Of a DNA stretch of 64,000 nucleotides, positions 1 through 64,000 are shown piece after piece. The notes beneath the pieces are model-generated. The model made no database searches, was not told where the DNA came from, and saw nothing but the letters and a program-made list of their open reading frames with translations. Both the position numbers and the translations under genes were made by a program. Source of the stretch: a bacterium (GTDB lineage Bacteria; Patescibacteriota; Minisyncoccia; Minisyncoccales; CG1-02-41-26). Every line of letters starts with the position of its first letter. Position 1 is the first letter of the stretch. The stretch lies in the NCBI GenBank assembly GCA_030619905.1, contig JAUXAO010000002.1, positions 129,193 to 193,192 on the forward strand. Reading direction: 5' to 3'.

Positions 1-396
1 TCGTCTTGGGATTTCTTTTATTTTTTTTAAACCTACATTTTTCTTTATTATAATTAAAAAAACTATGCCGAAAATAACCAACCCAATTATTTTTTTTAAA
101 AGACCTCCACTTATTGAAAGTAGAATGTAAGACCCAATTATAGCGCCAAATATTTCAACTGACACCATTGAAAAACCAATCTTTAGATCAATAAGTTTTT
201 CTTTTCCATATCTGTATAAACCCACAATACTTGCTCCCAGAGAACCAACTTTATTCGTAGCAACTGATATCTGAGGTGGAATACCTAATAAGATCAATAA
301 TGGTATTCTTATAAGCCCGGAGCTTCCTACTATTATTCCAATGATAGCTGTTGAAAATCCTATAATGAATACCAAAATTAATGTGACTAAATCCAT
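1..396 (-). CDS. TauE/SafE (TSUP) family membrane permease, 3' end cut by window edge
   Basis: Not in the ORF track because there is no stop inside the window. My translation from ATG at 396 reads MDLVTLILVFIIGFSTAIIGIIVGSSGLIRIPLLILLGIPPQISVATNKVGSLGASIVGLYRY... and stays open to position 1. Gly-rich hydrophobic helices are typical of TauE/SafE. Confidence 0.5.
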   Translation of the reverse strand, partial: MDLVTLILVFIIGFSTAIIGIIVGSSGLIRIPLLILLGIPPQISVATNKVGSLGASIVGLYRYGKEKLIDLKIGFSMVSVEIFGAIIGSYILLSISGGLLKKIIGLVIFGIVFLIIIKKNVGLKKIKEIPRR

Positions 397-424
397 AAAT
401 ATTTGACTGCCTTATCTTTGATAA

Positions 425-817
425 TTATAAATTCTTAACAAAACGCTTTAGTTTATCAGGAGATTCTAACTTTAGAAACTCTTCAGGTGTAACCCATTTA
501 AACTCATCATGTTCAAAACTTAAAACAACTTTGTTGACAATGACTTTGGCTGTATAGGCAATAGTAACCCAAAATTCTTCATCTTCGTATATATTAGACT
601 CAACATCAAAAGGTTTTAAATCTTTCACTTCTAAACCAGATTCTTCTTTAATCTCTCTGGTGATTCCCTCTATAGCATCTTCGCCAAAATCCAAATCCCC
701 ACCAGGGAAATCCCATTTATCTGGATTAGAGGGTGCTGTAGATGTCCGGTGAAGTGTCAAAAATTTTCCCTCCTTATTAAATACAATAGCTTTTTGAGAA
801 ATCCCTACTTTTTTCAT
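425..817 (-). CDS. NUDIX hydrolase
   Basis: Nudix box GGDLDFGEDAIEGITREIKEESGLEV (GX5EX7REUXEEXGU). Confidence 0.85.
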   Translation of the reverse strand: MKKVGISQKAIVFNKEGKFLTLHRTSTAPSNPDKWDFPGGDLDFGEDAIEGITREIKEESGLEVKDLKPFDVESNIYEDEEFWVTIAYTAKVIVNKVVLSFEHDEFKWVTPEEFLKLESPDKLKRFVKNL

Positions 818-821
818 TATC

Positions 822-845
822 TCATTCTACCAAAAAACCGCCTCC
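822..845 (-). promoter_or_regulatory. Extended -10 promoter (TGgTAGAAT) a few nt upstream of the NUDIX ATG, possibly giving a leaderless mRNA
   Basis: The minus strand reads GGCGGTTTTTTGGTAGAATGAGATAATG. The -10 hexamer is at 824-829 and the start codon at 815-817. The same 20-nt block recurs upstream of cfa (34896-34919). Confidence 0.35.
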
Positions 846-855
846 CCTGAAAGGC

Positions 856-884
856 AAAGGCACGGTTGATTAGCCGTGCCCTTT
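856..884 (-). terminator. Rho-independent terminator-like hairpin after the 76-aa ORF
   Basis: GGCACGG/CCGTGCC stem with an 8-nt loop, followed by a T-rich tract on the minus strand. Confidence 0.5.
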
Positions 885-892
885 ACTAAATA

Positions 893-1123
893 TTATTTCT
901 TGTACTTCTTTTTGATTTCTTGAGCTTTTTTACTCTTGGCAAATTTCTTTATTGCTGGGAGACCAATATGATAAGTAGAACCAACAACTAGTAAGGGGCC
1001 ATGCTCTGCAGAAGCCGGATGTTTAAAAGGTATCTCTGCTTTTTTTAGGATATGATAGGCTTCTTTGCTTTCTTTTTCATTATTAGAAAACAATACTGGG
1101 ATTTCTAAATCACCATTGCTCAT
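893..1123 (-). CDS. Small hypothetical protein (76 aa, Lys-rich C-terminus)
   Basis: Clean ORF between two hairpin terminators. No motif recognised. Confidence 0.45.
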   Translation of the reverse strand: MSNGDLEIPVLFSNNEKESKEAYHILKKAEIPFKHPASAEHGPLLVVGSTYHIGLPAIKKFAKSKKAQEIKKKYKK

Positions 1124-1217
1124 CTTTTATTTCTCCTTTCTAAAGATTTTTAGATGTATAAAAATTAAAAGAACTATATTTTTATGCTACCACAAAAAAG
1201 AAATTTATCAATATTTT

Positions 1218-1243
1218 AAATAAAAATCGTCCTAAGGACGATT
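1218..1243 (-). terminator. Terminator-like hairpin downstream of the 166-aa ORF
   Basis: AATCGTCC-TAA-GGACGATT stem-loop followed by TTTTATTT on the minus strand. Confidence 0.5.
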
Positions 1244-1309
1244 GGTTTGATTTAATATTAAAATTAATTGGTTTGATTAATTTTCCATCAACTTCGGTCT
1301 AAATTTTAA

Positions 1310-1810
1310 TCAAGTCGTGACATTTTGAGAAATATATTTCTCTATTAAGTCAATTTTTTCTTGGTCTGCCTTACCTCTCTTTTCTTGACGATAATCATCC
1401 CTGAGCATAAGTTTATATACAGAAAGATAATCTTTTACTGAGAGTTCTTTAAATTTAATATTGTTAACATTATATACTGTCAGCTTATTTGGGTCTAATC
1501 TAATTCGCTTGATTAAATCATCTTGTTTTGCAAAAGCAACTATTTCTGAATCACGAATAAACTCATGTTCGTGCTCATCCTCTAATTTAAATCCCATTTT
1601 CTGCATTAAATTAATCAACTCATTCCATCTTTTATTAACAAATTCATCAGGAATTAATATATCAATATCGCTACATTCACTATACTCCCCTATTATTTTA
1701 TAAAGACCCAGAGATCCATAAAGGATTGGGATAACATTGAAAAAATCATTTAGTTTTCCTGCAACTTCCAAGAAAACTTCAAACTTCTTTTTATTTATTT
1801 TTAGACCCAT
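1310..1810 (-). CDS. Nucleotidyltransferase-fold (pol-beta superfamily) protein
   Basis: YGSLGLYKIIGEYSECSDIDILI matches hG[GS]x9-13Dh[DE]h of minimal NTases. Confidence 0.6.
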   Translation of the reverse strand: MGLKINKKKFEVFLEVAGKLNDFFNVIPILYGSLGLYKIIGEYSECSDIDILIPDEFVNKRWNELINLMQKMGFKLEDEHEHEFIRDSEIVAFAKQDDLIKRIRLDPNKLTVYNVNNIKFKELSVKDYLSVYKLMLRDDYRQEKRGKADQEKIDLIEKYISQNVTT

Positions 1811-1861
1811 AAACTTATTTTGTTAATTCTCCCTTAAATGCTTTGACTAAAATAGATTTAT

Positions 1862-2428
1862 TTACTCACTAATTTCTAATAAACTTCTTACAACATCCGG
1901 CAACTGAGTACAACTCTCTTCTTTTTCTATCTCCCCGGAGAAATGACCCATATTGTGTTTAACAATTAATTTGGCTCCAAGTTTTTCTTTAAAAATATTC
2001 CCATGTTTTAAGGGAACATATGGGTCGTTGTCAGAATGAATAGCAACAAACTTTGAACAATGACTTTTTATCTTTTTAAAGTCAATTGGCGTTTCAAAAA
2101 ACCCTTTGATTTCTTTAAATCCTAAATTATCAGTAAAACCAGCCACTAAAATAGCTCCACCGATTTTCTCGTTTTCTTTCAAACCTTCCAAATATCTTAG
2201 AATTGTAATACATCCTAAACTATGTCCAATTAAATAAAGGTTTTCATTTGACTCGCCAGCAACTCTTCGTAATTCAGAAAGCCATGCATTGAATTTAGGC
2301 AAATTAGTTTCTGGCATTTCTGGAACAATTACTTCATACCCTTTATCCTCTAATTCTTTTTTAGTATTAGGATACCAACAATAGTTCGGATATCTCTCCC
2401 AACAATGTATTATAATAACTTTTTTCAT
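1862..2428 (-). CDS. Alpha/beta serine hydrolase, YdeN/RBBP9-like
   Basis: Nucleophile elbow GHSLGC. HSDNDPYVP and GHF near the C-terminus. About 190 aa, as in that family. Confidence 0.75.
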   Translation of the reverse strand: MKKVIIIHCWERYPNYCWYPNTKKELEDKGYEVIVPEMPETNLPKFNAWLSELRRVAGESNENLYLIGHSLGCITILRYLEGLKENEKIGGAILVAGFTDNLGFKEIKGFFETPIDFKKIKSHCSKFVAIHSDNDPYVPLKHGNIFKEKLGAKLIVKHNMGHFSGEIEKEESCTQLPDVVRSLLEISE

Positions 2429-2537
2429 ATTTTTTATTTTATATCTATTTATAGAAAGTTGTACAATATACCTTGTGCGACGTTTATTCTTAATTTTGGT
2501 TATTTTATGCTTACGAGCAGTTTTTCTTTGATAGTTA

Positions 2538-3554
2538 TCAATATTTCTTTTTTCTCGATCTCCGACCCTTTCGTCTTAAATGATCAAGGTATTGTTTATT
2601 TACTTTCTCTTTATTTTTAGGATTAGAATTATAAAAATTTATCATTTCATCAATAATTTTATCCGAAAATTGACTAGTTCCATATTTGGATTTCCAAAAA
2701 TAATCATTTTTCCTCTTCTTTATTCCGTTTACGAAACAATATGCCTCAAAATCATAAGTGGATATTTTTATTTTTAAATTTTTATTAGCTTTTTTTAATA
2801 CCTCTTTCCTTCTAAATGGATGAGTAATGTCAGGATCCCTATATTTTTCTAAGATAACCGCTCCCATTTTTTTACCAAATCTTCCTGAACTTAAAACGAT
2901 ATCAGCTTTTTTGGGATTCTTTATTAGTGCAACGGTATAATTAATAGGAATCGTCGCTCGCTCTCCCATTTTTTCCAATTTTCCAAACCTATCTACCCAA
3001 TATTTTATAGATTTAAAATCTTCCTTATTAAACTTTCCCTTGAGCACGGATATGTTTTTTAATGATTTTTCACTCGATATAAGACTAATAAGTCCTGGCG
3101 TAAATTCTTCTATCATTTTAATGCTAAACCATTTATCTAAACATTCAATATAATTAAGGACTCCTCGTTGAAACACTCTTGAAAAATATGGGTCCAATTC
3201 GGGGATAATAAGATGTGCTGACTCATTTCTTATTTCAGATATATACCCAACGTTATTTCGAATTTGATCGTTGGGATTTGTAAATACCCTACTTAAACAA
3301 TCGTCGATAGTAAAAGAAGTTCTTTTTATTCCCCTCTTTTTTTTATAAAATATACTATTTTTTTTACCTCCACTTTTCTCAAAAAGATACGCTTTCAGGA
3401 GCAACTCAAACGCGTTAGAGAATAAAATACTAAATGATTCTGTTCTGTATTTTATAGTGGGTTTATTAAATAATTCGAGTGCTAACAAAAATGCCGATTT
3501 GCTTTTTTCTATTAAATTTTTTGTTAATCTTTTCATTTTTCTATTAATTTTCAA
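2538..3554 (-). CDS. DUF3644-like protein with an Rx4H (HEPN-type) motif
   Basis: N-terminus KSKSAFLLALELFNKPTIKYRTESFSILFSNAFELLLKAYL resembles DUF3644. IRNESAH is an Rx4H motif. The track start is TTG; ATG at 3536 (MKRLTK) is more likely. Confidence 0.6.
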   Translation of the reverse strand: MKINRKMKRLTKNLIEKSKSAFLLALELFNKPTIKYRTESFSILFSNAFELLLKAYLFEKSGGKKNSIFYKKKRGIKRTSFTIDDCLSRVFTNPNDQIRNNVGYISEIRNESAHLIIPELDPYFSRVFQRGVLNYIECLDKWFSIKMIEEFTPGLISLISSEKSLKNISVLKGKFNKEDFKSIKYWVDRFGKLEKMGERATIPINYTVALIKNPKKADIVLSSGRFGKKMGAVILEKYRDPDITHPFRRKEVLKKANKNLKIKISTYDFEAYCFVNGIKKRKNDYFWKSKYGTSQFSDKIIDEMINFYNSNPKNKEKVNKQYLDHLRRKGRRSRKKKY

Positions 3555-3615
3555 CTTCGGGCTAAATTTTGATTTTTTGTTCTTTTGATAGTTTTTTCAT
3601 ATAATAATTTTAAAT

Positions 3616-4341
3616 TTATAAACCGTAAGAATTAAGTTTATCATTTTTTATTCTTCTTTTATTCTTATTGATTCTATTTTTCTCCTTCTGATAATAAAAT
3701 TGAATTGAGGAATTAATTTCTTTTATATCTTCTTTAATTTCTTTAAGAAGATTTTCGAATTGGTTTATTGAAACTAATTCTATAAAACATTTTTTATACG
3801 GCAAACTAAAAACATCGTCTATAGCTTCTATCTTAACAAGAGCATTATGATAATCCTTTCCCGCGGATACCAGTTTACCGTCGTAAACCACTATTAAATA
3901 ATAAATGCCTCTTACTAAATTATTTTTTCTAAAGGCGTCAAAAGATTGCAGATTTTGATTTATTGTTTTGTATAAAAAATCTTCACTGTCTTTAATTCCA
4001 AAAACCTTATTATAGTTATAAAAATGAAATTTTTTATTTCTTTCTAATTCGAAAATATCCGCAAAGGGTATGCTGTAAGCCAAAATAGTATTTTTGATTT
4101 TCTCCATATTTATATTCTCTGAATATATTTCTGTTTCTTTCGGTAAATATCTACACTCAATAAACAATCTTACGTTATAACTAAGAGGTTTTTCATTATC
4201 AAGTTGAGGAAGTATCGCAATAATATCTTTTTCGCGGGGTTTTTTGGTAATGGGGTCTTTATAATAAACATTCGCTGATACTTGCCAGCCATTTTCTTGT
4301 AAAATATCTTTTACTTGTTTTTCTAATTCATTTCCATTCAT
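3616..4341 (-). CDS. Putative PD-(D/E)xK-fold nuclease-like protein
   Basis: N-terminal ELEKQV helix, then EKDIIAI ... RLFIECRYL (D ... E-x-R/K arrangement). The assignment is tentative. Confidence 0.4.
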   Translation of the reverse strand: MNGNELEKQVKDILQENGWQVSANVYYKDPITKKPREKDIIAILPQLDNEKPLSYNVRLFIECRYLPKETEIYSENINMEKIKNTILAYSIPFADIFELERNKKFHFYNYNKVFGIKDSEDFLYKTINQNLQSFDAFRKNNLVRGIYYLIVVYDGKLVSAGKDYHNALVKIEAIDDVFSLPYKKCFIELVSINQFENLLKEIKEDIKEINSSIQFYYQKEKNRINKNKRRIKNDKLNSYGL

Positions 4342-4508
4342 AAATTTAGGTCTTATTTATAAATCCATTTTTTAACTTTTCCTTCTTAATTTTTAAATTC
4401 TCTTGATCTTCCATAACTTTATTTCTCAATTAATTCTTTGACTTTTTGTCTAAAATATAGAGTTGATACCATTTTTCATTTTAGAAAAGAGAGGTGAATT
4501 TATTTAAT

Positions 4509-4952
4509 TCATTGACTATAATCAAATTTCTTTAGAAGAAAATTGAAGTGTTTTTCAAATTCTTGAATTAATTTCTCATTAATTGTTATTTTTTTATATT
4601 TTCCGACAAGTGTAAACATAATAATCTTATCTAAATTACTTTCTCTTTCACTCAATTCCCAATGAGCCATTACATTCCTCAATTTCTGAATAAACCTCAA
4701 AGATTTTTTAATTTTAGGGTAATCTTTTAATCTTTTAAAATATGGGATTGATTCATAAATACTAATTTTGTTATCGAAACTAAGAAAAGAAGTATTTATA
4801 ATATTCCAAAAAAGAATTGTTGCCTTATTGTTAGTTTTAGGAAAAAAATATTTTCTTAAGCGGTAACCGAGAATAAACTCGATTCTTGAAGCAGATGAAA
4901 TAATTCCTCCCCTAATTGAATCCAATTTTTCTTTTATTATTTTCTTATTCAT
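4509..4952 (-). CDS. Small HEPN-like (Abi-type) protein
   Basis: FIQKLRNVMAHWEL contains RNxxAH (Rx4H), as in Abi_2/HEPN families. Confidence 0.55.
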   Translation of the reverse strand: MNKKIIKEKLDSIRGGIISSASRIEFILGYRLRKYFFPKTNNKATILFWNIINTSFLSFDNKISIYESIPYFKRLKDYPKIKKSLRFIQKLRNVMAHWELSERESNLDKIIMFTLVGKYKKITINEKLIQEFEKHFNFLLKKFDYSQ

Positions 4953-5018
4953 TTTCTTTTTCTAAATTTTCTTTAAATGCTTTATCTAAAATTGATTGAT
5001 TTATCTTTTTCTTGATAT

Positions 5019-5462
5019 TTATTTTGAGAAATAATTCAGAATTAATCCTGCAATAACTATTACGGCAATACAAATAATTAAATAAACCCACGGATTACTC
5101 ATCGTCCAAAACCTTTTGCCTTTATAAGAAATTTTAATTGGTCTAACACTTTTTTTCTTTATACCAAACTGCTTAATCTCGTTTATTATTGCATTTAAAA
5201 TAGCTTTAGCATCGTTCAAACCTTCAACATAAGTTTCATGAAATTCATTCTCAGTCGTTAAATCTGAAGAAAATAACAGCATATAATTAATATTATTAAA
5301 ATCTTTTAAGTTATCGGTGTGTTCTTCAAATATGTGCTTAATAGTTGTTTGAGTTTCTTTCTTCCATTGCTTAAATTTAGGGGAGGAATCTGAGAAATTT
5401 TTAAGATCTTCTATTTGGTCAATCTGTTTTTGAATAAATTGAATAGCTTCTTGGTTAGTCAT
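5019..5462 (-). CDS. Hypothetical protein with C-terminal TM anchor
   Basis: C-terminal WVYLIICIAVIVIAGLILNYF hydrophobic helix. No known motif. Confidence 0.5.
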   Translation of the reverse strand: MTNQEAIQFIQKQIDQIEDLKNFSDSSPKFKQWKKETQTTIKHIFEEHTDNLKDFNNINYMLLFSSDLTTENEFHETYVEGLNDAKAILNAIINEIKQFGIKKKSVRPIKISYKGKRFWTMSNPWVYLIICIAVIVIAGLILNYFSK

Positions 5463-5574
5463 TTTATTTTTTGTTTTTTCTTGTTATCTGCCCTCAAAAT
5501 CTTTCGACTTTTTGTTTTTTTTCTAAAGGTAAAAATAGGATTGATACCATTTTACCATTTTGCTGTCAAAAATT

Positions 5575-6030
5575 TTATATTAAAGACGCTTTTATTAAGC
5601 TTCCAAGCTCTGTTTTAATTAAGCTTTCAATATTAATATCGTCTGCAAGTTTGATGTTAAAAGTAACATGAAATTCTCGCTTTTCTTTTTCCCCACGTTC
5701 AATCCCTTCAACTATATCAATTCCTCCTTGAGAAACACTAATATTTAAAAAATGATCCGAAACATTATCTGAACTTCGAGACATATTAATAAATCCCTTT
5801 TCATATAAATATATTAAAGCATTATAAATATTATTGTCGTTTCCTGATATTTTAATAAGATCTTTAGAAATTTTATGTTCTTTATTGTTTATTACTGGTG
5901 ATTTTTCTCCATTAGAAAAATGTCTCATCTGAAAACTTAATATAAAGTCATGTAAATAGGAGTAATCATCTCTTTGAATAGAATAAAAATATAAAAGTAT
6001 CTTTCCAGCAATTTTTTTAATCGGTTCCAT
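5575..6030 (-). CDS. Hypothetical protein (possible winged-helix region)
   Basis: NIYNALIYLYEKGFINMS resembles a wHTH recognition region. Otherwise unknown. Confidence 0.45.
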   Translation of the reverse strand: MEPIKKIAGKILLYFYSIQRDDYSYLHDFILSFQMRHFSNGEKSPVINNKEHKISKDLIKISGNDNNIYNALIYLYEKGFINMSRSSDNVSDHFLNISVSQGGIDIVEGIERGEKEKREFHVTFNIKLADDINIESLIKTELGSLIKASLI

Positions 6031-6147
6031 AATTTTTTATTTTTCCGCCAGCTGACGGATTAATTTTTCGACTTTCCGTTTTAGTCAATTTATAATTGGT
6101 TGTTTGGCTACTGAGTTTTCATTAAGATTTTTAGACATTAGTTATTA

Positions 6148-6963
6148 TTATTTAAATTTTATTGTATCTTGCTTATCTGTTGGCAAAAGTTGATATTCTA
6201 AAATTTCGATATATGTAATTTTTCCGTCTTTATATCGCACTTTTGCTTTAATCTTTACTGGTTCGTCGATTATATCTCTGTAGTCATTGAAGTGAAATTC
6301 GCCTTTGACCGAAGTAGGTATTTTAGTTGGGCCATTTTTTATATTGAATCCAAAGTAATAGTTTCTCGGAGCATCAAGATCTAATTTTCTTATGGTCCCT
6401 TCTAGTTCTTCTTCAAATTCTCCATTTTTTAGTAATTTATTCTCGTCTGAGTCTTCCAGCGAACGATAAAATTCCTCCTTTTGTTCCTGTTTTATGATAA
6501 TTAAATTATTACTACCAATAATATTTACTTGATCACCGCCAGCATTTACAGGAGATACAACTTTTTTCATGTTTGATTTAAAATTCTTATCCTCTTCAAA
6601 ATCTTCTATCTCTTTCTGGAAGTTCTTGCTCTTATTTCTTCTATTTGTCAGGAAATAAATAAAAGTCGCGGTAATACAACCTGAAATAACTTTCTGAAAA
6701 ATTGGATTATTAAAGATAATCTCAATTACTTCACCAAAAGACCCACTTTTTAGTTTTAAAAAAATCTTTATATCGCCAGAACCAAAATCAATTTTTCTAT
6801 TATTTTTTAAAACATCGGCAGTATTTTTTACTATACTTTCTATAGCCTCTAACTGGGTATATAAATCCTTTATTATCATCTTACTCTCAAAAGATGGCCC
6901 TTTGTATATGATTTCGATGCTATCCTTTTTGATTATTTTTTCTCCGAACAAATTTTTATTCAT
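6148..6963 (-). CDS. Hypothetical single-TM protein, start 3 nt after the res stop
   Basis: Central hydrophobic segment VISGCITATFIYFL and a beta-rich C-terminal region. No motif recognised. Confidence 0.55.
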   Translation of the reverse strand: MNKNLFGEKIIKKDSIEIIYKGPSFESKMIIKDLYTQLEAIESIVKNTADVLKNNRKIDFGSGDIKIFLKLKSGSFGEVIEIIFNNPIFQKVISGCITATFIYFLTNRRNKSKNFQKEIEDFEEDKNFKSNMKKVVSPVNAGGDQVNIIGSNNLIIIKQEQKEEFYRSLEDSDENKLLKNGEFEEELEGTIRKLDLDAPRNYYFGFNIKNGPTKIPTSVKGEFHFNDYRDIIDEPVKIKAKVRYKDGKITYIEILEYQLLPTDKQDTIKFK

Positions 6964-6966
6964 AAT

Positions 6967-9183
6967 CTAAAGATTTAAATCAGTCCAATTATCGAAAGAA
7001 TTATCTTTTAACTCTTTACTTGTTTTATCAAAATAAATCCATCGTCCTCTATATTCTCTTTGATCAGTATTTGTAACTATCCCACCGAAAAGTTTTTTAC
7101 CTTTTTTGTTTTCATTTTGAATATAGCTATATAACCCATCCGATTTAGGTTTAAAATCGCTTAAATAAGTACCATGAGGATCAAACAACCCTACTCTCCC
7201 ACTTTTTAATTTAACAATGAAATCGACATAAAATGGCTTTTGTCTCTCGTTATTATAAGGCACGGCGAAAAATGTTGCATCTCGATCTCCATTTTTAAAC
7301 CACTGCTTAATATTATTTGACTTTTCTAAAAATTCTATAAATAATTTTTCTGTTTTCCACCTACCGTTACTAAAAAATGGTTGCATTATCGATTTCTTCT
7401 TCTCTTCTCTTACATATTCACTATTAAATCTTAAACTCTCAGGGATATTCCAATTTTTAATTGATGCTAATTCTTTTTCTTTTTTAAAAATCTCTTGAAT
7501 GTAATTTTCTTTCGCTTCTTCAATTGTTCCTATAAAATAATATTTATTTTTATTATTTAACACAACTTTGATGATTTTTTCTTGCTTCTTTCCATAATCC
7601 ATCCCAAAAACTAACTGAAAAAATCTATAGATTGCTTCTTTAACTTTACCTACTGACCTATCTTCGGGATAAAAGGGAGATAGATTTTTTCTTACAAAAA
7701 AATCAAACAATTTTTGGAGTTCATAACCTGCTGGTTTAAACTTTGCCTTCCTTTCTCTCGTTAATCCCGCCATAGCCTGATCAATCTCTTCCATTTTCCA
7801 GTCTGAAATGATCTCCTCATCTAACTTCTTGGTCCATAAATTTATCTTCTTTTTTAAATTTCTCTTTTTAGCTATATCCAAAAATATCTTAATAAATAAA
7901 GGGGATAATCTTGTCCTTTCTCGATGTCTTTTGGAATGATAAGAAGTTAAATTTACCGGCTGATAATCTTCTCTGCGTTTGCTTTCATAAATTGTGATAT
8001 AATCTTTAGCAATGTCTTCTTTTATTTCAATATCACTTAAATTAGTGTAGATATAAGCTAAATTTAGTACTGGATAATTTTGATAATGGCCCTTGTCCGG
8101 CTCTGGCATTCTCATAATTCGGCCAACTGTTTGTATCGAAAAAATAGGGCTATGCCATTCTCGAAATAAAACTAAAATTTGGGCACGGGGGCAATCCCAA
8201 CCCAAGGCAATTGCTTGTTTAAAAATCAAAACTTCGACTTCACTGTCATTTTTTTCAACATTTTCTTTATTTATATGTTCACCGGAAAGCCAAATAGCCA
8301 ATTTGCCATTTTTCTTAGTTATATTGTATTTATCTTCTAAAATCCTGATTATTTTTTCTTTCATTGTATCCTCTAAACTCCCTATCCGATCTGGTAATTG
8401 GATCAAAATTAAAGGATTAATGCCTGCTTTTTCTTCACAATATTCTTTCAAAAGATCTTTTCTCTTTTTTAATGCCTCTTTAATAACCATCTCTTCACTT
8501 CCTTCACCTAATTCTGTTTTTATTTTTCCTTTATCTAATTTATTTTTAAAATCTTCATTTAAAACCACGGCCTTTTTAATCATTCCTTCAGTTTTAACAT
8601 CTTCAATATGAACATTTACAGTCTCGTTACCCTCCAAAACCGGGGTAGCCGAAACTTCAATTGTTAAATCAGCACTTATGTCTTGCCTTAATTTATTTGC
8701 TGCTGGCGCATCAGCACTGAAATGACTTTCATCAATAATCAAAATTATTTTTCTATTTTCTTCTCTGGTATTTTCAAGTACTTTTGATAAATTTAAATCC
8801 TGTTCATTTTCTCGAATGTAAATATTATCTCTTTTATTTATGCTTTCCCAATTGAAAAACAAAATCTCATTTTCTCCGATCCTTCTATTCTCTAGGTCTT
8901 CGAAAAACGAACATCTTAAAGCCCGAGTATTTCTAAAATAGTTCTCTAGCTTCTCCTTACTTTGTTCGTGTAAATGTCTTGGAGCCGTCCAAATAAAAGA
9001 CAAGGGTTGCCTAAATTCTGGATCCTTAATCAATTGCTTCAAGAATTCAGCCATCATTATTGTTTTCCCTGAACCAGTCGGCGCCCTAAAAACCAATTTC
9101 TTATTACCAGAATAACCCAAAAGTTTTTTGGCTTTCTCTAATAAATCATCTATTGCATTTTCTTGATAAATTTTGAGCTGCAT
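6967..9183 (-). CDS. res: Type III restriction enzyme Res-like SF2 helicase subunit
   Basis: Motif I RAPTGSGKT, motif II IIDESH, motif III SATP. C-terminal FYVDFIVKLKSGRVGLFDPHG resembles a PD...(D/E)xK nuclease core but reads D-P-H instead of E-x-K. Confidence 0.8.
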   Translation of the reverse strand: MQLKIYQENAIDDLLEKAKKLLGYSGNKKLVFRAPTGSGKTIMMAEFLKQLIKDPEFRQPLSFIWTAPRHLHEQSKEKLENYFRNTRALRCSFFEDLENRRIGENEILFFNWESINKRDNIYIRENEQDLNLSKVLENTREENRKIILIIDESHFSADAPAANKLRQDISADLTIEVSATPVLEGNETVNVHIEDVKTEGMIKKAVVLNEDFKNKLDKGKIKTELGEGSEEMVIKEALKKRKDLLKEYCEEKAGINPLILIQLPDRIGSLEDTMKEKIIRILEDKYNITKKNGKLAIWLSGEHINKENVEKNDSEVEVLIFKQAIALGWDCPRAQILVLFREWHSPIFSIQTVGRIMRMPEPDKGHYQNYPVLNLAYIYTNLSDIEIKEDIAKDYITIYESKRREDYQPVNLTSYHSKRHRERTRLSPLFIKIFLDIAKKRNLKKKINLWTKKLDEEIISDWKMEEIDQAMAGLTRERKAKFKPAGYELQKLFDFFVRKNLSPFYPEDRSVGKVKEAIYRFFQLVFGMDYGKKQEKIIKVVLNNKNKYYFIGTIEEAKENYIQEIFKKEKELASIKNWNIPESLRFNSEYVREEKKKSIMQPFFSNGRWKTEKLFIEFLEKSNNIKQWFKNGDRDATFFAVPYNNERQKPFYVDFIVKLKSGRVGLFDPHGTYLSDFKPKSDGLYSYIQNENKKGKKLFGGIVTNTDQREYRGRWIYFDKTSKELKDNSFDNWTDLNL

Positions 9184-9185
9184 AA

Positions 9186-9770
9186 TTAACCTCTCTTAAA
9201 ATATAAACTACCAAAATTTTGCCTATCTCTACCAGAATAATATTCACCAGTAAGAGTGTTGTCTTTCTCGTTAAATAACAGTCTTGTAGTTCCACGATGA
9301 ATACTCATTGTTTCAATAGAGTCTGATTTTGGTTCGTTAATATATTGATAACTTAAATATTTGCCTTCGGGTGTATTCATTACGATAGATGCTGTCTCAC
9401 TGTGAGACAATGAATGTTCAGTGATTAGTATAATTTTTATCTGCGTCCAAGTTTGGAAAAAGCGTAAAGTTGCTTTTGTTTCTGATGAATGCTCATCAAA
9501 AGAAGATTTTAGATGTCCTTCCCATTCTCCATTTAGGTCAGGAGTTTTTACAAGGCCAATTTTTCTAAAAAATTTCCAGAGCCATTTATCAAAAACCCAA
9601 AAAAATAGACCGTAGAAACATAACACTGATGGACTTTCAACCCACCAAGACAAAGTAATTTGATGATTACTAAGTATCTTATAAAAACTCCAAGTTAGGA
9701 CAATACTAACAATCGCCAAGAATAATAAAGTGTTTTTTCTTTCTTTTGTATCTATAGAATAGGAATGCAT
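9186..9770 (-). CDS. Cap15-like / S-2TMBeta effector (two N-terminal TM helices plus a beta-rich domain)
   Basis: Hydrophobic helices LLFLAIVSIVLTWSFY and VLCFYGLFFWVF, then PDLNGEWEGHL...TGEYYSGRDRQNFGSLYFKR. About 194 aa. It lies immediately downstream of the NTase, as in type I CBASS. Confidence 0.65.
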   Translation of the reverse strand: MHSYSIDTKERKNTLLFLAIVSIVLTWSFYKILSNHQITLSWWVESPSVLCFYGLFFWVFDKWLWKFFRKIGLVKTPDLNGEWEGHLKSSFDEHSSETKATLRFFQTWTQIKIILITEHSLSHSETASIVMNTPEGKYLSYQYINEPKSDSIETMSIHRGTTRLLFNEKDNTLTGEYYSGRDRQNFGSLYFKRG

Positions 9771-9771
9771 A

Positions 9772-10623
9772 TTACCAATTATCCCAAAGCGAGATTAAAT
9801 TTTGTATAAATTCTTTTGCTTGGTCTATATTCCATTGCTCGGGCGTCATTCCAAAAAGTTTTAACTGTTCATTCTGGCAGATAAAATTTTCTAAACTTAC
9901 TTCATCAAGCCAATTTACAACATTACAAAAAGTATCTTGGTAGTTTGTTCCAAAATCCTCATCAGGAACATTATAAAGCATACATTCCAAAAAATACGAG
10001 GGGGTTAAATCTCCAGAAATATAACCCCTGCTGTTTTTAAACAATCTTACAGTTCGTTTATACCAAGTATCTGTATTTTGGTTTTTATATACTCCGTTAT
10101 TATAATGACTTTTTGGATAGTTTATAATCCAGCGCGACTCACTCGGTACCCAAAATGTCATGCCCTTTATAAACTTAGATAAGTCTGCGGAATATTTTCT
10201 ATATTGAATACAAATAACCACATCAGCAGGCAGTCGTCCATTGTCTCCACCTAATTTCAAGGATTTTCTTCCTTCTTCAATAGACGAAGCTCCGTAATAT
10301 CTACACAGAGCGTCAAAAACATCAGTTCTAAAATCTCGCCATTTATAATACGCTTCTGAAATACCTAAAAGTCGTTTTTCTTCTTCTGTTAAATTAGAAC
10401 GAAAGGTGGTACTTAGCTGAACAACTAAATCCACATCACTATCACCACGAATATTGGTATTATTTTTATATGATCCCTGTAAATAGATCTCATAATCAAT
10501 GTTCTCTTCTTGCCAATCATCATATACAGCCAAAGCATTCTTAATAGAATCAGCAGTTGCTTTGGCGGTAGTAACCGCCCCTAGATGCGACCATGTTTCT
10601 AATTGTGATTCTGGTATAGTCAT
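9772..10623 (-). CDS. CD-NTase / SMODS-type nucleotidyltransferase
   Basis: QGSYKNNTNIRGDSDVDLVVQL (G-S ... D-x-D), third acidic residue in LPADVVICIQY, and a C-terminal helical part with SYFLECMLYNVPDE. Confidence 0.7.
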   Translation of the reverse strand: MTIPESQLETWSHLGAVTTAKATADSIKNALAVYDDWQEENIDYEIYLQGSYKNNTNIRGDSDVDLVVQLSTTFRSNLTEEEKRLLGISEAYYKWRDFRTDVFDALCRYYGASSIEEGRKSLKLGGDNGRLPADVVICIQYRKYSADLSKFIKGMTFWVPSESRWIINYPKSHYNNGVYKNQNTDTWYKRTVRLFKNSRGYISGDLTPSYFLECMLYNVPDEDFGTNYQDTFCNVVNWLDEVSLENFICQNEQLKLFGMTPEQWNIDQAKEFIQNLISLWDNW

Positions 10624-10625
10624 AA

Positions 10626-12320
10626 TTATTTAAATATTCTTCTATATACTCTCAAAATTGCTTCGGGGATAGGAAAAAGTTTAACTTTTTGTTTTATATC
10701 AGTAAACTCTTCTTCAAAAGTATCATCGCCTAAAGAAAAAACATAGACACTAAATTTGCTTTTTATCTCTTTAATTACCTTTTTAAACTCTGGTATTGCT
10801 AATTGGTCAAAAATTATACCGGTATAATGATTGGTATTTTTGAAAATCTTAAAATTCTTTCGACCCATAACTTTCTCAAAAGTTTCTTCTTTTATGCAAA
10901 GCATTTCTGTTGTTTGTTCGGTTAATTTCTTTTTATTTTTATCGGTTGGTTCGGCGTCAACAAGATCGGTTTTGAAATATTTTAAGTTTCCACCTAGGCC
11001 TCTTTTATTTTTAAAACCATGAATTACTTTTGTTATCCTAGGATAACAAAGTTTAGAACACACCCTCGCTTCATCATTGGTGCACAAAATAAATTTCCTA
11101 TTTCCACCATCTTTTCTATTAAGATCCAAAACAGCATGGCCAGTAGTTCCTGAACCAGCAAAAAAATCTAAAACTGTCAAATCCTTTTGTTTAGGGTAAA
11201 TCGTGATTATCCTTTCAATAAGTTTTATTGGTTTTTGTCCGTTCGGCAATATTACAGGAGATTCATTTTGAATATTATTATAATCTATATCATCCCATAT
11301 ATCCGAAAGGGCTAATGCTATACCCCTGAATTCTCCACCATTCAGTGGTTTTATGGAAGATGAGAGAAAAGAAAGCATTCTGCCATTGTATAAATATATT
11401 TTATTTCCTGACTTAGATTTAAAAATAATTACTTCACCATTCTTTTTTAGAGATTCTTTTTTCTCCGGAGAATCTTTATAAGCACCGGTCTGACAAATAT
11501 TATCTTGATATTCTAAATAAAACTTTTTGAATTTAGGATCTTCTATTTCTAAAGAACCAATCTTTTGTCCGCTTCTTAATAGTCCCTTTTTCAAAAGGAT
11601 AGATTTTAAATCCATTATTCTATTATTTCTCTTATTATAGAATAAATTAAAATGGGAATCCCATTTACCTTTCTTTCCAGTATAAGTTCTATTATAGTTA
11701 TATTTACTACTGTTCCTTGAATAAATTAGTAAATAATCTTTTATTCTCACTGGTTTATTTCCATATATTTTAAAAGCATTTATTGAAGATGTTCTCACTG
11801 TTATCTCTGCGATAAAGTTATTTTCTCCGAAGATTTGGTCACAAAGAATCTTAAGCTGAGATTTTTCATTATCATCAATAGAAATAAAAATCACCCCTGT
11901 ATCTTTTAATAAATTTTTTGCCAATCTCAATCTTTTCTCCATAAAAGAAAGCCATTTTGAGTGGCGATAGGCATCTTCTTTATCAATGTAGCGATCATTG
12001 AAAATGAAATCTTTATTACCAGTATTATATGGTGGATCAATATAAATCATATCTACTTTCTTTGCGTGAGTGTAATTCAAAACTGAAAGCGAATGATAAT
12101 TATCACCTTCAATTAGAAGATTAACCGATTTATTTTTGTCAGTTATTATTTCTTTATTTTTTGCTTCTTTTAGAACTGGTAATTCCTTCTTACATTGCTC
12201 AGCAACTTTTTCTTCTTTTTCTTCCCAAACCAAACCATATTTTTTGCGTTTTTCTAAGTTCTGAATTCTTGCAATTAAATCTTTTTTTGACCAATTTTTA
12301 TAATTTTTCTTTTTTGGCAT
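10626..12320 (-). CDS. mod: Type III R-M Mod DNA methyltransferase (beta-class N6-adenine/N4-cytosine)
   Basis: Motif IV IYIDPPYNTG precedes motif I VLDFFAGSGTTGHAV (beta permutation). The size of 564 aa is typical of Mod. Confidence 0.88.
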   Translation of the reverse strand: MPKKKNYKNWSKKDLIARIQNLEKRKKYGLVWEEKEEKVAEQCKKELPVLKEAKNKEIITDKNKSVNLLIEGDNYHSLSVLNYTHAKKVDMIYIDPPYNTGNKDFIFNDRYIDKEDAYRHSKWLSFMEKRLRLAKNLLKDTGVIFISIDDNEKSQLKILCDQIFGENNFIAEITVRTSSINAFKIYGNKPVRIKDYLLIYSRNSSKYNYNRTYTGKKGKWDSHFNLFYNKRNNRIMDLKSILLKKGLLRSGQKIGSLEIEDPKFKKFYLEYQDNICQTGAYKDSPEKKESLKKNGEVIIFKSKSGNKIYLYNGRMLSFLSSSIKPLNGGEFRGIALALSDIWDDIDYNNIQNESPVILPNGQKPIKLIERIITIYPKQKDLTVLDFFAGSGTTGHAVLDLNRKDGGNRKFILCTNDEARVCSKLCYPRITKVIHGFKNKRGLGGNLKYFKTDLVDAEPTDKNKKKLTEQTTEMLCIKEETFEKVMGRKNFKIFKNTNHYTGIIFDQLAIPEFKKVIKEIKSKFSVYVFSLGDDTFEEEFTDIKQKVKLFPIPEAILRVYRRIFK

Positions 12321-12324
12321 AATT

Positions 12325-12996
12325 TTAAATTAATTTTTTCTCTTTAAAACTAAATACCTTGGTTTTGGTAATAATTATATGGTCCAAAACATCTATCCCC
12401 ATTATCTTGCTTGCTTCTACTATTCTCTTAGTGATCTCTAAATCATCTTGAGAAGGTTCCGAATCCCCCGAAGGATGATTATGAGCTAAAATTACTGAAG
12501 CGGCATTATATTTTAAAGCTCCAGCAAAAATTTCTCGGGGATGGACTAAATTAGCATTTAAGGTGCCAACAAACATTGGCTTTTTATGAATCATTTCGTT
12601 TCTACCATTAAGATAAATAACCATCAAATGCTCTCTAGTTTTATCTTTCATATAAATAGCTTGAGCAATAACATCTTTGACTGAATTAATAATTGGCAGG
12701 GTTTCATCTCTCACCTTCAAAGCTCTTTTTACTAACTCCTGAGCGGCTAAAATGGTACAAGCTTTAGCTGGGCCAATACCTTTAATCTTAGACAATTCTT
12801 TATAATCTAATTGTAATAATCTTTTTTTAGAATATTTTCTTAAAATTTGTCTGGAAACCTCAATAACGTTCTTCCCTTTTATTCCAATTCCTAAAAGAAT
12901 AGCTAAAAGTTCCTCATCTTTTAAATTCTGAGAACCTTTAGCAATCAATTTTTCTCTTGGTCGTTCAATTTTGGATAAATCTTTTATTTTTAGCAT
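12325..12996 (-). CDS. radC: RadC/UPF0758 JAB-domain protein
   Basis: HhH region GIGPAKA and JAMM motif HNHPSGDSEPSQDD. Confidence 0.9.
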   Translation of the reverse strand: MLKIKDLSKIERPREKLIAKGSQNLKDEELLAILLGIGIKGKNVIEVSRQILRKYSKKRLLQLDYKELSKIKGIGPAKACTILAAQELVKRALKVRDETLPIINSVKDVIAQAIYMKDKTREHLMVIYLNGRNEMIHKKPMFVGTLNANLVHPREIFAGALKYNAASVILAHNHPSGDSEPSQDDLEITKRIVEASKIMGIDVLDHIIITKTKVFSFKEKKLI

Positions 12997-13007
12997 TCGT
13001 TTAAAGT

Positions 13008-13586
13008 TTATTCAACAAACGGATTCTTCATCCCAAAAACTATTTTTGGTGTTTGGTTGTTAATAACATCCTCTGAAAGATTATACTTCCTGCTGTATAA
13101 TGTATCAATTGAACAAAATAAGGCATCTTTGTAATCAAATCCAAGCTTTCCAGCCATATCTTTAACTGATTCTTCTGAATCCCCTTCAATCTCAACAAAT
13201 GGCTCTAAAAATGGCCATTCATCAATTGTAATCTCAATACCATCTATTTCCCACAATTCTCTTTTATTCTCCTGATAAGCTTTCTTTTCACAACCTAAAA
13301 GAGTTAAAAACTCTTCAGCTCTTTCTAAACTGTCAATTTTTAGACAAATTTCCTTTTGACTTTCAATACCAGCACCATCAACAACCTTTAAACTCATTGT
13401 GATTTTATCTCCCTCATCTCTAACTCTTATCCATCCTCCTTTTATCTTGCATTCTTTTGGAAGATTAAAAACAATCCTTTTTTGCAAGAATTCAGAACGA
13501 ATTAGTTTTCCTTTAATTTTTCTTAATTTTTCTCTTATATCCTTCTTATCAATATTCGTAAAAGTAGCTTCGTATTCTATTTTCAT
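13008..13586 (-). CDS. CYTH-domain protein (class IV adenylate cyclase / triphosphate tunnel metalloenzyme)
   Basis: N-terminal MKIEYEATF (ExE) and later acidic strands WEIDGIEITIDEW and FVEIEGD. Confidence 0.72.
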   Translation of the reverse strand: MKIEYEATFTNIDKKDIREKLRKIKGKLIRSEFLQKRIVFNLPKECKIKGGWIRVRDEGDKITMSLKVVDGAGIESQKEICLKIDSLERAEEFLTLLGCEKKAYQENKRELWEIDGIEITIDEWPFLEPFVEIEGDSEESVKDMAGKLGFDYKDALFCSIDTLYSRKYNLSEDVINNQTPKIVFGMKNPFVE

Positions 13587-13638
13587 TGGTTTTGTGTTCT
13601 TTTTTCATTTTATGCCTTTTTAAAGGGTTTGTCTAATC

Positions 13639-13666
13639 AAAAAGCGTCCTGCTGGGGACGCTTTTC
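13639..13666 (-). terminator. Terminator hairpin after the ATP-cone gene
   Basis: AAAAGCGTCC-TGCTGG-GGACGCTTTT; bidirectional in form. Confidence 0.55.
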
Positions 13667-13695
13667 AGTGTTTTTCAACGCTTCTTGGTAATTTA

Positions 13696-13977
13696 TTACT
13701 CAGTCTTTGTTTTTCCCTGTTCGTATTCTCTCCAGGCATTTGCTACACCTGGTTCAACTCGATCCAACTCGCTGAGAATAGTCTCTCTAATCTCACTTGT
13801 TTCTATTTCTTCTCTACCTTCCAGTGTAGGAACTACTGCCGCTGTTACTTGCTCTACTACTTCATTTTTTCTTTCTTCTGGGATATCAGTTCGTTGAGCA
13901 GCACCAGCAATTGACTTTCTAATTTTTTCGGGATCAAATGGTTCTTTTGTTCCGTTTTTTTTGATAACTTCAGCCAT
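13696..13977 (-). CDS. Stand-alone ATP-cone domain protein
   Basis: VIKKNGTKEPFDPEKIRKSI is the ATP-cone N-terminal signature. Confidence 0.72.
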   Translation of the reverse strand: MAEVIKKNGTKEPFDPEKIRKSIAGAAQRTDIPEERKNEVVEQVTAAVVPTLEGREEIETSEIRETILSELDRVEPGVANAWREYEQGKTKTE

Positions 13978-14078
13978 AATTTATTAAGAATTCATTTATT
14001 GAAACTAACGACCTTTTTAAATCGCTTTCTTTAATTTTAGGTCTTTTGGAAAGCCTTGTCCAGCCCAAAGCAAGAAGA

Positions 14079-14124
14079 AAGCTCCTTAGTTTAAGTAAGT
14101 TGTCTTAAGTTATCTAAGGAGCTT
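14079..14124 (-). terminator. Long hairpin overlapping the stop of the 104-aa ORF
   Basis: 11-bp arms AAGCTCCTTAG / CTAAGGAGCTT with an inner TTAAG/CTTAA stem, followed by a T-rich tract on the minus strand. Confidence 0.4.
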
Positions 14125-14428
14125 CATGTGAGCTAAAATATGAGATGAACAATCTGAGTTGTTCTTCCCTCTTCCTTTTTTTAGGTGGTAATAATTTTTT
14201 AAGTAGCAGTTTCTCGTGCGAATTATCTAGGGGTTTTTCTTTTTCAACAGAAACATCAGAAACATCACAGTTTTTTAGCATGACATTCATATTTTTCTCT
14301 TTCTTTATTCTTGCAGCTACAAAAGTCATTGCTTGAGCAGGAGATATAGCTCTGGTATATTCACATATTTCGTCCCAGTAGTCACCATCGAGCCAGACAT
14401 CTGCTTTTACACAAAATAAAGGTCTCAC
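14114..14428 (-). CDS. Hypothetical protein (GTG start, strong SD GGAGGAGGTGA)
   Basis: ORF with a strong Shine-Dalgarno sequence. No motif recognised. Confidence 0.45.
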   Translation of the reverse strand: MRPLFCVKADVWLDGDYWDEICEYTRAISPAQAMTFVAARIKKEKNMNVMLKNCDVSDVSVEKEKPLDNSHEKLLLKKLLPPKKRKREEQLRLFISYFSSHEAP

Positions 14429-14434
14429 TTTCTG

Positions 14435-14605
14435 TCACCTCCTCCAATAATAATCAGTTAATTTTCCCACTATCTCTTCATTTTCTTTCTTCGATGGCTT
14501 CTTTAAGTGAATTTCCTCATCGTCATAAACCACCTCAACCCAAAGCGTTTTTCCGTCTGAGTAAACCCAGTCGCCATTTTCTAATTTGAAAAGTCGTTTG
14601 AACAT
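14435..14605 (-). CDS. Small hypothetical protein (56 aa), below the ORF-track cutoff
   Basis: My translation: MFKRLFKLENGDWVYSDGKTLWVEVVYDDEEIHLKKPSKKENEEIVGKLTDYYWRR. It is preceded by GGAGGTGAGAAC. Its stop overlaps the SD of the next ORF. Confidence 0.4.
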   Translation of the reverse strand: MFKRLFKLENGDWVYSDGKTLWVEVVYDDEEIHLKKPSKKENEEIVGKLTDYYWRR

Positions 14606-15068
14606 GTTCTCACCTCCTATTATTTTTTAAAGAATCAAATCAATTTCCTCTCTGAGAATAAAATTTCTAAAATCCTATTCTCAAAGAACAAATTGTTAAG
14701 AAAGACGAAGCACAAAGTATTTCCTACCTCGCCTTTCTTTTCTCTTTTTTCTGGTCGTTCTTATTCGCCCTATAGATGCAATACCCTGTTGCTGCTAAGC
14801 CAACTATCACAATCGCAATTAACACAAACTTAACGATTTGTTTCCACATTTTATCACCTCATCATTTATTATTTTTAAAAATATCTAATTAAAATCTTTT
14901 AATATCAATATTTTACATTATACCAGATTTTCAAAAAAAGTAAAGGAAAATAGAGAACCTCATTTTCTTTTTTGTTTTCCTTTAATTCTGGTATGTTCAA
15001 GCCGTTTGGCCAGTCCCCATCTCCTTTGATTAGTTTTCTTTACTCTTTTAATTTCTTTTTTCATATTT

Positions 15069-15461
15069 TTATTTACTTTTGTTTTTATCTCTCCTCCATT
15101 TTGCCTCAAGCACTCTAACTTGTTTTTCATTAAAGCCGAAATGGTGAGCGATTTCATGCCAGACAACAATTCTGACTAGTTTTTTAATATCCTCTTCTGT
15201 TTTGGCTAATTTCTCAATTGACTCTTGAAAAATGGTAATCTTATCCGGTAATCTGCCGGAAATTCTATTTCTGCCCCAAGTTGTTCTGGGAAATCCCTGG
15301 TAAAGACCTAAAAGAGTACCATTAATTCTGGTACCCACTTTTTCAAGCTCAAACTGGGAAGGACTTGGAGCAACACAAATAGCGACATTTTCCATCTTTT
15401 CCTGAATTTCTTTTGGCAAAGTCAATGTTGCCTCCTGAACTAATTTTTCAAAATCAACCAT
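15069..15461 (-). CDS. Zincin-like metallopeptidase family protein
   Basis: HExxH motif in VVWHEIAHHFG. Size and layout resemble the small possible-metallopeptidase family. Confidence 0.78.
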   Translation of the reverse strand: MVDFEKLVQEATLTLPKEIQEKMENVAICVAPSPSQFELEKVGTRINGTLLGLYQGFPRTTWGRNRISGRLPDKITIFQESIEKLAKTEEDIKKLVRIVVWHEIAHHFGFNEKQVRVLEAKWRRDKNKSK

Positions 15462-15466
15462 CTTGA

Positions 15467-15772
15467 TTATAAAAGCTTCCTTTGCCGAAGAGTTTTAGAT
15501 ATCTCCTTAGTTATTTTCTTACCTGAAGATGTCAAACCAAAAGCAGTTTGTGGGGTACCTGTAATCAATTTCCTTTTTCGGAGAGTACGCAGAGGCCGAT
15601 CTAACTTTCTGGCATCAGGCCATTGAGGATGTTTTGAAAAGCAAAATTCCTTAGGGAATAAAGAAAAACATTCTTTAATCAACTCTTGAAAAGTGCACTT
15701 TTTACTGCTCTCGCCAAGAGAGTAAATGGCAAAAAGTATTAGCTCGTTAATAGAATGTTTTAATGTGGGCAT
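15467..15772 (-). CDS. Hypothetical protein
   Basis: ORF 5 nt upstream of the metallopeptidase gene. No motif recognised. Confidence 0.5.
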   Translation of the reverse strand: MPTLKHSINELILFAIYSLGESSKKCTFQELIKECFSLFPKEFCFSKHPQWPDARKLDRPLRTLRKRKLITGTPQTAFGLTSSGKKITKEISKTLRQRKLL

Positions 15773-15868
15773 TATTTAAGAATACAATATTTTTAATCAA
15801 TGGTCAACGAAAAAAAACAAGGGAAGAAAACTAAAATAATATCTATTAAATAGTTTTCTTCCCCCAAT

Positions 15869-16084
15869 CTAGTTTAAATAATATCTATTTATTTCATCTT
15901 GTATTTTATCTTTTTTGAAATGCGACTGAGGCTCTAATATACAAATTTGTCTTCTGGCATCTACCTTCATCTCAACACCATGCTCATATAAATAAAGACA
16001 GTCACTAATCGTTAACTCATTAGCACGAACTTCTTCCTTACCATACCTTCTTACTTTTTCAACAATATTAAAAAGTCCTTTCAT
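15869..16084 (-). CDS. Hypothetical small protein
   Basis: ORF only. Confidence 0.4.
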   Translation of the reverse strand: MKGLFNIVEKVRRYGKEEVRANELTISDCLYLYEHGVEMKVDARRQICILEPQSHFKKDKIQDEINRYYLN

Positions 16085-16214
16085 TTTATTTGTTCCCTTT
16101 CTTAAATTTTTAATTTACAATTTAAATAAATCGTTTTATTAAATTAGCAATGTTTTCAGCTGCTTTTGGTCAACATCAACAAATTTAGCGGAAAAGAATC
16201 TTCGACTAATTATA

Positions 16215-16288
16215 CGGGTCCGCCAGGAATCGAACCTGGAACCGCCGGTTTTGGAGACCGGTGTTCTACCAAATTGAACTACGGACCC
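16215..16288 (-). tRNA. tRNA-Trp (CCA)
   Basis: Hand fold: GGGTCCG/CGGACCC acceptor, anticodon loop CTCCAAA, T arm CCAGG-TTCGATT-CCTGG. CCA is not encoded. Confidence 0.9.
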
Positions 16289-16373
16289 TCGTTTCCTTAT
16301 GCGAGGTATGCTTCCGGCAGAATTTATAGAATTTTTCAGTTAATAAACAAGAACGAACAAAATACTTTTAGAG

Positions 16374-16413
16374 AATGGCTATCTATAACTGTTTGTTATT
16401 ATAGATAGCCATT
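16374..16413 (-). terminator. Perfect 15-bp hairpin overlapping the NUDIX stop codon
   Basis: AATGGCTATCTATAA / TTATAGATAGCCATT with a 10-nt loop. The weak U tract means it may be a processing or stability element rather than a terminator. Confidence 0.45.
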
Positions 16414-16782
16414 TCGACGAAGGAAACAGATTACTTTCTTCGTTATATCACTAATCCTGTAATTTTCTGGTGTTATCGTCCATTGGACTACCTCAATCTC
16501 TGCACTTGGAATTATCTTGCCTTCTATTTCGGCAAGATACACCCTTAAGTAAATGGTATCTCCTTTGTGAGGTGTTATACCGATGAACTCGTCGCCAAGA
16601 CGTCTCAGATTTTTTAAGCTTATTTGAAGCTTCTCTTTGAGTTCTCGCGACAAACACTCTATATCCGATTCCTTAGTTTTTGGCTTTCCTCCTGGTAAAA
16701 TCCATGTTTTCTTTCTCCTGACCAAGAGAATGCAACCATTCCTAATTATTACTGCATTTATCTCCCTTCTCATTAAAATCAT
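16399..16782 (-). CDS. NUDIX-domain protein (degenerate Nudix box)
   Basis: GGKPKTKESDIECLSRELKEKLQI approximates the Nudix box. Confidence 0.68.
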   Translation of the reverse strand: MILMRREINAVIIRNGCILLVRRKKTWILPGGKPKTKESDIECLSRELKEKLQISLKNLRRLGDEFIGITPHKGDTIYLRVYLAEIEGKIIPSAEIEVVQWTITPENYRISDITKKVICFLRRNGYL

Positions 16783-16834
16783 CTCCCTTTCTATTTACTT
16801 AATTAACTTTTTCTAAAAGTATTTTTTAATGATC

Positions 16835-16996
16835 TTATTTCTTCATTTCTTTGTGAATTGTATGTTTTCTACAGAATTTGCAGAATTTTTTCAATTCCAA
16901 CTTTTCCTCAAGGCCTCTTGATTTATTGATAAGATAATTTATTCTTTTACACTCCTGACACTGGAGTCTTATAAGCGGTTTTTTCTTTTTTGCCAT
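16835..16996 (-). CDS. rpmG: 50S ribosomal protein L33
   Basis: [26 protein letters not shown]...[12 protein letters not shown] (two Cys pairs). The track start at 17026 would overlap tRNA-Thr, so the internal ATG at 16996 is used. Confidence 0.9.
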
Positions 16997-17019
16997 AATT
17001 GTTTGTAAATAATTAAATG

Positions 17020-17092
17020 AGCCCACACGCAGATTTGCACTGCGGACCTCGTTTTTACCAAAAACGTGCTCTTCTACCTGAGCTATATGGGC
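17020..17092 (-). tRNA. tRNA-Thr (GGT)
   Basis: Hand fold: GCCCATA/TGTGGGC acceptor, anticodon loop TTGGTAA. The T loop TGCAAAT has G where U55 is normally found. Confidence 0.82.
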
Positions 17093-17149
17093 AGTAAATA
17101 ATCTTTACTTTTTTTTAAAAGCGACATGATCCACAAATTACAAAGGATT

Positions 17150-17986
17150 TCATGTTTTTTCGTCTATATTTTTATTTAAATATTGTTTAATCCAAGTCTT
17201 AATTTGTAAAAATAATTTCTTATCCGAATATCTGATATGAACTAATCCATATTTCATTTTGCCAATTTTATCTGGTAGAAAATCTTCTCTAACGTAAGAT
17301 TTTATAAATTGGTTTAATGAAATTTTTGTTACTTTATGCCAATATCGTTTCAAAGCTTTGATATCTTGATTTGCATAACAATACAGTAATATCCTTAGAC
17401 GCTTTTTATCTATACCACAAATCTTTCGTAGAAATTCAAGAAAAAGTTGAATCATTAGAGGATCACTATTTGCAAGATCAACTGTGGCACCCCGATTTTG
17501 TCTGGCTAAATTTTTACTACCTTCCGCCCAATATAACATAATCCCAGCGATTTTAAGTTTTTCTTCCTTCGGAGTTAAATACTTTTTCAAATGATAGGAA
17601 GGATCTTGTCTGACATACGCAATATTATTTGTTTCAGCTGCAGATCTTCGTACCAAACCATACCTCCTCATAAATTTATATATACTCGTTGCGGATCTTC
17701 CAAAAAATTCACCTATTTGTCGAGCACTATATCCTTTTTTATAATACAAACTTTTAACTTTCTCGAGGATTATTTTTTTCCCAGCTTTGTATGATGGAAC
17801 AAGTTTAACATTGTTATGCCGATTCCAATATCCATAATAGCAACTCTCGCTTCGCGATCGCCGAGGAATATTATACTTCTCCATCCAATATTTTACCGTA
17901 TAATATGACCACCTTCTCTTTTCTGCTATTTCCATCATCGATAAACCATTCTGATATAGTTTTTTTAATTTTTCTTTTGGTAACAT
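17150..17986 (-). CDS. Free-standing homing-endonuclease-like protein (two HTH repeats plus a LAGLIDADG-like domain)
   Basis: Repeats LYQNGLSMMEIAEKRRWSYYTVKYWMEKYNIPRR and LYYKKGYSARQIGEFFGRSATSIYKFMRRYGLVRR. IAGIMLYWAEGSK...VDLANSDPLMIQLFLEFL resembles LAGLIDADG endonucleases. The ATG at 17986 directly abuts tRNA-Tyr. Confidence 0.55.
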   Translation of the reverse strand: MLPKEKLKKLYQNGLSMMEIAEKRRWSYYTVKYWMEKYNIPRRSRSESCYYGYWNRHNNVKLVPSYKAGKKIILEKVKSLYYKKGYSARQIGEFFGRSATSIYKFMRRYGLVRRSAAETNNIAYVRQDPSYHLKKYLTPKEEKLKIAGIMLYWAEGSKNLARQNRGATVDLANSDPLMIQLFLEFLRKICGIDKKRLRILLYCYANQDIKALKRYWHKVTKISLNQFIKSYVREDFLPDKIGKMKYGLVHIRYSDKKLFLQIKTWIKQYLNKNIDEKT

Positions 17987-18070
17987 TGGGCGTGGGTGGA
18001 GTCGAACCACCTGGGCTCAGAGAGCTTTGGTTTTACAGACCAACCCCGCGCCGTACGGGACTACACACCC
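17987..18070 (-). tRNA. tRNA-Tyr (GTA), class II long variable arm
   Basis: GGGTGTG/CACGCCC acceptor, anticodon loop CTGTAAA, long variable arm, T arm GGTGG-TTCGACT-CCACC. The D region folds non-canonically by hand. No CCA is encoded. Confidence 0.8.
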
Positions 18071-18105
18071 TTGCTATTTCTATAATTTTACCAAAAAATC
18101 CTCTT

Positions 18106-18771
18106 TTATTCAATAATCCTGCTGTGTTTTTCACGCCATTGCTCAATTTTTTTATGATCACCGGATAAAAGAACTTTTGGCACCCGCCATCGAGCCCCTT
18201 TTTGAGGCTCAAATACTTCTGGTCTTGTATATTGAGGATATTCTATAAAACCCTTTTTCTTGGTAATTCTCTGTTTCAATAGTTCTGATTTTCCAATAAC
18301 TCCGGGAATTAACCTGGCAACCGTCTCAATAACAGTTAAAGCAGGTAAATCACCTCCCATTAAGACATAATCCCCTATTGAAATCTTTTCATCGGCAATA
18401 TATTTTGCCACTCTTTCGTCTACTCCTTCATACCTTCCAGAAATTAGAATTAACCTGTCTAGTTTGGCAAATTTAGTAGCCATTTTTTGATTAAATTTCT
18501 TTCCGCGAGGAGTAAAAAAAATGACTTTTGTTTTTCTTTTCTGTTTTCTCAAAGATCTTACTGCCTTGTAAATTGGTTCAAGTTTAAGCACCATGCCCCT
18601 GCCTCCGCCAAAAGGCTTGTCATCAACCGTTTTATGCTTATCCGAGCTAAAATCTCTAAGATCTAAGATATTAATCTTTAAAACTTTCTTTTTACAAGCT
18701 TTCTTGATAAGGGATTGCTTAAAATAAGTTCTAAAAACTTCGGGAAATAAAGTTATAACGTCAAAAATCAT
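18106..18771 (-). CDS. trmD: tRNA (guanine37-N1)-methyltransferase
   Basis: MIFDVITLFPEVF..., DDKPFGGGRGMVL, SGRYEGVDERV. The likely start is the internal ATG at 18771. Confidence 0.9.
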   Translation of the reverse strand: MIFDVITLFPEVFRTYFKQSLIKKACKKKVLKINILDLRDFSSDKHKTVDDKPFGGGRGMVLKLEPIYKAVRSLRKQKRKTKVIFFTPRGKKFNQKMATKFAKLDRLILISGRYEGVDERVAKYIADEKISIGDYVLMGGDLPALTVIETVARLIPGVIGKSELLKQRITKKKGFIEYPQYTRPEVFEPQKGARWRVPKVLLSGDHKKIEQWREKHSRIIE

Positions 18772-18842
18772 AAATATAATACGAAAAAACGGCACCGCTT
18801 TTTCATAGTAGCACCGCTTTCTCTATATGTAAACCTTTAAAC

Positions 18843-19166
18843 TTAAAGATCTAAGTTCTCCAGATCGCTTTCTTTCTTTGGAGCAGGAGCCTTTTTCGCC
18901 TCAGCTGCTCTGCCTTCTGGCTCTTCAATCTTTAAGTTAACACGAGCATGATTCTTAAGACCTACAATTCTGATAAGGTTCCTTATTGCTCGAGCAGTTG
19001 AACCAGCCTTTCCGATAATCTGACCCATATCTTCAGGGTGGACTTTTAAACTGAGTAAAACACCCATTTCGTCAACTTTTCTGTCAACTTTTACATCTTC
19101 AGGATGGTCAACTAGGCCTTTGATAATGTATTCAAGAAACTCTTTATCACTAGTTGCTTTTGCCAT
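18843..19166 (-). CDS. KH-domain RNA-binding protein (YlqC/UPF0109-like)
   Basis: GQIIGKAGSTARAIRNLI (GxxG KH motif). Classic position between rpsP and trmD. Confidence 0.8.
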   Translation of the reverse strand: MAKATSDKEFLEYIIKGLVDHPEDVKVDRKVDEMGVLLSLKVHPEDMGQIIGKAGSTARAIRNLIRIVGLKNHARVNLKIEEPEGRAAEAKKAPAPKKESDLENLDL

Positions 19167-19306
19167 AATATTAATCTTAAACAAGTAAAATTCTTCCGAC
19201 CTTTAATTCTGCGATTCTCTCTTTCTGAAATCTAGAGAATCATTTATTTTTGCCTGGTTTTACCAAGCTGTCTCTTATTCTACTCTTTTTTTTAAATATG
19301 TCAAGG

Positions 19307-19930
19307 TTATTTGATATTTTCTTCCTTTTCTTCTTTAACTTTTTCTTTCTTCGGCTCTTCCTCCACCTTCTCTTTTTTCTCCTTTGGTTTCTCTTCCGCT
19401 TTTTCTTCTTTTTTCTCTGGTTCGCTTTCTTTTATCTGGGGCTTCTCTTCTTTTTTCTCAGATTCTCCCCTTATTTCTTCTTTTGGTTTTTCTTCTGGTT
19501 TTTCTGTCTTTTTCTCCTCCTTTTCTTTTTTAGACTCTTCTGGAACTTCTTTTTTAACTTCTTCTTTTACTTCCTTTTTCTCTTCTGCTTCCTTTTTAGG
19601 CTCCTCTTTTGTTTGCACTTTCTTTTCTTCCTTGGGTTTTTTTTCAGCTTTCTTTTTTTTCTTGGCTTTTTTGTGAACAGCTATTTTTTTGCCTTCAATA
19701 ACCTTCTCATCTATTAATAAATTATGAACCCTGTCTGATGTTTGAGCACCAACGCTAAGCCAATATTTGATTCTTTCTTTTTTAAAACCTTTTTCTTTAG
19801 TTAAGGGATTAAAAAAACCAAGGATTTCTAAAAACCTCCCTCCTTTTGGAGAATTTCTTTTATCAGTCACTACAATTCTAAAAAATGGCTGATTTTTTTT
19901 ACCTCTTCTTATTAAACGAATAACTATCAT
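19307..19930 (-). CDS. rpsP: 30S ribosomal protein S16 with a roughly 120-aa Lys/Glu-rich C-terminal extension
   Basis: MIVIRLIRRGKKNQPFFRIVVTDKRNSPKGGRFLEILGFFNPL, then a KKEEKP-type low-complexity tail. Confidence 0.9.
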   Translation of the reverse strand: MIVIRLIRRGKKNQPFFRIVVTDKRNSPKGGRFLEILGFFNPLTKEKGFKKERIKYWLSVGAQTSDRVHNLLIDEKVIEGKKIAVHKKAKKKKKAEKKPKEEKKVQTKEEPKKEAEEKKEVKEEVKKEVPEESKKEKEEKKTEKPEEKPKEEIRGESEKKEEKPQIKESEPEKKEEKAEEKPKEKKEKVEEEPKKEKVKEEKEENIK

Positions 19931-19934
19931 ATTT

Positions 19935-20621
19935 TTACCAATTTTTTACTTTAAGAGCGTTCCGGGCAGCTGCTTCTTCTGCTTCTTGCTTTGAAGAACC
20001 AGTGCCGGTCGCTATTAATTTGTTTTCCAATAAAACACCGATGGTAAAATGCTTAGCATGGTCAGGGCCATGTTCCTCTAAAACCTTGTACTCTGGTGTG
20101 ATTCTTATTTCTTTCTGAGACATTTCCTGGAAAAATGATTTTGCATCCCTGGAAAGACCATTTTCAATAATATAGGATAATTTTTTAATAAGGTATTTTT
20201 CAATAAAATCTTGGACAGCGTCGAAACTTTGATCAAGGTATAATGCTCCCAAAAAGGCCTCAAAAGCATTAGCTAAAATAGACTGTCTAGCTTTTCCGGT
20301 GTCTTTGGCTTCGCCTCGGCTAAGTAAAACATAATCATTAAAGCCAATCTCTTCAGATATTTCAGCTAAACTCTGGGAATTAACTAAAGCAGCTCGCCAG
20401 TTAGTCAGTTGACCCTCTGATTCTTGGTAATTTTTGTAAAGATATCCTGTAACTACTAATTCTAAAACTGCATCTCCTAAAAATTCAAGCCTTTCATTGT
20501 TTTCCAGACCACATTTAGGATTTTCATTCAAATAGGAACGATGACAAAATGCCTGTATAAGTAAATCCTTGTTCTTAAATTTTAATTCTAATTTTTTTTC
20601 AAGTTTTGAAAAATCTTTCAC
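19935..20621 (-). CDS. rnc: Ribonuclease III
   Basis: NERLEFLGDAVLE signature and a C-terminal dsRBD (GSSKQEAEEAAARNAL). Confidence 0.92.
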   Translation of the reverse strand: MKDFSKLEKKLELKFKNKDLLIQAFCHRSYLNENPKCGLENNERLEFLGDAVLELVVTGYLYKNYQESEGQLTNWRAALVNSQSLAEISEEIGFNDYVLLSRGEAKDTGKARQSILANAFEAFLGALYLDQSFDAVQDFIEKYLIKKLSYIIENGLSRDAKSFFQEMSQKEIRITPEYKVLEEHGPDHAKHFTIGVLLENKLIATGTGSSKQEAEEAAARNALKVKNW

Positions 20622-20685
20622 AATTTACGAAAAATAAAGCCTAAAATATGAAACATCTGATTCAATTAATCTTATGTTTCAAATT

Positions 20686-21114
20686 TCAAGTTTCAAGTTT
20701 CAAGTTTTTAAATACTGTTCCTAAAACTCCGTTAACGAACTTTCCGGAATTTTCTCCCCCGAAATTCTTAGCCAACTCAATTGCTTCATTTATGGCTACT
20801 TTTGGAGGAACTTCTTTTTTCTCTGCATAGAAAAGCTCAAAAAGACCTATCCTTAAAACATTTCTGTCAATAATGCTTATCTGTTCAATCGGTCGTTCAG
20901 GAGCTGAAACCCGAATAACCTCGTCGATCTTAGATAGATTTTTTAATATTCCTTTTGCTAATTTTTCAATAAAATCCAAGTCTTCAATGTCAGGACCGAA
21001 CTTCTCAATATTCCTTTCCAATATCTTGTTTAAATCTTCTTTCTTCTCAGTATAAAAATCCCATTCATAAAGAGATTGTAAAATAATTGAACGAGCAAGA
21101 TGTCGTGAAGCCAT
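20686..21114 (-). CDS. nusB: Transcription antitermination factor NusB
   Basis: [18 protein letters not shown] and [26 protein letters not shown]. Confidence 0.85.
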
Positions 21115-21118
21115 GTTT

Positions 21119-21412
21119 TTAAAACTTTTTCTTTGAAAGTTCTTCTAAAGTTAAAGGTTTCTCCTGTTTTCTCTCAACCTTTTCTTTTTCTTTAATTTCT
21201 TTTTCTCTTTTCTTTCGTTCTTTTTTCTCTAATTTGGCTAAAACATTAACAACTTCTACTCCCTTATAATACCCGCAATTGGGACAAATGACATGAGGAG
21301 GCTTTGGTTTCCCGCAATGAGAACAAAGAATTAATTTCTGGGCTCTTAAAAAAATATGCATCCTCTTCTGGTCTCTCGCCGATTTAGTTGTATGTTTCTT
21401 CGGTACAGCCAT
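21119..21412 (-). CDS. rpmF: 50S ribosomal protein L32 with a Lys/Glu-rich tail
   Basis: [19 protein letters not shown] and the zinc ribbon [18 protein letters not shown]. Start taken at the internal ATG 21412. Confidence 0.85.
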
Positions 21413-21435
21413 ATAAAACAATTTATCATATAAAA

Positions 21436-22083
21436 CTAAATTTTACAATAGTTTTTCATTGGGCTAAAACTTTTTCGGTGTATTTTGCAGGGACCATATT
21501 TTCTCAGCATTTTAAAATGTAATCTTGTTCCATAACCCTTGTGTTTGTCAAATCTATATTTGGGATACTGCTTATGGTATCTTAACATAGATTTATCCCT
21601 ACTCACTTTAGCTATGATTGAAGCAAGTTTTATTAAAAAAACCTTTTCATCTCCTTTTACTATGGATTTCTGAGAAATGTCTGAATTAATACTAAAATTC
21701 CCATCTATTAATAAAAAATCAATTTTTACATTTTGTTTCTTGTTTTTTGATATTAGATTATCAATTGCTCTTTTCATTGCTAATTTTGTTGCCTGAAAAA
21801 CGTTTATTTTGTCAATTATTTTTTCTGAAACTCTGCCTATCCCCCACTCAACCCCTGATAAATTTCTTAATATTCTAAAAATCTTTTCTCTTTTCCTGGG
21901 ACTCAATTTTTTAGAATCTTTTAGCTCTTTTGAAAATTGAGAATTGAAAATTGAAAATTTTTGAACACTAACAGCAGCTGCAGTTACCGAGCCACTTAAG
22001 GCTCCTCTTCCAACTTCATCCAGTCCAACAATAATCTTGCACCCTCTTTTTTTTAATCTTTTTTCTAAGGCCGAAATTGACAT
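21436..22083 (-). CDS. rnhB: Ribonuclease HII
   Basis: VGLDEVGRGALSGSVTAAAV, DSKKLSPRKRE. Confidence 0.9.
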   Translation of the reverse strand: MSISALEKRLKKRGCKIIVGLDEVGRGALSGSVTAAAVSVQKFSIFNSQFSKELKDSKKLSPRKREKIFRILRNLSGVEWGIGRVSEKIIDKINVFQATKLAMKRAIDNLISKNKKQNVKIDFLLIDGNFSINSDISQKSIVKGDEKVFLIKLASIIAKVSRDKSMLRYHKQYPKYRFDKHKGYGTRLHFKMLRKYGPCKIHRKSFSPMKNYCKI

Positions 22084-22145
22084 ATTGTTTAATTTTGAGA
22101 AATTGAGTTATAATATTATAATACAATAATATCAAATATAAGAAT

Positions 22146-22817
22146 ATGGAGGATAAAAATATTTTATCTCAAGATGAAATAGAAAAAGAAATTCAACTCT
22201 CCGAAATGCAAGAAAGATCTGCTAATTTCAGAGGGAAAGTTCTTCCTAATCTTTCTTTCCACGGACGAAATCTTAAAATAGGATTAGATCTTGAATCAGC
22301 AATAATTTTAGGCTCTTTTTTCTTAGAAAATACTTCTATAAGAGGAGATTTAAACTTAAATAGAATAATTATAAAAGGAGTTTTTTACTTCGGTTCAAGT
22401 AATTTAGATGGTGATTTAAATTTCCAAGATGGAAATGTAAAAGGAATAGTGAATCTGGTGGGAAGTAAGATAGAGGGTAATTTAAACTTTCAGGGTTTAA
22501 ACATAGATGGATTTTTGAGTCTAGCAAAAACAAAAGTGAAAGGAAATCTGAATTTTGAAAAAATAAAAGTTAGCGATTCTTATAATGCTGGTTTAGTTAT
22601 TAAGGGTGATGTTTATTTGAGAAATACATTGATAAATGGTTACTTGAACATGGAAAAAGGATCAATTGAAGGTTCTTTAGATTTTTCCAACGCTTTAATT
22701 GCAAAAGAAGTAAATTTAAAAAACGTTAGAATTAAAGAATCTTTAATTCTGAAACAAGCAAAAATTCAAGGAAAGTTGATTGACGAAGAAATAAAATATA
22801 AACATATAATAAGATAA
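22146..22817 (+). CDS. Repeat (pentapeptide/beta-helix-like) protein
   Basis: ANFRGKVLPNLSFHGRNL, followed by roughly 20-aa repeats of the type xIxGxLNFxxxxVxG. Confidence 0.5.
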   Translation: MEDKNILSQDEIEKEIQLSEMQERSANFRGKVLPNLSFHGRNLKIGLDLESAIILGSFFLENTSIRGDLNLNRIIIKGVFYFGSSNLDGDLNFQDGNVKGIVNLVGSKIEGNLNFQGLNIDGFLSLAKTKVKGNLNFEKIKVSDSYNAGLVIKGDVYLRNTLINGYLNMEKGSIEGSLDFSNALIAKEVNLKNVRIKESLILKQAKIQGKLIDEEIKYKHIIR

Positions 22818-22824
22818 ATTCCAC

Positions 22825-25800
22825 ATGAAGTTTACTCATCTACATGTCCATAGTCATTATAGTTTGTTAGATGGTTTGTCAAAGATTGATGATCTTTTAG
22901 ATTATGTCAAGAAATTAGGCATGGATTCTGTTGCTTTAACTGACCATGGAGTTTTGTATGGGGCGGTTGAATTCTATAAAAAAGCAAAAAAGGCAGGAAT
23001 CAAACCGATAATCGGAGCCGAGATGTATATGTCCTATGAAAGAATGGGACAAAAAAGACCTAATATTGACGATAAAAGATATCATTTAGTTCTTTTGGTA
23101 AAAAATGAAGAAGGGTACAAGAACCTGGTAAAACTGATAACAAAAGCCCACTTAGAGGGTTTTTATTATAAGCCAAGAATTGACGACGAATTATTAGCAG
23201 AACATAGCTCTGGTCTTATTGGTCTCTCAGCCTGTCTTCAGGGAAGAATCCCTATATTGATTTTATCTGATAGGACCGAAGAAGCTGAAAATTATATCTT
23301 AAAATATCAAAAGATTTTTGGAAAAGATAATTTTTATTTAGAGATCCAAGATCATCCAAATCTTAAAGGGCAAAAAAAAGTAAACGACACCTTAATTAAG
23401 CTTTCCAAAAAACTTGGCGCTCCATTAGTAGCCACCAATGACAGCCATTATTTAAAATCTGAAGATTCAGAAGCTCAAGATATTTTAATGATGATAAATA
23501 CTGGATCAAAACCAGACGATCCAGAACGGTTAACAATGAAGACTGATGATTTCTCGATGCGAACTCCCCAACAAATGTTTGAATCGTTTAAAAATGTTCC
23601 TGAAGCTATTGAAAATACTCAAAAAATTAAAGACCTTTGTAATTTCAACTTCAAATTAGGTGAGATAAAACTTCCCTCTTTTGAAACACCATCTGGAAAA
23701 ACTCCTGATGATTATTTAGAAGAATTATGTCAGCAGGGCATGGATAAGAAATACAAAAAATTCTTTAGAAAGGAAGCTCTTTCCCGCTTGGAATATGAAC
23801 TTTCGGTCATTAAACAAACCGGCTTTGCTCCTTACTTTCTTATAGTCCAAGATTTTGTTAACTGGGCAAAGGGAAATCGAATTGTAGTAGGTCCGGGAAG
23901 AGGAAGCGTAGGAGGCTCGATTGTTTCTTATCTTTTAAATATTACTACTATTGATCCTTTAAAACATAATCTTTTGTTTGAGAGATTTTTAAATCCCGGG
24001 CGTATTTCAATGCCAGATATTGACCTTGATTTTACCGACCGGAGAAGGGATGAGGTAATAAACTATGTAGCTGAGAAATATGGCCGAGATAAGGTTGCTC
24101 AGATTATTACTTTTGGAACAATGGCTTCCAGAGCAGTTATCAGAGACGTTGGAAGAGCAATGAAATTAAATTACAGTTATTGCGATCGACTGGCTAAGAT
24201 GATTCCTTTTGGTTTGACCTTAAAACAGTGTTTAGAAAAGGTCTCTGAGTTCCGTCAGTTTTATGATAGCGACGAACAGGCAAAAGAATTGATTAATTTT
24301 TCCCAAAAGCTTGAGGGATGTGCCAGGCACGCCTCAACCCATGCCTGCGGAGTAGTAATTTCAAAAGACCCTTTAGATGAGATTGTTCCTATCCAGCATC
24401 CGACCCAGAATGACAAAACCACTGTTACTCAGTACGAAATGTACTCAATTGAAGATTTAGGCCTTTTGAAAATGGACCTCTTGGGGTTGAAAAACTTAAC
24501 TATTATTGAAGACACTCTCTCAAGAATTTATAAGGTCCAGAATAAGAAAATTAATATAGAAGATATTCCTTTGGATGACAAAAAAACTTATAAATTATTA
24601 CAGGAGGCACAAACTACAGGTGTTTTCCAATTGGAATCGAGCGGCCTTAAAAGGTATCTTAAAGAACTTAAGCCAACTAAATTTGGAGATATAGTAGCTA
24701 TGGTAGCCCTTTATCGACCCGGCCCTATACAATTCATACCAGAATATATTGAAAGAAAGCATAAAAGAAGAAGAATAGAATATCTGCATCCAAAACTCAA
24801 ACCAATTTTAGAAGATACCCAGGGAATCTGTATCTTCCAAGAACAATTGATGCAGATTGCCAGGGACTTGGCTGGTTTCTCTTTAGCTGAAGCAGATATT
24901 TTAAGAAAAGCAGTTGGTAAAAAAATAAAGAGTTTGCTGATTACTCAAAAAGAAAAATTTACTAAAGGAATGATAAAAAATGATATTAAGGAGGAGGTCG
25001 CTCACAAAATCTGGGACTGGGTTTTGCCTTTCGCCCGTTATGGGTTTAATAAATCCCATAGTGTGGCTTACGGAATGATTGCCTACCAAACTGCCTATCT
25101 AAAAACTCGGTTTCCTATTGAATTTATGGCTGCTCTTCTAACTTCAGAGAAAACAGATATCGAACGAATTGCCTTTTTAATAGAAGAATGCAAGGATATG
25201 AAAATTGAAGTTTTACCTCCTGATATTAATGAAAGTTTTAGATATTTTTCTGTTGTTCCTAGCAAGAAAAAAATAAGATTCGGTTTGTTAGCTATTAAAA
25301 ATGTTGGTTCAAATGTAGTTGAAGCGATAATTAAAGAACGCAAAAAGGGAAAATTTAAATCGTTTATAGATTTTATCTCAAGAATTGATTCAAAAGATTT
25401 GAATAAAAAATCTTTAGAAAGTTTGGCCAAGACTGGAGCTTTTGATAAATTTGAAGAAAGAAATAAATTACTTTCTAACATGGAAGAGATTCTGAATTTC
25501 AACCGCGAGATTAGAAAAGCAAAAACAAACGGCCAAAAAAGCTTATTTGATTGTAATACAAATAATCCAAGCCCTTCTTTCAAATTAAAAGATGAAAAAC
25601 CTGCTCCTATGTCACGAAAATTGTTATGGGAAAAAGAACTTTTAGGTCTTTATATCTCTTCTCATCCTTTAGAAAAGTTTAAAAATATTTTAAGCAAAAA
25701 AACCTTATCTCTCAAGGACTTGAAAAGCGGGAGTTTCCCCTATAAGATAAGAGTCGGCGGAATAATTTCATCTATTAAGAAAATCTTAACCAAAAAAGGT

Positions 25801-25992
25801 CAGCCAATGCTCTTTGTGAAATTAGAAGATTTAACTGACAAAATTGAGATAGTAGTCTTTCCCTCAATTATTGAGAGGAATCCAACTGCTTTCCAAGAAA
25901 ATAAAATTGTTTTTGTTACTGGCAAACTTGAAAATTGGTATAGTCCGCCAAAAATAATTTGCGAAGAGATTGAGGAAATAATAGAAAAGTAA
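22825..25992 (+). CDS. dnaE: DNA polymerase III alpha subunit
   Basis: PHP domain FTHLHVHSHYSLLDG, PDIDLDF, C-terminal OB fold. 1055 aa. Confidence 0.95.
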   Translation: MKFTHLHVHSHYSLLDGLSKIDDLLDYVKKLGMDSVALTDHGVLYGAVEFYKKAKKAGIKPIIGAEMYMSYERMGQKRPNIDDKRYHLVLLVKNEEGYKNLVKLITKAHLEGFYYKPRIDDELLAEHSSGLIGLSACLQGRIPILILSDRTEEAENYILKYQKIFGKDNFYLEIQDHPNLKGQKKVNDTLIKLSKKLGAPLVATNDSHYLKSEDSEAQDILMMINTGSKPDDPERLTMKTDDFSMRTPQQMFESFKNVPEAIENTQKIKDLCNFNFKLGEIKLPSFETPSGKTPDDYLEELCQQGMDKKYKKFFRKEALSRLEYELSVIKQTGFAPYFLIVQDFVNWAKGNRIVVGPGRGSVGGSIVSYLLNITTIDPLKHNLLFERFLNPGRISMPDIDLDFTDRRRDEVINYVAEKYGRDKVAQIITFGTMASRAVIRDVGRAMKLNYSYCDRLAKMIPFGLTLKQCLEKVSEFRQFYDSDEQAKELINFSQKLEGCARHASTHACGVVISKDPLDEIVPIQHPTQNDKTTVTQYEMYSIEDLGLLKMDLLGLKNLTIIEDTLSRIYKVQNKKINIEDIPLDDKKTYKLLQEAQTTGVFQLESSGLKRYLKELKPTKFGDIVAMVALYRPGPIQFIPEYIERKHKRRRIEYLHPKLKPILEDTQGICIFQEQLMQIARDLAGFSLAEADILRKAVGKKIKSLLITQKEKFTKGMIKNDIKEEVAHKIWDWVLPFARYGFNKSHSVAYGMIAYQTAYLKTRFPIEFMAALLTSEKTDIERIAFLIEECKDMKIEVLPPDINESFRYFSVVPSKKKIRFGLLAIKNVGSNVVEAIIKERKKGKFKSFIDFISRIDSKDLNKKSLESLAKTGAFDKFEERNKLLSNMEEILNFNREIRKAKTNGQKSLFDCNTNNPSPSFKLKDEKPAPMSRKLLWEKELLGLYISSHPLEKFKNILSKKTLSLKDLKSGSFPYKIRVGGIISSIKKILTKKGQPMLFVKLEDLTDKIEIVVFPSIIERNPTAFQENKIVFVTGKLENWYSPPKIICEEIEEIIEK

Positions 25993-25996
25993 TCTT

Positions 25997-27724
25997 ATGA
26001 AAATAAATACAATACGTCATTCATTAGCTCATATATTAGCGGCCTCTGCCAAAGAATTTTATCCCAAAGTCAAATTTGGCATTGGACCGGAAATTGAGAA
26101 TGGATTTTACTATGATTTTGATTTCTCTTCCCCTATCTCTGAAGAGAACCTTTTAAAGATTGAAAAGAAAATGAAAGAATTGATCAAAAAAGATTTAAAG
26201 TTTACCAAAAAGCAAGTATCAAAGAGTGAAGCAAAAAAGATATTTAAAGGTCAATCCTATAAACTAGAACTTATTAAAGAATTACCAAGTAAAACTGTTT
26301 CAATTTATCAAACTGGAAAATTTGTAGATTTGTGTAAAGGACCTCATGTTAAATCAAGTAAAGAAATAAATCCTGATGCCTTTAAACTTACTAAAATTGC
26401 GGGTGCTTACTGGAAAGGCAGTGAAAAAAATCCGATGTTGACCAGAATCTACGGCGTTGCTTTTGCTACAAAAAAAGAGCTAAATAAGTATTTAGAACAG
26501 ATAAAGGAAATTGAGAAAAGAGACCATCGAATTTTAGGGAAAAAATTAGAACTCTTTCTCATAGATGAGGAATTCGGCTCTGGTCTTCCGCTTTGGCTTC
26601 CAAAAGGAGCACTTCTGAGAAAATTAATTATGGATTTTGCTGTGGACACTTACCTTAAAAGAGGTTATGAGCTGGTTGCCACTCCTCATATTGCTAATCT
26701 TGATATTTTTAAAAGATCCGGCCATTGGAATTTTTATCGGGAAAGTATGTATTCTCCGATAAAAGTTGAAGATCAGTACTTTATGATTAAGCCGATGAAC
26801 TGCCCTGGTCATGTTAAAATTTACAATTCTAAAATAAGAAGCTACAGGAATTTACCAATTAGATTTACAGAGATGGGAACTGTTTATCGTTATGAAAAAT
26901 CTGGTACTCTGCATGGCCTAACTCGAGTAAGAGGATTTACCCAAGATGATGCTCATATTTTCTGCATGCTAGAACAGCTTGATTCAGAACTTTTAAAAAT
27001 GATCGATTTAACTAAATATATTTTGAATAGTTTCGGATTTAAAAAATTCGAAATTTCTCTTTCCGTCCGAGATCCAAAGGAAAAGAAAAAATACTTAGGC
27101 TCAGATAAAATTTGGGGAATAGCTGAGAAAGCTCTAGAAAGTGCCTTAAAAACAAAAAAACTTTCTTACAAACGTTATCCAGGAGAAGCAGTATTTTATG
27201 GACCAAAAATTGATTTCTTGATCTCTGATGCCATAGGCAGGAAATGGCAATTAACAACTATCCAGGTTGATTTTAATTTCCCAGAAAAATTCGAAATGAC
27301 TTATATTGATAAAAAAGGAAAGAAACAAAAACCAGTTATGATACATAGGGCTCTTTTAGGGTCAATAGAAAGATTTTTAGGGGTATTATTAGAACATTAT
27401 GCCGGGGCTTTACCTGTTTGGATATCCCCTATCCAAATCTTAGTAATCCCGGTAGGTTCTTCCAATAGAAAATATGCTCAAGAAGTTGCTGGAAAACTAA
27501 AGTCAGAAGGTTTAAGGGTTGAAGCAAAGGTAAAAGCTGAAACTGTTTCCAAAAAGATAAGAGAAGGAGAAATTCAAAAGACTCCATATATTTTAGTTGT
27601 TGGCGATAAAGAAATGAAAAAGAAGAATATCCGGGTAAGACAAAGAGGCAAAGGAGATATTGGAGAATCTTCCTTGACAAAATTCATAAAAAACATAAAA
27701 ATTAAGATAGAAAATAAAGGATAA
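25997..27724 (+). CDS. thrS: Threonyl-tRNA synthetase (no N-terminal TGS domain)
   Basis: Starts in the editing/SAD region (HSLAHILA). Class II motifs FRNLPIRFTEMGTVYRYE and RVRGFTQDDAHIF. C-terminal anticodon-binding domain. Confidence 0.93.
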   Translation: MKINTIRHSLAHILAASAKEFYPKVKFGIGPEIENGFYYDFDFSSPISEENLLKIEKKMKELIKKDLKFTKKQVSKSEAKKIFKGQSYKLELIKELPSKTVSIYQTGKFVDLCKGPHVKSSKEINPDAFKLTKIAGAYWKGSEKNPMLTRIYGVAFATKKELNKYLEQIKEIEKRDHRILGKKLELFLIDEEFGSGLPLWLPKGALLRKLIMDFAVDTYLKRGYELVATPHIANLDIFKRSGHWNFYRESMYSPIKVEDQYFMIKPMNCPGHVKIYNSKIRSYRNLPIRFTEMGTVYRYEKSGTLHGLTRVRGFTQDDAHIFCMLEQLDSELLKMIDLTKYILNSFGFKKFEISLSVRDPKEKKKYLGSDKIWGIAEKALESALKTKKLSYKRYPGEAVFYGPKIDFLISDAIGRKWQLTTIQVDFNFPEKFEMTYIDKKGKKQKPVMIHRALLGSIERFLGVLLEHYAGALPVWISPIQILVIPVGSSNRKYAQEVAGKLKSEGLRVEAKVKAETVSKKIREGEIQKTPYILVVGDKEMKKKNIRVRQRGKGDIGESSLTKFIKNIKIKIENKG

Positions 27725-27792
27725 TCCTCAATTAATCATTGATTATTAATCGCTGATTATTGATCATTGATCATTGATAAATTCAACAAAAT

Positions 27793-29043
27793 ATGTCTAA
27801 AATAATACACTTTTCTTTTTTAATGATAATCTGTTTCATGTTAGTTTCTGTTTCTTCTGTTTTAGGCCAAATAACTACTACTGAAGGAACTACTCAAGGA
27901 ATAATTCAAGATGTTGAACTTGATGAAAATGTTGAGGCATCTGATCTTGGAGTCTCCGAACCAACTTTACTGCCAGACAGTCCTTTCTATTTTTTAAAAA
28001 ACTGGGGGCGAGGCATAAGAATTTTCTTTACTTTTAATTCGATTAAAAAAGTCAACTTGAGATTAAGGTTCTCTGCTGAAAAACTTCTTGAATTAAGAAA
28101 ATTAGCAGGAAAAACACAGAATCCAGAGATTCTGGATAAAGCAGTAAGAAATTACGAAAAGGAAAACGAAAGAATCAGAAATAGAGTTGAAAAAATAGAA
28201 GAAAAGGCAAATGAAAATCCTGAAGTAGGAAAATTCTTAGACAAATATACAGAACACGAAATTCTTCATCAAAAAGTCCTAGTGAAGTTAAAAGAACAAG
28301 TTCCAGAAGATACTTTCCAAAAAATAGAACAAACTAGAGAACGTCATCTTGAAAGATTTGGAGAAGTAATGGAAAAATTAGAAGAAAAACATAGCATCCA
28401 AGAACGTTTAGAAAACAGTTTCAAAGAAATTAAAGGAAGTCCATTTAAAGACTTTAGTAATTTAGAAATCTTAAAACAAATAGAAGAAAAAGCCCCTGAA
28501 CAGGTGAAAGAAGTAATTAGAGAAGCTAGAGAAAACATATTCATGAATTTGAAAAACAAAATAGAAAAAATGAGTTTAGAGAATCAAGAAAGATTTAAAA
28601 ATTACATCGAGAATATTCAAGAATCAGAGGAGAAAATAGAAATCCTTGAGGGAATTAAATTACAATTAGAAGAAAACCTTCAAATCCAAGGAACATTAAA
28701 CCAAATCAGAGAAAGATTATTAGAAAGAGTTCAAGAAAGAGAAAAAGAAATGAACTGTGCTCTAATAGGGCTACCAGGTCCTGACTTCTGTCCCAAAGGA
28801 AGAATTATCCCTCAAAAAGACGAAAACGGATGCATAATCAACTATGAATGTATAATTCCAGCTGAAACAGAAACTCCAACAGTAACCTCAACAAAACCAC
28901 TTTGTATTACTCTCTGGGAACCAGTCTGCGGCCAAGATGGGAAAACTTATTCTAACACTTGTTTTGCTAGGGTAGCTGGAGTCGAAATTGCTTACGAAGG
29001 AGTATGCAAAGGAGGAGAGATGTTTAAAAAAGGAAATCAATAA
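27793..29043 (+). CDS. Secreted DUF5667-like coiled-coil protein with a C-terminal Kazal-type domain
   Basis: Signal-like N-terminus IIHFSFLMIICFMLVSVSSVLG. LPDSPFYFLKNWGRGIRIFFTF. C-terminal CITLWEPVCGQDGKTYSNTCFARVAGVEIAYEGVC. Confidence 0.7.
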   Translation: MSKIIHFSFLMIICFMLVSVSSVLGQITTTEGTTQGIIQDVELDENVEASDLGVSEPTLLPDSPFYFLKNWGRGIRIFFTFNSIKKVNLRLRFSAEKLLELRKLAGKTQNPEILDKAVRNYEKENERIRNRVEKIEEKANENPEVGKFLDKYTEHEILHQKVLVKLKEQVPEDTFQKIEQTRERHLERFGEVMEKLEEKHSIQERLENSFKEIKGSPFKDFSNLEILKQIEEKAPEQVKEVIREARENIFMNLKNKIEKMSLENQERFKNYIENIQESEEKIEILEGIKLQLEENLQIQGTLNQIRERLLERVQEREKEMNCALIGLPGPDFCPKGRIIPQKDENGCIINYECIIPAETETPTVTSTKPLCITLWEPVCGQDGKTYSNTCFARVAGVEIAYEGVCKGGEMFKKGNQ

Positions 29044-29134
29044 ATCTTTAATAAACCCAAGAAATAAATAAATTTGAGTTCTTTAAAAGCTTCCTACTGA
29101 TGAAAGTCTGCTGAACAAAAGGAGGTGAATTCAG

Positions 29135-29461
29135 ATGGATGTAAAATGGAATATTCTGCTCAAAACGAAAGAGGTATGCAAACAAAGAGAATTTGATCAA
29201 AATATTTTTGACTCTCGGGCTCCTCCTTCTAAGATGAAAAGAGAAATTCGGGAGGAATATATGAAAATGCTCAGCAGTTTCTTAAGTGTAATACCGCTTT
29301 TCATGTTTGAAGATAATAACAACAGCAAAAAGTATCCTCAAGAAAAAGTGATGAAAACTCTAAGAATTATTGAAAAGGATTATGAAAAAACTTTTGGGGA
29401 TTACCTTGAAGGCATAAAAAGAAGGTATCCGGAAGATATTTGGAAAATAAAAAGTAAGTAA
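29135..29461 (+). CDS. Hypothetical protein (strong SD AAGGAGGTGA)
   Basis: ORF with a strong SD. No motif recognised. Confidence 0.4.
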   Translation: MDVKWNILLKTKEVCKQREFDQNIFDSRAPPSKMKREIREEYMKMLSSFLSVIPLFMFEDNNNSKKYPQEKVMKTLRIIEKDYEKTFGDYLEGIKRRYPEDIWKIKSK

Positions 29462-29516
29462 AGGAGATAAAATGAAAAACGAGACCGAAAAACAAAAAGA
29501 CATCAGTAGGAAGACT

Positions 29517-29567
29517 AAAAAAGTGCCCTAGATCTTGCGTTTCTTCAATAGACCATAGGGCACTTTT
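29517..29567 (+). terminator. 12-bp inverted repeat just upstream of miaB
   Basis: AAAAGTGCCCTA ... TAGGGCACTTTT with a roughly 25-nt loop, followed by TTTTAACTTT. Could be a terminator or a regulatory hairpin. Confidence 0.4.
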
Positions 29568-29573
29568 AACTTT

Positions 29574-30836
29574 ATGAAATATTATATTATTACTTACGGC
29601 TGTCAAATGAACTGTTCGGATTCTGAGAGGATTGCCACGGTTTTAGAAAGTAATGGATATAAAAAAGCTTCAAACATAGATGAAACTGATTTGATTGTGG
29701 TTAATATGTGCTCAGTAAGACAATCAGCTGTTGACAGAGTATATGGCAAAATCAAAGATTTTACCAAGTTAAAAGTTAAAAATCAAAAGTTAAAGGTTAT
29801 TTTAACTGGTTGTATTTTAAAAAAAGACAGAAGAAAGTTTGTCAAGTATTTTGACTTTGTTCTAAATATTCGCGATTTACCTAAATGGCCTAAAATACTA
29901 AATAGCAAATGTAAAATACTAAATACTAATGACTATCTTAAGATCCAGCCGAAATATTTTTCCTTCCCAGTCGCCTATGTCCCTATTTCTACCGGCTGCA
30001 ATAATTTTTGCACTTACTGCGTAGTTCCCTATACTCGAGGATCACTTATTCATCGACCAGCCAAAGACATTATTAAAGAAGTTAAAGAATTAGTTAAAAA
30101 AGGCTATAAAGAAATATGGTTACTAGGACAGAACGTAAACTCTTATAAATCTCAAATCTCAAAAATTAATTTTCCAAAACTTTTAAGAATAATAAATGAT
30201 ATTCCAGGGGAATTCTGGATTCGGTTTACTAGTTCTCATCCCAAGGATTTGTCTGATGAATTGATTAAGACAATGGCTGAATGTAAAAAAGTTACTCCAT
30301 ATTTAAATTTACCTGTTCAATCAGGAGATGATAAAATTTTGAAAAAAATGAATAGGGATTATACGGTTCAAAAATATAGAAATCTAATTAAAAAAATCAG
30401 GAAAAAAATTCCTGATGTTGCTCTTTCTACCGATGTAATCGTGGGTTTTCCAGGAGAAACAAAAGAACAATTTAAAAATACTGCTAAATTATTAAGAGAA
30501 ATTAAATTTGATATGGTTTATATCGCCCAATATTCTTCAAGACCCGGAACAGCAGCAACTAAAATGGATGATAATGTTCCTCAAAAAGAAAAAAAGAGAA
30601 GAGAAAAAGTGCTTACTGAAATCTTGAAAAAAACAGCTTTAGGAAAAAACAAAAAATACATCGGGAAAATTGTAAAAATCCTTCCTCTCAAATGGAAAAA
30701 GGAATTCCTATTTGGGAAATCTTTTCATTGTAAAAGCGTAAAAACGAAAGGTTCAAAAAAAGTGCTGGGAAAATTTATTAAAGTGAAAATTATTAATGCC
30801 TTACCTTGGGGTCTTTTAGGAGAACAAGTTGTTTAA
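29574..30836 (+). CDS. miaB: Radical-SAM methylthiotransferase, MiaB-type
   Basis: YIITYGCQMNCSDSE, radical SAM CNNFCTYCVVP, C-terminal TRAM domain. miaA lies nearby. Confidence 0.87.
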   Translation: MKYYIITYGCQMNCSDSERIATVLESNGYKKASNIDETDLIVVNMCSVRQSAVDRVYGKIKDFTKLKVKNQKLKVILTGCILKKDRRKFVKYFDFVLNIRDLPKWPKILNSKCKILNTNDYLKIQPKYFSFPVAYVPISTGCNNFCTYCVVPYTRGSLIHRPAKDIIKEVKELVKKGYKEIWLLGQNVNSYKSQISKINFPKLLRIINDIPGEFWIRFTSSHPKDLSDELIKTMAECKKVTPYLNLPVQSGDDKILKKMNRDYTVQKYRNLIKKIRKKIPDVALSTDVIVGFPGETKEQFKNTAKLLREIKFDMVYIAQYSSRPGTAATKMDDNVPQKEKKRREKVLTEILKKTALGKNKKYIGKIVKILPLKWKKEFLFGKSFHCKSVKTKGSKKVLGKFIKVKIINALPWGLLGEQVV

Positions 30837-31364
30837 AAAATATATAATATTTTTTAGATAATAAATTCCTCCGGTTAGAAGAATTAGTTTAAGAGTATTC
30901 CCTAAAAGGATAAAATAGATGCTGAATTTATATCTTTTCTTGATTATCCTAGCAGCTACAACTATGACTGTGTTTAAATAAAGAACAAAAGGAACAATAG
31001 CTAAGACACACAAAAAAAGATAAGGATAATGATGATGAAATGATGATTTAACTAGAGCTTTCCCTCTTTTTTCTGCTCGAATTATATTTTTTTCTTCCCA
31101 GGAAAAATATTTCTCAATCAGACGAAAAAATAAAGATGGATTATTAATAGGCTTGTATCGTTTTTTCCAAAATCCAAAAAATAAATCAAAGAAAAAAGAA
31201 AGGGAATGATATTTTAAAAAAATCAAACTATTAGAGATAACAACCAAGAAAACAATTGTTTTTAAGAAAGATGTTCCTGATCTATACCAAGCAAGAATGG
31301 CAAAATCAGAATGAATGAAAGGTAAAATCCACTTCAAGGTTTGAGTAATTAATTCTTCTATCAT
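30816..31364 (-). CDS. Hypothetical multi-pass membrane protein
   Basis: Several hydrophobic helices. Convergently overlaps the miaB 3' end by 21 nt. Confidence 0.5.
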   Translation of the reverse strand: MIEELITQTLKWILPFIHSDFAILAWYRSGTSFLKTIVFLVVISNSLIFLKYHSLSFFFDLFFGFWKKRYKPINNPSLFFRLIEKYFSWEEKNIIRAEKRGKALVKSSFHHHYPYLFLCVLAIVPFVLYLNTVIVVAARIIKKRYKFSIYFILLGNTLKLILLTGGIYYLKNIIYFLNNLFS

Positions 31365-31392
31365 TATTTAAGAATAATTCGAATTAAAGTTT

Positions 31393-32277
31393 ATGTCAAA
31401 ACAAAAATTAATTGTAATATTAGGACCAACTGCCTCCGGGAAAACTGATCTTTCTTTAAAGTTGGCCAAAAGATTCAATGGTGAGATTATTTCAGCTGAC
31501 TCAAGACAAATATATAAAGGAATGGATATCGGAACTGGGAAAATAACTAAAAAAGAAATGAAAGGTATCCCCCATTATCTTTTAGATATTGCCTCTCCTA
31601 AAAGGAAATTCTCAGTCGCTCAATATCAAAAATTAGCTTTAGAAGTTATAGATAAAATTTTAAAAAAGAAAAGAATTCCTTTCTTGGTTGGAGGTTCTCC
31701 TTTTTATATCTATTCTGTAGTTGAAGGTTGGATATTCCCCAAGCTAAAGCCAGATTGGGGATTAAGAAAAAAATTAGAAAAAAAGTCTTCTCAGGAGCTT
31801 TTTGATATTCTAAAAAAGAAAGATCCTCGCAGAGCTAAAAAAATAGAGAAAAAGAACAAAAGAAGATTAATTAGAGCTATTGAAGTTGTTAAAAAATTAG
31901 GAAAAGTTCCTTTATTGAAAAAAAACACTCAATTTAAATATCTTTTGATAGGCATAAAGAAATCAAAAGAAGAATTGGAAGATCTAATCAGAAAAAGGTT
32001 ATTAAAAAGATTTAGGCAGGGAATGGTAAAAGAAATCGAGAAATTAAAAAAAGGCGGCCTCAGCTGGAAAAGATTGGAAGATTTCGGGTTAGAATATCGC
32101 TGGATAAGCCGTTATTTAGAAGGGAAAATTAACTATCAGGAAATGGTAGAAAAACTTCAAAGAGATACTGAACGATTCGCCAAACGACAAATAATCTGGT
32201 TTAAAAAGGACAAAAGAATTAAATGGGTAAAAAATCATCAAGAAGCAGAAGAACTGATAATAAATTTTCTAAATTAA
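31393..32277 (+). CDS. miaA: tRNA dimethylallyltransferase
   Basis: GPTASGKT P-loop, SADSRQIYKGMDIGTGK. Confidence 0.92.
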   Translation: MSKQKLIVILGPTASGKTDLSLKLAKRFNGEIISADSRQIYKGMDIGTGKITKKEMKGIPHYLLDIASPKRKFSVAQYQKLALEVIDKILKKKRIPFLVGGSPFYIYSVVEGWIFPKLKPDWGLRKKLEKKSSQELFDILKKKDPRRAKKIEKKNKRRLIRAIEVVKKLGKVPLLKKNTQFKYLLIGIKKSKEELEDLIRKRLLKRFRQGMVKEIEKLKKGGLSWKRLEDFGLEYRWISRYLEGKINYQEMVEKLQRDTERFAKRQIIWFKKDKRIKWVKNHQEAEELIINFLN

Positions 32278-32386
32278 CTATTTAAAAATATTCCTATAAA
32301 AAAAGAGGGTCCTGTTCTTAAGAACTCTCTTTTACAAAAATTATTATAAATCTTTTTGTTATAAATCTTTGCAAGTCTTTTTAAAA

Positions 32387-33418
32387 TTACATCTTCCGCT
32401 CAATCATAAAATCAGCAATACTCTCAAGAGCCTCAAGTGCCTCCTGGTTATAATTTTGCTTTTGCATCTTTTGTAACGCTCTTTTGGCTCGCTGGAGTTG
32501 GGTTCGAGATAGTTTTTTTGCATAAGATAAAGCCCCGTTTTCTTTAATAATTCTCCTTGCTTCTTCAATCTGATGTTTGGTTAAGTTCTTATTGCCAAGC
32601 GCTTCTCGTATTATTTTCCTTTCTTTTTTAGAGCCCTTCTCAAGCGCCTTTGCCACCAACAATGTCTGTTTTCCCTGTTTTAAATCAGCCCCGATTGACT
32701 TTCCAGTGTTTTTCTTATCACCAAAAAGACCTAAAATGTCATCTTGAATTTGAAAAGCAATTCCTAAAGGAATGGCATACTCTGACACCAATTGAAGGTC
32801 TCTTAGTCGCCCTTCAGCCAATATAACTCCCATCTGAAGCGGGCACTCAAAACTGTATTGGGGGGTCTTTAGACGATACATCCTCAAAATGTCTTTTGTT
32901 TTGGAAACACCAGCTGCCTCAAGCCGCAAATCAAGTTCTTGTCCTAAAACGGTTTTTATAATTGCATCGTTTATCTTTTTTATCACCCGGAGTTTCAATT
33001 CCAAGGGAAAATTTAAAGAAGATAATAAATCAAGCGCTAAACACTGACACATATCTCCAGCCAAGATAGCCATTGATTCTCCAAAACGAGCTGACTTATA
33101 TTCTCTTGCATAAATGTTATGCAAAGTGGGCTTTCCTCTTCGCAACGAGCTTTCATCCATAATGTCGTCATGAATCAGTAAAAATGCATGCACGAGTTCA
33201 ATTGCTAAAGAGGCCTTAACAATACGAGGTGAATGTCTCCTGCCAAGCAAACGATAGCCGTAATAGACAAGGGCTGGCCGTAAACGCTTTCCACCACGTT
33301 GGCAAAACTCCTCAATATACCCCAACATGCCTTCAGTTTTATATTTTTCAAAAAACTGCTGCAAAAATGGGTTAAACTGCTTAGCATAACTTTCAAGAAT
33401 TATTTTTCCTGGCTTCAT
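32387..33418 (-). CDS. Polyprenyl diphosphate synthase family protein
   Basis: FARM LIHDDIMDES and SARM FQIQDDILG. Confidence 0.88.
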   Translation of the reverse strand: MKPGKIILESYAKQFNPFLQQFFEKYKTEGMLGYIEEFCQRGGKRLRPALVYYGYRLLGRRHSPRIVKASLAIELVHAFLLIHDDIMDESSLRRGKPTLHNIYAREYKSARFGESMAILAGDMCQCLALDLLSSLNFPLELKLRVIKKINDAIIKTVLGQELDLRLEAAGVSKTKDILRMYRLKTPQYSFECPLQMGVILAEGRLRDLQLVSEYAIPLGIAFQIQDDILGLFGDKKNTGKSIGADLKQGKQTLLVAKALEKGSKKERKIIREALGNKNLTKHQIEEARRIIKENGALSYAKKLSRTQLQRAKRALQKMQKQNYNQEALEALESIADFMIERKM

Positions 33419-33481
33419 AGTAATTTATTTTACTACTCTTCAGATGAAGGTTTTATTAAAAAATAATTAAACTTCAAATTT

Positions 33482-33618
33482 AGCTACTCCCCCTACAGGA
33501 CGCGTTCAGAACCTTAGATTGGGAAAAATAAAGGAAGAGTTAGAGGAATTAAGGCTTGTTTTAGGGATTTAGTTAGTTCCTGTAAAGATTTAAACTGTTG
33601 AAATTCTTGATTTTTAGC
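33482..33618. repeat. Direct repeat copy A (about 137 bp), downstream flank of cfa
   Basis: Aligns by hand with 34935-35073. The differences I see are transitions plus a 1-nt indel. Contains GGACGCGTTCAGAACCTTAG. Confidence 0.85.
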
Positions 33619-33701
33619 AGCTTCTCGTTCCAAAAATGAATAGCTCCTAAAAATAAACTAAGTAAAATGGCTATTGTCATAAATTATTTTTTAAAAAATT
33701 T

Positions 33702-34823
33702 TTAACGTATAGATTTATATCCCCCTAAAACGCCTTTTTTAGAAAGAGCGATTTGCCATAATTGAATTTTCCTTGCCCGAAATAATCCTGCGCACGATAA
33801 AAGATAATACTTCCACATTCTATAAAATCTTTCATCATAATTTGACTTTATCTTATCCCAATTTTGATCAAAATTTCTATACCAAGCCATAAGTGTTTTA
33901 TCATAATTAGCACTGAAATTATGCCAATCTTCCATAACAAACAATCCTTCAATTGCACTTCCTATTTGTTTAATTGAAGGCAACATACTATTAGGAAAAA
34001 TATACTTATTTGACCAAGAACTTGCGGAGGTTATTGATTTATTTCCCCCGATAGTATGTAATAAAAATAAACCGTCATCCTTCAAACAACGGTGAACAAC
34101 CTTCATGTATGTCCTATAATTTTTGTAACCTACATGTTCAATCATGCCCAGAGAAACTATATGGTCGAATTTATCATTGACATCCCTATAATCCTGTAAT
34201 CTGATTTCAACAGGAAGCCCCCTGCATAATGTTTTTCCAAGTTCTACTTGTTCTTTGGACACAGTAATTCCAATCACTTTAACTTTATATTTCTCTGCAG
34301 CATATTTTGCAAAACTCCCCCAGCCACAACCAATATCAAGTATTTTCATTCCGGGTTGCAGTCCTATTTTCTGACAAATTAAATCTAACTTGTTCTCTTG
34401 GGCTTCGTCGAGCGTATGAGCATCCTTCCAATAAGCACAACTGTAAACCATTCGTTTGTCAAGCATATTTTTAAACAGTTCGTTACCTAAGTCATAATGT
34501 TTCTCTCCAATCTGAAATGCTCTCTTTTTTGATTGCATATTAAAAATTCTTGCCAGCAGAACTTCAAGAAGGAATATCCAGTTCTGTTTGACCCTACTCT
34601 CTATTTGGGAGCGGAGAACTCGATAAGAGGATTCATCAAGTTTCTCGCAATCCCACCACCCATCCATATAAGACTCTCCAAGACCAAGCGAACCCTGAGT
34701 TAAAACTCTTTGATAAAACTTCTCATTATGAATTTTTATATCCCAAGGATTATTTCCATTAATCTTTATTCCTGCTAAAGATAATATTTTCTCTGCTCTA
34801 TTTTTTAATTCAGCTGTTTTCAT
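33702..34823 (-). CDS. cfa: Cyclopropane-fatty-acyl-phospholipid synthase
   Basis: SAM motif ILDIGCGWGSFAKYAAEKY. YSCAYW and MIEHVG motifs. 373 aa. Confidence 0.9.
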   Translation of the reverse strand: MKTAELKNRAEKILSLAGIKINGNNPWDIKIHNEKFYQRVLTQGSLGLGESYMDGWWDCEKLDESSYRVLRSQIESRVKQNWIFLLEVLLARIFNMQSKKRAFQIGEKHYDLGNELFKNMLDKRMVYSCAYWKDAHTLDEAQENKLDLICQKIGLQPGMKILDIGCGWGSFAKYAAEKYKVKVIGITVSKEQVELGKTLCRGLPVEIRLQDYRDVNDKFDHIVSLGMIEHVGYKNYRTYMKVVHRCLKDDGLFLLHTIGGNKSITSASSWSNKYIFPNSMLPSIKQIGSAIEGLFVMEDWHNFSANYDKTLMAWYRNFDQNWDKIKSNYDERFYRMWKYYLLSCAGLFRARKIQLWQIALSKKGVLGGYKSIR

Positions 34824-34897
34824 TTGGTGTTTTTAAATTTTTGCTTACCATATTTAGATTGATCTGAAACTTGAAAAACATAGTAATTCATATTTCT

Positions 34898-34926
34898 ATT
34901 CTACCAAAAAACCGCCTTCTTGGCAA
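34898..34926 (-). promoter_or_regulatory. Sigma70-like promoter for cfa (TTGCCA-17-TAGAAT with TGg extension)
   Basis: The minus strand reads TTGCCAAGAAGGCGGTTTTTTGGTAGAAT. Spacing counted by hand. Confidence 0.45.
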
Positions 34927-34934
34927 TTCTTTGA

Positions 34935-35073
34935 AGCTAACTTCCCCTACAGGACGCGTTCAGAACCTTAGATTGGGAAAAAATAAAGGAAGAATTAGAG
35001 GGATTAAGGCTTGTTTTAGGAATTCAGTTAGTTCCTGCAGAGATTTAAACTGTTGAAACTTTTGATTTTCGGC
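34935..35073. repeat. Direct repeat copy B (about 139 bp), upstream flank of cfa
   Basis: See copy A. Confidence 0.85.
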
Positions 35074-35097
35074 TAATTTATAATTTTTAAACTAATC

Positions 35098-35127
35098 AAA
35101 AAGGTGCTTTTAGCTCAGCACCTTTTT
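35098..35127 (-). terminator. Terminator hairpin after the 195-aa ORF
   Basis: AAAGGTGCT ... AGCACCTTT stem with T runs on both sides. Confidence 0.55.
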
Positions 35128-35179
35128 CTTTTGTTTTAGAACGGTTTCTATGACTTTTGTTTTAGAACGGTTTCTATGA
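35128..35179. repeat. Perfect 2 x 26-bp tandem duplication spanning the stop codon of the 195-aa ORF
   Basis: CTTTTGTTTTAGAACGGTTTCTATGA repeated head to tail. Confidence 0.9.
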
Positions 35180-35735
35180 CTTCTATTTTTTTTTCCTGAT
35201 CTGAAATTTTTAATATAAAGAAGAATATCGCTATTATAGTTACGGGAGTTACTATTCCAGGTATATCAGCAAATTTTCTGAGACCTAATTCAATCTCTAA
35301 AAGATTACCTTTTAGAGAAATGTCCTTGATGTAAAAATTAGGTGCTCCAGCAAACAATCGTAATCTTTCGTGCCGTAAATTTTTAATTGGTCTAATTTTC
35401 ATTTCTTGCTTGAGATAATATTCTGAAATTTCCGGATAAAAGAAGCAAAACTTTAATACATCTCTCCAGGGAATTATAAATAACTTAGCTTTTTTCTCCA
35501 ACGAGCTTTCAGGAGGTAATTTCTCCTCAGAATCCAGAAAAGTTATTTCTGCCCTTGTTATTTCTGCCTTTGATAAGATAGAATTATTAATTACTATCTC
35601 ATCTATATTAATTACTACCTCATCTATCTTGTCATTCCAAGAAACAAAAACAAAAATTATTGACAATAACGAAGCTATCATTATGATTACAAAAAAACTA
35701 TTTATAAGAATTTTAAAGAACTTACTCATTTTCAT
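35148..35735 (-). CDS. Hypothetical membrane-anchored protein
   Basis: N-terminal TM FFVIIMIASLLSIIFVFVSW and a second hydrophobic segment near the C-terminus. Confidence 0.5.
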   Translation of the reverse strand: MKMSKFFKILINSFFVIIMIASLLSIIFVFVSWNDKIDEVVINIDEIVINNSILSKAEITRAEITFLDSEEKLPPESSLEKKAKLFIIPWRDVLKFCFFYPEISEYYLKQEMKIRPIKNLRHERLRLFAGAPNFYIKDISLKGNLLEIELGLRKFADIPGIVTPVTIIAIFFFILKISDQEKKIEVIETVLKQKS

Positions 35736-35795
35736 TCCCTCCTTCTTTTATTTTTAAACTATTTTATTATATGCTTCTATCTTAAATTTGTCAAT

Positions 35796-35823
35796 CAAAA
35801 ACCCGAGGTAAATGCTCGGGCTT
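35796..35823 (-). terminator. Terminator hairpin downstream of the HD-domain remnant
   Basis: CCCGAG-GTAAATG-CTCGGG followed by TTTTT on the minus strand. Confidence 0.55.
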
Positions 35824-35830
35824 TAAAAAC

Positions 35831-35870
35831 TCCGGGGGACGGACGACGTTAGAACCTGTTTAGTGGGTAA
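35831..35870. repeat. Dispersed repeat copy C (core GACGACGTTAGAACCTGTTT)
   Basis: The core at 35842-35861 recurs at 40468-40487 and, with 2 mismatches, at 41725-41744. It is related to the left end of repeats A and B. Confidence 0.75.
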
Positions 35871-36265
35871 TTATTAAGTATTTTGTTTAAAGAATCCATC
35901 CTAAATTTAAATTCATCTGGATTATTATCCTTCAGTTGACTACCAATCATATCTGCAATTCCTAATAAGATTATTTCCAAAAAAACATTGGGGTGTTCTT
36001 CCTTAAATTCCTCTATTTTCTTTTCGGGATTTTCCTCTGGGTAATTTAATATCTCATGGATAATACCGTGATTTCTGACTATTTCAATGATAAATTTTTT
36101 TTCACTTTCTGATAAGTCAAATCTTGTAAAGATAGTTCCGAGCTTTAAAGCTCCTGCTTCTTCATGTCCGGGGCATTTGACGATATCATTTTCTTTTTTA
36201 TGTGTTTCCTTTTTTCCAATATCATGGATTAGTATAAAGGAATAATTACCTCTAATTAGAAACGT
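35849..36265 (-). pseudogene. 5'-truncated HD-domain gene remnant (no start codon)
   Basis: My translation is open for 138 codons: TFLIRGNYSFILIHDIGKKETHKK...GIADMIGSQLKDNNPDEFKFRMDSLNKILNNYPLNRF*. It contains HDIGK but lacks the upstream His and any ATG/GTG/TTG start. It begins right after stop codons that follow fba. Confidence 0.6.
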
Positions 36266-36280
36266 TTATAAAAATTATTT

Positions 36281-37495
36281 CTAACCTAAATATATTTTCC
36301 TAATCAAATCTTTAGTACCAGAAACCTTTAATGATCTAAAAGAAAATCTAAATTCTCCCTCTAATTTCTCACAAATTTTATCTATATTCTTCTGGGAAAT
36401 ATTCCAGATTTCTTTTTTAAAAGGACCTAAAGCTTTTTTTCTGAATTTATATAAAAACTGAATTTCTGTATCAGTTTTCTTTTTTTCTTTTTGAAAGTTT
36501 TTCTTCAGCCATTTATAAATTTTATCTTTTAATTCTTTAGGGAAATAAGAACTATCATAAATGATATTCTGGAAGTTGGTTGCTAAATGAATTTCGCAAA
36601 CCTCACTTTTCGGAAAACGAGAAAAATATTCTTTTGACAGAGTAGAAGCTCCATGTTGGACAATTCCAGCTGTTTTATACTTTCTAGCTTCTTGAGAAAG
36701 CTTTTTAAGGATAGAAAAATCCCCTTTTATTTTTTTTAATTTTCCCGAAGCAAGCAAAATACCACCATGGACAGTACGTGCCTGAACAGCAACTTTTGAC
36801 AAACCTTTTAAGTTTCCGCATTGAGAAAGAGCTTTTTTATATCCATTCATAAATATTTTTATCTCTTTAACAGTTGTATCTTTATCTCCAATTTGTCCTA
36901 CTTCTCCTCCAATAGAAACAGTAAGTTTTTTCGGTTCTATCTTTCTAATAAAAGAAGTTAATTTTGCTGTTAAGGAAAAATTTTCTTTTAAGGGCCTTAA
37001 AGTTGAGCAGTCAATGTCAATATTATAAAAACCAGCTTTTATTGCTCTCCTGATTAAATTTTTTAATTCTCTTAATTCTTTTGTTTTCCAAGTTCGAGAA
37101 AAGTATTTCTTAGAGTTAATTTGAAAATGGTCTCCTTGAAAAAAAAGAGGACCCTTAAAACCCTCTTTAATTGCTGCCCCTAAGATTACAGATATATACT
37201 CTTCCGGTGATTGTTTAGTATAAGATATTTCAGACCTGGCTATTTCAAAAATAAAAGCTCCTACTTTTTCTTTTTTAACTGCTCTGAAAACTGCTCTGGC
37301 AACATCAAAAGTCATGGTCCGAATATTTAAAGCCGGAACTGTAAATCCTTCGTTTTCTCCTTTGGCCATATTTTCATACAATTTTTGAGTAGAAGTCAGC
37401 CATATTCCTTTTTTTTCAGCCAATTTTTTAATTTTCTTCTCAGTATTTTTTTTATTTTTTCCGAAAACCATTTCTTGAATTAATTTCTTCATCAT
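36281..37495 (-). CDS. fba: Class II fructose/ketose-bisphosphate aldolase family protein
   Basis: PALNIRTMTF...AFIFEIARSE, FFQGDHF, NIDIDCS, VQHGAST correspond to class II aldolase motifs as I recall them. Confidence 0.72.
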   Translation of the reverse strand: MMKKLIQEMVFGKNKKNTEKKIKKLAEKKGIWLTSTQKLYENMAKGENEGFTVPALNIRTMTFDVARAVFRAVKKEKVGAFIFEIARSEISYTKQSPEEYISVILGAAIKEGFKGPLFFQGDHFQINSKKYFSRTWKTKELRELKNLIRRAIKAGFYNIDIDCSTLRPLKENFSLTAKLTSFIRKIEPKKLTVSIGGEVGQIGDKDTTVKEIKIFMNGYKKALSQCGNLKGLSKVAVQARTVHGGILLASGKLKKIKGDFSILKKLSQEARKYKTAGIVQHGASTLSKEYFSRFPKSEVCEIHLATNFQNIIYDSSYFPKELKDKIYKWLKKNFQKEKKKTDTEIQFLYKFRKKALGPFKKEIWNISQKNIDKICEKLEGEFRFSFRSLKVSGTKDLIRKIYLG

Positions 37496-37497
37496 AT

Positions 37498-39003
37498 TTA
37501 AGCTAATAATTTTTTTAATATCTTGCTCAATAATTCTGGATTGGCTTTCCCTTTTGTTTTAGTCATAATCTGTCCAATTAAAAACTGTAAAGCCGTTTCT
37601 TTTCCTTTTTTATAATCTTCTACTGGTTTGGGGTTCTCATCTAAAACTTTTTTAATAATTGTTTCAAGTTCAGCCTCATCACTTATTAAACTAAGTTCTT
37701 TCTCTCCAATAATCTGCGAGGGATCAGCTCCTTTTTCAAACATTTCCTTAAGTAAAGTTTTGGCAATCTTGCTAGAAATTTCACCAGTATAAATCATACT
37801 AATAAATTCAGCAAAATTCTCAGGCGTGATCAAGAACTCCTCACCTTTAACTGAAGATCCCCTTAAAAGACCTTGAAGATCGGTCAAAATATAATTTGAG
37901 GTTAATTTGGCCAATTTTTTAAACTCCTCGTCAGTAATCTTTAATTTATCCTTTTTCTCTTTTACCCATACTCTTAATTCCGAAACTGTTTTTTCAAAAT
38001 ATGCTCCGAGTTCCTTGTTAAAGACCAAAACTTCAACAGTTTTTTCATCTAACTTATATTCATTTTTAAACCTTATTCTTGTCTCTCTGGGAAGCTCTAG
38101 AATTTTAATTTCTTTTAAAAATTCATCATCTAAATTTAAAGGTAAAAGATCCGGCTCAGGGAAATAACGATAATCATGGGCTTCTTCTTTTTCTCTTTGC
38201 GATATTGTTGTTTCTTTGTTCTCATCCCAACCTCTTGTTTCTTGAATTACTAATTCTCCTTTTTCCAATATTTCTTTCTGCCTTTTCATTTCATATTCAA
38301 TTGATTTTTCAACTGCTCTTAGAGAGTTCAAGTTTTTAATCTCCACCTTTGTCCCAAGTTTTGAGTTTTGAGTTTCAATCTTTGAACTTTTCAACGATAT
38401 GTTTACTTCTGCTCTCATTTCACCCTTTTCCATATTAGCATCAGAAACACCAAGATATCTTAAAATTAACTGCAGCTCCCGAATAAATCCTCGTGCCTCT
38501 GAAGCTGAATGGATATCTGGTTCTGTTACCAACTCCATTAAAGGAATTCCGACCCTGTTAAAATCTATTAAAGAATAATTTTTTCCTTGAGGATGAATCA
38601 ATTTCCCGGTATCTTCTTCCAGATGAATTCTTTCAATCCTGATTTTCTTGTTTTCTACCTTGGACCCGGTTATTACTTGTATATCTAAATACCCTTTTTT
38701 GCTCAATGGAGCGCTATATTGTGATATCTGATATCCTTTTGGTAAATCAGGATAAAAATAGTTTTTTCTTTCGAAATGAGTCTTTTTCTGGATTCCACAA
38801 TTCAAAGCTAAAGCCGTTTTAATTACTTTCTTTACCGCCTCTTTGTTAATTACAGGAAGAGTTCCCGGATGCGCCATACAAATAGGACAAATATTTAGAT
38901 TTGGGGACTTTTCATCCGAGTTATTCTTACAAGAACAGAACATTTTAGACTTAGTAGCTAATTCTACGTGTATTTCCAAACCAATTGTAGGATTATAATC
39001 CAT
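37498..39003 (-). CDS. gatB: Asp/Glu-tRNA amidotransferase subunit B
   Basis: TIGLEIHVELATKSKMFCSC, YFYPDLPKGYQISQ, EIKNLNSLRAV. Confidence 0.93.
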   Translation of the reverse strand: MDYNPTIGLEIHVELATKSKMFCSCKNNSDEKSPNLNICPICMAHPGTLPVINKEAVKKVIKTALALNCGIQKKTHFERKNYFYPDLPKGYQISQYSAPLSKKGYLDIQVITGSKVENKKIRIERIHLEEDTGKLIHPQGKNYSLIDFNRVGIPLMELVTEPDIHSASEARGFIRELQLILRYLGVSDANMEKGEMRAEVNISLKSSKIETQNSKLGTKVEIKNLNSLRAVEKSIEYEMKRQKEILEKGELVIQETRGWDENKETTISQREKEEAHDYRYFPEPDLLPLNLDDEFLKEIKILELPRETRIRFKNEYKLDEKTVEVLVFNKELGAYFEKTVSELRVWVKEKKDKLKITDEEFKKLAKLTSNYILTDLQGLLRGSSVKGEEFLITPENFAEFISMIYTGEISSKIAKTLLKEMFEKGADPSQIIGEKELSLISDEAELETIIKKVLDENPKPVEDYKKGKETALQFLIGQIMTKTKGKANPELLSKILKKLLA

Positions 39004-39027
39004 GGTTTACTTCTGTCCTTTATTTAG

Positions 39028-39693
39028 TCACCTTCTTTTGTATTGCTTCATTATTTCCACGCTTGAGCTCGTTCCAATAATATCAGCCCCGGCTTTTACC
39101 ATCATGTTAAGGTCTTTCAGTGCCCTAATCTTCCCAGCGGCTTTAATCTTTAATCCAGGAGCACTTTTTTTCATAATCTGAAGATGTTTTGCTTTTTCCT
39201 TTAACTCAATGTGCTCTAAAGGATCTTTTTCAGTTGCTGTTTTAACACAAAAAGCTCCTGCTTTTTTAACTAATTCAGAAGCTTTTTCAATCTCTTTATC
39301 AGTTAAATAACCAGAACCAATAATTACTTTAGTTGGTAAAATCTTTGTAATTTCTTTAAGGTCTTCTAAAACCTCATCAAATCTTTCATACTTCATGTCA
39401 ATAATGTTCATAACTATGTCTAATTCGCTTGCCCCGTCTTTTTTTGCTTTTTTACATGCTTCAACCCTGTTTAGATGAGAACTTAAACCCATAGGAGGGT
39501 CAATGAGAACAATAATTTTAATATTAGTACCTTCTAATTCCTCCTGGCATAATTTTACCCATTCGGGATTGACGCAAACACCTCTAAATCCGTATTTTCG
39601 GGCTTCTTGGCAAGTTTTTCTGATTTCTTTTTCAGTAGCAGAAGCTTTTATATTTGTATGCTCAATAATTTTAGCTGGATTAAGTCTTTTCAT
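39028..39693 (-). CDS. deoC: Deoxyribose-phosphate aldolase-like
   Basis: IEHTNIKASAT, GVCVNPEWV, ELDIVMNI, FCVKTAT (Schiff-base Lys context), GADIIGTSS. Confidence 0.78.
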   Translation of the reverse strand: MKRLNPAKIIEHTNIKASATEKEIRKTCQEARKYGFRGVCVNPEWVKLCQEELEGTNIKIIVLIDPPMGLSSHLNRVEACKKAKKDGASELDIVMNIIDMKYERFDEVLEDLKEITKILPTKVIIGSGYLTDKEIEKASELVKKAGAFCVKTATEKDPLEHIELKEKAKHLQIMKKSAPGLKIKAAGKIRALKDLNMMVKAGADIIGTSSSVEIMKQYKRR

Positions 39694-39697
39694 ATTT

Positions 39698-40306
39698 TTA
39701 TAATTTATTTTTTATAAGCTTTTTAATATCAAGAGAAACATCTTTTATAGATTTATTCCCATCTATGATATAAATATTTTTAAATCTTTTAAATACCTCA
39801 AAATAACCTTTACGGACTTTTTTCAATTTTTCCACCTTTTCAAAAAGCTCAACACTAAAACGGTCCTTTTCAATTCTTTCAATACAGGTCTCAGGTGATG
39901 CATCTACAAAAATAGTGATATCCGGTAAAATAAATCTCTTGTTTATATTAAACAACCACTCTTTGTCTTTTATCTCCCATAAGCCGTAAGCTAAGGTTGA
40001 AAAAAAATATCTATCAGAGATTACTGTAACCCCCTTTTTGAGTAAAGGTATTATTTCTTTATCTAGATGATAAGCCCTATCAGCAGTAAATAAAAGCTGG
40101 AGACATTCCGGAGTACTCTTCCAATCATTAGTAAGCCAACTTCTAATAAGCCCGCCTATAAGGTATTGAGTTGGTTCCCGGGTTAGATGAACCTTTTTCT
40201 TTTTTCTCTTTAAATATTCAGCTAAAAACTCAATTTGGCTTGTCGTGCCTGACCCATCTAGTCCTTCCAACACAATAAATTTTCCAGGGTAATTACTTTT
40301 TTTCAT
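39698..40306 (-). CDS. tmk: Thymidylate kinase
   Basis: GKFIVLEGLDGSGTTSQ P-loop, DRYFFST. Start taken at the internal ATG 40306. Confidence 0.9.
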   Translation of the reverse strand: MKKSNYPGKFIVLEGLDGSGTTSQIEFLAEYLKRKKKKVHLTREPTQYLIGGLIRSWLTNDWKSTPECLQLLFTADRAYHLDKEIIPLLKKGVTVISDRYFFSTLAYGLWEIKDKEWLFNINKRFILPDITIFVDASPETCIERIEKDRFSVELFEKVEKLKKVRKGYFEVFKRFKNIYIIDGNKSIKDVSLDIKKLIKNKL

Positions 40307-40385
40307 TATTATATAATAACATATTGGAACCAAATGAAAAAGCAGCCAATATCAATTGATTATTTTAAATTTGCAGTTCAATTGA

Positions 40386-40497
40386 GAAGTTTCAATACCT
40401 ATTCTCTTTTTTAGATTTTCTATTTCTTTTAAATAAACAGGAACCGGGGTAGTGCCTGCGGGTATGAGACGACGTTAGAACCTGTTTTATAAGCAAA
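40386..40497. repeat. Dispersed repeat copy D: nusG-internal fragment (40391-40459) fused to the core motif (40460-40492)
   Basis: 40391-40459 aligns with nusG 46022-46090 with 5 mismatches in 69 nt by my hand count. It is followed by GGGTATGAGACGACGTTAGAACCTGTTTTAT. Confidence 0.8.
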
Positions 40498-40581
40498 GAG
40501 TACTTGACGCTAACATTTTAAAGGGAATTCCGGAGCTTTCCGAGACTTCTAAATAACGCGTATTAGTCGGGACTATTTAAT

Positions 40582-41319
40582 CTAACCTATAAAGTTTATT
40601 AGTAATTTATCTGCATTATGTGGCGAATTCTCAGAAGAACAATTATATGGTATCTCGAACAATCCAATTGTTGTTGGTTCTGTTTTAATTTTTATTCTAA
40701 ATAAACATCGAGTCTTTGCACTTATTATCGATTGATCTATACACACACCAATATAACCTTCATGTTTTGTACCTCGACCTTGTGGAACAATATCAACCCC
40801 TTTTGTTTCGATAACTTTAATTTCCGGTGGGAAAAAAATTGTCCAACTGGGATTAGTTGCAGCAATTACTCCACTATTTCGTACCAATAACTCAATTTCA
40901 TGCTCTTCACCACTCTTTAGGTCAATTTGATTAAAATTTCCCCCAAAAGTTGCATATAAACTAGGTGTTTGTCTTTGACGAGTCTGAATATCTTTAGAAA
41001 CAACTTCTAAACTTTTTGAAACATTGCTTAATCCCAGGTTTATTTCTTTTATTTCTTGGATGAATCTGCGAAATTCTTCTATTTGTTTTTTTGATGATTC
41101 TAGTATAGCGCTTATTGTCTCTTTAGTTGATTTATCTATTTTTGAAAAATTGTGTAAGGCTATAGCCAACATCGCAGTAACACCGGTCAAACTAAGAAGG
41201 AAACTTACAACACTTTCGTTTTTCACTAAAAATTTAAAAACAAATGTCAAAATAATTAAAACAATTACTATAAACCACAGTACCAAGATCGATTTATTTG
41301 TCTTTTTTATAATTTCCAT
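40582..41319 (-). CDS. Hypothetical 2-TM protein with coiled-coil and beta-rich C-terminal region
   Basis: TM helices ILVLWFIVIVLIILTFVF and VVSFLLSLTGVTAMLAIAL. No motif recognised. Confidence 0.5.
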   Translation of the reverse strand: MEIIKKTNKSILVLWFIVIVLIILTFVFKFLVKNESVVSFLLSLTGVTAMLAIALHNFSKIDKSTKETISAILESSKKQIEEFRRFIQEIKEINLGLSNVSKSLEVVSKDIQTRQRQTPSLYATFGGNFNQIDLKSGEEHEIELLVRNSGVIAATNPSWTIFFPPEIKVIETKGVDIVPQGRGTKHEGYIGVCIDQSIISAKTRCLFRIKIKTEPTTIGLFEIPYNCSSENSPHNADKLLINFIG

Positions 41320-41329
41320 AAAAAAATAA

Positions 41330-41626
41330 CTAGTCTTGTTTATTATAAATGGGAACGTATTTGTCTATCCAAAAATTTTCTAAAATTCTAGCATCACTCT
41401 CTGTTTTTGTTTCGTACCAATCAAAAAAATTCACCTCTGGAACATCTTTAGAGTTAAAATGTTCAAGAATTCTCTCTTTAAGTCGCTTCTCGCCTGCCAT
41501 GCCTATATATAAAATACTTTCTATTGTTGTGTTTTTTCTTAATATATAAACACCACGCGTATTGGGCACACTGTCTATATTTTCTTTTGTCCATGTCAAA
41601 ATCTCAGATTTGTTAGTAAATATCAT
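41330..41626 (-). CDS. GIY-YIG nuclease domain protein (98 aa)
   Basis: GVYILRKN...ILYIGMAGEKRLKERILEHF...N (GIY ... YIG ... R ... E ... N). Confidence 0.75.
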   Translation of the reverse strand: MIFTNKSEILTWTKENIDSVPNTRGVYILRKNTTIESILYIGMAGEKRLKERILEHFNSKDVPEVNFFDWYETKTESDARILENFWIDKYVPIYNKQD

Positions 41627-41650
41627 ATTATTATATTTTGATAGTTATTA

Positions 41651-41747
41651 TTTCTATTTATATTATATTTTTAACTCAGGTAACTTGGTAGCTCAAATCG
41701 TGTTCAAGGTAACTGCGGCTATGGAACGATGTTAGAACCTGTTTTAT
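41651..41747. repeat. Dispersed repeat copy E (degenerate nusG-like segment plus core motif)
   Basis: TTTCTATTT...CAGGTAACTTGGTAG...ACTGCGGCTATGGAACGATGTTAGAACCTGTTTTAT aligns with copy D, with a roughly 18-nt insertion. Confidence 0.65.
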
Positions 41748-41762
41748 TGGTTTTTCTTAATC

Positions 41763-42149
41763 TCAAGTACATATTTTGTCCAAAGCAGAAATCAATTTTT
41801 CTTTTAAGTCCTCCAAGTTCTCATATAGAATGATAGTGGTGTTTGGCATTCCTTGGGCAAGCTTTGTAATTTCCTTTTCTCTTTGAAGTAAAAGAATTCT
41901 TTTCAATCCTAAATTAAAAGAAAGACCGATTTCAATTCCAACCCCATGACTTAATTCAGAAACTTCGGCAATTATTAAATCAGACGACTTTAATTGCTTA
42001 AAATCTCTATCAAAAATCTCTTTTGGGCTTCCCCCAATTTCAAAGATAAAACTTTCTAATCCTTTTGACTTCACTATCTTTTCTATTTCTGGTAACAAAT
42101 CAAGTTTATCATTTGTATGGGTAACTGGGCATGTAATATAAACCTTCAT
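41763..42149 (-). CDS. Nucleoside 2-deoxyribosyltransferase-like protein
   Basis: MKVYITCPV... and AEVSELSHGVGIEIGLS resemble the family core (acidic residue plus GxxxExG). Confidence 0.5.
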   Translation of the reverse strand: MKVYITCPVTHTNDKLDLLPEIEKIVKSKGLESFIFEIGGSPKEIFDRDFKQLKSSDLIIAEVSELSHGVGIEIGLSFNLGLKRILLLQREKEITKLAQGMPNTTIILYENLEDLKEKLISALDKICT

Positions 42150-42152
42150 GTC

Positions 42153-42926
42153 TTATAGATTAAATTTCCTTTTTACTTCTTCAAACATATCTTTGTAGAT
42201 ATGCATGCTGACCGAGAAATGAGTATAGGTGCCTGTTTCTACTCCAAGTTCTTGGGCCATATATTTTTGCAAAGCAGTGAAGGCATAAGCATTTTCTGGC
42301 CAGGCATTATACAAGTCATTGGTTTTCATAACCACAAACATATGTAATTTTCCGTCTATTAGTTGAGGATAAAACAAGAGAACGCAAGGCGAGGAAGTAT
42401 CTTTCCTTTTGGGACCAAACTTCATCAGATCCCGAAAGGGAATCCAAGTATGCATTACCACGGTTCTTCTGGTTGGATCTTTCTTTAAAATTTTAATGGC
42501 TTTCTCTACCTGGTCAATTCGCTGCACCACGCATTTTCCATCAGGAGAAATCTTTTTCACCTCTTCTTGCAATTCCTCCTCAGAATCAGTCACGCTTGGC
42601 AAAAAGGCTCTGACTTTACAGTCGGGATAACATCTCAATCTTGAATAATAAGTATAATCAAAACTGTTCTCTTTTTCTTTTCCCGAACCCTGTAAGAACT
42701 TTTTAGCATAATCACTAGCTTGCTCTTTGGTAGCACTTGCTTTATCACTTAGCCGGGGTTCTAAAAAGGGCTCAGAAACCTTAATTATTAAAGGTAAATC
42801 TCTGGTTTCTATCTGATACTCTGGAGCCTGGACATAGCGTGAATGCCCTTCTTCCATTATTAAAGTACAGGCCTTTTCCCAGGCCTCACCTAAAGTTTTA
42901 GCAGCAATTATTTTTGTTTCGTACAT
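42153..42926 (-). CDS. Thymidylate synthase-like enzyme, divergent ThyA fold (archaeal/methanogen type)
   Basis: TRRTVVMHTWIP (compare RR..W.P), SPCVLLFYPQLIDGKLHMFVVMKTNDLYNAWPENAYAFTALQKYMAQELGVETGTYTHFSVSMHIY (compare PCH..QF.V.dgkL..QRS.D..LG.PFN...Y..L...iA...gl..G.......H.Y). The ATG at 42926 avoids a 47-nt overlap implied by the track start 42977. Confidence 0.68.
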   Translation of the reverse strand: MYETKIIAAKTLGEAWEKACTLIMEEGHSRYVQAPEYQIETRDLPLIIKVSEPFLEPRLSDKASATKEQASDYAKKFLQGSGKEKENSFDYTYYSRLRCYPDCKVRAFLPSVTDSEEELQEEVKKISPDGKCVVQRIDQVEKAIKILKKDPTRRTVVMHTWIPFRDLMKFGPKRKDTSSPCVLLFYPQLIDGKLHMFVVMKTNDLYNAWPENAYAFTALQKYMAQELGVETGTYTHFSVSMHIYKDMFEEVKRKFNL

Positions 42927-42930
42927 AGTT

Positions 42931-43779
42931 TTAATCAAACCAGTCGTTTTCATTGACCGGTTCTTTTTTTCCTTCACTTTTTTTCATTTTAAATTCTTGA
43001 TCCTGCTCATAATTCGAATTGTTACGGAGGGCAAACTCGGCTTTCTGAAGCTCTCTGGCTAAATACATTGAGTGTTCCAATTTCTGTTCAAAATCCCCTA
43101 TCAAGTCAAGATTGGCAATTATCTTGCAAATATCTTCTGCTGAATCTCCGATTATCTTGTTCTTAAGTTTATTATCTCGGTAGTGTTCAATCAACAGCTT
43201 GTCTCTGGCCCTATCAATGGAGATAACAAAAAATCCCTTAGGGTCAGGAATCCAGTCCGGGCAAGAATGAGCTTCTATTTCCTTAATTTGTTTAATTTTA
43301 ATTGCCCCGGCCTTAAATCCTTCCTTTCCCTTACTCAAAAGTTCATCTATGATATTCCTAATCTTTTGAGAATCAGTTTCTCCCATAAAGTTTATAGGAG
43401 TAATTTGTTTTCTAAATCTATCAATTAGTTCTCCTGTAATACTTTTTAAATATGGCATATTGCCTTTGGCTCCAATAATTCTTTTTTCCTCATCCACTCC
43501 TTTTTTGATTAAACTTTCAATGGCTTGAGCCACAAAGTGTCCTTTGGATGGCTTTCCGCAAAGAATCAAATACCTGACACTAGGATTAGAAACAATATTT
43601 TGAATTATTTTTTCAATGCCAATATTTTCAGTAACACACTTTCCAATGATAGCCACCTTTTCCATATCTACCTTGATTCCTTCAACCGTGGCATTGGTAC
43701 AAATAGCTATGGGAGATTTCTTGTTTCCCAAGACGTATCTTCCCTCAACCGGCGGCCAGTTTTTGAGGTCTTCTGTCAT
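42931..43779 (-). CDS. MtrA-like corrinoid-binding domain fused to DUF4346
   Basis: WPPVEGRYVLGNKKSPIAICT...IIGKCVTENIGIEKIIQNIVSNPSVRYLILCGKPSKGHFVAQA matches my memory of MtrA (PF04208). C-terminal PDPKGFFVISIDRARDKLLIEHY...LEHSMYLARELQKAEFAL matches DUF4346. Confidence 0.62.
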   Translation of the reverse strand: MTEDLKNWPPVEGRYVLGNKKSPIAICTNATVEGIKVDMEKVAIIGKCVTENIGIEKIIQNIVSNPSVRYLILCGKPSKGHFVAQAIESLIKKGVDEEKRIIGAKGNMPYLKSITGELIDRFRKQITPINFMGETDSQKIRNIIDELLSKGKEGFKAGAIKIKQIKEIEAHSCPDWIPDPKGFFVISIDRARDKLLIEHYRDNKLKNKIIGDSAEDICKIIANLDLIGDFEQKLEHSMYLARELQKAEFALRNNSNYEQDQEFKMKKSEGKKEPVNENDWFD

Positions 43780-43792
43780 GAGTTCTTGTCAA

Positions 43793-44368
43793 TTATTTTT
43801 TAAATTCTTGATTTATTCTGCTAGCTTCGGGTGATTTCTGCTTAGCGTATTTCTGGGTTTTCTTTTTTGAATAAGGGGTCTCGCAAGGAGAAGAAAGAGT
43901 TTCAAAAGTTAGGGCGCAAATTCGCATTCCCGAATACAAAACAACTGGCATAATTCCCAGATTACTAAGTTCCATCACCGCTTTTCCTTGCCAGCCTGGG
44001 TCAAAACGGGCTGCCGTTGAATGAACGATCACCCCCAATCTACCAATGGAACTTCTGCCATCAAGTCGAGCCATTAAGTCATTACTTAAAGTGATCTCCT
44101 CTTTGGTGATTGCTAAAACAAACTCTTTCGGCTGTAATATAAAAGGAGCATCGTCCTGTATTTTAACTTGCTCCATAAACTTCTCAAAATTAACTTTTCT
44201 TTTAAGATCTAAATAGGGGTATTGAGATGGTTTGAAAGTTTTAAAAATATTACCCAAATGTAGGTCCAAAGAGCAAGGTCCTAATTGCTCTTTTAAATTG
44301 GGTTTGGGTTTAATTTTAATTTTTCCCTCCCTAATATATTTTTTTATGTCTTTATCTGAAAGAATCAT
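43793..44368 (-). CDS. dcd: dCTP deaminase (possibly dUMP-forming)
   Basis: MILSDKDI..., GPCSLDLHLG, LDGRSSIGRLGV, VMELSN. Confidence 0.87.
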   Translation of the reverse strand: MILSDKDIKKYIREGKIKIKPKPNLKEQLGPCSLDLHLGNIFKTFKPSQYPYLDLKRKVNFEKFMEQVKIQDDAPFILQPKEFVLAITKEEITLSNDLMARLDGRSSIGRLGVIVHSTAARFDPGWQGKAVMELSNLGIMPVVLYSGMRICALTFETLSSPCETPYSKKKTQKYAKQKSPEASRINQEFKK

Positions 44369-44933
44369 ATTTATATCTTGGTTTAAAGATATTTAAAAAT
44401 TCGGCTTTAAAAACCGGATAATATTTCCATGCAAGCAGAGCTAAAGAAGTAAAAACAGGTACCAAGAAAAGATTGCCCAATAAGTTTACTCTCAGAAATG
44501 GTAATCCCATTATATAACAACGAACCAGTCCCTGCCAAGTAGGAAGATACATACCACTTAAAAGCCACCAGCCAAAGTTAGTATAAAGATAAAAAAATAA
44601 AGAAGCAATTATTCCCATCCCGGTCATCTCAAAAACAAAGCGAGGGTTAAAAGATTTTCTTTTTCTCAAAAGAAAACCAAAAACTCCAATAACAGCAAAA
44701 GCTGACCAAGTAAAAATTAAAATAGACGTGTTGCCAAGATACATATCAGTAATAGCAATAATACCCAAAGGAACCAAAAAGGTAAAAACTCCTCCTAACA
44801 TTGCTCCCCCTATCAGAGAAAAAGAAGTAATAATTTCTAAATTAGGAATTTTAACAAATTCCACTATTAAAAGCCGTCCAATTATACCAAAAAAGATAAG
44901 AAGGAGGGCTACTAAAATTTTTGTTTTTTTCAT
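44352..44933 (-). CDS. Small 6-TM membrane protein, ECF S-component/BtuM-like by size and topology only
   Basis: 193 aa with about six hydrophobic helices. No diagnostic motif. The function is inferred only from its neighbours. Confidence 0.4.
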   Translation of the reverse strand: MKKTKILVALLLIFFGIIGRLLIVEFVKIPNLEIITSFSLIGGAMLGGVFTFLVPLGIIAITDMYLGNTSILIFTWSAFAVIGVFGFLLRKRKSFNPRFVFEMTGMGIIASLFFYLYTNFGWWLLSGMYLPTWQGLVRCYIMGLPFLRVNLLGNLFLVPVFTSLALLAWKYYPVFKAEFLNIFKPRYKYDSFR

Positions 44934-44959
44934 AAGAATTAAAAGGGATTAAAATGTTT

Positions 44960-45391
44960 TTAAAAGGCCGGGGGGACTTCAAATCTCCATTCAATTTTAT
45001 CGCTTTCTTTTATCGTTTTTTTGTCAGCTGCTACCTCTCCCAATTTATCATTAACAAAGTACTGCCAATATTTGTCTTCGGTACCGTTTTTTACCGCATC
45101 AATGGTTTCAACAAATACTCCCATTTCTTTATAAAAAGTTGAACTAAGCTCAAACTTCTCTCTTTGGGAAAGGGTTTCTAATAAAGAAAAAACGGTTGAG
45201 TCCTGAGAAATTTCTATTTGATATTCATTAATTTCTCCATCTCCTTTATTAATTATATATAAAACTTTATTTTGAGTAATTTCACTTAAAGATGCCTGAG
45301 GAACTTTCTCTAAAGAATTGTTTCCCAAAAACAAAATAACTCCCAAAAAGATAATAGGAACAATGATTAATAATGTTTTTTTGTAATTCAT
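44960..45391 (-). CDS. DUF4430-domain protein (transcobalamin/intrinsic-factor-like beta domain), membrane-anchored or secreted
   Basis: N-terminal TM or signal LLIIVPIIFLGVILFL. STVFSLLETL...GVFVETIDAVKNGTEDKYWQYFVNDKLGEVAADKKTIKESDKIEWRF fits the DUF4430 pattern. Confidence 0.72.
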   Translation of the reverse strand: MNYKKTLLIIVPIIFLGVILFLGNNSLEKVPQASLSEITQNKVLYIINKGDGEINEYQIEISQDSTVFSLLETLSQREKFELSSTFYKEMGVFVETIDAVKNGTEDKYWQYFVNDKLGEVAADKKTIKESDKIEWRFEVPPAF

Positions 45392-45399
45392 ATGTTTTA

Positions 45400-45825
45400 T
45401 TAATCTTTGATTTCAACCCCCATATTACGCGCTGTCCCCTCAATAATTTTCACTGCCTTATTGATATCTTTGGTATTTAAGTCTGACATTTTCTTCTTGG
45501 CAATTTCCTGCAACTGGACTCTAGTAATTTTTCCAACCTTGGTTTTATTAGGCACACCTGAACCTTTTTCAATCCCTATTGCCTTTTTTATAAGCTCGGA
45601 AGCTAAGGGACATTTTAATTCAAACTTATAACTTCTATCCTCATAAACAGAAATCTCCACAGGAATAGTAAAACCAGCCTGGTTTTTTGTAGCATCATTG
45701 AATTTTTGACAAAACTCAGAGATATTTACTCCATACTGAGCTAAAGCAGGACCAACAGGTGGCGCTGGCGTTGCTTTGCCAGCTTGAATTTGTAGTTTTA
45801 CGACAGATTGTATTTTTTTTGACAT
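45400..45825 (-). CDS. rplK: 50S ribosomal protein L11
   Basis: [27 protein letters not shown]. Confidence 0.95.
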
Positions 45826-45835
45826 AGTATTTCAA

Positions 45836-46381
45836 TTATAATTTCTTTATTTGTAGTGAATCTACTTCAACCGGAGTATCTCTTCCAAAGATATTAACCA
45901 AGACTTTTAATTTTCCTTTACTCTCATCAATCTCTGAAATCTTTCCTTCAAAATCTTTAAAAGGTCCATCAGTAACTTTCACCAAACTGCCAATACTTAC
46001 GTCCACTTTATATTTAGGAACTTCAACACCTATCCTCTTTTTCAGATTTTCTATTTCTTTTAAAGAAACAGGAACCGGAGTAGTGCCTGCTCCTATAAAA
46101 CCAGTTACCCTTGGAGTGTTTCTAACTACATACCAAGAATCATCAGTTACTATCATTTCAACTAAAACATAACCTGGGTAAATCTTTTCCTCAACAGTTT
46201 TTCTTTTGCCATTTTTAATTTTAATCTTTTTCTCTTTAGGCACCAGAACACTAAAAATTTTATCTTCCATACCCAAACTCTCAATGCGCTGTTTTAAATT
46301 CTTAGCTACCGCATCTTCGTATCCAGAATAAGTATGAAGAACATACCATTGTTTACCTTGTTGTATTTCTTGTTTTGGCAT
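45836..46381 (-). CDS. nusG: Transcription elongation factor NusG
   Basis: WYVLHTYSGYE (NGN domain) and KOW motif GSLVKVTDGPFKDFEGKI. Confidence 0.93.
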   Translation of the reverse strand: MPKQEIQQGKQWYVLHTYSGYEDAVAKNLKQRIESLGMEDKIFSVLVPKEKKIKIKNGKRKTVEEKIYPGYVLVEMIVTDDSWYVVRNTPRVTGFIGAGTTPVPVSLKEIENLKKRIGVEVPKYKVDVSIGSLVKVTDGPFKDFEGKISEIDESKGKLKVLVNIFGRDTPVEVDSLQIKKL

Positions 46382-46384
46382 ATG

Positions 46385-46597
46385 TTAGAATACAAATCTT
46401 TGTAGGATACCCATAAATATAAAATCTAAACCTCCTAAAAAGGCCGCTATCGTAACCGAGATTACAATAACAATCAAAGTATATCTTATAGTTTCCTGCC
46501 GACTTGGCCAATCAACTTTCTTCCCTTCAGTATAGACCTCTTTCAAAAAGAGTTTAATACTCTGAAGTTTTATTTTTAACCAATTAATAATTCCCAT
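46385..46597 (-). CDS. secE: Preprotein translocase subunit SecE
   Basis: 70 aa. EVYTEGKKVDWPSRQE followed by a single TM helix. Position upstream of nusG. Confidence 0.85.
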   Translation of the reverse strand: MGIINWLKIKLQSIKLFLKEVYTEGKKVDWPSRQETIRYTLIVIVISVTIAAFLGGLDFIFMGILQRFVF

Positions 46598-46605
46598 ATT
46601 CTTAA

Positions 46606-46624
46606 AAAGCCCCTGGCGGGCTTT
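46606..46624 (-). terminator. Hairpin AAAGCCC-CTGGC-GGGCTTT between gyrB and secE
   Basis: 7-bp stem plus a T run on the minus strand. It lies downstream of the promoter-like element, so its role (gyrB terminator or secE 5' stem-loop) is ambiguous. Confidence 0.4.
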
Positions 46625-46633
46625 ATCTATTTA

Positions 46634-46662
46634 ATATTAGCCCCGTTGTTCTATTTTGTCAA
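46634..46662 (-). promoter_or_regulatory. Sigma70-like promoter TTGACA-17-TAATAT upstream of secE-nusG-rplK
   Basis: The minus strand reads TTGACAAAATAGAACAACGGGGCTAATAT. Spacing counted by hand. Confidence 0.4.
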
Positions 46663-46688
46663 CCCTAAAATAAATTATTGATAATTAA

Positions 46689-48659
46689 TTATATATCCAA
46701 ATTCTTCACTTTTTTAGCATGAACTTGAATAAACTTTTTTCGTGGAAAAACTTCTTTGCCCATTAAAACGTCAAATATGTGATCAGCTTCTTTGGCATCT
46801 TCAATTTTAACCTGTAATAATATTCTATTTTCAGGATTCATAGTTGTTTCCCATAATTCATCTGGGTTCATTTCTCCTAATCCTTTATAACGCTGGATAT
46901 TAGGATTAGAGATTTTTTGTTTCTCAAAGGAGGATAAAATTTCCTCTTTGTCAGCATCAGTATAAGCATATTCTATCCTTTTCCCAGATTGAATTTTATA
47001 AAGCGGTGGTTGAGCAATATATAGATGACCTCTTTCAATAATATCTCTAAAATAACGGAAGAATAAAGTCAGAAGCAAGGTTCGAATATGAGCACCGTCT
47101 ACATCAGCATCAGACATTAAAATGACTCTGTGATATCTTAATTTATTTAGATCAAAATCTTGGCTAACAGCTGTGCCTAAAGCAATAATTAATGATTTAA
47201 TCTCTTCGGAGGCTAATATTCTATCGAGTCTGGCTCTTTCCACATTTAAAATCTTTCCTTTCAAAGGTAAAATTGCCTGAAATCTTCTATCTCTGGCCAT
47301 TTTACAACTACCTCCAGCGCTGTTACCCTCCACTAGATAGAGTTCGCACTCTTCAGCTTTTTTAGATGAACAATCAGCTAATTTTCCTGGTAAACTCAGA
47401 CTGCTTAAGATACCTTTTCTTAAAACAGTATTTCTCGCTGCTCTAGCTGCTTTCCTGGCTTTGGCTGATAAGAGACAATTTTCAATTATCGCTCTTGCAT
47501 CTTGAGGATTTCTTTCTAAAAAGTCAAATAAACCCTCTGATAATACCTGCTCAACTGCTGATTTTACTTCTGGATTCCCTAATCTCGCTTTGGTTTGACC
47601 TTCAAATTGAGGATCTTTTAATTTAACAGAAACAACAGATATTAATCCTTCTCTCACATCATTTCCAGCGAAATTTTCATCTTTTTCTTTCAAATAGCCG
47701 TTTTTCCGGGCATAGTCATTTAAAACTCTGGTCAAAGCAGTTCTAAATCCAGTGAGATGAGATCCTCCTTCTTCAGTATAGATATTGTTTGCAAAAGATT
47801 GTTCCAGGACTTCCATTTCCTGAGCATATTGAAAAGCACATTCAACTATAATTCCCTCTTTTTCTCCTTTTACATAAAAAATATTATTATGACGAGGTTC
47901 AGATCTATTGACTAAATACTTTATGTAAGCTTCTAATCCTCCTTCAAAATAAAAATTGTAAACAAAATTAGGAGATATCCTTTGGTCATAAATGGTTATT
48001 TTTATTCCAGAAGTTAGATAAGCCTGTTGTCGAAGGTGATTTAGAATTTTATTGATATCAAATTTTATTTCTTTAAAGACTTCTGGATCTGGCTCAAAGA
48101 CTACAGTAGTACCTCTTTTTTTACAGTTTCCTATTTTACGAACTTTTGTTGTCGGCTTGCCTCGGGAATATTCCTGAGCGTATTTTAAACCTCCCCGACA
48201 AACCTCAACTCTCATATATTTTGACAGGGCGCAAACTACCGAAACTCCAACTCCATGCAATCCACCAGCAACCTGATAAGCCTTCCCACCGAATTTAGCC
48301 CCAGCATGCAAGGTTGTCATTACTGTTTCCAAGGCTGACTTTTTTGTCTGAGGATGCTTATCAACCGGAATTCCCCGACCATTATCTATAGTTTTTACTT
48401 TATTCCCTGCTAACAGATAAAGTTCAATATTTTTACAATACCCTGCCATGGCTTCGTCTAAAGAATTATCTAAACATTCCCAAATTAAGTGGTGCAAACC
48501 TTCTGTACCAGTTGAACCAATATACATTCCTGGTCTTCGACGAACAGGCTCTAATCCTTTTAGCACATAAATGTCCTTGGCTGTATAAGCTTCTTTCTTT
48601 TCTTTTTTAGTTGTAATTTTTTTAGTTGTTTTCTTCATATTCATTTTCTCACTTCCCAT
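46689..48659 (-). CDS. gyrB: DNA gyrase subunit B (type IIA topoisomerase B subunit)
   Basis: GLEPVRRRPGMYIGST, GGLHGVG, TOPRIM ELYLVEGNSAGGS, PLKGKILNV, MSDADVDGAHI. The true start is probably the internal Met at 48638-48644. Confidence 0.9.
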   Translation of the reverse strand: MGSEKMNMKKTTKKITTKKEKKEAYTAKDIYVLKGLEPVRRRPGMYIGSTGTEGLHHLIWECLDNSLDEAMAGYCKNIELYLLAGNKVKTIDNGRGIPVDKHPQTKKSALETVMTTLHAGAKFGGKAYQVAGGLHGVGVSVVCALSKYMRVEVCRGGLKYAQEYSRGKPTTKVRKIGNCKKRGTTVVFEPDPEVFKEIKFDINKILNHLRQQAYLTSGIKITIYDQRISPNFVYNFYFEGGLEAYIKYLVNRSEPRHNNIFYVKGEKEGIIVECAFQYAQEMEVLEQSFANNIYTEEGGSHLTGFRTALTRVLNDYARKNGYLKEKDENFAGNDVREGLISVVSVKLKDPQFEGQTKARLGNPEVKSAVEQVLSEGLFDFLERNPQDARAIIENCLLSAKARKAARAARNTVLRKGILSSLSLPGKLADCSSKKAEECELYLVEGNSAGGSCKMARDRRFQAILPLKGKILNVERARLDRILASEEIKSLIIALGTAVSQDFDLNKLRYHRVILMSDADVDGAHIRTLLLTLFFRYFRDIIERGHLYIAQPPLYKIQSGKRIEYAYTDADKEEILSSFEKQKISNPNIQRYKGLGEMNPDELWETTMNPENRILLQVKIEDAKEADHIFDVLMGKEVFPRKKFIQVHAKKVKNLDI

Positions 48660-50707
48660 TCTATATTCTCTTCCAGGGCTTTAATTATTCTCTGTTGAAT
48701 CTTGTCAATTTCTTTAGAAGATAAGGTCCTATCCTCGGCTTGATAGATTATGTGAAAAGCAAAGTTTTCTTTCCCTTGGGTAATTTCCTCACCTGAATAA
48801 ATATCGAAAAGATCAACATCCTGAACCAATTTCCCTCCAGCTCTATTTATCTTATTCAGAACCTCGACCACTTTCGTGCCTCGAGGAACCAAAACGGCTA
48901 AATCTCTAATCGCCATTGGCTGAGAAGATATTGGCTGATATTCATGTTCCTCAGAAACTAACTTTATTAACCTCTCGAAATTAAAATCAAAAACAAAGAC
49001 CTTTTCTTTGACTCCCAAATCTTCACTAATCTTTGGATATATCTGACCAAGAAATCCAACTTCCTGATTATCAATCTTTATCTCAGCGCACTTTTTCGGA
49101 TGCCATAAAGACAAATGAGAGTCCTCAGGAGTGGCTTTATAATCATCGTACCAGATATTGCTTATTCCCAGCTTATTGAGCAAGGAGTCCACCATACCCT
49201 TTAATTCATAAAAACCCTCATCTTTTATATCTTTTTTTGTCAGAATTCCACTTAACATCTTTCTTTCCAAAAACTCTTGTTTTTTACCTTTTGTGTTTTG
49301 TTTTCTGACGAAAGTTTTCCCCAATTCAAAAATCTTTATTTCATCAAAGTTTTTTAAGTTCTCCTTAGTATTTTTAAGTAGATTGGGAATTAAACTTGGT
49401 CTCATATATTTATTAAAAACACTCATCGGATTCAAAACCTCTAATAATTCTTCATCCTGCCAACCAAAGATTCCCTTATCTTTCTCGCCTATAAAAGAAT
49501 AATTGTAAACTTCGGAAAATCCCCTTTCTTTTAAAATATTTCTACAGTTTCTTGTCCAGAGAATCTCATCATTTCTCTCTGGTGGTATTAAAATCGTCTG
49601 AGGAAAGACAGAAGGAATGTTTTGATAGCCGAAAATCCTTCCTATTTCTTCTATTAAATCTTCCGGAATTGAAATATCCAGCCTGAATGTAGGAATTTCT
49701 ACATTTAGAATTTTCAATTTACAATTCACAATTTTCAAATCTAATGATTTTAAAATTTTTATCACTTTTTGTTTTGGTATTTTTACTCCTAACAATTTAT
49801 CAACGTAATCTAAATCAAGTTTTATTTTTTTAGAAAAAACTTTCTTTGGATATAAATCTATCATTCCCTTAGCTATTCTCCCTCCACTAATCTCTTGAAT
49901 TAAAGAAACTACTCTTTCCTGTGTGAAATCAATAAGGTTCGGATCAATTCCATTTTCAAATCGCCAGGAGGCATCAGTTCTCAATTTCATTTTCTTGGAA
50001 CCTTGACGAATAATTCTTCGATCAAAACTCGCTGCCTCAATAATTATATTCTTTGTATTGAAATCAATAGCAGTACTTTGACCTCCTTTTATGCCGGCAA
50101 TACCTATTGGTCCTTTTTCATCAGCTATTAGTAAAATATCTTTTTCTAGTTTATATGTTTTTTCATCCAGAGCTTTGATCTTTTCTCCTTTTTTTGCTCT
50201 CCTGACAATAATTTTCTTTTTAATTTTATCCAAATCAAAAGCATGAATAGGCTGTCCTGTTTCTAACATTACATAATTGGCTATATCAACAATATTATTG
50301 ATTGGCTGAAGTCCACAAACTCTCAATCTTTCTTTAATCCATTTTGGAGAAGAAGTTACTTTGACCCCTGAAATTACTTTAGCTGTATAACGAGAACAAT
50401 CTTTTTTATCTCTAATTTCCACCTTTACAAGATCTTTGGTTTTTAATTTTTTGTCTTCTTGAAATTTAAAACCTGGAATATGAAACTTATTGTTTGTCAT
50501 AGCTGCAATTTCTCTTGCTATTCCAATATAAGACAAGCAGTCACAAGCTCTATTCGGTAAGACATCTATATCCAAAATCCAGTCCTTTCCTTTTTTTTCA
50601 ATACTCTCCACTTCAAAACTATGCAGAGTTAAAATCTCAGCTAATTTCTTTGGTTCTGGTATTTTCCCTTTTAAATAATCTTTTAACCAATTGTAGGAAA
50701 TCTTCAT
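48641..50707 (-). CDS. pheT: Phenylalanyl-tRNA synthetase beta subunit
   Basis: MKISYNWLKDYL, B3/4 and B5 regions, C-terminal FDX-ACB-like domain. Adjacent to pheS. Confidence 0.93.
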   Translation of the reverse strand: MKISYNWLKDYLKGKIPEPKKLAEILTLHSFEVESIEKKGKDWILDIDVLPNRACDCLSYIGIAREIAAMTNNKFHIPGFKFQEDKKLKTKDLVKVEIRDKKDCSRYTAKVISGVKVTSSPKWIKERLRVCGLQPINNIVDIANYVMLETGQPIHAFDLDKIKKKIIVRRAKKGEKIKALDEKTYKLEKDILLIADEKGPIGIAGIKGGQSTAIDFNTKNIIIEAASFDRRIIRQGSKKMKLRTDASWRFENGIDPNLIDFTQERVVSLIQEISGGRIAKGMIDLYPKKVFSKKIKLDLDYVDKLLGVKIPKQKVIKILKSLDLKIVNCKLKILNVEIPTFRLDISIPEDLIEEIGRIFGYQNIPSVFPQTILIPPERNDEILWTRNCRNILKERGFSEVYNYSFIGEKDKGIFGWQDEELLEVLNPMSVFNKYMRPSLIPNLLKNTKENLKNFDEIKIFELGKTFVRKQNTKGKKQEFLERKMLSGILTKKDIKDEGFYELKGMVDSLLNKLGISNIWYDDYKATPEDSHLSLWHPKKCAEIKIDNQEVGFLGQIYPKISEDLGVKEKVFVFDFNFERLIKLVSEEHEYQPISSQPMAIRDLAVLVPRGTKVVEVLNKINRAGGKLVQDVDLFDIYSGEEITQGKENFAFHIIYQAEDRTLSSKEIDKIQQRIIKALEENIEWEVRK

Positions 50708-50708
50708 G

Positions 50709-51698
50709 TTAAAATTGTTTTAAAAATCTTAAGTCGCTTGAATAAAATAATCTAGTATCACTAATTTTGTATTTAAGCATTGCTAATCTATCTAAACCCA
50801 TTCCAAAAGCAAATCCCTGCCAGCTTTTAGGATTTAAACCAACTGTTTTGAAAACATTGGGGTGAACCATTCCCGCTCCCATCACCTCAAGCCAGTCCCC
50901 TTTCTCTCGACGGGCATCTATCTCAAAACTCGGTTCAGTAAAAGGAAAAAAACCTGGTCTTAGACGAATTTCAATATCGGTTTTAAAAAATCTCTTTAAA
51001 AATTCCTCTATTACGGCTCTAAAATTTGCCGCCGAGACATTTTTGTCAACTACTAATCCCTCAAGCTGATAAAATTGAATTTCGTGAGAAGCATCAGTTG
51101 CCTCATGCCTAAAAACCCTACCCGGAACGATAATTCTTAAAGGCGGCTGGTGCTTTTCCATATAACGAATCTGCACTGGTGAAGTATGGGTTCGTAATAG
51201 AAGCTTCTCTTTGAGCCAAAATGTATCCCACATATCTCTGGCTGGATGATCTTCAGGAATGTTTAAAGCATCAAAATTATACCACTCTGTTTCAACCTCG
51301 GGACCAACCACAATCGAAAATCCCATTGATTGAAAAATTTCCCCAATTTCTCTCTGAACCAAGGTTAAAGGATGTAAATGGCCAATCTTTATCTTCTTCC
51401 CCGGTCTGGTAACATCAATTCTCTCTTTTTTGAGTTGGGCTTCTCTTTTTTCTTTTTTAAATTCTTTTGATTTCTTTTTTATCATTCTATCAATCTCAAT
51501 TTTTATTAAATTTGCTTGTTTACCCAAGTCCTTTCTTTCATTCACGGGAAGTTTTTTCAAAGAATTAAAAATCAGGGTAATTTTCCCTTTTTTACCTAAA
51601 TATTTTCGAAAAATTTTATCCAAATCTTTCAGATTATCTGTTTTTTTTATCTCTTTTTCTACCACAATCTCTAAGTTTTTTAGATTAATTTTTATCAT
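50709..51698 (-). CDS. pheS: Phenylalanyl-tRNA synthetase alpha subunit
   Basis: HPARDMWDTF, GRVFRHEATDASH, FPFTEPS, GFAFGMGLDRLAML. Confidence 0.95.
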   Translation of the reverse strand: MIKINLKNLEIVVEKEIKKTDNLKDLDKIFRKYLGKKGKITLIFNSLKKLPVNERKDLGKQANLIKIEIDRMIKKKSKEFKKEKREAQLKKERIDVTRPGKKIKIGHLHPLTLVQREIGEIFQSMGFSIVVGPEVETEWYNFDALNIPEDHPARDMWDTFWLKEKLLLRTHTSPVQIRYMEKHQPPLRIIVPGRVFRHEATDASHEIQFYQLEGLVVDKNVSAANFRAVIEEFLKRFFKTDIEIRLRPGFFPFTEPSFEIDARREKGDWLEVMGAGMVHPNVFKTVGLNPKSWQGFAFGMGLDRLAMLKYKISDTRLFYSSDLRFLKQF

Positions 51699-51794
51699 AG
51701 TATACTTTATTTTAACCTAATTTTAGAGCAAAATCAATCATTTTTATCCCCAAATTTAAAGGGATGCTTTATAAGCACCCTTCACCTTTTTAAT

Positions 51795-51872
51795 TGGCGC
51801 AGCCGATCGGACTTGAACCGACAACCTTCCGCGTGACAGGCGGATGCTCTAACCAAATTGAGCTACGACTGC
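51795..51872 (-). tRNA. tRNA-Asp (GTC), CCA encoded
   Basis: GCAGTCG/CGGCTGC acceptor, anticodon loop CTGTCAC, T arm GTCGG-TTCAAGT-CCGAT, 3' GCCA. Confidence 0.9.
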
Positions 51873-51881
51873 ATTCATATA

Positions 51882-51952
51882 TACCGGGGGCGGGAATCGA
51901 ACCCACATTAACCGCTTATGAGACGGCCCTAGAAACCACTCTACTCCCCGGC
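51882..51952 (-). tRNA. tRNA with CAT anticodon (Met or Ile2)
   Basis: GCCGGGG/CCCCGGT acceptor (G1-U72), anticodon loop CTCATAA, T arm GTGGG-TTCGATT-CCCGC. Short D arm, with A at position 8 in my hand fold. Confidence 0.65.
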
Positions 51953-52029
51953 CTTATTAGAGAATCTCTATTGCCTTCAGCTAGTTCTCCAATCCAGCCA
52001 TTAATTTTTCTTCTTAATATCAAACCTTG

Positions 52030-52100
52030 TAGCGGGGACACGAATTGCACGTGTGTCTCCAGGTTATGGGCCTGGCAAGATACTACTTCTCTACCCCGCT
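52030..52100 (-). tRNA. tRNA with CAT anticodon (possible initiator-like; A1-U72, C33)
   Basis: AGCGGGG/CCCCGCT acceptor, anticodon stem CCAGG/CCTGG, loop CCCATAA, T arm ACACG-TGCAATT-CGTGT. Confidence 0.65.
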
Positions 52101-52172
52101 GTTACTTATACTATCCTAAATTCAAAAAAAATCAACCCTGTATAATAATTCGAAATTTCCCTATAGGGTTGG

Positions 52173-52724
52173 TTAAAAGGCTTCAAGGTCTTTAAATGAT
52201 TCTTCAAAGATATTAATAATTTCCTCTGCCTTTTCTTTATTTAACCTATAATTAGGATCATGAACAACATTTTGACAAATTTCATTGGCTTTTAAAAGCT
52301 CTTCTAAATTAGAAACATCATTGGAAGAAAGACGTTTCAATTTCTCGTTCAAACTCTTTTCTCCATACCCCATTTTCTTCAAGATATCGTCCAATATTTT
52401 ATCTGCCTCGATTAAAGCTAACTTATATTCGGCCTCATTATCTTTTTCTAATCTCTTTTTAATCTTCCCCCATTTTTTAGAAATCTTACTTCGGCCATAA
52501 TCTTTCCGAGATGAAGCGTCCTCTAAATCATAAATAAATAAGTGTTTCAGATAACTAGTGTTCAAAGCATAATAAATAATCGCTACGAAAAAGATTATGG
52601 AAACAATAATAAAAATTATTTTAAAAACAAAGAGCTTTCCTTGCAACTCAGGGGAAATAACTATATCAAAAACGGATTTAAAATCTTGAGTAAATTTATT
52701 TAAACCCTCATTTTCTAAATACAT
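52173..52724 (-). CDS. Hypothetical N-terminally anchored membrane protein
   Basis: TM helix LFVFKIIFIIVSIIFFVAIIYY, then a helical soluble part. Confidence 0.5.
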   Translation of the reverse strand: MYLENEGLNKFTQDFKSVFDIVISPELQGKLFVFKIIFIIVSIIFFVAIIYYALNTSYLKHLFIYDLEDASSRKDYGRSKISKKWGKIKKRLEKDNEAEYKLALIEADKILDDILKKMGYGEKSLNEKLKRLSSNDVSNLEELLKANEICQNVVHDPNYRLNKEKAEEIINIFEESFKDLEAF

Positions 52725-52727
52725 ATG

Positions 52728-54158
52728 TTAATGATTAATTACTTTTTCAAAAAAAGAACCTATTTTAAAAATTTCATCCTCTCGAAAACTCTTACCGATT
52801 ATTTGAAGACCTACTGGTAAACCTTGAATCTCTCCGCACGGCATTGATAAGGCAGGCAAACCAGCTAAATTGACTGAAACTGTAAAGATATCAGCCAGGT
52901 ACATGCTGAGAGCGCTCTTTGCCCTCTCCCCTATTTTAAAAGCAGTAAAAGGAGAAGTAGGAGTTAAAATTACATCCACTTCTTGAAAAGCTTTTTCAAA
53001 ATCCTTTCTGATTAAAGTTCTAACCTTCTGAGCTCTAAGATAATAAGAATCGTAATATCCCGATGAAAGAGCATAAGTCCCAAGCATTATTCTCCTTTTC
53101 ACCTCATCGCCAAAACCTTGTCCTCTTGTTTTTAAGTAAGAATCTAAAAGATCTGATGTTTCGTGCTTGGTATTTGATGTTCCATATCTTATTCCATCAT
53201 ATCTGGCAAGATTGGCGCTGGCTTCAGAAGCTGCAATAAGACAGTAACAAGACAAGGCATATTTAGTATGCGGCAAACTGATTTCTTTAACTTTTACCCC
53301 TTCCTTTTCTATCTTTTGAATGAATTCCTTGATAACCCTTTCTACCTTTGGATCAATGCCCTGTGTAAAATATTCTTTAGGAACGCCAATTTTAACGGTT
53401 CGCAGTTCGAGATTTGAGGTTTGAGATTTTAATTCCACACTAGTGGAATCTTTAGAATCTTTTCCTTTAATAATATCAAAAATAATCCTGGCATCTTCAA
53501 TATTTTTAGTAAGCGGACCGATTTGATCAACAGAAGAAGAAAAAGCAATTAGGCCGTATCGAGAAACTGCTCCATAGGTTGTTTTTAATCCTACTGTTCC
53601 ACATAAAGAAGCTGGCTGACGAATAGAGCCACCTGTATCTGAACCCAATGCAGCAATACACTCATTGGCTTTTACTGCCGCTGCTGAACCACCTGAACTT
53701 CCTCCAGGAACCCGGCTTAAATCTTGAGGATTGTGAGTTGTTTTAAAACCTGAGTTTTCAGTTGAAGAACCCATGGCAAATTCATCCAAATTTGTTTTTC
53801 CTAAAAATATCGCTCCCTCCTTTTTTAATTTTTTAATGCAAGTTGCATCATAAGGAGCTATATAGTTTTCCAGTATTTTTGAAGCAGCTGTACATTTTTC
53901 TCCTTCAATTAAAATATTATCTTTAACAGCCAATGGTATTCCAGCCAGCATTGATATCTTTTCACCTCGAGAAATCTGATTATCGATTTCTTTTGCCTGA
54001 GATATTGCTGAATCTTTAAAAACACTGAGAAAAGCGGCAATCTCTTTATCCATTTCATTAATCCGAGTTAAAAATGCCCTGACTAATTCAGTGGCTGATA
54101 TTTCTTTGTTAACAAGTTTCTCGTGGACTTGAGTAATTGTAAGTTCGTGAAGTTCCAT
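52728..54158 (-). CDS. gatA: Glutamyl-tRNA(Gln) amidotransferase subunit A
   Basis: Amidase signature GGSSGGSAAAVKANECIAALGSDTGGSIRQPAS. Confidence 0.95.
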   Translation of the reverse strand: MELHELTITQVHEKLVNKEISATELVRAFLTRINEMDKEIAAFLSVFKDSAISQAKEIDNQISRGEKISMLAGIPLAVKDNILIEGEKCTAASKILENYIAPYDATCIKKLKKEGAIFLGKTNLDEFAMGSSTENSGFKTTHNPQDLSRVPGGSSGGSAAAVKANECIAALGSDTGGSIRQPASLCGTVGLKTTYGAVSRYGLIAFSSSVDQIGPLTKNIEDARIIFDIIKGKDSKDSTSVELKSQTSNLELRTVKIGVPKEYFTQGIDPKVERVIKEFIQKIEKEGVKVKEISLPHTKYALSCYCLIAASEASANLARYDGIRYGTSNTKHETSDLLDSYLKTRGQGFGDEVKRRIMLGTYALSSGYYDSYYLRAQKVRTLIRKDFEKAFQEVDVILTPTSPFTAFKIGERAKSALSMYLADIFTVSVNLAGLPALSMPCGEIQGLPVGLQIIGKSFREDEIFKIGSFFEKVINH

Positions 54159-54175
54159 TTAGATTTTAATATCTA

Positions 54176-54475
54176 TTAGAGAATTGTTTTAACTTTCACA
54201 AAACCTTCTTTTGTTTCAGGCACTGAATCTAAAAGTTTTTTTACTTTTTTACTCTTTTCTACATGATCTTCCCTCATTAGATCCGAAGCAGTAATCTCTT
54301 TTAATTCTTCAGCAAAATAAAAACTAGGTTCAATCCCAGAAACATTAACTTCTTTTAATAAATTAAAGTAATCTAAAATCAAAGAAAGTTCTTTTCTCAT
54401 TTCTTCAATCTCTTTTTTTTCTAAACCCAGACGAGCCAATTTAGCAATATGTTGGACCTCTTTTTTAGATATCAT
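54176..54475 (-). CDS. gatC: Asp/Glu-tRNA amidotransferase subunit C
   Basis: ISKKEVQHIAKLARLGL. 99 aa, upstream of gatA. Confidence 0.85.
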   Translation of the reverse strand: MISKKEVQHIAKLARLGLEKKEIEEMRKELSLILDYFNLLKEVNVSGIEPSFYFAEELKEITASDLMREDHVEKSKKVKKLLDSVPETKEGFVKVKTIL

Positions 54476-54480
54476 TTTGT

Positions 54481-55533
54481 TTACTTTGGAGGCTCTTGAT
54501 ATTCTGTCCGAGTTAATACTTCTTTTAAGATATCAACGTTTTCCAAAACAATTCCTCCTCCTCTGACAACTGCTGTTAAAGGATCCTCAATAATTTTGAC
54601 CGGCATCTTTGTCTCTCTGGCTATCAGAACATCAAGCCCTCGAGTCAGCGAACCTCCACCACAAAGATAAATGCCATCTTCCATTACGTCAGCCAAAAGT
54701 TCTGGTGGTGTTTCTTCAATAGCTACTTTTATAGCTTGAATAATCTGATTTATTGACTTTTCCATTGCTTCTTGAATATCATCAGAATTAATAATAATTT
54801 CTTCTGGTAATCCGCTGACCAAATTCCTACCCCGAACTGGAGCTTCTTTTCTTTTATCAACTTGTAAAACTTGACCAATTCCTATTTTAATTTTCTCCGC
54901 TGTTCTTTCTCCAATTAGAAGCTTATATTTTTGCTCAATATATTGTACTATATCTTCATTAAGCTTATCTCCGGCAATCTTTAAGCTTTTTGAAATAACT
55001 ACCCCTCCAAGCGATATTACGGCTACTTCAGCTGTTCCACCGCCAATATCAACGATAAAATTCCCTTTAGGTTCATGAATTGGTAATCTGGCTCCTATGG
55101 CTGCTGCTACTGGTTCTTCTATTAAGAACACTTTTCTAGCTCCGGCATTTTTAGCCGCATCAGAAACCGCTTTCCTTTCCACTTCTGTTATTCCACACGG
55201 AATACCTATAATAACTCTTGGCAGATAAAAAGGAATCAACTTCTTTTTATGGGCCTTTTCAATAAAATACTTTAACATCTGCTCGGTTACCTCAAAATCA
55301 GAAACTACCCCACGGACTAAAGGTCTGATAGCTCGAATATGAGCAGGTGTTCGGCCAACCATTTTTTCAGCTTCATTCCCTATAGCTAAAATCTGGCCTG
55401 TTTTCTCATTAAGAGCTACCACTGATGGTTCATTAAGAATAATTCCCCTGCCTCGTACATAAACTAGAGAGTTTACTGTTCCTAAATCAATGGCAATATC
55501 TTCAGATATTTTAGCAAAAAATTTATTAAACAT
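54481..55533 (-). CDS. mreB: Actin-like rod-shape protein MreB (paralog 1)
   Basis: IAIDLGTVNSLVY, NEPSVVA, VDIGGGTAEVAVISLGG, LCGGGSL. Confidence 0.9.
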   Translation of the reverse strand: MFNKFFAKISEDIAIDLGTVNSLVYVRGRGIILNEPSVVALNEKTGQILAIGNEAEKMVGRTPAHIRAIRPLVRGVVSDFEVTEQMLKYFIEKAHKKKLIPFYLPRVIIGIPCGITEVERKAVSDAAKNAGARKVFLIEEPVAAAIGARLPIHEPKGNFIVDIGGGTAEVAVISLGGVVISKSLKIAGDKLNEDIVQYIEQKYKLLIGERTAEKIKIGIGQVLQVDKRKEAPVRGRNLVSGLPEEIIINSDDIQEAMEKSINQIIQAIKVAIEETPPELLADVMEDGIYLCGGGSLTRGLDVLIARETKMPVKIIEDPLTAVVRGGGIVLENVDILKEVLTRTEYQEPPK

Positions 55534-55534
55534 A

Positions 55535-56809
55535 TCAATGGATTTTTAATTGTTTTAAAAATTTATCTATTTCTTTAATCTTTACCAGCTTTGTTTTTTC
55601 TTTGTCTCTTTTTTTAAACTCAACACTGTTTTTCTCTAATGTTCTTTTACTCACGACAATTCGATAAGGTATTCCGATTAAATCAGCATCAACAAATTTC
55701 TCGCCTGGGGATTTATCTTCTCTGTCATCATATAGTAATTCAACCCCTGAATTTTGCAAATGCTTATACAATTTTTCACTGATTTGTTTAATCTTTTTAC
55801 TGATCTTTTTATCTCCACCTTCTAGAGATATTAGATGAAGTTCAAAAGGAGAAACCTGAGACGGCCAAATTATTCCTTTTTGATCATGATGGATTTCAAC
55901 TATAGCCCCCATTACACGAGAAATTCCCATACCATAGCAACCCATAACTATTGGTTTTCTTTTCCCATCTTTGTCAGTGAAAAAAGCCTTCATTGCTTTA
56001 GAGTATTTGATTCCCAAAGGAAAAATATTTCCTGCTTCAATTGATTTAGTTTGTTTAAGTATTTTCTTGCAAAGCGGACACTTATCTCCTGCTTTAAACT
56101 TACTAATTTCTTTGTTTTGGGAAAAATGAAGTTTTGGGCAGTAAATTATTTTATCCTCTCCATCTTTTGCAATAACTTGGAATTCGTGAGTGTGTTCTTT
56201 AGTAAATCCAGCTCCTGAAGCTTCCGTAATAATCGCTTTCAAATCGCATCTTTTAAAAATCTGAAAATAAGCTTTTTTCGATTTCTCATAATATTCTTTA
56301 AAATCAGATTCTGAAGAATGAAAACTATAAAGATCCTTCATTTTAAATTCTCTTCCTCTAAGTAATCCCGAGCGAGCCCTGGCTTCTTTCCTAAATTTTG
56401 TTTGAATTTGGTAAATGTAAAGTGGTAAATCTTCAAAAGATTGAACATAATTTCGAATAATGTCAGTTAACATCTCTTCATGAGTAGGACCTAACCCAAC
56501 TTTTCCATTCCCCTCGCATTTATACATCACTGATTTTCCAATCCCCTCTGACCATCTACCTGTTTCCTGCCAGAGTTTTTTTGGTTGCAAAACAGCCATT
56601 GAAATTTCCTGGCCAGAGATTTTATTCATTTCTTCTCTAACTATTTCCTCAATATTTTTTAAGACCCGTAATCCTAAAGGTAAAAAACTATAAACACCAG
56701 CCATTTCTTTATAAATAAAATCTGCTCTTTCCAATAAAATAGCATTTATACTTTTTTCATCCTTAGGAGCCTGTTTTTTTGTTTTAGTAAAAAGTTTTGA
56801 CTGACGCAT
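55535..56809 (-). CDS. proS: Prolyl-tRNA synthetase, bacterial type lacking the INS editing domain
   Basis: AGVYSFLPLGLRVL, RGREFKMKDLYSF, MGCYGMGISR. A short Cys-containing segment YCPKLH...CPLCKK sits where INS would be. Confidence 0.9.
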   Translation of the reverse strand: MRQSKLFTKTKKQAPKDEKSINAILLERADFIYKEMAGVYSFLPLGLRVLKNIEEIVREEMNKISGQEISMAVLQPKKLWQETGRWSEGIGKSVMYKCEGNGKVGLGPTHEEMLTDIIRNYVQSFEDLPLYIYQIQTKFRKEARARSGLLRGREFKMKDLYSFHSSESDFKEYYEKSKKAYFQIFKRCDLKAIITEASGAGFTKEHTHEFQVIAKDGEDKIIYCPKLHFSQNKEISKFKAGDKCPLCKKILKQTKSIEAGNIFPLGIKYSKAMKAFFTDKDGKRKPIVMGCYGMGISRVMGAIVEIHHDQKGIIWPSQVSPFELHLISLEGGDKKISKKIKQISEKLYKHLQNSGVELLYDDREDKSPGEKFVDADLIGIPYRIVVSKRTLEKNSVEFKKRDKEKTKLVKIKEIDKFLKQLKIH

Positions 56810-56819
56810 AGTTTTTATT

Positions 56820-57878
56820 TTATAACAATCCTATAATGTCTTTGATAGTCACAAAAAACATTAAGCCAAGCAGAAGAGCAAAGAATACAGTATTAATTTT
56901 TGCTTCTATTTTTTGATTAATTGCTTTACCTCTAATTTTCTCTATTCCAAGGAATAATAATTTTCCTCCGTCCAAAGCAGGAATAGGTAAAATATTAAAA
57001 ACAGCTAACCAGATTGATATCATGCTCAAAAGCATTAAAAAGTTAACAGTTCCTTGAACTAGAGCATCGCTCATGATTTTTCCTATACCAATTGGTCCAG
57101 CAAGTTTTACTCCTTTTACCTCTTCTCCCTGAAAAACATTCTTTAAAACACCACCTAAAACAACTGGGATGGCTACTGTTTGTTTTGCTGTAATTGAAAT
57201 TCCCTGCCAAGGTGCTTGATACCAAGAGTATTTTATATTAGTTACTCTCGCTAATCCAACCCCTATCGAACCTTCATCCTCAGGATAAGAAACCCGAGGA
57301 GTTAAATTAATATCAAGAGTTTCTTTTCCTCTTTCTATGGTAAGAGTAATTTCCTCTCCCTGATGAGATTTAATAAATTCCTGAAACTGGCTTATTTTAT
57401 CAAAATTCATTATTCTATCACCTGCTTTCATTCCAGCCAGCTGAGCCGGAGAATCATCAACTATCTGAACAGCCATAACTTCGATTATGCTCGTACTATC
57501 TTCCCAGTCATCAGGAATTGAAGTCGGTAATCCCCAAAAGAAAGCAATGGAGCTTAAAATAATTATGGCAACAAGCCAAAAAGAAACTACTCCGCCTATA
57601 ATAATTAAACTTCTTTGCCAGATTGGTTTTTGAGAAAAACTTTTAGAGCTTTCAATCTTTTCTTCCTCACCAGTAATTTTAACAAATGCCCCAAATGGCA
57701 AAAGATTTAAAGAATAAAGAGTTTCTCCAATCTTTTTTCCAAAAATCCTAGGTGGATAGCCAATACCAAATTCTTCAACTTCTACTCCAAACTTCTTAGC
57801 TATTAAAAAGTGACCAAGCTCGTGTAAAACTATTAGACCAATTAAGCAGAAAAAAATAATTAAAATAGTAAAAAACAT
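56820..57878 (-). CDS. rseP: Site-2 (M50) zinc metalloprotease RseP-like
   Basis: HELGHFLIAKKFG, a PDZ-like region, PIPALDGG. Confidence 0.88.
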   Translation of the reverse strand: MFFTILIIFFCLIGLIVLHELGHFLIAKKFGVEVEEFGIGYPPRIFGKKIGETLYSLNLLPFGAFVKITGEEEKIESSKSFSQKPIWQRSLIIIGGVVSFWLVAIIILSSIAFFWGLPTSIPDDWEDSTSIIEVMAVQIVDDSPAQLAGMKAGDRIMNFDKISQFQEFIKSHQGEEITLTIERGKETLDINLTPRVSYPEDEGSIGVGLARVTNIKYSWYQAPWQGISITAKQTVAIPVVLGGVLKNVFQGEEVKGVKLAGPIGIGKIMSDALVQGTVNFLMLLSMISIWLAVFNILPIPALDGGKLLFLGIEKIRGKAINQKIEAKINTVFFALLLGLMFFVTIKDIIGLL

Positions 57879-57885
57879 AATTATA

Positions 57886-58446
57886 TCAGTTTTCTATTTC
57901 TTTAGTCTTTCTCTCGGTAATTTCCGAAATTTTCTCGTTGTACTTGTCAACTAGTTTTTGAAGTTCATCTTTAGCCCGAAATTTATCATCTTCTCTAATT
58001 TCACTTTTTCTACACCCCTCTTGAACTTCTTTCCAAGCCTCTTCCCTGAAATGTCTAACTGTTTTGCGTGCATTTTCTTTTTTCTCAGCTAATATCTGAA
58101 GCAGGTTTTTTCTATATTCTTGAGAAAGAGACGGAGCCGGCAATCGGATGCTATCTTTGTCAACAACAGGGGCTATTCCCAAACTTGAACTCTGAATTGC
58201 CTGTTCAATTGGCTGAAGATAAGATTTATCCCAAGGCTGAATCAACATCTCACGAGGAGAAATTAAAGAAACAGCTGCTAATTCTTTTATTGAAAGTTGC
58301 CCCCCTTCAAATTCAACTTTAATATCCTCAACTAAAGAAGGAGAAAGAAGAGAAGTTCGGATTTTAAGCATTTCTTCTTCTAAAAAGCTTATTGCTTTTT
58401 TTAGCTCTGGTTCTGTTTTTTCAATAATTTCTTTGTAATCAGGCAT
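57886..58446 (-). CDS. frr: Ribosome recycling factor
   Basis: 186 aa. IRTSLLSPSLVEDIKVEF, LSIKELAAVS, PAPSLSQEYRKNL. Confidence 0.9.
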   Translation of the reverse strand: MPDYKEIIEKTEPELKKAISFLEEEMLKIRTSLLSPSLVEDIKVEFEGGQLSIKELAAVSLISPREMLIQPWDKSYLQPIEQAIQSSSLGIAPVVDKDSIRLPAPSLSQEYRKNLLQILAEKKENARKTVRHFREEAWKEVQEGCRKSEIREDDKFRAKDELQKLVDKYNEKISEITERKTKEIEN

Positions 58447-58450
58447 GCAT

Positions 58451-59368
58451 TTATATATTTAAAAATAAAGTTTCTAAAGCTAATTTCCGGTTAATATTTG
58501 TATTGGAAACTAGAAATCTTATCTTTTCACCTATTTTTATAATATCTTTTATTCTTTCTAATGAATAAGATTTGTTGAAATCTCTAGATATTTTAAGTTT
58601 ACTTGCATTTTGTGAAAAAATCTTCGGTAAGGCTGAACATTTTGAAAGTAAAGCTAATCTAAAGTATCTTAAAAAAATATTTAAAAATTCTTTTGAATTA
58701 TTTTCCTGAAAAAAATCATTTAAATATTTAAAACGAGAACTAATGTTAGAATCAACAAGCTTTTGAACATCCTCAAACATCTGCCACCAAACTTCTAATT
58801 TTTCAGGATTTTTAAGAAAATCTATGGCTTTTCCTGGTCTACCTTCAGAAATAAAAACTAATTTCTCAAGGTTTAATAAAGAAGTTTTTGATTTTAAAAA
58901 ATCTCTCATCTCTGCTGAAGCTAATGGATAAAACTCTAAGGATTGAACTCTGGAACGAACTGTTTCAAATAACATTTCTGGACTTGAAGAGATAAGGAAT
59001 AAAATTGCTTGTCCCTTAGGTTCTTCTAATGTTTTAAGGAGACAGTTCTGAGCTTGAGCTGTCATCTTTTCAGCTTCATCTATAATTGCTATTTTGAAAG
59101 GAGCAGAAAAAGGCCTGAGACTTAATGCCTTCTGTATATCTCTTATCTGAGAAATCTGAATAGATGGTTGTGGTTCAACCATTATAAGGTCTGGGTGGTT
59201 CTTTGATAAATCTTTCTTTTGATCATTGATTAATTTAACAAATTCTAATGCTACGGTCTTTTTACCCAATCCATCAACTCCAGAAAACAAATAAGCATGA
59301 GAAATTCTTGAGTTCTCAAATGATTTTTTTAAAAACTCCCTTTGGATTTTATGACCAACAATCGCCAT
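58451..59368 (-). CDS. holB: DNA polymerase III delta-prime subunit
   Basis: HAYLFSGVDGLGKKT, KIAIIDEAEKMTAQAQNCLLKTLEEP, RVQS. Confidence 0.8.
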   Translation of the reverse strand: MAIVGHKIQREFLKKSFENSRISHAYLFSGVDGLGKKTVALEFVKLINDQKKDLSKNHPDLIMVEPQPSIQISQIRDIQKALSLRPFSAPFKIAIIDEAEKMTAQAQNCLLKTLEEPKGQAILFLISSSPEMLFETVRSRVQSLEFYPLASAEMRDFLKSKTSLLNLEKLVFISEGRPGKAIDFLKNPEKLEVWWQMFEDVQKLVDSNISSRFKYLNDFFQENNSKEFLNIFLRYFRLALLSKCSALPKIFSQNASKLKISRDFNKSYSLERIKDIIKIGEKIRFLVSNTNINRKLALETLFLNI

Positions 59369-60376
59369 TTATTTCTTGTTCATTATACTCCTCTTGTAAG
59401 CGTCAAGATTCTCAACTACTACTCCTGTTCCTTTAACTACGCAGTATAATGGCTGGTCAGCTCGAAAACAAGGAACACCAGTAGTTTTGGCTATAAGTTC
59501 ATCAATGTTTCTTAAAAGTGACCCTCCGCCAGCAATAATCATTCCTTTGTTCATAATATCAGCAGAAAGTTCAGGAGGAGTATTTCTTAAAACTTGTTTC
59601 ACTACTCCAATAATCTCTTTAAGAACGTCTTGCAGGGCCTGAGCTGTTTCATTAGAAGAGACCTTTATATTACGAGGCAAACCAGAGATTAAATCTCTTC
59701 CTCTGATTTCTAAAAATTCTTCTTTCTTTTTTGGCAAAGCTGTACCAATTTTTATCTTTATCTCTTCAGCTGTCTGGGTACCCACAGCTAAATTATGTTT
59801 TTTCTTAATGTATTCAGCTATAGCTTCATCCATCTTATCTCCTCCAGACCTGACCGAACTTACAGTAACAATGCCTCCTAGAGAAATTACGGCCATCTCT
59901 GAAGTTCCTCCGCCAATATCAATAATCATATTACCCTCACAAGAATTAATAGGAATTCCTGCTCCAATAGCCGCTAAAATTGGCTCTTTAGCTATAAAGG
60001 CCGCTTTAGCTCCAGCACTTAAGGCTGCTTCTATTACTGCCCTCCGCTCGGTTGAACTACTTCCGGCTGGTACAGAAACAACAAGATCTGGTTTAAAAAG
60101 CCGAAATTTCCCTTGGGCTTCCTCAATAAAATGCTTAAGCATTGCCTGGGTCACTCTGTAGTCAGAAATCACTCCATCTTTGAGAGGACGATAAATTCGA
60201 ATAAAATCAGGAGTTCGGCCAATCATTGTTTTCGCTTTGAGACCAACAGCTAAAATTTTATTTTCTGATGGCGATATGGCAACAACCGATGGCTCCTCTA
60301 AGACTATGCCCTTCTTAGGGACAAAAACTAAAGAATTACAAGTTCCTAGATCAATTGCTATTTTAGTTACAAACAT
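59369..60376 (-). CDS. Actin-like MreB/Mbl (paralog 2)
   Basis: IAIDLGTCNSLVF, EEPSVVA, IDIGGGTSEMAVISLGG, IAGGGSLL. Confidence 0.88.
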   Translation of the reverse strand: MFVTKIAIDLGTCNSLVFVPKKGIVLEEPSVVAISPSENKILAVGLKAKTMIGRTPDFIRIYRPLKDGVISDYRVTQAMLKHFIEEAQGKFRLFKPDLVVSVPAGSSSTERRAVIEAALSAGAKAAFIAKEPILAAIGAGIPINSCEGNMIIDIGGGTSEMAVISLGGIVTVSSVRSGGDKMDEAIAEYIKKKHNLAVGTQTAEEIKIKIGTALPKKKEEFLEIRGRDLISGLPRNIKVSSNETAQALQDVLKEIIGVVKQVLRNTPPELSADIMNKGMIIAGGGSLLRNIDELIAKTTGVPCFRADQPLYCVVKGTGVVVENLDAYKRSIMNKK

Positions 60377-60377
60377 A

Positions 60378-61658
60378 TTATTTTACTCTTTTAATACTTG
60401 CTCCTATTTTCTGGAGCCGTTCTTCAATTTTTTCATATCCCCTATCTATTTGTTCAATATTTTCAATTGTTGTGGTTCCTTGAGCAACTAAAGCAGCAAT
60501 AACTAAGGCTATGCCTGCTCTAATATCGGGGCTGGTAATGGTTTTGCCGTACAATCTGGTGGGTCCGTTAACTATAACTCGGTGAGGATCGCACATAATA
60601 ATGTTACCTCCCATTTGGTTTAAAATATCAGTGTAAAGTAGCCTACTTTCGAACAAGGTTTCGTGGATTAAACTTTGGCCCTCAGCTTGAGTCATCAAAA
60701 CAGTAAAAGGAGGTTGAAGGTCTGTCACAAAACCAGGATATTCATGGGTAGTGACGTTAACTGTTTTCAGTTTCGGAGTGGGTTTTACTTGTACAAAATT
60801 TTCTCCTAATTCAAAATTTACTCCTGTTTTTTTAAAATGCAACCATAAAGATTCTAAATGCTGAGGATTGCAATTGTTTATTTTAATATGGCTTCCGGTA
60901 GCAGCAGCCAATATGGCAAAAGTTCCTGCTTCTATTCTATCTGGAATTAGTTTAAAAGTCCCCTTTCCCAATTTATTCACTCCCTCAATTTCAATAGTCG
61001 AGGTACCAGTTCCCTTAATTTTTGCTCCGCACTTATTCAAAAAATCAACCAGAGCTTTAATCTCTGGCTCTTGAGCAGTATTTTTCAAAATAGTTTTACC
61101 TTTAGCCAGAACAGCAGTCAAAATTAAAGCTTCTGTCCCAGTGACACTAACTCGAGGAAAAACAAAATTATTACCTCGAAGTCCCGAAGTTGTCAACCTG
61201 AATCGTCCATTGGTTTCGGTCACCTCGGCTCCTAATGTCTTGAACCCATCTAGAAATATATCAATTGGTCTTCTGCCAATTACACATCCTCCAGGATAAA
61301 TAAATTCCACTTCTCCTTTTCTGGCCAATATTGGTCCAGCTAATATAATTGAAGCTCTTATCTTTTTCGCTAAATCTTCTCTTAATTTGGTATTTTTAAT
61401 ATCTCCGGCTTTAACTTTATATATTCTCTCATCTATTTTTTCTATCTGCACTCCCAAATCTCTCAGTAACTCAATCTCATTAAACACATCTTTAACCTGG
61501 GGAACGTTTTCAATTTGCCATTCTTGATCGGTCAAAAGAGAGGCAGCAAAAATCTTTAAAGCAGCATTTTTCGCTCCATTAATCTCAATCTCTCCCTCAA
61601 GCTTCTTTCCGCCTTCAATTATAAATTTTTCACTCATTCTTTTGGTCTTAGTTTGCAA
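60378..61658 (-). CDS. murA: UDP-N-acetylglucosamine 1-carboxyvinyltransferase
   Basis: FIIEGGKKLEGEIEINGAKNAALK, PGGCVIGRRPID, DIRAG. Confidence 0.95.
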   Translation of the reverse strand: MQTKTKRMSEKFIIEGGKKLEGEIEINGAKNAALKIFAASLLTDQEWQIENVPQVKDVFNEIELLRDLGVQIEKIDERIYKVKAGDIKNTKLREDLAKKIRASIILAGPILARKGEVEFIYPGGCVIGRRPIDIFLDGFKTLGAEVTETNGRFRLTTSGLRGNNFVFPRVSVTGTEALILTAVLAKGKTILKNTAQEPEIKALVDFLNKCGAKIKGTGTSTIEIEGVNKLGKGTFKLIPDRIEAGTFAILAAATGSHIKINNCNPQHLESLWLHFKKTGVNFELGENFVQVKPTPKLKTVNVTTHEYPGFVTDLQPPFTVLMTQAEGQSLIHETLFESRLLYTDILNQMGGNIIMCDPHRVIVNGPTRLYGKTITSPDIRAGIALVIAALVAQGTTTIENIEQIDRGYEKIEERLQKIGASIKRVK

Positions 61659-61671
61659 TCTTAGATTCTTT

Positions 61672-61700
61672 ATTCTATCTCAAAACTTCGAAATTGGCAA
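61672..61700 (-). promoter_or_regulatory. Sigma70-like promoter TTGCCA-17-TAGAAT upstream of murA
   Basis: The minus strand reads TTGCCAATTTCGAAGTTTTGAGATAGAAT. Spacing counted by hand. Confidence 0.4.
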
Positions 61701-61766
61701 GGGTTCTAATAAAAAAAGCCGTTGAAACAACAACTATCTTTTTGTAATTTTTTAATTTTAAATTTC

Positions 61767-63980
61767 TTACTTTGTCGGTAATTCAATATAGAAAGTAGAG
61801 CCTTTACTTTTGCCTGGACTCCCGGCCCAAATTTTGCCTCGGTGAGCTTTTATAATATTTGAAGCAATATATAATCCTATTCCCCTGCCTAAAGCATATA
61901 ATTTCTTAGCCCCCTTACTTCTCTCAAAGGTTTCTTCGAATAAGCCGTCCAATTCTTCTTTGCTCATTCCTATCCCAGTATCCTTTACAACTATCAATAT
62001 TGTCCCTGCTTTTTGCCTTTTGATATTAACTATAACTCCTCCCTTTTCAGTATATTTAACCCCATTATCAACAATATTGTAGATTGCTTCTTTGAACTTA
62101 GATGGGTCAATTTGGACAAACGGCAAAGAAGCTGGCTTTTCTAGTTTAAGATAAATCCCTTTATTCTCAACCTCAGGTTTAATCTCTTTGATAATTTCCC
62201 TGACTAAATCTTCAATCTTAACCTTTTGCAGATTCAAAACTCCTTTGCCAACCTTAAACTGCGAAATATCTAAAAATTCATTAACTAACCTTATTAATTT
62301 CTCTGTTGATTGCTGGAAGAAAACAAGTTTTTTCCTCGTTTCTCTATTAGCTTTGCCATAGTCACCCTCTAGTATCATTGAAACATATCCTTTCATTATG
62401 GTTAATGGAGTCCTTAAATGATGCTGGGTGGCCATAATGAACTGATTTTTGGCTTCATCTAAATGTTTGAGTTCCTGATGAGCCTTTTTCTCTATTTGGT
62501 AAGATTTATTGACTTTCTCATAGGCTTCTTTAAGTTCTCTTGTCTGCTGATCAACTTTTTCTTGAAGATTCTCGGAAAGATCCTGAATCTTTTCATAAAG
62601 TCGAGCATTATCCAAAGCAACTGAAGCTTGAGTAGAAAGAGTAGTTAGAAGTTCAATGTCTTCCTGGGAATAAGGATCTCCTGAGATTTTCCTACCGAGA
62701 ACTATCACCCCAATAATTTTATCCTCCCGGAAAAGAGGTAAACAAAGATTAGCTTCAATCTTTTTCATGTTTTCTTGAAGCTTTTCTAAATTCTCTTTTT
62801 CTTTTTTAAATACAGTTTCCTTTTGGGCTAAAAACAGCTCTTCGTAAACTAAAGGCTTTTTTGTCCTCTCTAAATATTTGGTTAAAAAATTATCTTTGAC
62901 TAAAGAAATTCCATTTTCTTCTTTAAAACCAATATTTCTTAGAATAGCGTAATGACCACTCTCCTCTCTCATCAAAACAACTGTCCTGTCCAATTGCATG
63001 GTCTTTATTAAAGTATCAACAATTAAAGAGCTTAATCTTTTTAGGTTCAAGATTTTGTTTAATTTTTTCCCTAAATCACCTATGACTTTCTGATAAGAAT
63101 AGAAAGTATAATAAAAATATCTGGAAGCTAATTTTTCAAATAATCTAAAGAAAAATTGAAAGAATAAAACAGCAATAACAATAATTGAAGGTCCTAGGAT
63201 ATTAAAAGAGATAGGCTGGAGCAATCTATTATTAAGAGAAACTAAAGAAAAACTTATTCCAATGACTGACAAAAAACTGAAAATATAAATAGCCATCCGT
63301 CCTATTGCTATCCGAATATTCATTAGACGGTATTTAACAATAGCATAGGCGATAATAACTAAATAAAGACTAATCGCCCAATTTCCAATAGGAGGAACTG
63401 GAATGTCATACCATAAAAGATAATTAGTTATGCCTCCGGAATATCCTATAACAGTAGCGATGAAGACATATTTTAATTGGGCACGCCTTATCCCTGTAGA
63501 TATAGTAATTTCTTTGGCCAAAAAATAAACAGAATAAAATGCACAAAAAAGCCAAGCCAAAATAAAAGGATGATATAAAATTCCAGGATTGGGCCAAAAA
63601 GGAAAACCTAATTTGGGCACTACATTCTTAATAAATAAAGGTGTAAAATTCGAAAGGAAAAAGAAAATAAAAATTAAATAACTAGTATTTAAAAACCTTC
63701 CCTTCTCTTTTATTTTTTTAGTTAATGCAAAAAGAAAATAGAGATAGCCAATAGGAATAAAAATTGCTCCTGCCATTAAGACTCGTGACCAAAAAAGAGC
63801 TTTTTCTTGAGTAATAGCAATTTGCCAAAAAAAATAAGAATAACTCCAAACGGCTATTGCTAAACAAAATAGAGAAAAAGTCCGATTGACAAGCGATTTT
63901 TTATTTTTTAAAAAAACAAAAAGCCCGAGAATGGAACTAATAATCGCATTGAGTAAAGCTATAATGGCATAAAATCCCAT
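61767..63980 (-). CDS. Sensor histidine kinase (multi-TM N-terminus, GAF-like domain, HisKA, HATPase_c)
   Basis: About 8 N-terminal TM helices. H-box ATQHHLRTPLT. N box NIVDNGVKYT. G boxes DTGIGM and GRGIGL. Confidence 0.87.
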   Translation of the reverse strand: MGFYAIIALLNAIISSILGLFVFLKNKKSLVNRTFSLFCLAIAVWSYSYFFWQIAITQEKALFWSRVLMAGAIFIPIGYLYFLFALTKKIKEKGRFLNTSYLIFIFFFLSNFTPLFIKNVVPKLGFPFWPNPGILYHPFILAWLFCAFYSVYFLAKEITISTGIRRAQLKYVFIATVIGYSGGITNYLLWYDIPVPPIGNWAISLYLVIIAYAIVKYRLMNIRIAIGRMAIYIFSFLSVIGISFSLVSLNNRLLQPISFNILGPSIIVIAVLFFQFFFRLFEKLASRYFYYTFYSYQKVIGDLGKKLNKILNLKRLSSLIVDTLIKTMQLDRTVVLMREESGHYAILRNIGFKEENGISLVKDNFLTKYLERTKKPLVYEELFLAQKETVFKKEKENLEKLQENMKKIEANLCLPLFREDKIIGVIVLGRKISGDPYSQEDIELLTTLSTQASVALDNARLYEKIQDLSENLQEKVDQQTRELKEAYEKVNKSYQIEKKAHQELKHLDEAKNQFIMATQHHLRTPLTIMKGYVSMILEGDYGKANRETRKKLVFFQQSTEKLIRLVNEFLDISQFKVGKGVLNLQKVKIEDLVREIIKEIKPEVENKGIYLKLEKPASLPFVQIDPSKFKEAIYNIVDNGVKYTEKGGVIVNIKRQKAGTILIVVKDTGIGMSKEELDGLFEETFERSKGAKKLYALGRGIGLYIASNIIKAHRGKIWAGSPGKSKGSTFYIELPTK

Positions 63981-64000
63981 GGTTTTGCATAGTAAAACTT

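Follow-up and report, generated by a model that had tools for sequence, protein, structure and literature searches.

A probable conserved cargo slot between mod and res, holding a predicted minimal CdnE-Cap15 CBASS, in a type III-like restriction-modification module of Patescibacteria

Why would a CBASS-like pair of genes be encoded between the mod and res genes of a type III-like restriction-modification (RM) system, and does its position mean that the two are coupled? The locus that raises this question lies in a window of 64,000 nucleotides, which also encodes DnaE, ThrRS, GatA/B, GyrB, and PheT. The best named relatives of GyrB belong to Candidatus Nealsonbacteria (82%) and Patescibacteria (75-79%), and the DNA is that of a Patescibacteria (CPR) chromosome, as proposed in a preliminary description of the locus. 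The same description saw in the arrangement either a tolerated cassette insertion or a system in which nucleotide signalling is coupled to Res. We consider it quite probable that the locus represents a RadC-Mod-cargo-Res type III-like module, in which the mod-res junction is a conserved cargo slot occupied here by a self-sufficient CdnE and Cap15 pair.

The central genes lie on the minus strand in the order Mod (positions 10626-12320, 564 aa), clade E CD-NTase (CdnE; 9772-10623, 283 aa), Cap15 effector (9186-9770, 194 aa), and type III-like Res (6967-9183, 738 aa). The preliminary description of four co-directional, tightly packed genes, with the CBASS-like pair nested between Mod and Res in one block, was confirmed for the ORFs (1-2 nt apart) and for their order. 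The Mod stop and the CD-NTase ATG are separated by 2 nt (10624-10625, minus strand), which form the upstream boundary of the slot, CD-NTase and Cap15 by 1 nt, and the Cap15 stop and the res ATG by 2 nt (9184-9185, minus strand), which form its downstream boundary. Tight packing reaches past this block: a RadC-family protein (UPF0758_N, HhH, and JAB domain; 12325-12996, minus strand, 223 aa) stops 4 nt short of Mod, and an ORF of 271 aa with no assigned function (6148-6963, minus strand) starts 3 nt past res. The latter has no significant match in Pfam, PADLOC, or NCBIfam, and no homologue adjoins Res among more than 160 related loci; it may be a further operon passenger, and its membership in the module is uncertain. 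Separate promoters or terminators inside the block, which the preliminary description had named as evidence against its reading, are not evident between the genes because intergenic space is absent; promoter-like matches were fewer than in shuffled sequence (25 versus 37.8). The spacers of 1-4 nt suggest that a promoter ahead of mod or radC serves all the genes in one transcript.

Profile searches agree with the gene identities proposed earlier (type III-like Mod and Res, CD-NTase, and a Cap15-type 2TM beta-barrel effector), and all motifs quoted for Mod, the NTase, and Res are present in the translations. Mod carries IYIDPPYN and FFAGSGTTGHAV, with DPPY (motif IV) before FxGxG (motif I) and a variable target-recognition region between them; its N- and C-terminal thirds can be aligned with those of relatives, whereas the middle cannot. 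It matches N6_N4_Mtase (Pfam, 5.1e-35) and MTase_III (PADLOC, 4.5e-85), and its closest solved structures are type III Mods (6K0W, 2.4e-44; Mbo45V, 7e-44; EcoP15I Mod, 1.4e-34). Mod is thus a predicted beta-class N6-adenine DNA methyltransferase of type III, and a clear homologue (1e-34 to 2e-44) of the Mods of canonical systems (EcoP15I, Mbo45V, H. pylori Mod), with which it shares the beta-class motif order and the variable central target-recognition region.

Res, like its canonical counterparts, is an SF2 helicase with ResIII motifs (APTGSGKT, DESH, SATP, and QTVGRIMR). It matches ResIII (4.2e-22) and SWI2_SNF2 (2.7e-09) in Pfam and REase_III in PADLOC (9.5e-17), and its homologues carry the JGI name 'type III restriction enzyme'. 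In contrast to canonical Res, it is shorter (738 aa), and no sequence match was detected to solved structures, EcoP15I Res included. Since its AF2 model is also poor (pLDDT 50), we infer only a putative PD-(D/E)xK-like nuclease in its C-terminal region (FYVDF...GLFDPH). The copy in the window has D-P-H, a minority variant of the D-T-K motif of the family, so its restriction activity is not certain. The RadC-family protein matches Pfam RadC (1.4e-43) and UPF0758_N (2.7e-26) and scores 244 bits against the NCBIfam RadC equivalog (cutoff 180), compared with only E = 0.011-0.014 for the CBASS JAB (Cap3-like) models of PADLOC. Of the 49 related loci with enough upstream sequence, 44 carry a co-oriented RadC homologue ahead of the module. 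RadC is a conserved, near-constant partner, which also sets the module apart from canonical type III RM.

The cyclase carries the motifs GSYKNNTNIRGDSDVDLVV, ADVVIC, and SYFLECMLYNVP, and its catalytic residues (G50-S51, D63, D65, and D134) are invariant across 26 homologues. It matches the PADLOC CBASS cyclase PDLC00788 over its full length (5.7e-105), its family profile matches Rhodothermus marinus CdnE (RmCdnE, 6E0K/6E0L) with 3.9e-121, and the two proteins are 58% identical. The specificity residues N166, C252, and E265 of RmCdnE are conserved as N168, C249, and E262, hence 3'3'-cUMP-AMP is the predicted product. The Pfam SMODS model alone scores 0.0012, under its cutoff; the precomputed Pfam family is CD_NTase_C (PF26305). 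The 194-aa partner, a homologue of which adjoins the cyclase homologue invariably in about 80 loci, matches Cap15_CD_rec (residues 74-193, full profile, 2.5e-34) and Cap15_TM (9.2e-11) in Pfam, the PADLOC 2TM effector model (1.3e-81), and Cap15 of known structure (PDB 7N34, 2.1e-12). Its predicted architecture is that of Cap15, with two N-terminal transmembrane helices and a C-terminal cyclic-dinucleotide-binding beta-barrel, and the pair is, by prediction, a genuine minimal type I CBASS. It resembles known CdnE/Cap15 type I CBASS in its two-gene cyclase-effector operon lacking Cap2, Cap3, and HORMA accessory genes, in the conserved catalytic and lid residues of RmCdnE, and in an effector composed of two TM helices and the Cap15 beta-barrel receptor domain. 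It differs in lying between mod and res with neither intergenic space nor a promoter of its own, and in its host, a member of Patescibacteria, where product and activity are predicted.

A Res-anchored survey of 64 metagenomic loci with the same Res family and a Mod 3' end showed how variable this position is. The mod-res junction is empty in 13 loci (mod and res 3-9 nt apart) and filled in 51 (80%) with cargo of 0.4-3.1 kb, which is a further departure from canonical type III RM; mod and res are also contiguous on one viral contig. All 69 cargo ORFs recovered are co-oriented and packed within a few nucleotides, and they form 30 clusters by sequence, of which 28 remain once the two CBASS genes are set aside. 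These include an OLD nuclease (PADLOC Old, 9e-58), a Ppl-like PHP-ATPase (1e-27), DUF3644 (PDC-S19, 5e-132), RelA_SpoT (PDC-S33, 8e-120), Ymh-HEPN (PD-Lambda-3_B, 6e-39), and AriAB-like/PARIS-like proteins (3e-34), in addition to IrrE with DUF4411-PIN, PIN, DUF3800, Schlafen, MBL with TM, and unknown genes. In the 30 junctions compared, out of 68 loci with both flanks, the cargo starts 1-11 nt past the mod stop, the final 36 nt of mod hardly differ between loci, and the final stop codon of the cargo precedes the res ATG by a few nucleotides or, in one locus (L152), overlaps it. In the loci beyond these 30, cargo ORFs occupy nearly the whole mod-res gap. The slot flanks share about 75-83% nucleotide identity and Res alleles are mosaic; the flanks are no more conserved than the adjoining coding sequence, except for the first 30 nt of res, where third-codon-position identity is 0.75 versus 0.48-0.62 in the rest. 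No scars, repeats, mobility genes, integrase, or attC-like sites were found at the slot boundaries.

The Mod-CdnE-Cap15-Res order, a survey of which the preliminary description had called for, recurs in eight further loci from several bacterial phyla and one archaeon: Nitrospirae (L004), Lentimicrobium (L006), Planctomycetota (L007), an Aenigmarchaeota archaeon (L011), and four metagenomic loci (L100, L166, L167, and L169). Relatives with contiguous mod and res exist as well, and they bear no insertion scars. On the Res tree, cargo types are scattered and CBASS loci are polyphyletic; the nearest Res relatives of the window (81-83% identity) hold OLD, a Ppl-like gene, or an unknown gene instead. 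Taken together with the variability of the slot, this scatter makes CBASS one exchangeable cargo in a conserved slot. The tolerated cassette insertion of the preliminary description is therefore supported, and the 13 empty and 51 filled junctions extend it to a recurrent cargo slot.

Among the competing explanations, the one that survives best, although we regard it as unlikely, is that the Res-Mod complex or DNA-cleavage products gate the cyclase, so that a phage anti-restriction protein inhibiting restriction would trigger cUMP-AMP synthesis and Cap15-mediated death. The nested, co-oriented, and translationally tight arrangement suits it, and embedded PARIS/Gabija-like sensors of anti-restriction proteins are one precedent. 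Another is the anticodon nuclease PrrC, whose gene lies within the type Ic RM locus EcoprrI (bioRxiv 10.1101/2024.01.29.577857), likewise an abortive-infection effector encoded within an RM operon as a second layer once restriction fails. In addition, 15 of the 19 close cassette relatives with known context are attached to RM genes or methyltransferase genes of different types: in 8 cases the cassette is nested in this type III family, in 4 it is appended to a type II RM pair, and in 3 it has methyltransferases next to it. This link goes beyond mere proximity within defence islands and could reflect a functional tie. PrrC, which occurs almost only in type I RM loci, is kept inactive by binding physically to EcoprrI, whereas the cassette, known here from its genes, also occurs outside RM and beside unrelated RM types (type III Res, HNH, TdeIII, and LexA-fused methyltransferases), so that a common protein-protein interface is unlikely. 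Close relatives lacking an adjacent RM gene or a type III-like RM exist, nested and non-nested cassettes are interleaved on the CdnE tree, and PMC10442399 describes CdnE/Cap15-type systems as type I CBASS operons that stand alone. With the same slot empty in relatives or holding 28 other, unrelated cargo families, and with polyphyletic cargo, the second alternative of the preliminary description, a specific coupling of the CBASS to Res, is unsupported and keeps only a low probability.

A mobile cassette that disrupted the operon and is functionless or decaying there is very improbable. The contiguous mod and res of 13 of the 64 relatives and of the viral contig do suggest that the ancestral state was probably uninterrupted, but all genes are intact, the catalytic residues are invariant, and nine genomes keep the nested cassette with its ORFs intact, at 62-78% protein identity. 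Moreover, the boundaries are precise to a few nucleotides and free of scars, repeats, and mobility genes, and 80% of related modules have some cargo at the same place. We give still less credence to inverted signalling as in Panoptes, in which a constitutive nucleotide keeps the effector off until phage sponges or nucleases deplete the signal. In Panoptes, a minimal nucleotide polymerase does accompany a 2TM beta-barrel effector resembling Cap15 (PMC12657218), and the present pair has no recognisable sensor or regulator gene; yet its synthase is a full-length clade E CD-NTase close to RmCdnE rather than mCpol, its effector matches Cap15 models end to end, and Cap15 disrupts the membrane upon ligand binding (PMC10442399). 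Finally, a non-signalling nucleotidyltransferase (an MNT/KNTase-type antitoxin or a CCA-adding-like enzyme), suggested by the better score of NTP_transf_2 (1e-5) than of SMODS in the local Pfam copy and by database names of some homologues ('tRNA nucleotidyltransferase'), is refuted by the PADLOC cyclase and RmCdnE matches, with the CD_NTase_C family and the invariable Cap15 neighbour also against it, and the 283-aa protein scores as a signalling cyclase.

Exchangeable cargo at a fixed position has parallels. In mobile elements, examples are integron cassettes and the hotspots of P2/P4 prophages, where conserved genes flank a fixed position whose defence cassettes are unrelated and interchangeable. 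The mod-res slot is similar in its conserved flanks and exchangeable content, and differs in boundaries free of integrase, attC-like sites, and repeats; it is flanked directly by the coding sequences of mod and res, and exchange presumably occurs by homologous recombination. Embedded defence genes have been described for Hma, BREX, DISARM, and type I RM under the term 'guilt-by-embedding', and 96.7% of them share the orientation of the host system (Payne et al., 2024, bioRxiv 10.1101/2024.01.29.577857). That survey covered RefSeq genomes, with type III RM outside its scope, and CBASS is absent from its main text (bioRxiv 10.1101/2024.01.29.577857). The present module likewise nests co-oriented cargo between genes of a methylation-based system, its cargo differs between homologous hosts and includes known systems also found elsewhere, and several of its cargo families match the PDC-S19, PDC-S33, and PDC-M48B models of Payne et al. 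In contrast, its host family is type III RM, is known almost only from uncultured lineages, and lacks close relatives among sequenced plasmids. The earlier remark on the lack of a characterised example needs qualification: PrrC/EcoprrI and Payne et al. document abortive-infection genes nested in defence operons based on DNA modification, and for the type III mod-res slot we found no paper describing embedding.

Transcription, enzymatic activity, and phage defence are all predicted here from sequence. As is established for type III RM, Mod would methylate host DNA at its own site, and incoming DNA that lacks this methylation would be cut by the Res-Mod complex. By analogy with CdnE/Cap15 relatives, a phage escaping restriction would activate CdnE to produce a cyclic dinucleotide, whose binding to the Cap15 beta-barrel would lead to oligomerisation, disruption of the inner membrane, and abortion of the infection, with the RM and CBASS layers acting independently. 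Different module copies may exchange cargo through homologous recombination in the conserved 3' part of mod and 5' part of res, as suggested by the identity of the flanks and the mosaic Res alleles. Nesting would supply the cassette with a promoter and make it travel horizontally together with the RM module, and may also shield it from deletion, since losing mod but keeping res would expose unmethylated host DNA to restriction. Because the slot is empty or holds another defence gene in related operons, the locus is best read as a new case of a phenomenon already described, "defence genes embedded in defence systems", rather than as a specially wired hybrid.

The gene block lies entirely on the minus strand and comprises, in this order, radC (12996-12325, 223 aa), mod (12320-10626, 564 aa), a gene encoding a nucleotidyltransferase of the CD-NTase type (10623-9772, 283 aa), a gene encoding a two-transmembrane (2TM) protein, Cap15 (9770-9186, 194 aa), res (9183-6967, 738 aa), and an ORF without assigned function (6963-6148, 271 aa). 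According to the ORF listing and the sequence, the successive spacers measure 4, 2, 1, 2, and 3 nt. The nested, co-directional order of the four central genes claimed in the preliminary description was confirmed, the spacers between them measuring 1-2 nt, and all motifs quoted there were found in the window translations. Since the block has no intergenic room, there is no place for promoters or terminators between its genes; a consensus promoter and terminator scan of the block returned weak intragenic matches only, fewer than in shuffled sequence, and no obvious internal signals.

The window is chromosomal, as it also encodes DnaE, ThrRS, GatA/B, GyrB, and PheT, and the CPR affiliation suggested for the host was borne out by GyrB, the best named relatives of which belong to Candidatus Nealsonbacteria (82%) and Patescibacteria (75-79%). 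Between ~22 kb and ~32 kb of the window the GC skew is positive, and elsewhere it is negative; the positive stretch corresponds to 10 kb of genes on the plus strand (DnaE, ThrRS, and others), the rest of the window being minus-strand, a pattern that either gene-strand bias or an inversion could account for. Upstream of the block, a 192-aa CYTH (class IV adenylate-cyclase-like) protein is encoded at 13008-13586 (minus strand), its gene ending 11 nt before radC (NCBIfam cyaB 1.7e-12, under cutoff). Because no counterpart was found in related loci, it is probably a host gene outside the module. Downstream of res, a run of small minus-strand genes (2538-6963) has the look of a defense island. Besides the 271-aa ORF, it includes a DUF3644 protein of 338 aa (6e-43) and a 147-aa protein matching the PADLOC candidate PDC-S35 (4.5e-14). 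The host genes flanking the block in the window were also sought in related loci, as markers of an empty chromosomal site, and no syntenic match was obtained.

The 283-aa protein is assigned to clade E of the CD-NTases (CdnE). Its residues G50-S51, D63, D65, and D134 are invariant in 26 homologues and align with the catalytic residues of Rhodothermus marinus CdnE (RmCdnE). A profile of these homologues matches RmCdnE (structures 6E0K and 6E0L) at 3.9e-121 over residues 1-283, pairwise identity to RmCdnE amounts to 58%, and the PADLOC cyclase model is matched over the full length (5.7e-105), which upholds the earlier proposal of a signalling CD-NTase. The comparison with the SMODS profile, suggested at that stage as a check, gave a divided result: in the local Pfam copy SMODS stayed under its cutoff and NTP_transf_2 scored higher, whereas the CD-NTase matches extended over the full length, and a literal reading of the SMODS score would wrongly dismiss the assignment. 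Precomputed PF26305 (CD_NTase_C) matches all cyclase homologues. RmCdnE produces 3'3'-cUMP-AMP, with Asn166 selecting uracil, and its Cys252 and Glu265 are separated, leaving space for a purine donor (PMC10442399). As these three residues are retained in the window cyclase (N168, C249, and E262), the same product, 3'3'-cUMP-AMP, is predicted for it.

The 194-aa protein matches Cap15_TM (9.2e-11, residues 15-66), the whole Cap15_CD_rec profile (2.5e-34, residues 74-193), the PADLOC 2TM effector model (1.3e-81), and, by sequence, the solved Cap15 barrel 7N34 (2.1e-12). In line with its initial description as a Cap15-type protein, it is classed here as Cap15, with two N-terminal transmembrane helices predicted to precede a beta-barrel. 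The cap15 gene begins 1 nt downstream of the cyclase gene, and the cyclase-effector pairing is kept in almost all of ~80 related loci. Searches of the ten neighbouring proteins with Pfam and PADLOC found no Cap2/Cap3 or HORMA/TRIP13 accessory genes. The inner pair is, in every respect testable from sequence, a type I CBASS (CdnE-Cap15), a class marked by cyclic-nucleotide synthesis upon infection and phage defense by abortive infection.

Among the flanking proteins, Mod is classified as a type III Mod and a beta-class N6-adenine methyltransferase: it matches N6_N4_Mtase (5e-35) and PADLOC MTase_III (4.5e-85), the solved structures closest to it belong to type III Mods (H. pylori, Mycoplasma bovis Mbo45V, and EcoP15I; 1e-34 to 2e-44), and the motif order read from its sequence, DPPY before FxGxG, is that of the beta class. 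Its central region is unalignable between relatives, as expected of a target-recognition domain, and no phase-variable repeats were found in mod. Res, the least canonical member of the block, is assigned to the SF2 helicases of the ResIII family (ResIII 4.2e-22; PADLOC REase_III 9.5e-17), with motifs I (APTGSGKT), II (DESH), III (SATP), and VI (QTVGRIMR) present and invariant in the family. A Res profile gave no match to PDB sequences even at E <= 10, and an AF2 model from a 16-sequence alignment had a pLDDT of 50 and was unusable over the C-terminal 170 residues, where values fell below 50. A single conserved motif, FYVDF...GLFD-T-K, points to a putative PD-(D/E)xK-like nuclease in this C-terminal part. 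Among 80 homologues the motif is dimorphic, occurring as FYVDF...GLFD-[TS]-K in 58 and as GLFD-[PT]-H in 22; the window Res carries the D-P-H form (region 6967-7230, Res residues ~650-738). The segment just after the DExH box likewise occurs in alternative alleles (AHHHATSEISQ, SHFSADAPAAN, SHYQAQS, and a longer one with SQFAAGTRDKK). Neither the post-DExH nor the C-terminal alleles track the Res tree; Res is thus mosaic, a pattern suggestive of intragenic recombination. Type III RM systems are characterized by ATP-dependent cleavage that requires two inversely oriented unmethylated sites. In the window mod and res are separated by 1,442 nt of cargo, that is, by the genes lying at the mod|res junction, which is a matter of gene order and not of enzyme family.

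RadC is also a regular part of the module: it is encoded upstream of mod and co-oriented with it in 44 of 49 related loci (L084-L163), including one archaeal locus. It is a canonical RadC (NCBIfam RadC above cutoff); a role as a Cap3-like JAB protease of type II CBASS was rejected, as RadC accompanies the module under any cargo and scores only marginally against the PADLOC CBASS JAB models (E = 0.011-0.014). The radC-mod interval forms a second variable position. In 23 of 43 loci the two genes adjoin or lie at most 133 nt apart, and in the remaining 20 the interval holds 1-8 ORFs, nearly all co-oriented; an example of such an ORF is a ClpP-like gene in L166.

The interleaved order, for which the preliminary description knew of no characterized example, is not unique. 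A cyclase-alignment scan of 185,579 species-representative genomes gave 80 loci, and subsequent tblastn with the window proteins identified Mod-CdnE-Cap15-Res in four of them, from a Nitrospirae MAG (L004), Lentimicrobium (L006), a Planctomycetota MAG (L007), and an Aenigmarchaeota archaeon (L011), with RadC upstream in L004 and L011. A Res-side scan of metagenomes added one such locus (L100), and the contigs of six further cyclase homologues added three (L166, L167, and L169). The window thus belongs to a set of nine loci, distributed over several bacterial phyla and Archaea.

The Res family is large (> 7,500 matches at E <= 1e-10, the best 120 of which are 64-100% identical to the query), and the mod|res junction proved to be a variable slot in it. 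A metagenome scan with the Res alignment yielded 80 loci, of which 64 include the mod 3' end and served as the sample for slot counts. The mod stop lies 3-9 nt from the res start in 13 of these (slot empty), and 0.4-3.1 kb separate the two genes in the other 51 (slot filled). The metagenomic loci and the four CBASS-bearing genome loci together contain 69 cargo ORFs in 30 sequence clusters, all on the mod/res strand, and gap lengths show near-complete filling of the mod-res interval. The most frequent occupant is an OLD-family ATPase-TOPRIM nuclease (12 loci; PADLOC Old 9e-58), followed by a PHP-SMC ATPase (seven loci; Ppl 1e-27). Two loci each hold DUF3644 (PDC-S19 5e-132; L125 and L141, the family also being present in the run downstream of the window res), an IrrE peptidase and DUF4411-PIN pair, DUF3800, Schlafen/AlbA_2, and an MBL hydrolase with a membrane protein, and one locus each RelA/SpoT (PDC-S33 8e-120), a Ymh-type HEPN (PD-Lambda-3_B 6e-39), an AriAB-like ATPase (3e-34), and PIN. 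For ten cargo clusters, a family match in both libraries was absent or weak. Cargo without a Pfam or PADLOC match includes a recurrent protein of ~282 aa in six loci (L093:5477-6325, L109, L117:3772-4617, L123, L155, and L159), another of ~370 aa in three (L092, L135, and L136:5872-6984), and single-locus proteins in L084, L121, L139, L145, and L151. By the logic of guilt by embedding, these unmatched families are candidate new defense genes.

Cargo types are scattered on a neighbour-joining tree of Res, where the CBASS-bearing loci occupy four separate places, the nearest relatives of the window Res (81-83% identity) hold OLD, a Ppl-like gene, or an unknown gene, and several near-identical Res pairs consist of one filled and one empty module. 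Nested and non-nested cassettes are likewise interleaved on the cyclase tree, and together these distributions indicate that cargo turnover is faster than divergence of the flanking genes. Slot boundaries are exact to a few nucleotides in 30 junctions, in which no repeats, meaningful tandem repeats, or mobility genes were found, and in pairwise nucleotide comparisons the 400 nt on each side of the slot are ~75-83% identical. An integron-like site-specific mechanism was rejected, as spacers are a few nucleotides long, repeats are absent, and flank conservation is unexceptional except in res nucleotides 1-30; the simplest mechanism would be exchange of cargo by homologous recombination between module copies. 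No mobile vehicle for the module was identified: a plasmid search with Res retrieved distant relatives only (<= 35% identity, helicase half), and the viral scan returned one contig with contiguous Mod-Res. This IMG/VR contig (L164), putatively viral or proviral, carries the sole viral-collection relative of the window Res (60% identity) in an empty module; mod and res (5310-9223) share one base, and neither cargo nor a RadC match is present.

Viewed from the cassette, the picture is less neutral. In the close cyclase clade (at least 61% identity; 19 loci with readable context), eight cassettes are nested in the type III RM family of the window, and four directly follow a type II methylase-nuclease pair in the same orientation, with HNH in L005, TdeIII in L009 and L010, and an unknown partner in L001. 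In three of these loci (L005:2275-5168, L010:425-4253, and L009:83-2979) the distance to the co-oriented RM pair is 1-28 nt. Three further cassettes stand back-to-back with methyltransferases, and the remaining four lie elsewhere. Two of the divergent methyltransferases (L008:1155-3431 and L013:1459-3018, both on the minus strand) are fusions of a LexA DNA-binding domain, an S24 autopeptidase, and an Eco57I-like or N6_N4 DNA methyltransferase, which could act as DNA-damage-responsive regulators of the CBASS promoter (cf. CapH/CapP). Among more distant cyclase relatives (42-57% identity), type I hsdM/hsdS genes are found upstream in ~12 of ~63 loci; that these distant CdnE-Cap15 pairs are also nested was rejected, as there is no RM enrichment downstream and they are neighbours only. 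We read the cassette as mostly promoter-less, and it seems to ride RM operons of several types.

These data bear on the two interpretations offered in the preliminary description. The identities of the genes and their nesting stand, as does a tolerated insertion, which generalizes to a cargo slot; a specific functional coupling of nucleotide signalling to Res is unsupported, with CBASS in about one of 65 slots and RM partners that are unrelated to one another. Seen from the slot, there is no special tie between CBASS and restriction. A PrrC-like guard model, in which the restriction enzyme controls the cassette, could draw on the strong RM association of the close clade (15 of 19 loci by RM or methyltransferase genes). 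However, because the RM partners are unrelated enzymes, a common physical interface is argued against, and the near-exclusive occurrence in one RM type that marks PrrC is not seen, as only eight of the 19 close relatives are nested in the type III family. We regard this control as unlikely, and it is the strength of the cassette-RM association that keeps us from rating it lower. Marginally less probable still is the wider proposal that slot cargo, including CdnE-Cap15, is wired as restriction-enzyme guards, so that nesting would be functional beyond hitch-hiking. The trigger for the CD-NTase would then be Res-Mod that is stalled or inhibited, or the DNA ends that Res-Mod generates. If such wiring were true, restriction failure would be the infection trigger of CBASS and would provide a general activation rule for minimal type I CBASS.

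A tolerated insertion into a cargo slot places the window pair in a known class. Nesting of defense genes in modification-based defense operons has already been described, with PrrC in EcoprrI as the archetype. As in that class, the window pair is flanked by mod and res, shares their strand, and is packed with gaps of 1-2 nt; cargo varies among homologous hosts (30 clusters, 13 empty slots), and the same cassette is also found outside its host system, either by itself or beside RM genes of other types. Payne, Hughes, Fineran, and Jackson examined Hma, BREX, DISARM, and type I RM for embedded genes, found 96.7% of these to be co-oriented, and derived PADLOC PDC models from them; type III RM was outside that survey, and CBASS is absent from its main text (bioRxiv 10.1101/2024.01.29.577857). 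Several cargo families of the slot match PDC models. A literature search for type III embedding, mod/res-nested genes, and RadC-linked type III systems found none. The host RM family has no close relative on sequenced plasmids. It comes mainly from uncultured lineages, mostly of groundwater and sediment, and this origin may be why it was overlooked. The novelty is that a type III-like RM family hosts embedded genes, in a slot of high variability; the system as such is of a kind already known.

The CBASS pair itself is ordinary, and the broader point is its location, in a widespread, highly conserved type III-like RM module with a hot-swappable cargo position between mod and res, a module that is spread across bacterial phyla and also occurs in one archaeon of the DPANN group. 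Guilt by embedding is thereby extended to type III RM and to non-RefSeq genomes, and the slot may serve as a discovery platform, its uncharacterized cargo families being candidate defense genes. Modules with the same RM genes and other or no cargo form a natural isogenic series, a test bed for the sensing of host-system failure by abortive-infection systems. For organisms with small genomes, such as CPR bacteria, such a slot would explain how layered defense is accommodated in one transcription unit.

Follow-up and report, generated by a model that had tools for sequence, protein, structure and literature searches.

What are the repeats that divide this locus into blocks of genes? In the 64-kb stretch of bacterial DNA analyzed here (the window), five repeats, A to E in order of increasing coordinate, were described in an earlier note as copies of a single core and interpreted as att-like scars at the 3′ end of an HD-domain gene. 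We consider it probable, from the sequence comparisons below, that each repeat is the remaining phage-side (P) arm, now an attR-type junction, of an attachment site used by large serine recombinases (LSRs) of a family found throughout the Patescibacteria. Read in this way, the repeats mark the points where accessory genes entered this genome.

Repeats in the window and their opposite strand

The core GACGAYGTTAGAACCTGTTT occurs exactly at 35842–35861 (copy C) and 40468–40487 (copy D) and with one mismatch, not the two counted previously, at 41725–41744 (copy E). No further match was found in the 64 kb at ≤3 mismatches, and there were none in 100 shuffled sequences (chance expectation 0), confirming that these repeats are real. 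Copies A and B had been listed as carrying a variant of this core; they do not match it at ≤3 mismatches and are a separate, diverged subtype, forming a direct-repeat pair of ~130 nt (33482/33486–33614 and 34935/34940–35069, 92% identity over 135 nt). The variant core reported for this pair, GGACGCGTTCAGAACCTTAG, is present at ~33498–33517 and ~34952–34971, 1 to 2 nt from where it had been placed. A and B are nevertheless the same kind of site as C, D, and E: they too have the 18-nt spacing from GGTTC to GGAG and a serine-recombinase tail on the opposite strand. All five copies lie on the gene (minus) strand.

The opposite strand of every copy encodes the last 10–33 codons of an LSR. In C, D, and E this tail has the form ...LRxxDDVRTC(L/F)..., and that of A and B reads ...LQDAFRTLDWEK.... 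Copy E (41712..41760) contains a 33-nt site running from 41744 to 41712 (AAACAGGTTCTAACATCGTTCCATAGCCGCAGT) with a tRNA-Gln-like ...GCAG end, and its plus strand encodes LRLWNDVRTCFIGFS followed by a stop, an orphan serine-recombinase tail. The site in copy D (40455..40487; AAACAGGTTCTAACGTCGTCTCATACCCGCAGG) also has a Gln-like end, and its plus strand reads LRV-stop-DDVRTCF, a decayed tail with an in-frame stop. In copy C (35829..35877), the site runs from 35861 to 35829 (AAACAGGTTCTAACGTCGTCCGTCCCCCGGAGT) and has a tRNA-Asn-like ...GGAG end; plus-strand positions 35830–35877 encode LRGTDDVRTCLVGNY and a stop. Copy B (34940..35069) represents a long-tail subtype in which plus-strand positions 34941–35039 encode LPLQDAFRTLDWEKIKEELEGLRLVLGIQLVPA; over 33 aa, this sequence shares 48% identity (E 4e-7) with the C-terminal tail of recombinase P0013. 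Copy A (33486..33614) is of the same subtype, 92% identical to B, with LLPLQDAFRTLDWEK and a stop encoded on the plus strand at 33484–33528. The HD ORF does end within copy C (...LNRF-stop), as had been noticed, and this is incidental: the other strand of the same bases reads ...DDVRTCLVGNY-stop. The window contains no LSR and no tRNA-Asn or tRNA-Gln, and none of the five copies abuts a tRNA.

Genes and modules between the repeats

The repeats separate the gene blocks as originally listed, and all features described here are on the minus strand. Between E and D are two cassette genes, encoding a small GIY-YIG nuclease-domain protein (98 aa; 41330..41626) and a 245-aa protein with no significant Pfam family (orf245; 40582..41319). 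A 69-nt nusG fragment (40391..40459), 93% identical to internal nusG coding sequence at 46022–46090, is fused to the 3′ GCAG of copy D. The tmk-deoC-gatB-fba block that follows (36281..40333) is conserved core-genome sequence, syntenic in relatives; it is not a cassette and is flanked by insertions on both sides. The HD remnant (35849..36241), a 5′-truncated ORF of 130 aa in one frame with an HD-like motif and no Pfam match at E ≤ 0.001, begins directly after the fba stop, and its last 7 codons extend into copy C.

Between C and B, a cassette-type 5′ module (35766..35825), read from the sequence, comprises a terminator-like hairpin (35797–35825) and TTGACA (35794–35789) separated by 17 nt from TATAAT (35771–35766). 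It precedes orf195 (35148..35735), a cassette gene for a 195-aa protein with no Pfam family. The companion module of copy B (34889..34926) consists of a short hairpin, T6, and an extended −10 element (TGGTAGAAT, 34906–34898) with an ATG 6 nt further on; this motif is ~100-fold enriched in site-bearing loci. The next cassette gene, cfa (33702..34823), encodes a cyclopropane-fatty-acyl-phospholipid synthase of the CMAS family. Beyond copy A, a polyprenyl synthetase gene (32387..33418), with no recognizable site after it, is the last gene of a 4-kb segment between fba and miaA that is missing in relatives.

Presence and absence of blocks in relatives

Comparison with related loci bore out the expectation that the blocks are variable. 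In five relatives (L001, L003, L005, L008, and L013), fba is followed directly by miaA, with no HD gene after fba, and rplK lies near tmk. Both flanking insertions, the HD′-orf195-cfa-polyprenyl segment and the GIY-YIG/orf245 segment, are missing from all five. Loci L124 and L178 have flanks that are 94% identical and entirely different cassettes after the same tRNA. L124 has an additional cassette with the tRNA end on one side and a site on the other; the site enters with the inserted DNA, and the empty site is the tRNA alone. This pair narrowed the junction to ...CGGAGCG....

A 33-nt site in metagenome contigs

The ~33-nt site, with the consensus AAACAGGTTCTAAC-RTCGTCC-N4-5-SSS-G[GC]AGC, is present in ~250 copies in at least 120 metagenome contigs; its conservation is overstated because this set was collected by an exact 20-mer. 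Copies always have the same orientation within any one contig and are spaced at a median of 850 nt, with diverse accessory genes between them. No copy was found in 1.3 Mb of random Patescibacteria loci. In related organisms, the site bounds strain-variable strings of single-gene cassettes with diverse, accessory content (NUDIX in 6 of 58). It is often flanked by terminator hairpins, and some variants have a 23–38-nt hairpin inserted after AAC. Short cassettes have no recognizable P′ arm, and sequence to the right of G[GC]AGC is not conserved among array copies. A csp cassette common to four arrays has a site at its left edge and none at its right edge, and in the phage contig L082 the site is on the "wrong" side of the phage DNA.

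LSR genes reading through the site

The recombinase had been predicted to lie outside the window; LSRs are indeed found at related site loci. In L091, L150, L211, and L212, the site adjoins or overlaps a gene whose product has Resolvase, Recombinase, and Zn_ribbon_recom domains, and the LSR ORF runs through the site as ...DDVRTCL.... Among 352 proteins of ≥170 aa from site-bearing loci, most of them on short contigs, no other recombinase recurs. Among 120 LSR homologues, what follows the conserved ...SQSPxLLR takes one of three forms: a tail read antisense to a tRNA (xDSNxRP), a stop codon straight away, or a [DN]x[VIF]RT tail. A tRNA-Asn overlaps the LSR 3′ end in all five xDSNxRP loci, and intact homologues read through either the site or, antisense, tRNA-Asn. 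The tails are alike at the protein level across divergent subfamilies (DDVRTC, CDNIRTC, LDQVRTS, DAFRTLDW, and YDEIRTH). An integrated element complete at both ends (tRNA...LSR...site) was not recovered.

tRNA ends and the attP/attB offset

In 13 of 14 cases, Asn- or Gln-type tRNA 3′ ends precede all sites of their locus; 14 tRNA ends are on the same strand as the sites and 1 is on the opposite strand. The last ~10 nt of the site mimic the acceptor end of tRNA-Asn or tRNA-Gln, and the type of site end agrees with the type of tRNA. GGTTC and G[GC]AGC are 18 nt apart in 88 of 95 sites and in each of the five window copies; in tRNA T-arms, the spacing is 13 nt (19 of 19). In serine integrases, attP half-sites place the zinc-ribbon-domain (ZD) motif 5 bp more distant from the crossover than attB half-sites do (PMC3783163), the same shift as that from 13 to 18 nt; GGTTC is the putative ZD motif. 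Together with the overlap of the site with LSR genes, the 5-nt offset argues that the repeats are attP-arm (attR-type) junction scars.

Proposed origin of the repeats

In the favored explanation, the LSR gene of the free element would span its own attP, with the last 10–35 LSR codons (...LLR-x-L-DDVRTC-L... or ...LQDAFRTLDWxK...) lying beyond the crossover. Integration would take place at the 3′ end of an Asn- or Gln-type tRNA and would leave the LSR beside the tRNA, where its ORF would acquire a new tail from the antisense strand of that tRNA. The far end of the inserted DNA would be marked by the orphaned arm that encodes the original tail, now fused to the terminal ~10 nt of the tRNA acceptor end. 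The genes upstream of a scar, namely GIY-YIG and orf245, the HD remnant, orf195, and cfa, would have been brought in by the LSR route. The earlier proposal of att-type scars left by site-specific insertion is supported.

Short single-gene units, each with its own promoter, terminator, and one P arm, may have been moved by an LSR acting in trans; alternatively, they may have been left behind or picked up through alternative excision. The window copies, none of which adjoins a tRNA, could have arrived by integration at secondary sites or through subsequent rearrangement. Under canonical serine-integrase rules attL is inert, so that these rules do not account for successive integrations at one tRNA.

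Alternative explanations

The 33-nt site might instead be a multicopy host-side target, attB-like or a regulatory/RNA element, at which LSR elements integrate and produce fortuitous tails. This is unlikely. LSR ORFs abut the site in only four loci, array copies have stops on both sides of the 11-codon stretch, and R/P/G variation at one "codon" seems to be driven by nucleotide rather than protein sequence, all as a host target would allow; however, the tails are conserved as protein across divergent LSR subfamilies, and the spacing is of the attP type, not the attB type. The arrival of the site with inserted DNA in L124/L178 (where the empty site is tRNA only), the start of arrays at tRNAs, and the lack of sites in 1.3 Mb of other Patescibacteria loci also oppose it. 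Serial insertions at the HD-gene 3′ end, each duplicating that end, were the mechanism first proposed and are very improbable. In D and E, a stop immediately precedes the shared codons, no HD homologue adjoins sites elsewhere, relatives lack an HD gene after fba, and ATTACCCACT precedes sites in unrelated contigs, where it encodes a recombinase tail, ...CL(V/M/L)G(N/S)...; these findings outweigh the overlap of copy C with the end of the HD-remnant frame, stop included, and the similar frame in A and B. What had been taken for a gene end appears to be an attP arm overlapping an LSR 3′ end on the opposite strand.

The intergenic, strand-specific placement of the site, its frequent terminator hairpins, and the 23–38-nt hairpin after AAC in some variants would fit a gene-strand element of another kind: a structured small RNA, a terminator, or a REP-like sequence. 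Only tRNAs reach the gathering score in Rfam 15, however, and nothing overlaps the repeats at E ≤ 10; folding z-scores against shuffles range from −1.1 to +1.1, and the 33 nt have no internal complementarity. The site is also non-palindromic, clustered rather than genome-wide, and in one orientation per contig, unlike REP/BIME elements, and its conservation tracks the reading frame on the other strand, so that an element of this kind has very little probability. The long-range pairing CAGG(T)AAC...GTTAGAACCTG exists in D and E as reported, but the partner of D (CCTGTTT) comes from the nusG fragment, and a partner is present in only ~9 of 200 family members. That possible stem, the ORF-site-ORF-site arrangement with co-oriented copies ~850 nt apart and diverse accessory genes, and the resemblance of GTTAGAA to GTTRRRY would suit an integron-like array, in which a tyrosine integron integrase would act on the repeats as attC sites folded from single-stranded DNA. 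An attC site, however, is an imperfect palindrome (R″-L″...L′-R′) of 57–141 nt, whereas this site is ~33 nt and non-palindromic, has any inverted partner in the same ~9 of 200 copies, and folds no better than shuffles. The next ORF may begin 22–40 nt after the site, and cassettes have their own promoters. An attC array is therefore extremely improbable.

Comparison with known systems

The LSRs described here share the Resolvase, Recombinase, and Zn_ribbon_recom domains of large serine integrases of the A118/LI, phiC31, and Bxb1 type (Rutherford et al. 2013, PMC3783163), together with a conserved arm of ~27 nt, an integrase gene adjoining att, and a shared motif (here GGTTC) displaced exactly 5 nt between element-side and host-side half-sites. 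Unlike in those integrases, attP is inside the integrase gene, and the C-terminal tail is therefore swapped at integration. The host half-site is a tRNA T-arm/acceptor, the right half-site of short cassettes is not conserved, and many attR-type scars occur in tandem, unpredicted by canonical directionality rules.

SSV-type archaeal integrases also have attP inside int, and integration into a tRNA partitions the gene; these enzymes are tyrosine recombinases, and the split yields large N- and C-terminal parts. The present system resembles them in having attP within the integrase ORF, a tRNA target, and orphan integrase fragments that mark captured DNA, but the enzyme is a serine recombinase and probably keeps its function, because only the last 10–35 codons are detached. 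Staphylococcal SCC elements use large serine recombinases (Ccr) and target the 3′ end of rlmH; direct repeats of the integration-site sequence (~15–18 bp, not part of the recombinase gene) divide their composite islands, and nonautonomous units without a recombinase are moved in trans, with units of 3–60 kb. Large serine recombinases, direct repeats between units, and recombinase-less units are common to both systems, whereas here the target is a tRNA, the units are smaller, and the repeat is part of the recombinase gene.

In the tRNA-seeded islands of Prochlorococcus tycheposons, serial integration at a tRNA pushes older elements inward and scatters att repeats and integrase fragments, and a minority of elements have large serine recombinases (10.1101/2020.12.28.424599). 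The related arrays similarly start at a tRNA 3′ end, are co-oriented, and differ in content between close relatives. Repeats in tycheposons are partial tRNAs, whereas here only ~10 nt derive from the tRNA and the integrase-tail arm makes up the remainder. Most units in the present arrays are single genes of 0.4–1.5 kb with their own promoter, and the host phylum is Patescibacteria.

Integrons have strain-variable, co-oriented single-gene cassettes with one recombination site each and diverse accessory content, as do the arrays described here. They depend on a tyrosine integrase acting on folded palindromic attC sites and on a platform promoter; such attC sites and promoter are absent here, and no recombinase except the LSR recurred among the 352 proteins from site-bearing loci. 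More tentatively than the P-arm assignment itself, Patescibacteria might possess an integron-like system of gene capture built on an LSR in place of the tyrosine integrase. Nonautonomous single-gene cassettes, each equipped with a terminator, one attP-type arm, and a promoter that often serves a leaderless message, would be inserted, excised, and exchanged between phage-like elements and host arrays that begin at tRNA-Asn or tRNA-Gln; elements with an integrase gene spanning attP would provide the enzyme in trans. The window would then hold decayed members that have moved to positions other than tRNAs on either side of a core operon.

Repeat copies and variable gene blocks

The earlier note had described five plus-strand copies (A to E) of one dispersed core or its variant, and this description holds for C, D, and E. 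The 20-mer GACGAYGTTAGAACCTGTTT occurs exactly on the plus strand at 35842 (C) and 40468 (D) and with one mismatch at 41725 (E); no further match at up to three mismatches was found in the window, and none in 100 shuffles. A and B do not match this 20-mer at up to three mismatches but form a separate pair (33482–33614 and 34935–35069; 92% identity over 135 nt) with its own variant core, GGACGCGTTCAGAACCTTAG. All five copies are intergenic, and the surrounding genes all lie on the minus strand, on which the repeat reads AAACAGGTTCTAACGTCGTCCGTCCCCCGGAGT in C, AAACAGGTTCTAACGTCGTCTCATACCCGCAGG in D, AAACAGGTTCTAACATCGTTCCATAGCCGCAGT in E, and CTAAGGTTCTGAACGCGTCCTGTAGGGGGAGT in A and B.

Gene order was compared with five relatives, in which secE-nusG-rplK-(one ORF)-tmk-deoC-gatB-fba is followed directly by a convergent miaA. 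The window carries an extra 4.0 kb between fba and miaA (32278–36280), comprising an HD remnant (a 5′-truncated ORF; 35849–36241, minus strand), C, orf195, B, cfa, A, and a polyprenyl synthetase gene. Between rplK and tmk, it carries approximately 5 kb extra, with ndt, E, a GIY-YIG gene, orf245, D, and a nusG fragment at the tmk-side end (neither orf195 nor orf245 has a Pfam family). The gene order of the relatives indicates that tmk to fba belongs to the core genome and is flanked by an insertion on either side, and that it is not a 4.6-kb cassette. The repeat-bounded blocks proposed previously are therefore variable where they flank this segment, both flanks being absent from the five relatives, but the tmk-fba block itself is not one of them. 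The variable DNA from rplK to copy E (41763–45391, minus strand) encodes a nucleotide-metabolism set just upstream of tmk (DUF4430, DUF6580, dCTP deaminase, MtrA-like/pterin-binding, ThyA-like, and nucleoside 2-deoxyribosyltransferase), only parts of which are found in relatives.

A conserved site in metagenomic arrays

The host is a patescibacterium, and its GatB is at most 70% identical to that of MAGs of the Paceibacteria/Nealsonbacteria type; exact look-up of proteins of the window in an assembly index gave no record. Scanning of metagenome contigs for exact matches to AAACAGGTTCTAACRTCGTY recovered at least 120 contigs, and a profile built from them located approximately 250 copies therein, co-oriented within each contig; a profile search of 1.3 Mb of unrelated Patescibacteria loci returned zero sites. 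The conserved sequence (the site) spans approximately 33 nt, AAACAGGTTCTAAC-RTCGTCC-N4-5-SSS-G[GC]AGC, although the search pattern dictated its first 20 positions, whose invariance is partly an ascertainment effect. Homology between loci ends at both edges of the site, and the right half-site of array copies is not conserved.

Sites within arrays are spaced by a median of 850 nt, and the longest ORF lies on the site strand in 72 of 79 intervals. These ORFs are diverse accessory genes, including NUDIX (6 of 58), HAD, kinases, ankyrin, NYN, Gp49 toxin, MscL, M23, HIT, and DUFs. Downstream of many sites come a short hairpin, T6, and the motif TGGTAGAAT, a predicted leaderless promoter, with an ATG 6–8 nt on; the motif has 109 matches in 613 kb of site-bearing loci versus 2 in 1.3 Mb of control loci, and in the window it is found after copy B and at 842, before a NUDIX gene. 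One cassette, consisting of a promoter, a leader of approximately 170 nt, and csp (cold-shock protein), follows a site in each of four arrays with 78–87% identity (L113, 2031–2437; L127, 1303–1706; L196, 4222–4640; L138, 915–1304). It has a site on its left only, and the upstream sites and neighbors differ among the four arrays.

The site overlaps the 3′ end of large serine recombinase genes

When 352 neighboring proteins were clustered, the only recurrent recombinase was a large serine recombinase (LSR; contigs L091 and L150), whose ORFs extend across the site on the opposite strand and there encode ...DDVRTCL.... A recombinase search of the window and the array contigs yielded two LSRs only, each reading through the site, and the 64-kb window contains no LSR, tRNA-Asn, or tRNA-Gln. 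At E ≤ 1e-10 the family numbers at least 5720 homologues, with named Patescibacteria supplying the best matches; Resolvase, Recombinase, and Zn_ribbon_recom domains are present in all. The C-termini of 120 homologues share ...SQSP(T/M)LLR and diverge beyond it. Approximately 40 continue as G(Q/W/S)DSN(L/P/R)RP, which is the antisense of a tRNA T-arm; approximately 45 stop immediately (a GTAGG...CCTAC T-stem reads TAG in that frame); and approximately 20 have tails of the [DN]x[VIF]RT type (DDVRTC, CDNIRTC, LDQVRTS, DAFRTLDW, YDEIRTH). The tRNA end and the site are alternative tails: tRNA-Asn(GTT) overlaps the LSR 3′ end in all five "DSN" loci examined, and the 33-nt site does so in both "DDVRTC" loci examined, where it closes phage-like modules (cI-like HTH, RuvC, Rad52, PDDEXK, primase Zn-ribbon). 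No complete integrated element with both ends was found, the five LSR loci having the tRNA end only.

The plus strand of the window copies reads as LSR tails. C translates as LRGTDDVRTCLVGNY, E as LRLWNDVRTCFIGFS, and A as LLPLQDAFRTLDWEK, each followed by a stop; D gives LRV, a stop, and DDVRTCF; and B gives LPLQDAFRTLDWEKIKEELEGLRLVLGIQLVPA, which matches the tail of the LSR homologue P0013 with 48% identity across 33 aa (E 4e-7). In the HD remnant, the terminal ...NYPLNRF and its stop are consequently the antisense of a recombinase tail. The same upstream bases precede sites in unrelated contigs, and the duplicated HD-gene terminus suggested in the earlier note is abandoned.

The site resembles a tRNA end with a 5-nt insertion

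Compared with the 3′ end of tRNA-Asn (GTGGGTTCGA-----GTCCCACCCCCGGAGC), the site ACAGGTTCTAACATCGTCCAGTTCCCGGAGC looks like a tRNA end into which 5 nt have been inserted. The five window copies and 88 of 95 sites have 18 nt between GGTTC and G[GC]AGC, and all 19 tRNA T-arms have 13 nt. The attP half-site recognized by serine integrases measures 25 bp, and the zinc-ribbon-domain motif of attB lies 5 bp nearer the center (PMC3783163). The two spacings, together with this shift, argue that one enzyme family uses the site as its P-type arm (the phage-side half of attP) and the tRNA as its B-type arm. The final ~10 nt of the site track the tRNA type, with ...GGAGC accompanying Asn-like tRNAs and ...GCAGC accompanying tRNA-Gln; in the window, C and A/B have Asn-like ends and D and E Gln-like ends. 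This match fits a model in which the original acceptor end of the host would be carried to attR, the far junction.

Asn/Gln-type tRNA 3′ ends number 14 on the site strand and 1 on the other, and 13 of the 14 precede all sites of their locus, with the first site 307–3528 nt downstream. Arrays headed by such a tRNA vary between strains: L124 and L178 are 93–94% identical over dnaX, dcd, and the tRNA, after which their cassettes are wholly different. Their head tRNA contains an intron of ~227 nt in the anticodon loop (L124, ~4790–5036; L178, ~4630–4882) and is called by Aragorn with the intron option only, being missed by the Rfam tRNA model. In L124, an extra, hemerythrin-like cassette lies between the tRNA end (...CCCGCGGAGC, then GGATAT) and a site (...TCCCGGAGC, then GGACTAAAAAAGCC); in L178, the sequence that follows the L124 site directly adjoins the tRNA. 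The two are occupied and empty versions of one target, with the junction within CGGAGCG, and the comparison shows that the P arm comes in with the inserted DNA.

Origin of the repeats and alternative explanations

The LSR tails in the copies, the 18-nt P-type spacing, and the absence of the insertions from relatives bear out the earlier proposal of att-type scars of insertion, and the window repeats are probably LSR attP-arm scars. In the proposed mechanism, attP, located inside the LSR 3′ end, would integrate into a tRNA end, so that the LSR would come to lie beside the tRNA and the far junction would receive the P arm. Short units could be mobilized in trans, or be left behind and picked up through recombination of attL with alternative P-arm junctions. 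That the cassettes form an actively mobilized, integron-like system is put forward more tentatively and is somewhat doubtful.

Competing explanations included a structured RNA, as the earlier note had suggested, and an attC-like element. Both fail because tRNA/tmRNA and Rfam scans at thresholds as loose as E ≤ 10 gave no match over the repeats, neither strand folded better than shuffled sequence in single-sequence predictions (z −1.1 to +1.1), and the inverted partner is present in only ~9 of 200 copies of the wider family. The long-range stem noted in D does exist, but its CCTGTTT arm lies inside a 69-nt nusG copy, and pairing of this kind is not a property of the family. An RNase P 3′ end, a tmRNA end, a T-arm, a dif/Xer site, a loxP-like dyad, an ECF or sigma-54 promoter, a DNA uptake sequence, and a DGR template/variable repeat were dropped on inspection of the sequence; the grounds were no complementarity or dyad, wrong spacing, clustered and not genome-wide occurrence, and differences between A and B that are transitions only.

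Mechanistically, attP-arm scars are closest to the att sites of serine integrases (PMC3783163). In genome-level outcome, the closest systems are tycheposons and tRNA islands, where successive integrations displace older elements toward the interior and att repeats and integrase fragments stay behind (10.1101/2020.12.28.424599). The present system differs in its single-gene units with their own promoters, in its host phylum, Patescibacteria, and in an attP that lies inside the integrase gene, spanned by the tail only, and mimics the host tRNA end with the 5-nt insertion. The last two features are unusual for a natural serine-integrase system, as is the accumulation of junction scars in tandem, for which current directionality models offer no explanation. 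The SCC composites of staphylococci and the partition of int by archaeal SSV-type integration are further points of comparison. Full-text literature searches, using the sequence itself and CPR serine-recombinase cassettes, found no description. Patescibacteria (CPR) have tiny genomes, and their routes of gene gain are little known; a single 33-nt sequence, which appears to mark where one recombinase family has integrated in at least 120 metagenomic contigs, offers a simple, searchable handle on their flexible gene pool. For annotation, the sites account for truncated genes and odd "conserved C-termini" in this region.

Additional features of the sites and the window

The nusG fragment between D and tmk (40391–40459; AGTTPVPVYLKEIENLKKRIG...) is a 93%-identical, 69-nt copy of internal nusG coding sequence (46022–46090). 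Homology starts directly after GGAGCAG in nusG and directly after CCGCAG in D. A pseudo-attB in nusG was considered given the breakpoint after GGAGCAG, but its left arm does not resemble a tRNA; the fragment could be a mark of secondary-site recombination or a captured fragment.

Some sites are split, with a 23–38-nt insert, often a hairpin (CCCAGTAGTAGAAAC...CACTACGGGG), between AAACAGGTTCTAAC and ATCGTCC...GGAGC, always after AAC (L196, 2862–2938; L165, 4684; L105, 1312; L143, 3562; L204, 4807). A recurrent motif ~5–15 nt past G[GC]AGC, ...(C)TAGTG-N-CGGTTCGAGAGACCG..., forms a hairpin with a tRNA T-loop-like loop; it lies just past sites or tRNA-Gln in L103, L140, L164, L168, L172, L132, L167, and L206, continues into GGGTTCGAATCC in L167 and L206, and could represent either a piece of tRNA-like sequence or a second site. 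Inside recombinase genes, 60–90 nt from the att site, a second, inverted GAGGTTCTAACC encodes ...KVRTSKNG..., echoing the DDVRTC tail (L091, 4434; L212, 8865–8874; L213, 11518–11527; L217, 2047–2056); it could have arisen by internal duplication or serve as an accessory binding site. A small HTH_17/MerR gene in L214 is a candidate directionality factor. At 14650–14819, the phage contig L082 (52% GC; terminase, portal, capsid) passes into a terminal ~110 nt of AT-rich DNA, and the site lies precisely where the composition changes. Phage DNA occupies the side expected for host DNA, a layout that could reflect chimeric assembly or a different arrangement.

The window also contains a 31-nt inverted repeat (49709–49739 versus 21929–21959; 93.5% identity). 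The NUDIX gene at 425–817 (region 425–842, minus strand) belongs to the commonest cassette family and is preceded by a module of the cassette type (...CAGGGGAGGCGGTTTTTTGGTAGAAT, 6 nt, and ATG); no recognizable P arm was seen near it, and it may be another old cassette. On the minus strand at 34824–34891, the ATG after the copy-B promoter module opens a 23-codon ORF (MNYYVFQVSDQSKYGKQKFKNTK, then a stop) whose stop overlaps the cfa start (ATGA), and which looks like what is left of a former cassette gene ahead of cfa.
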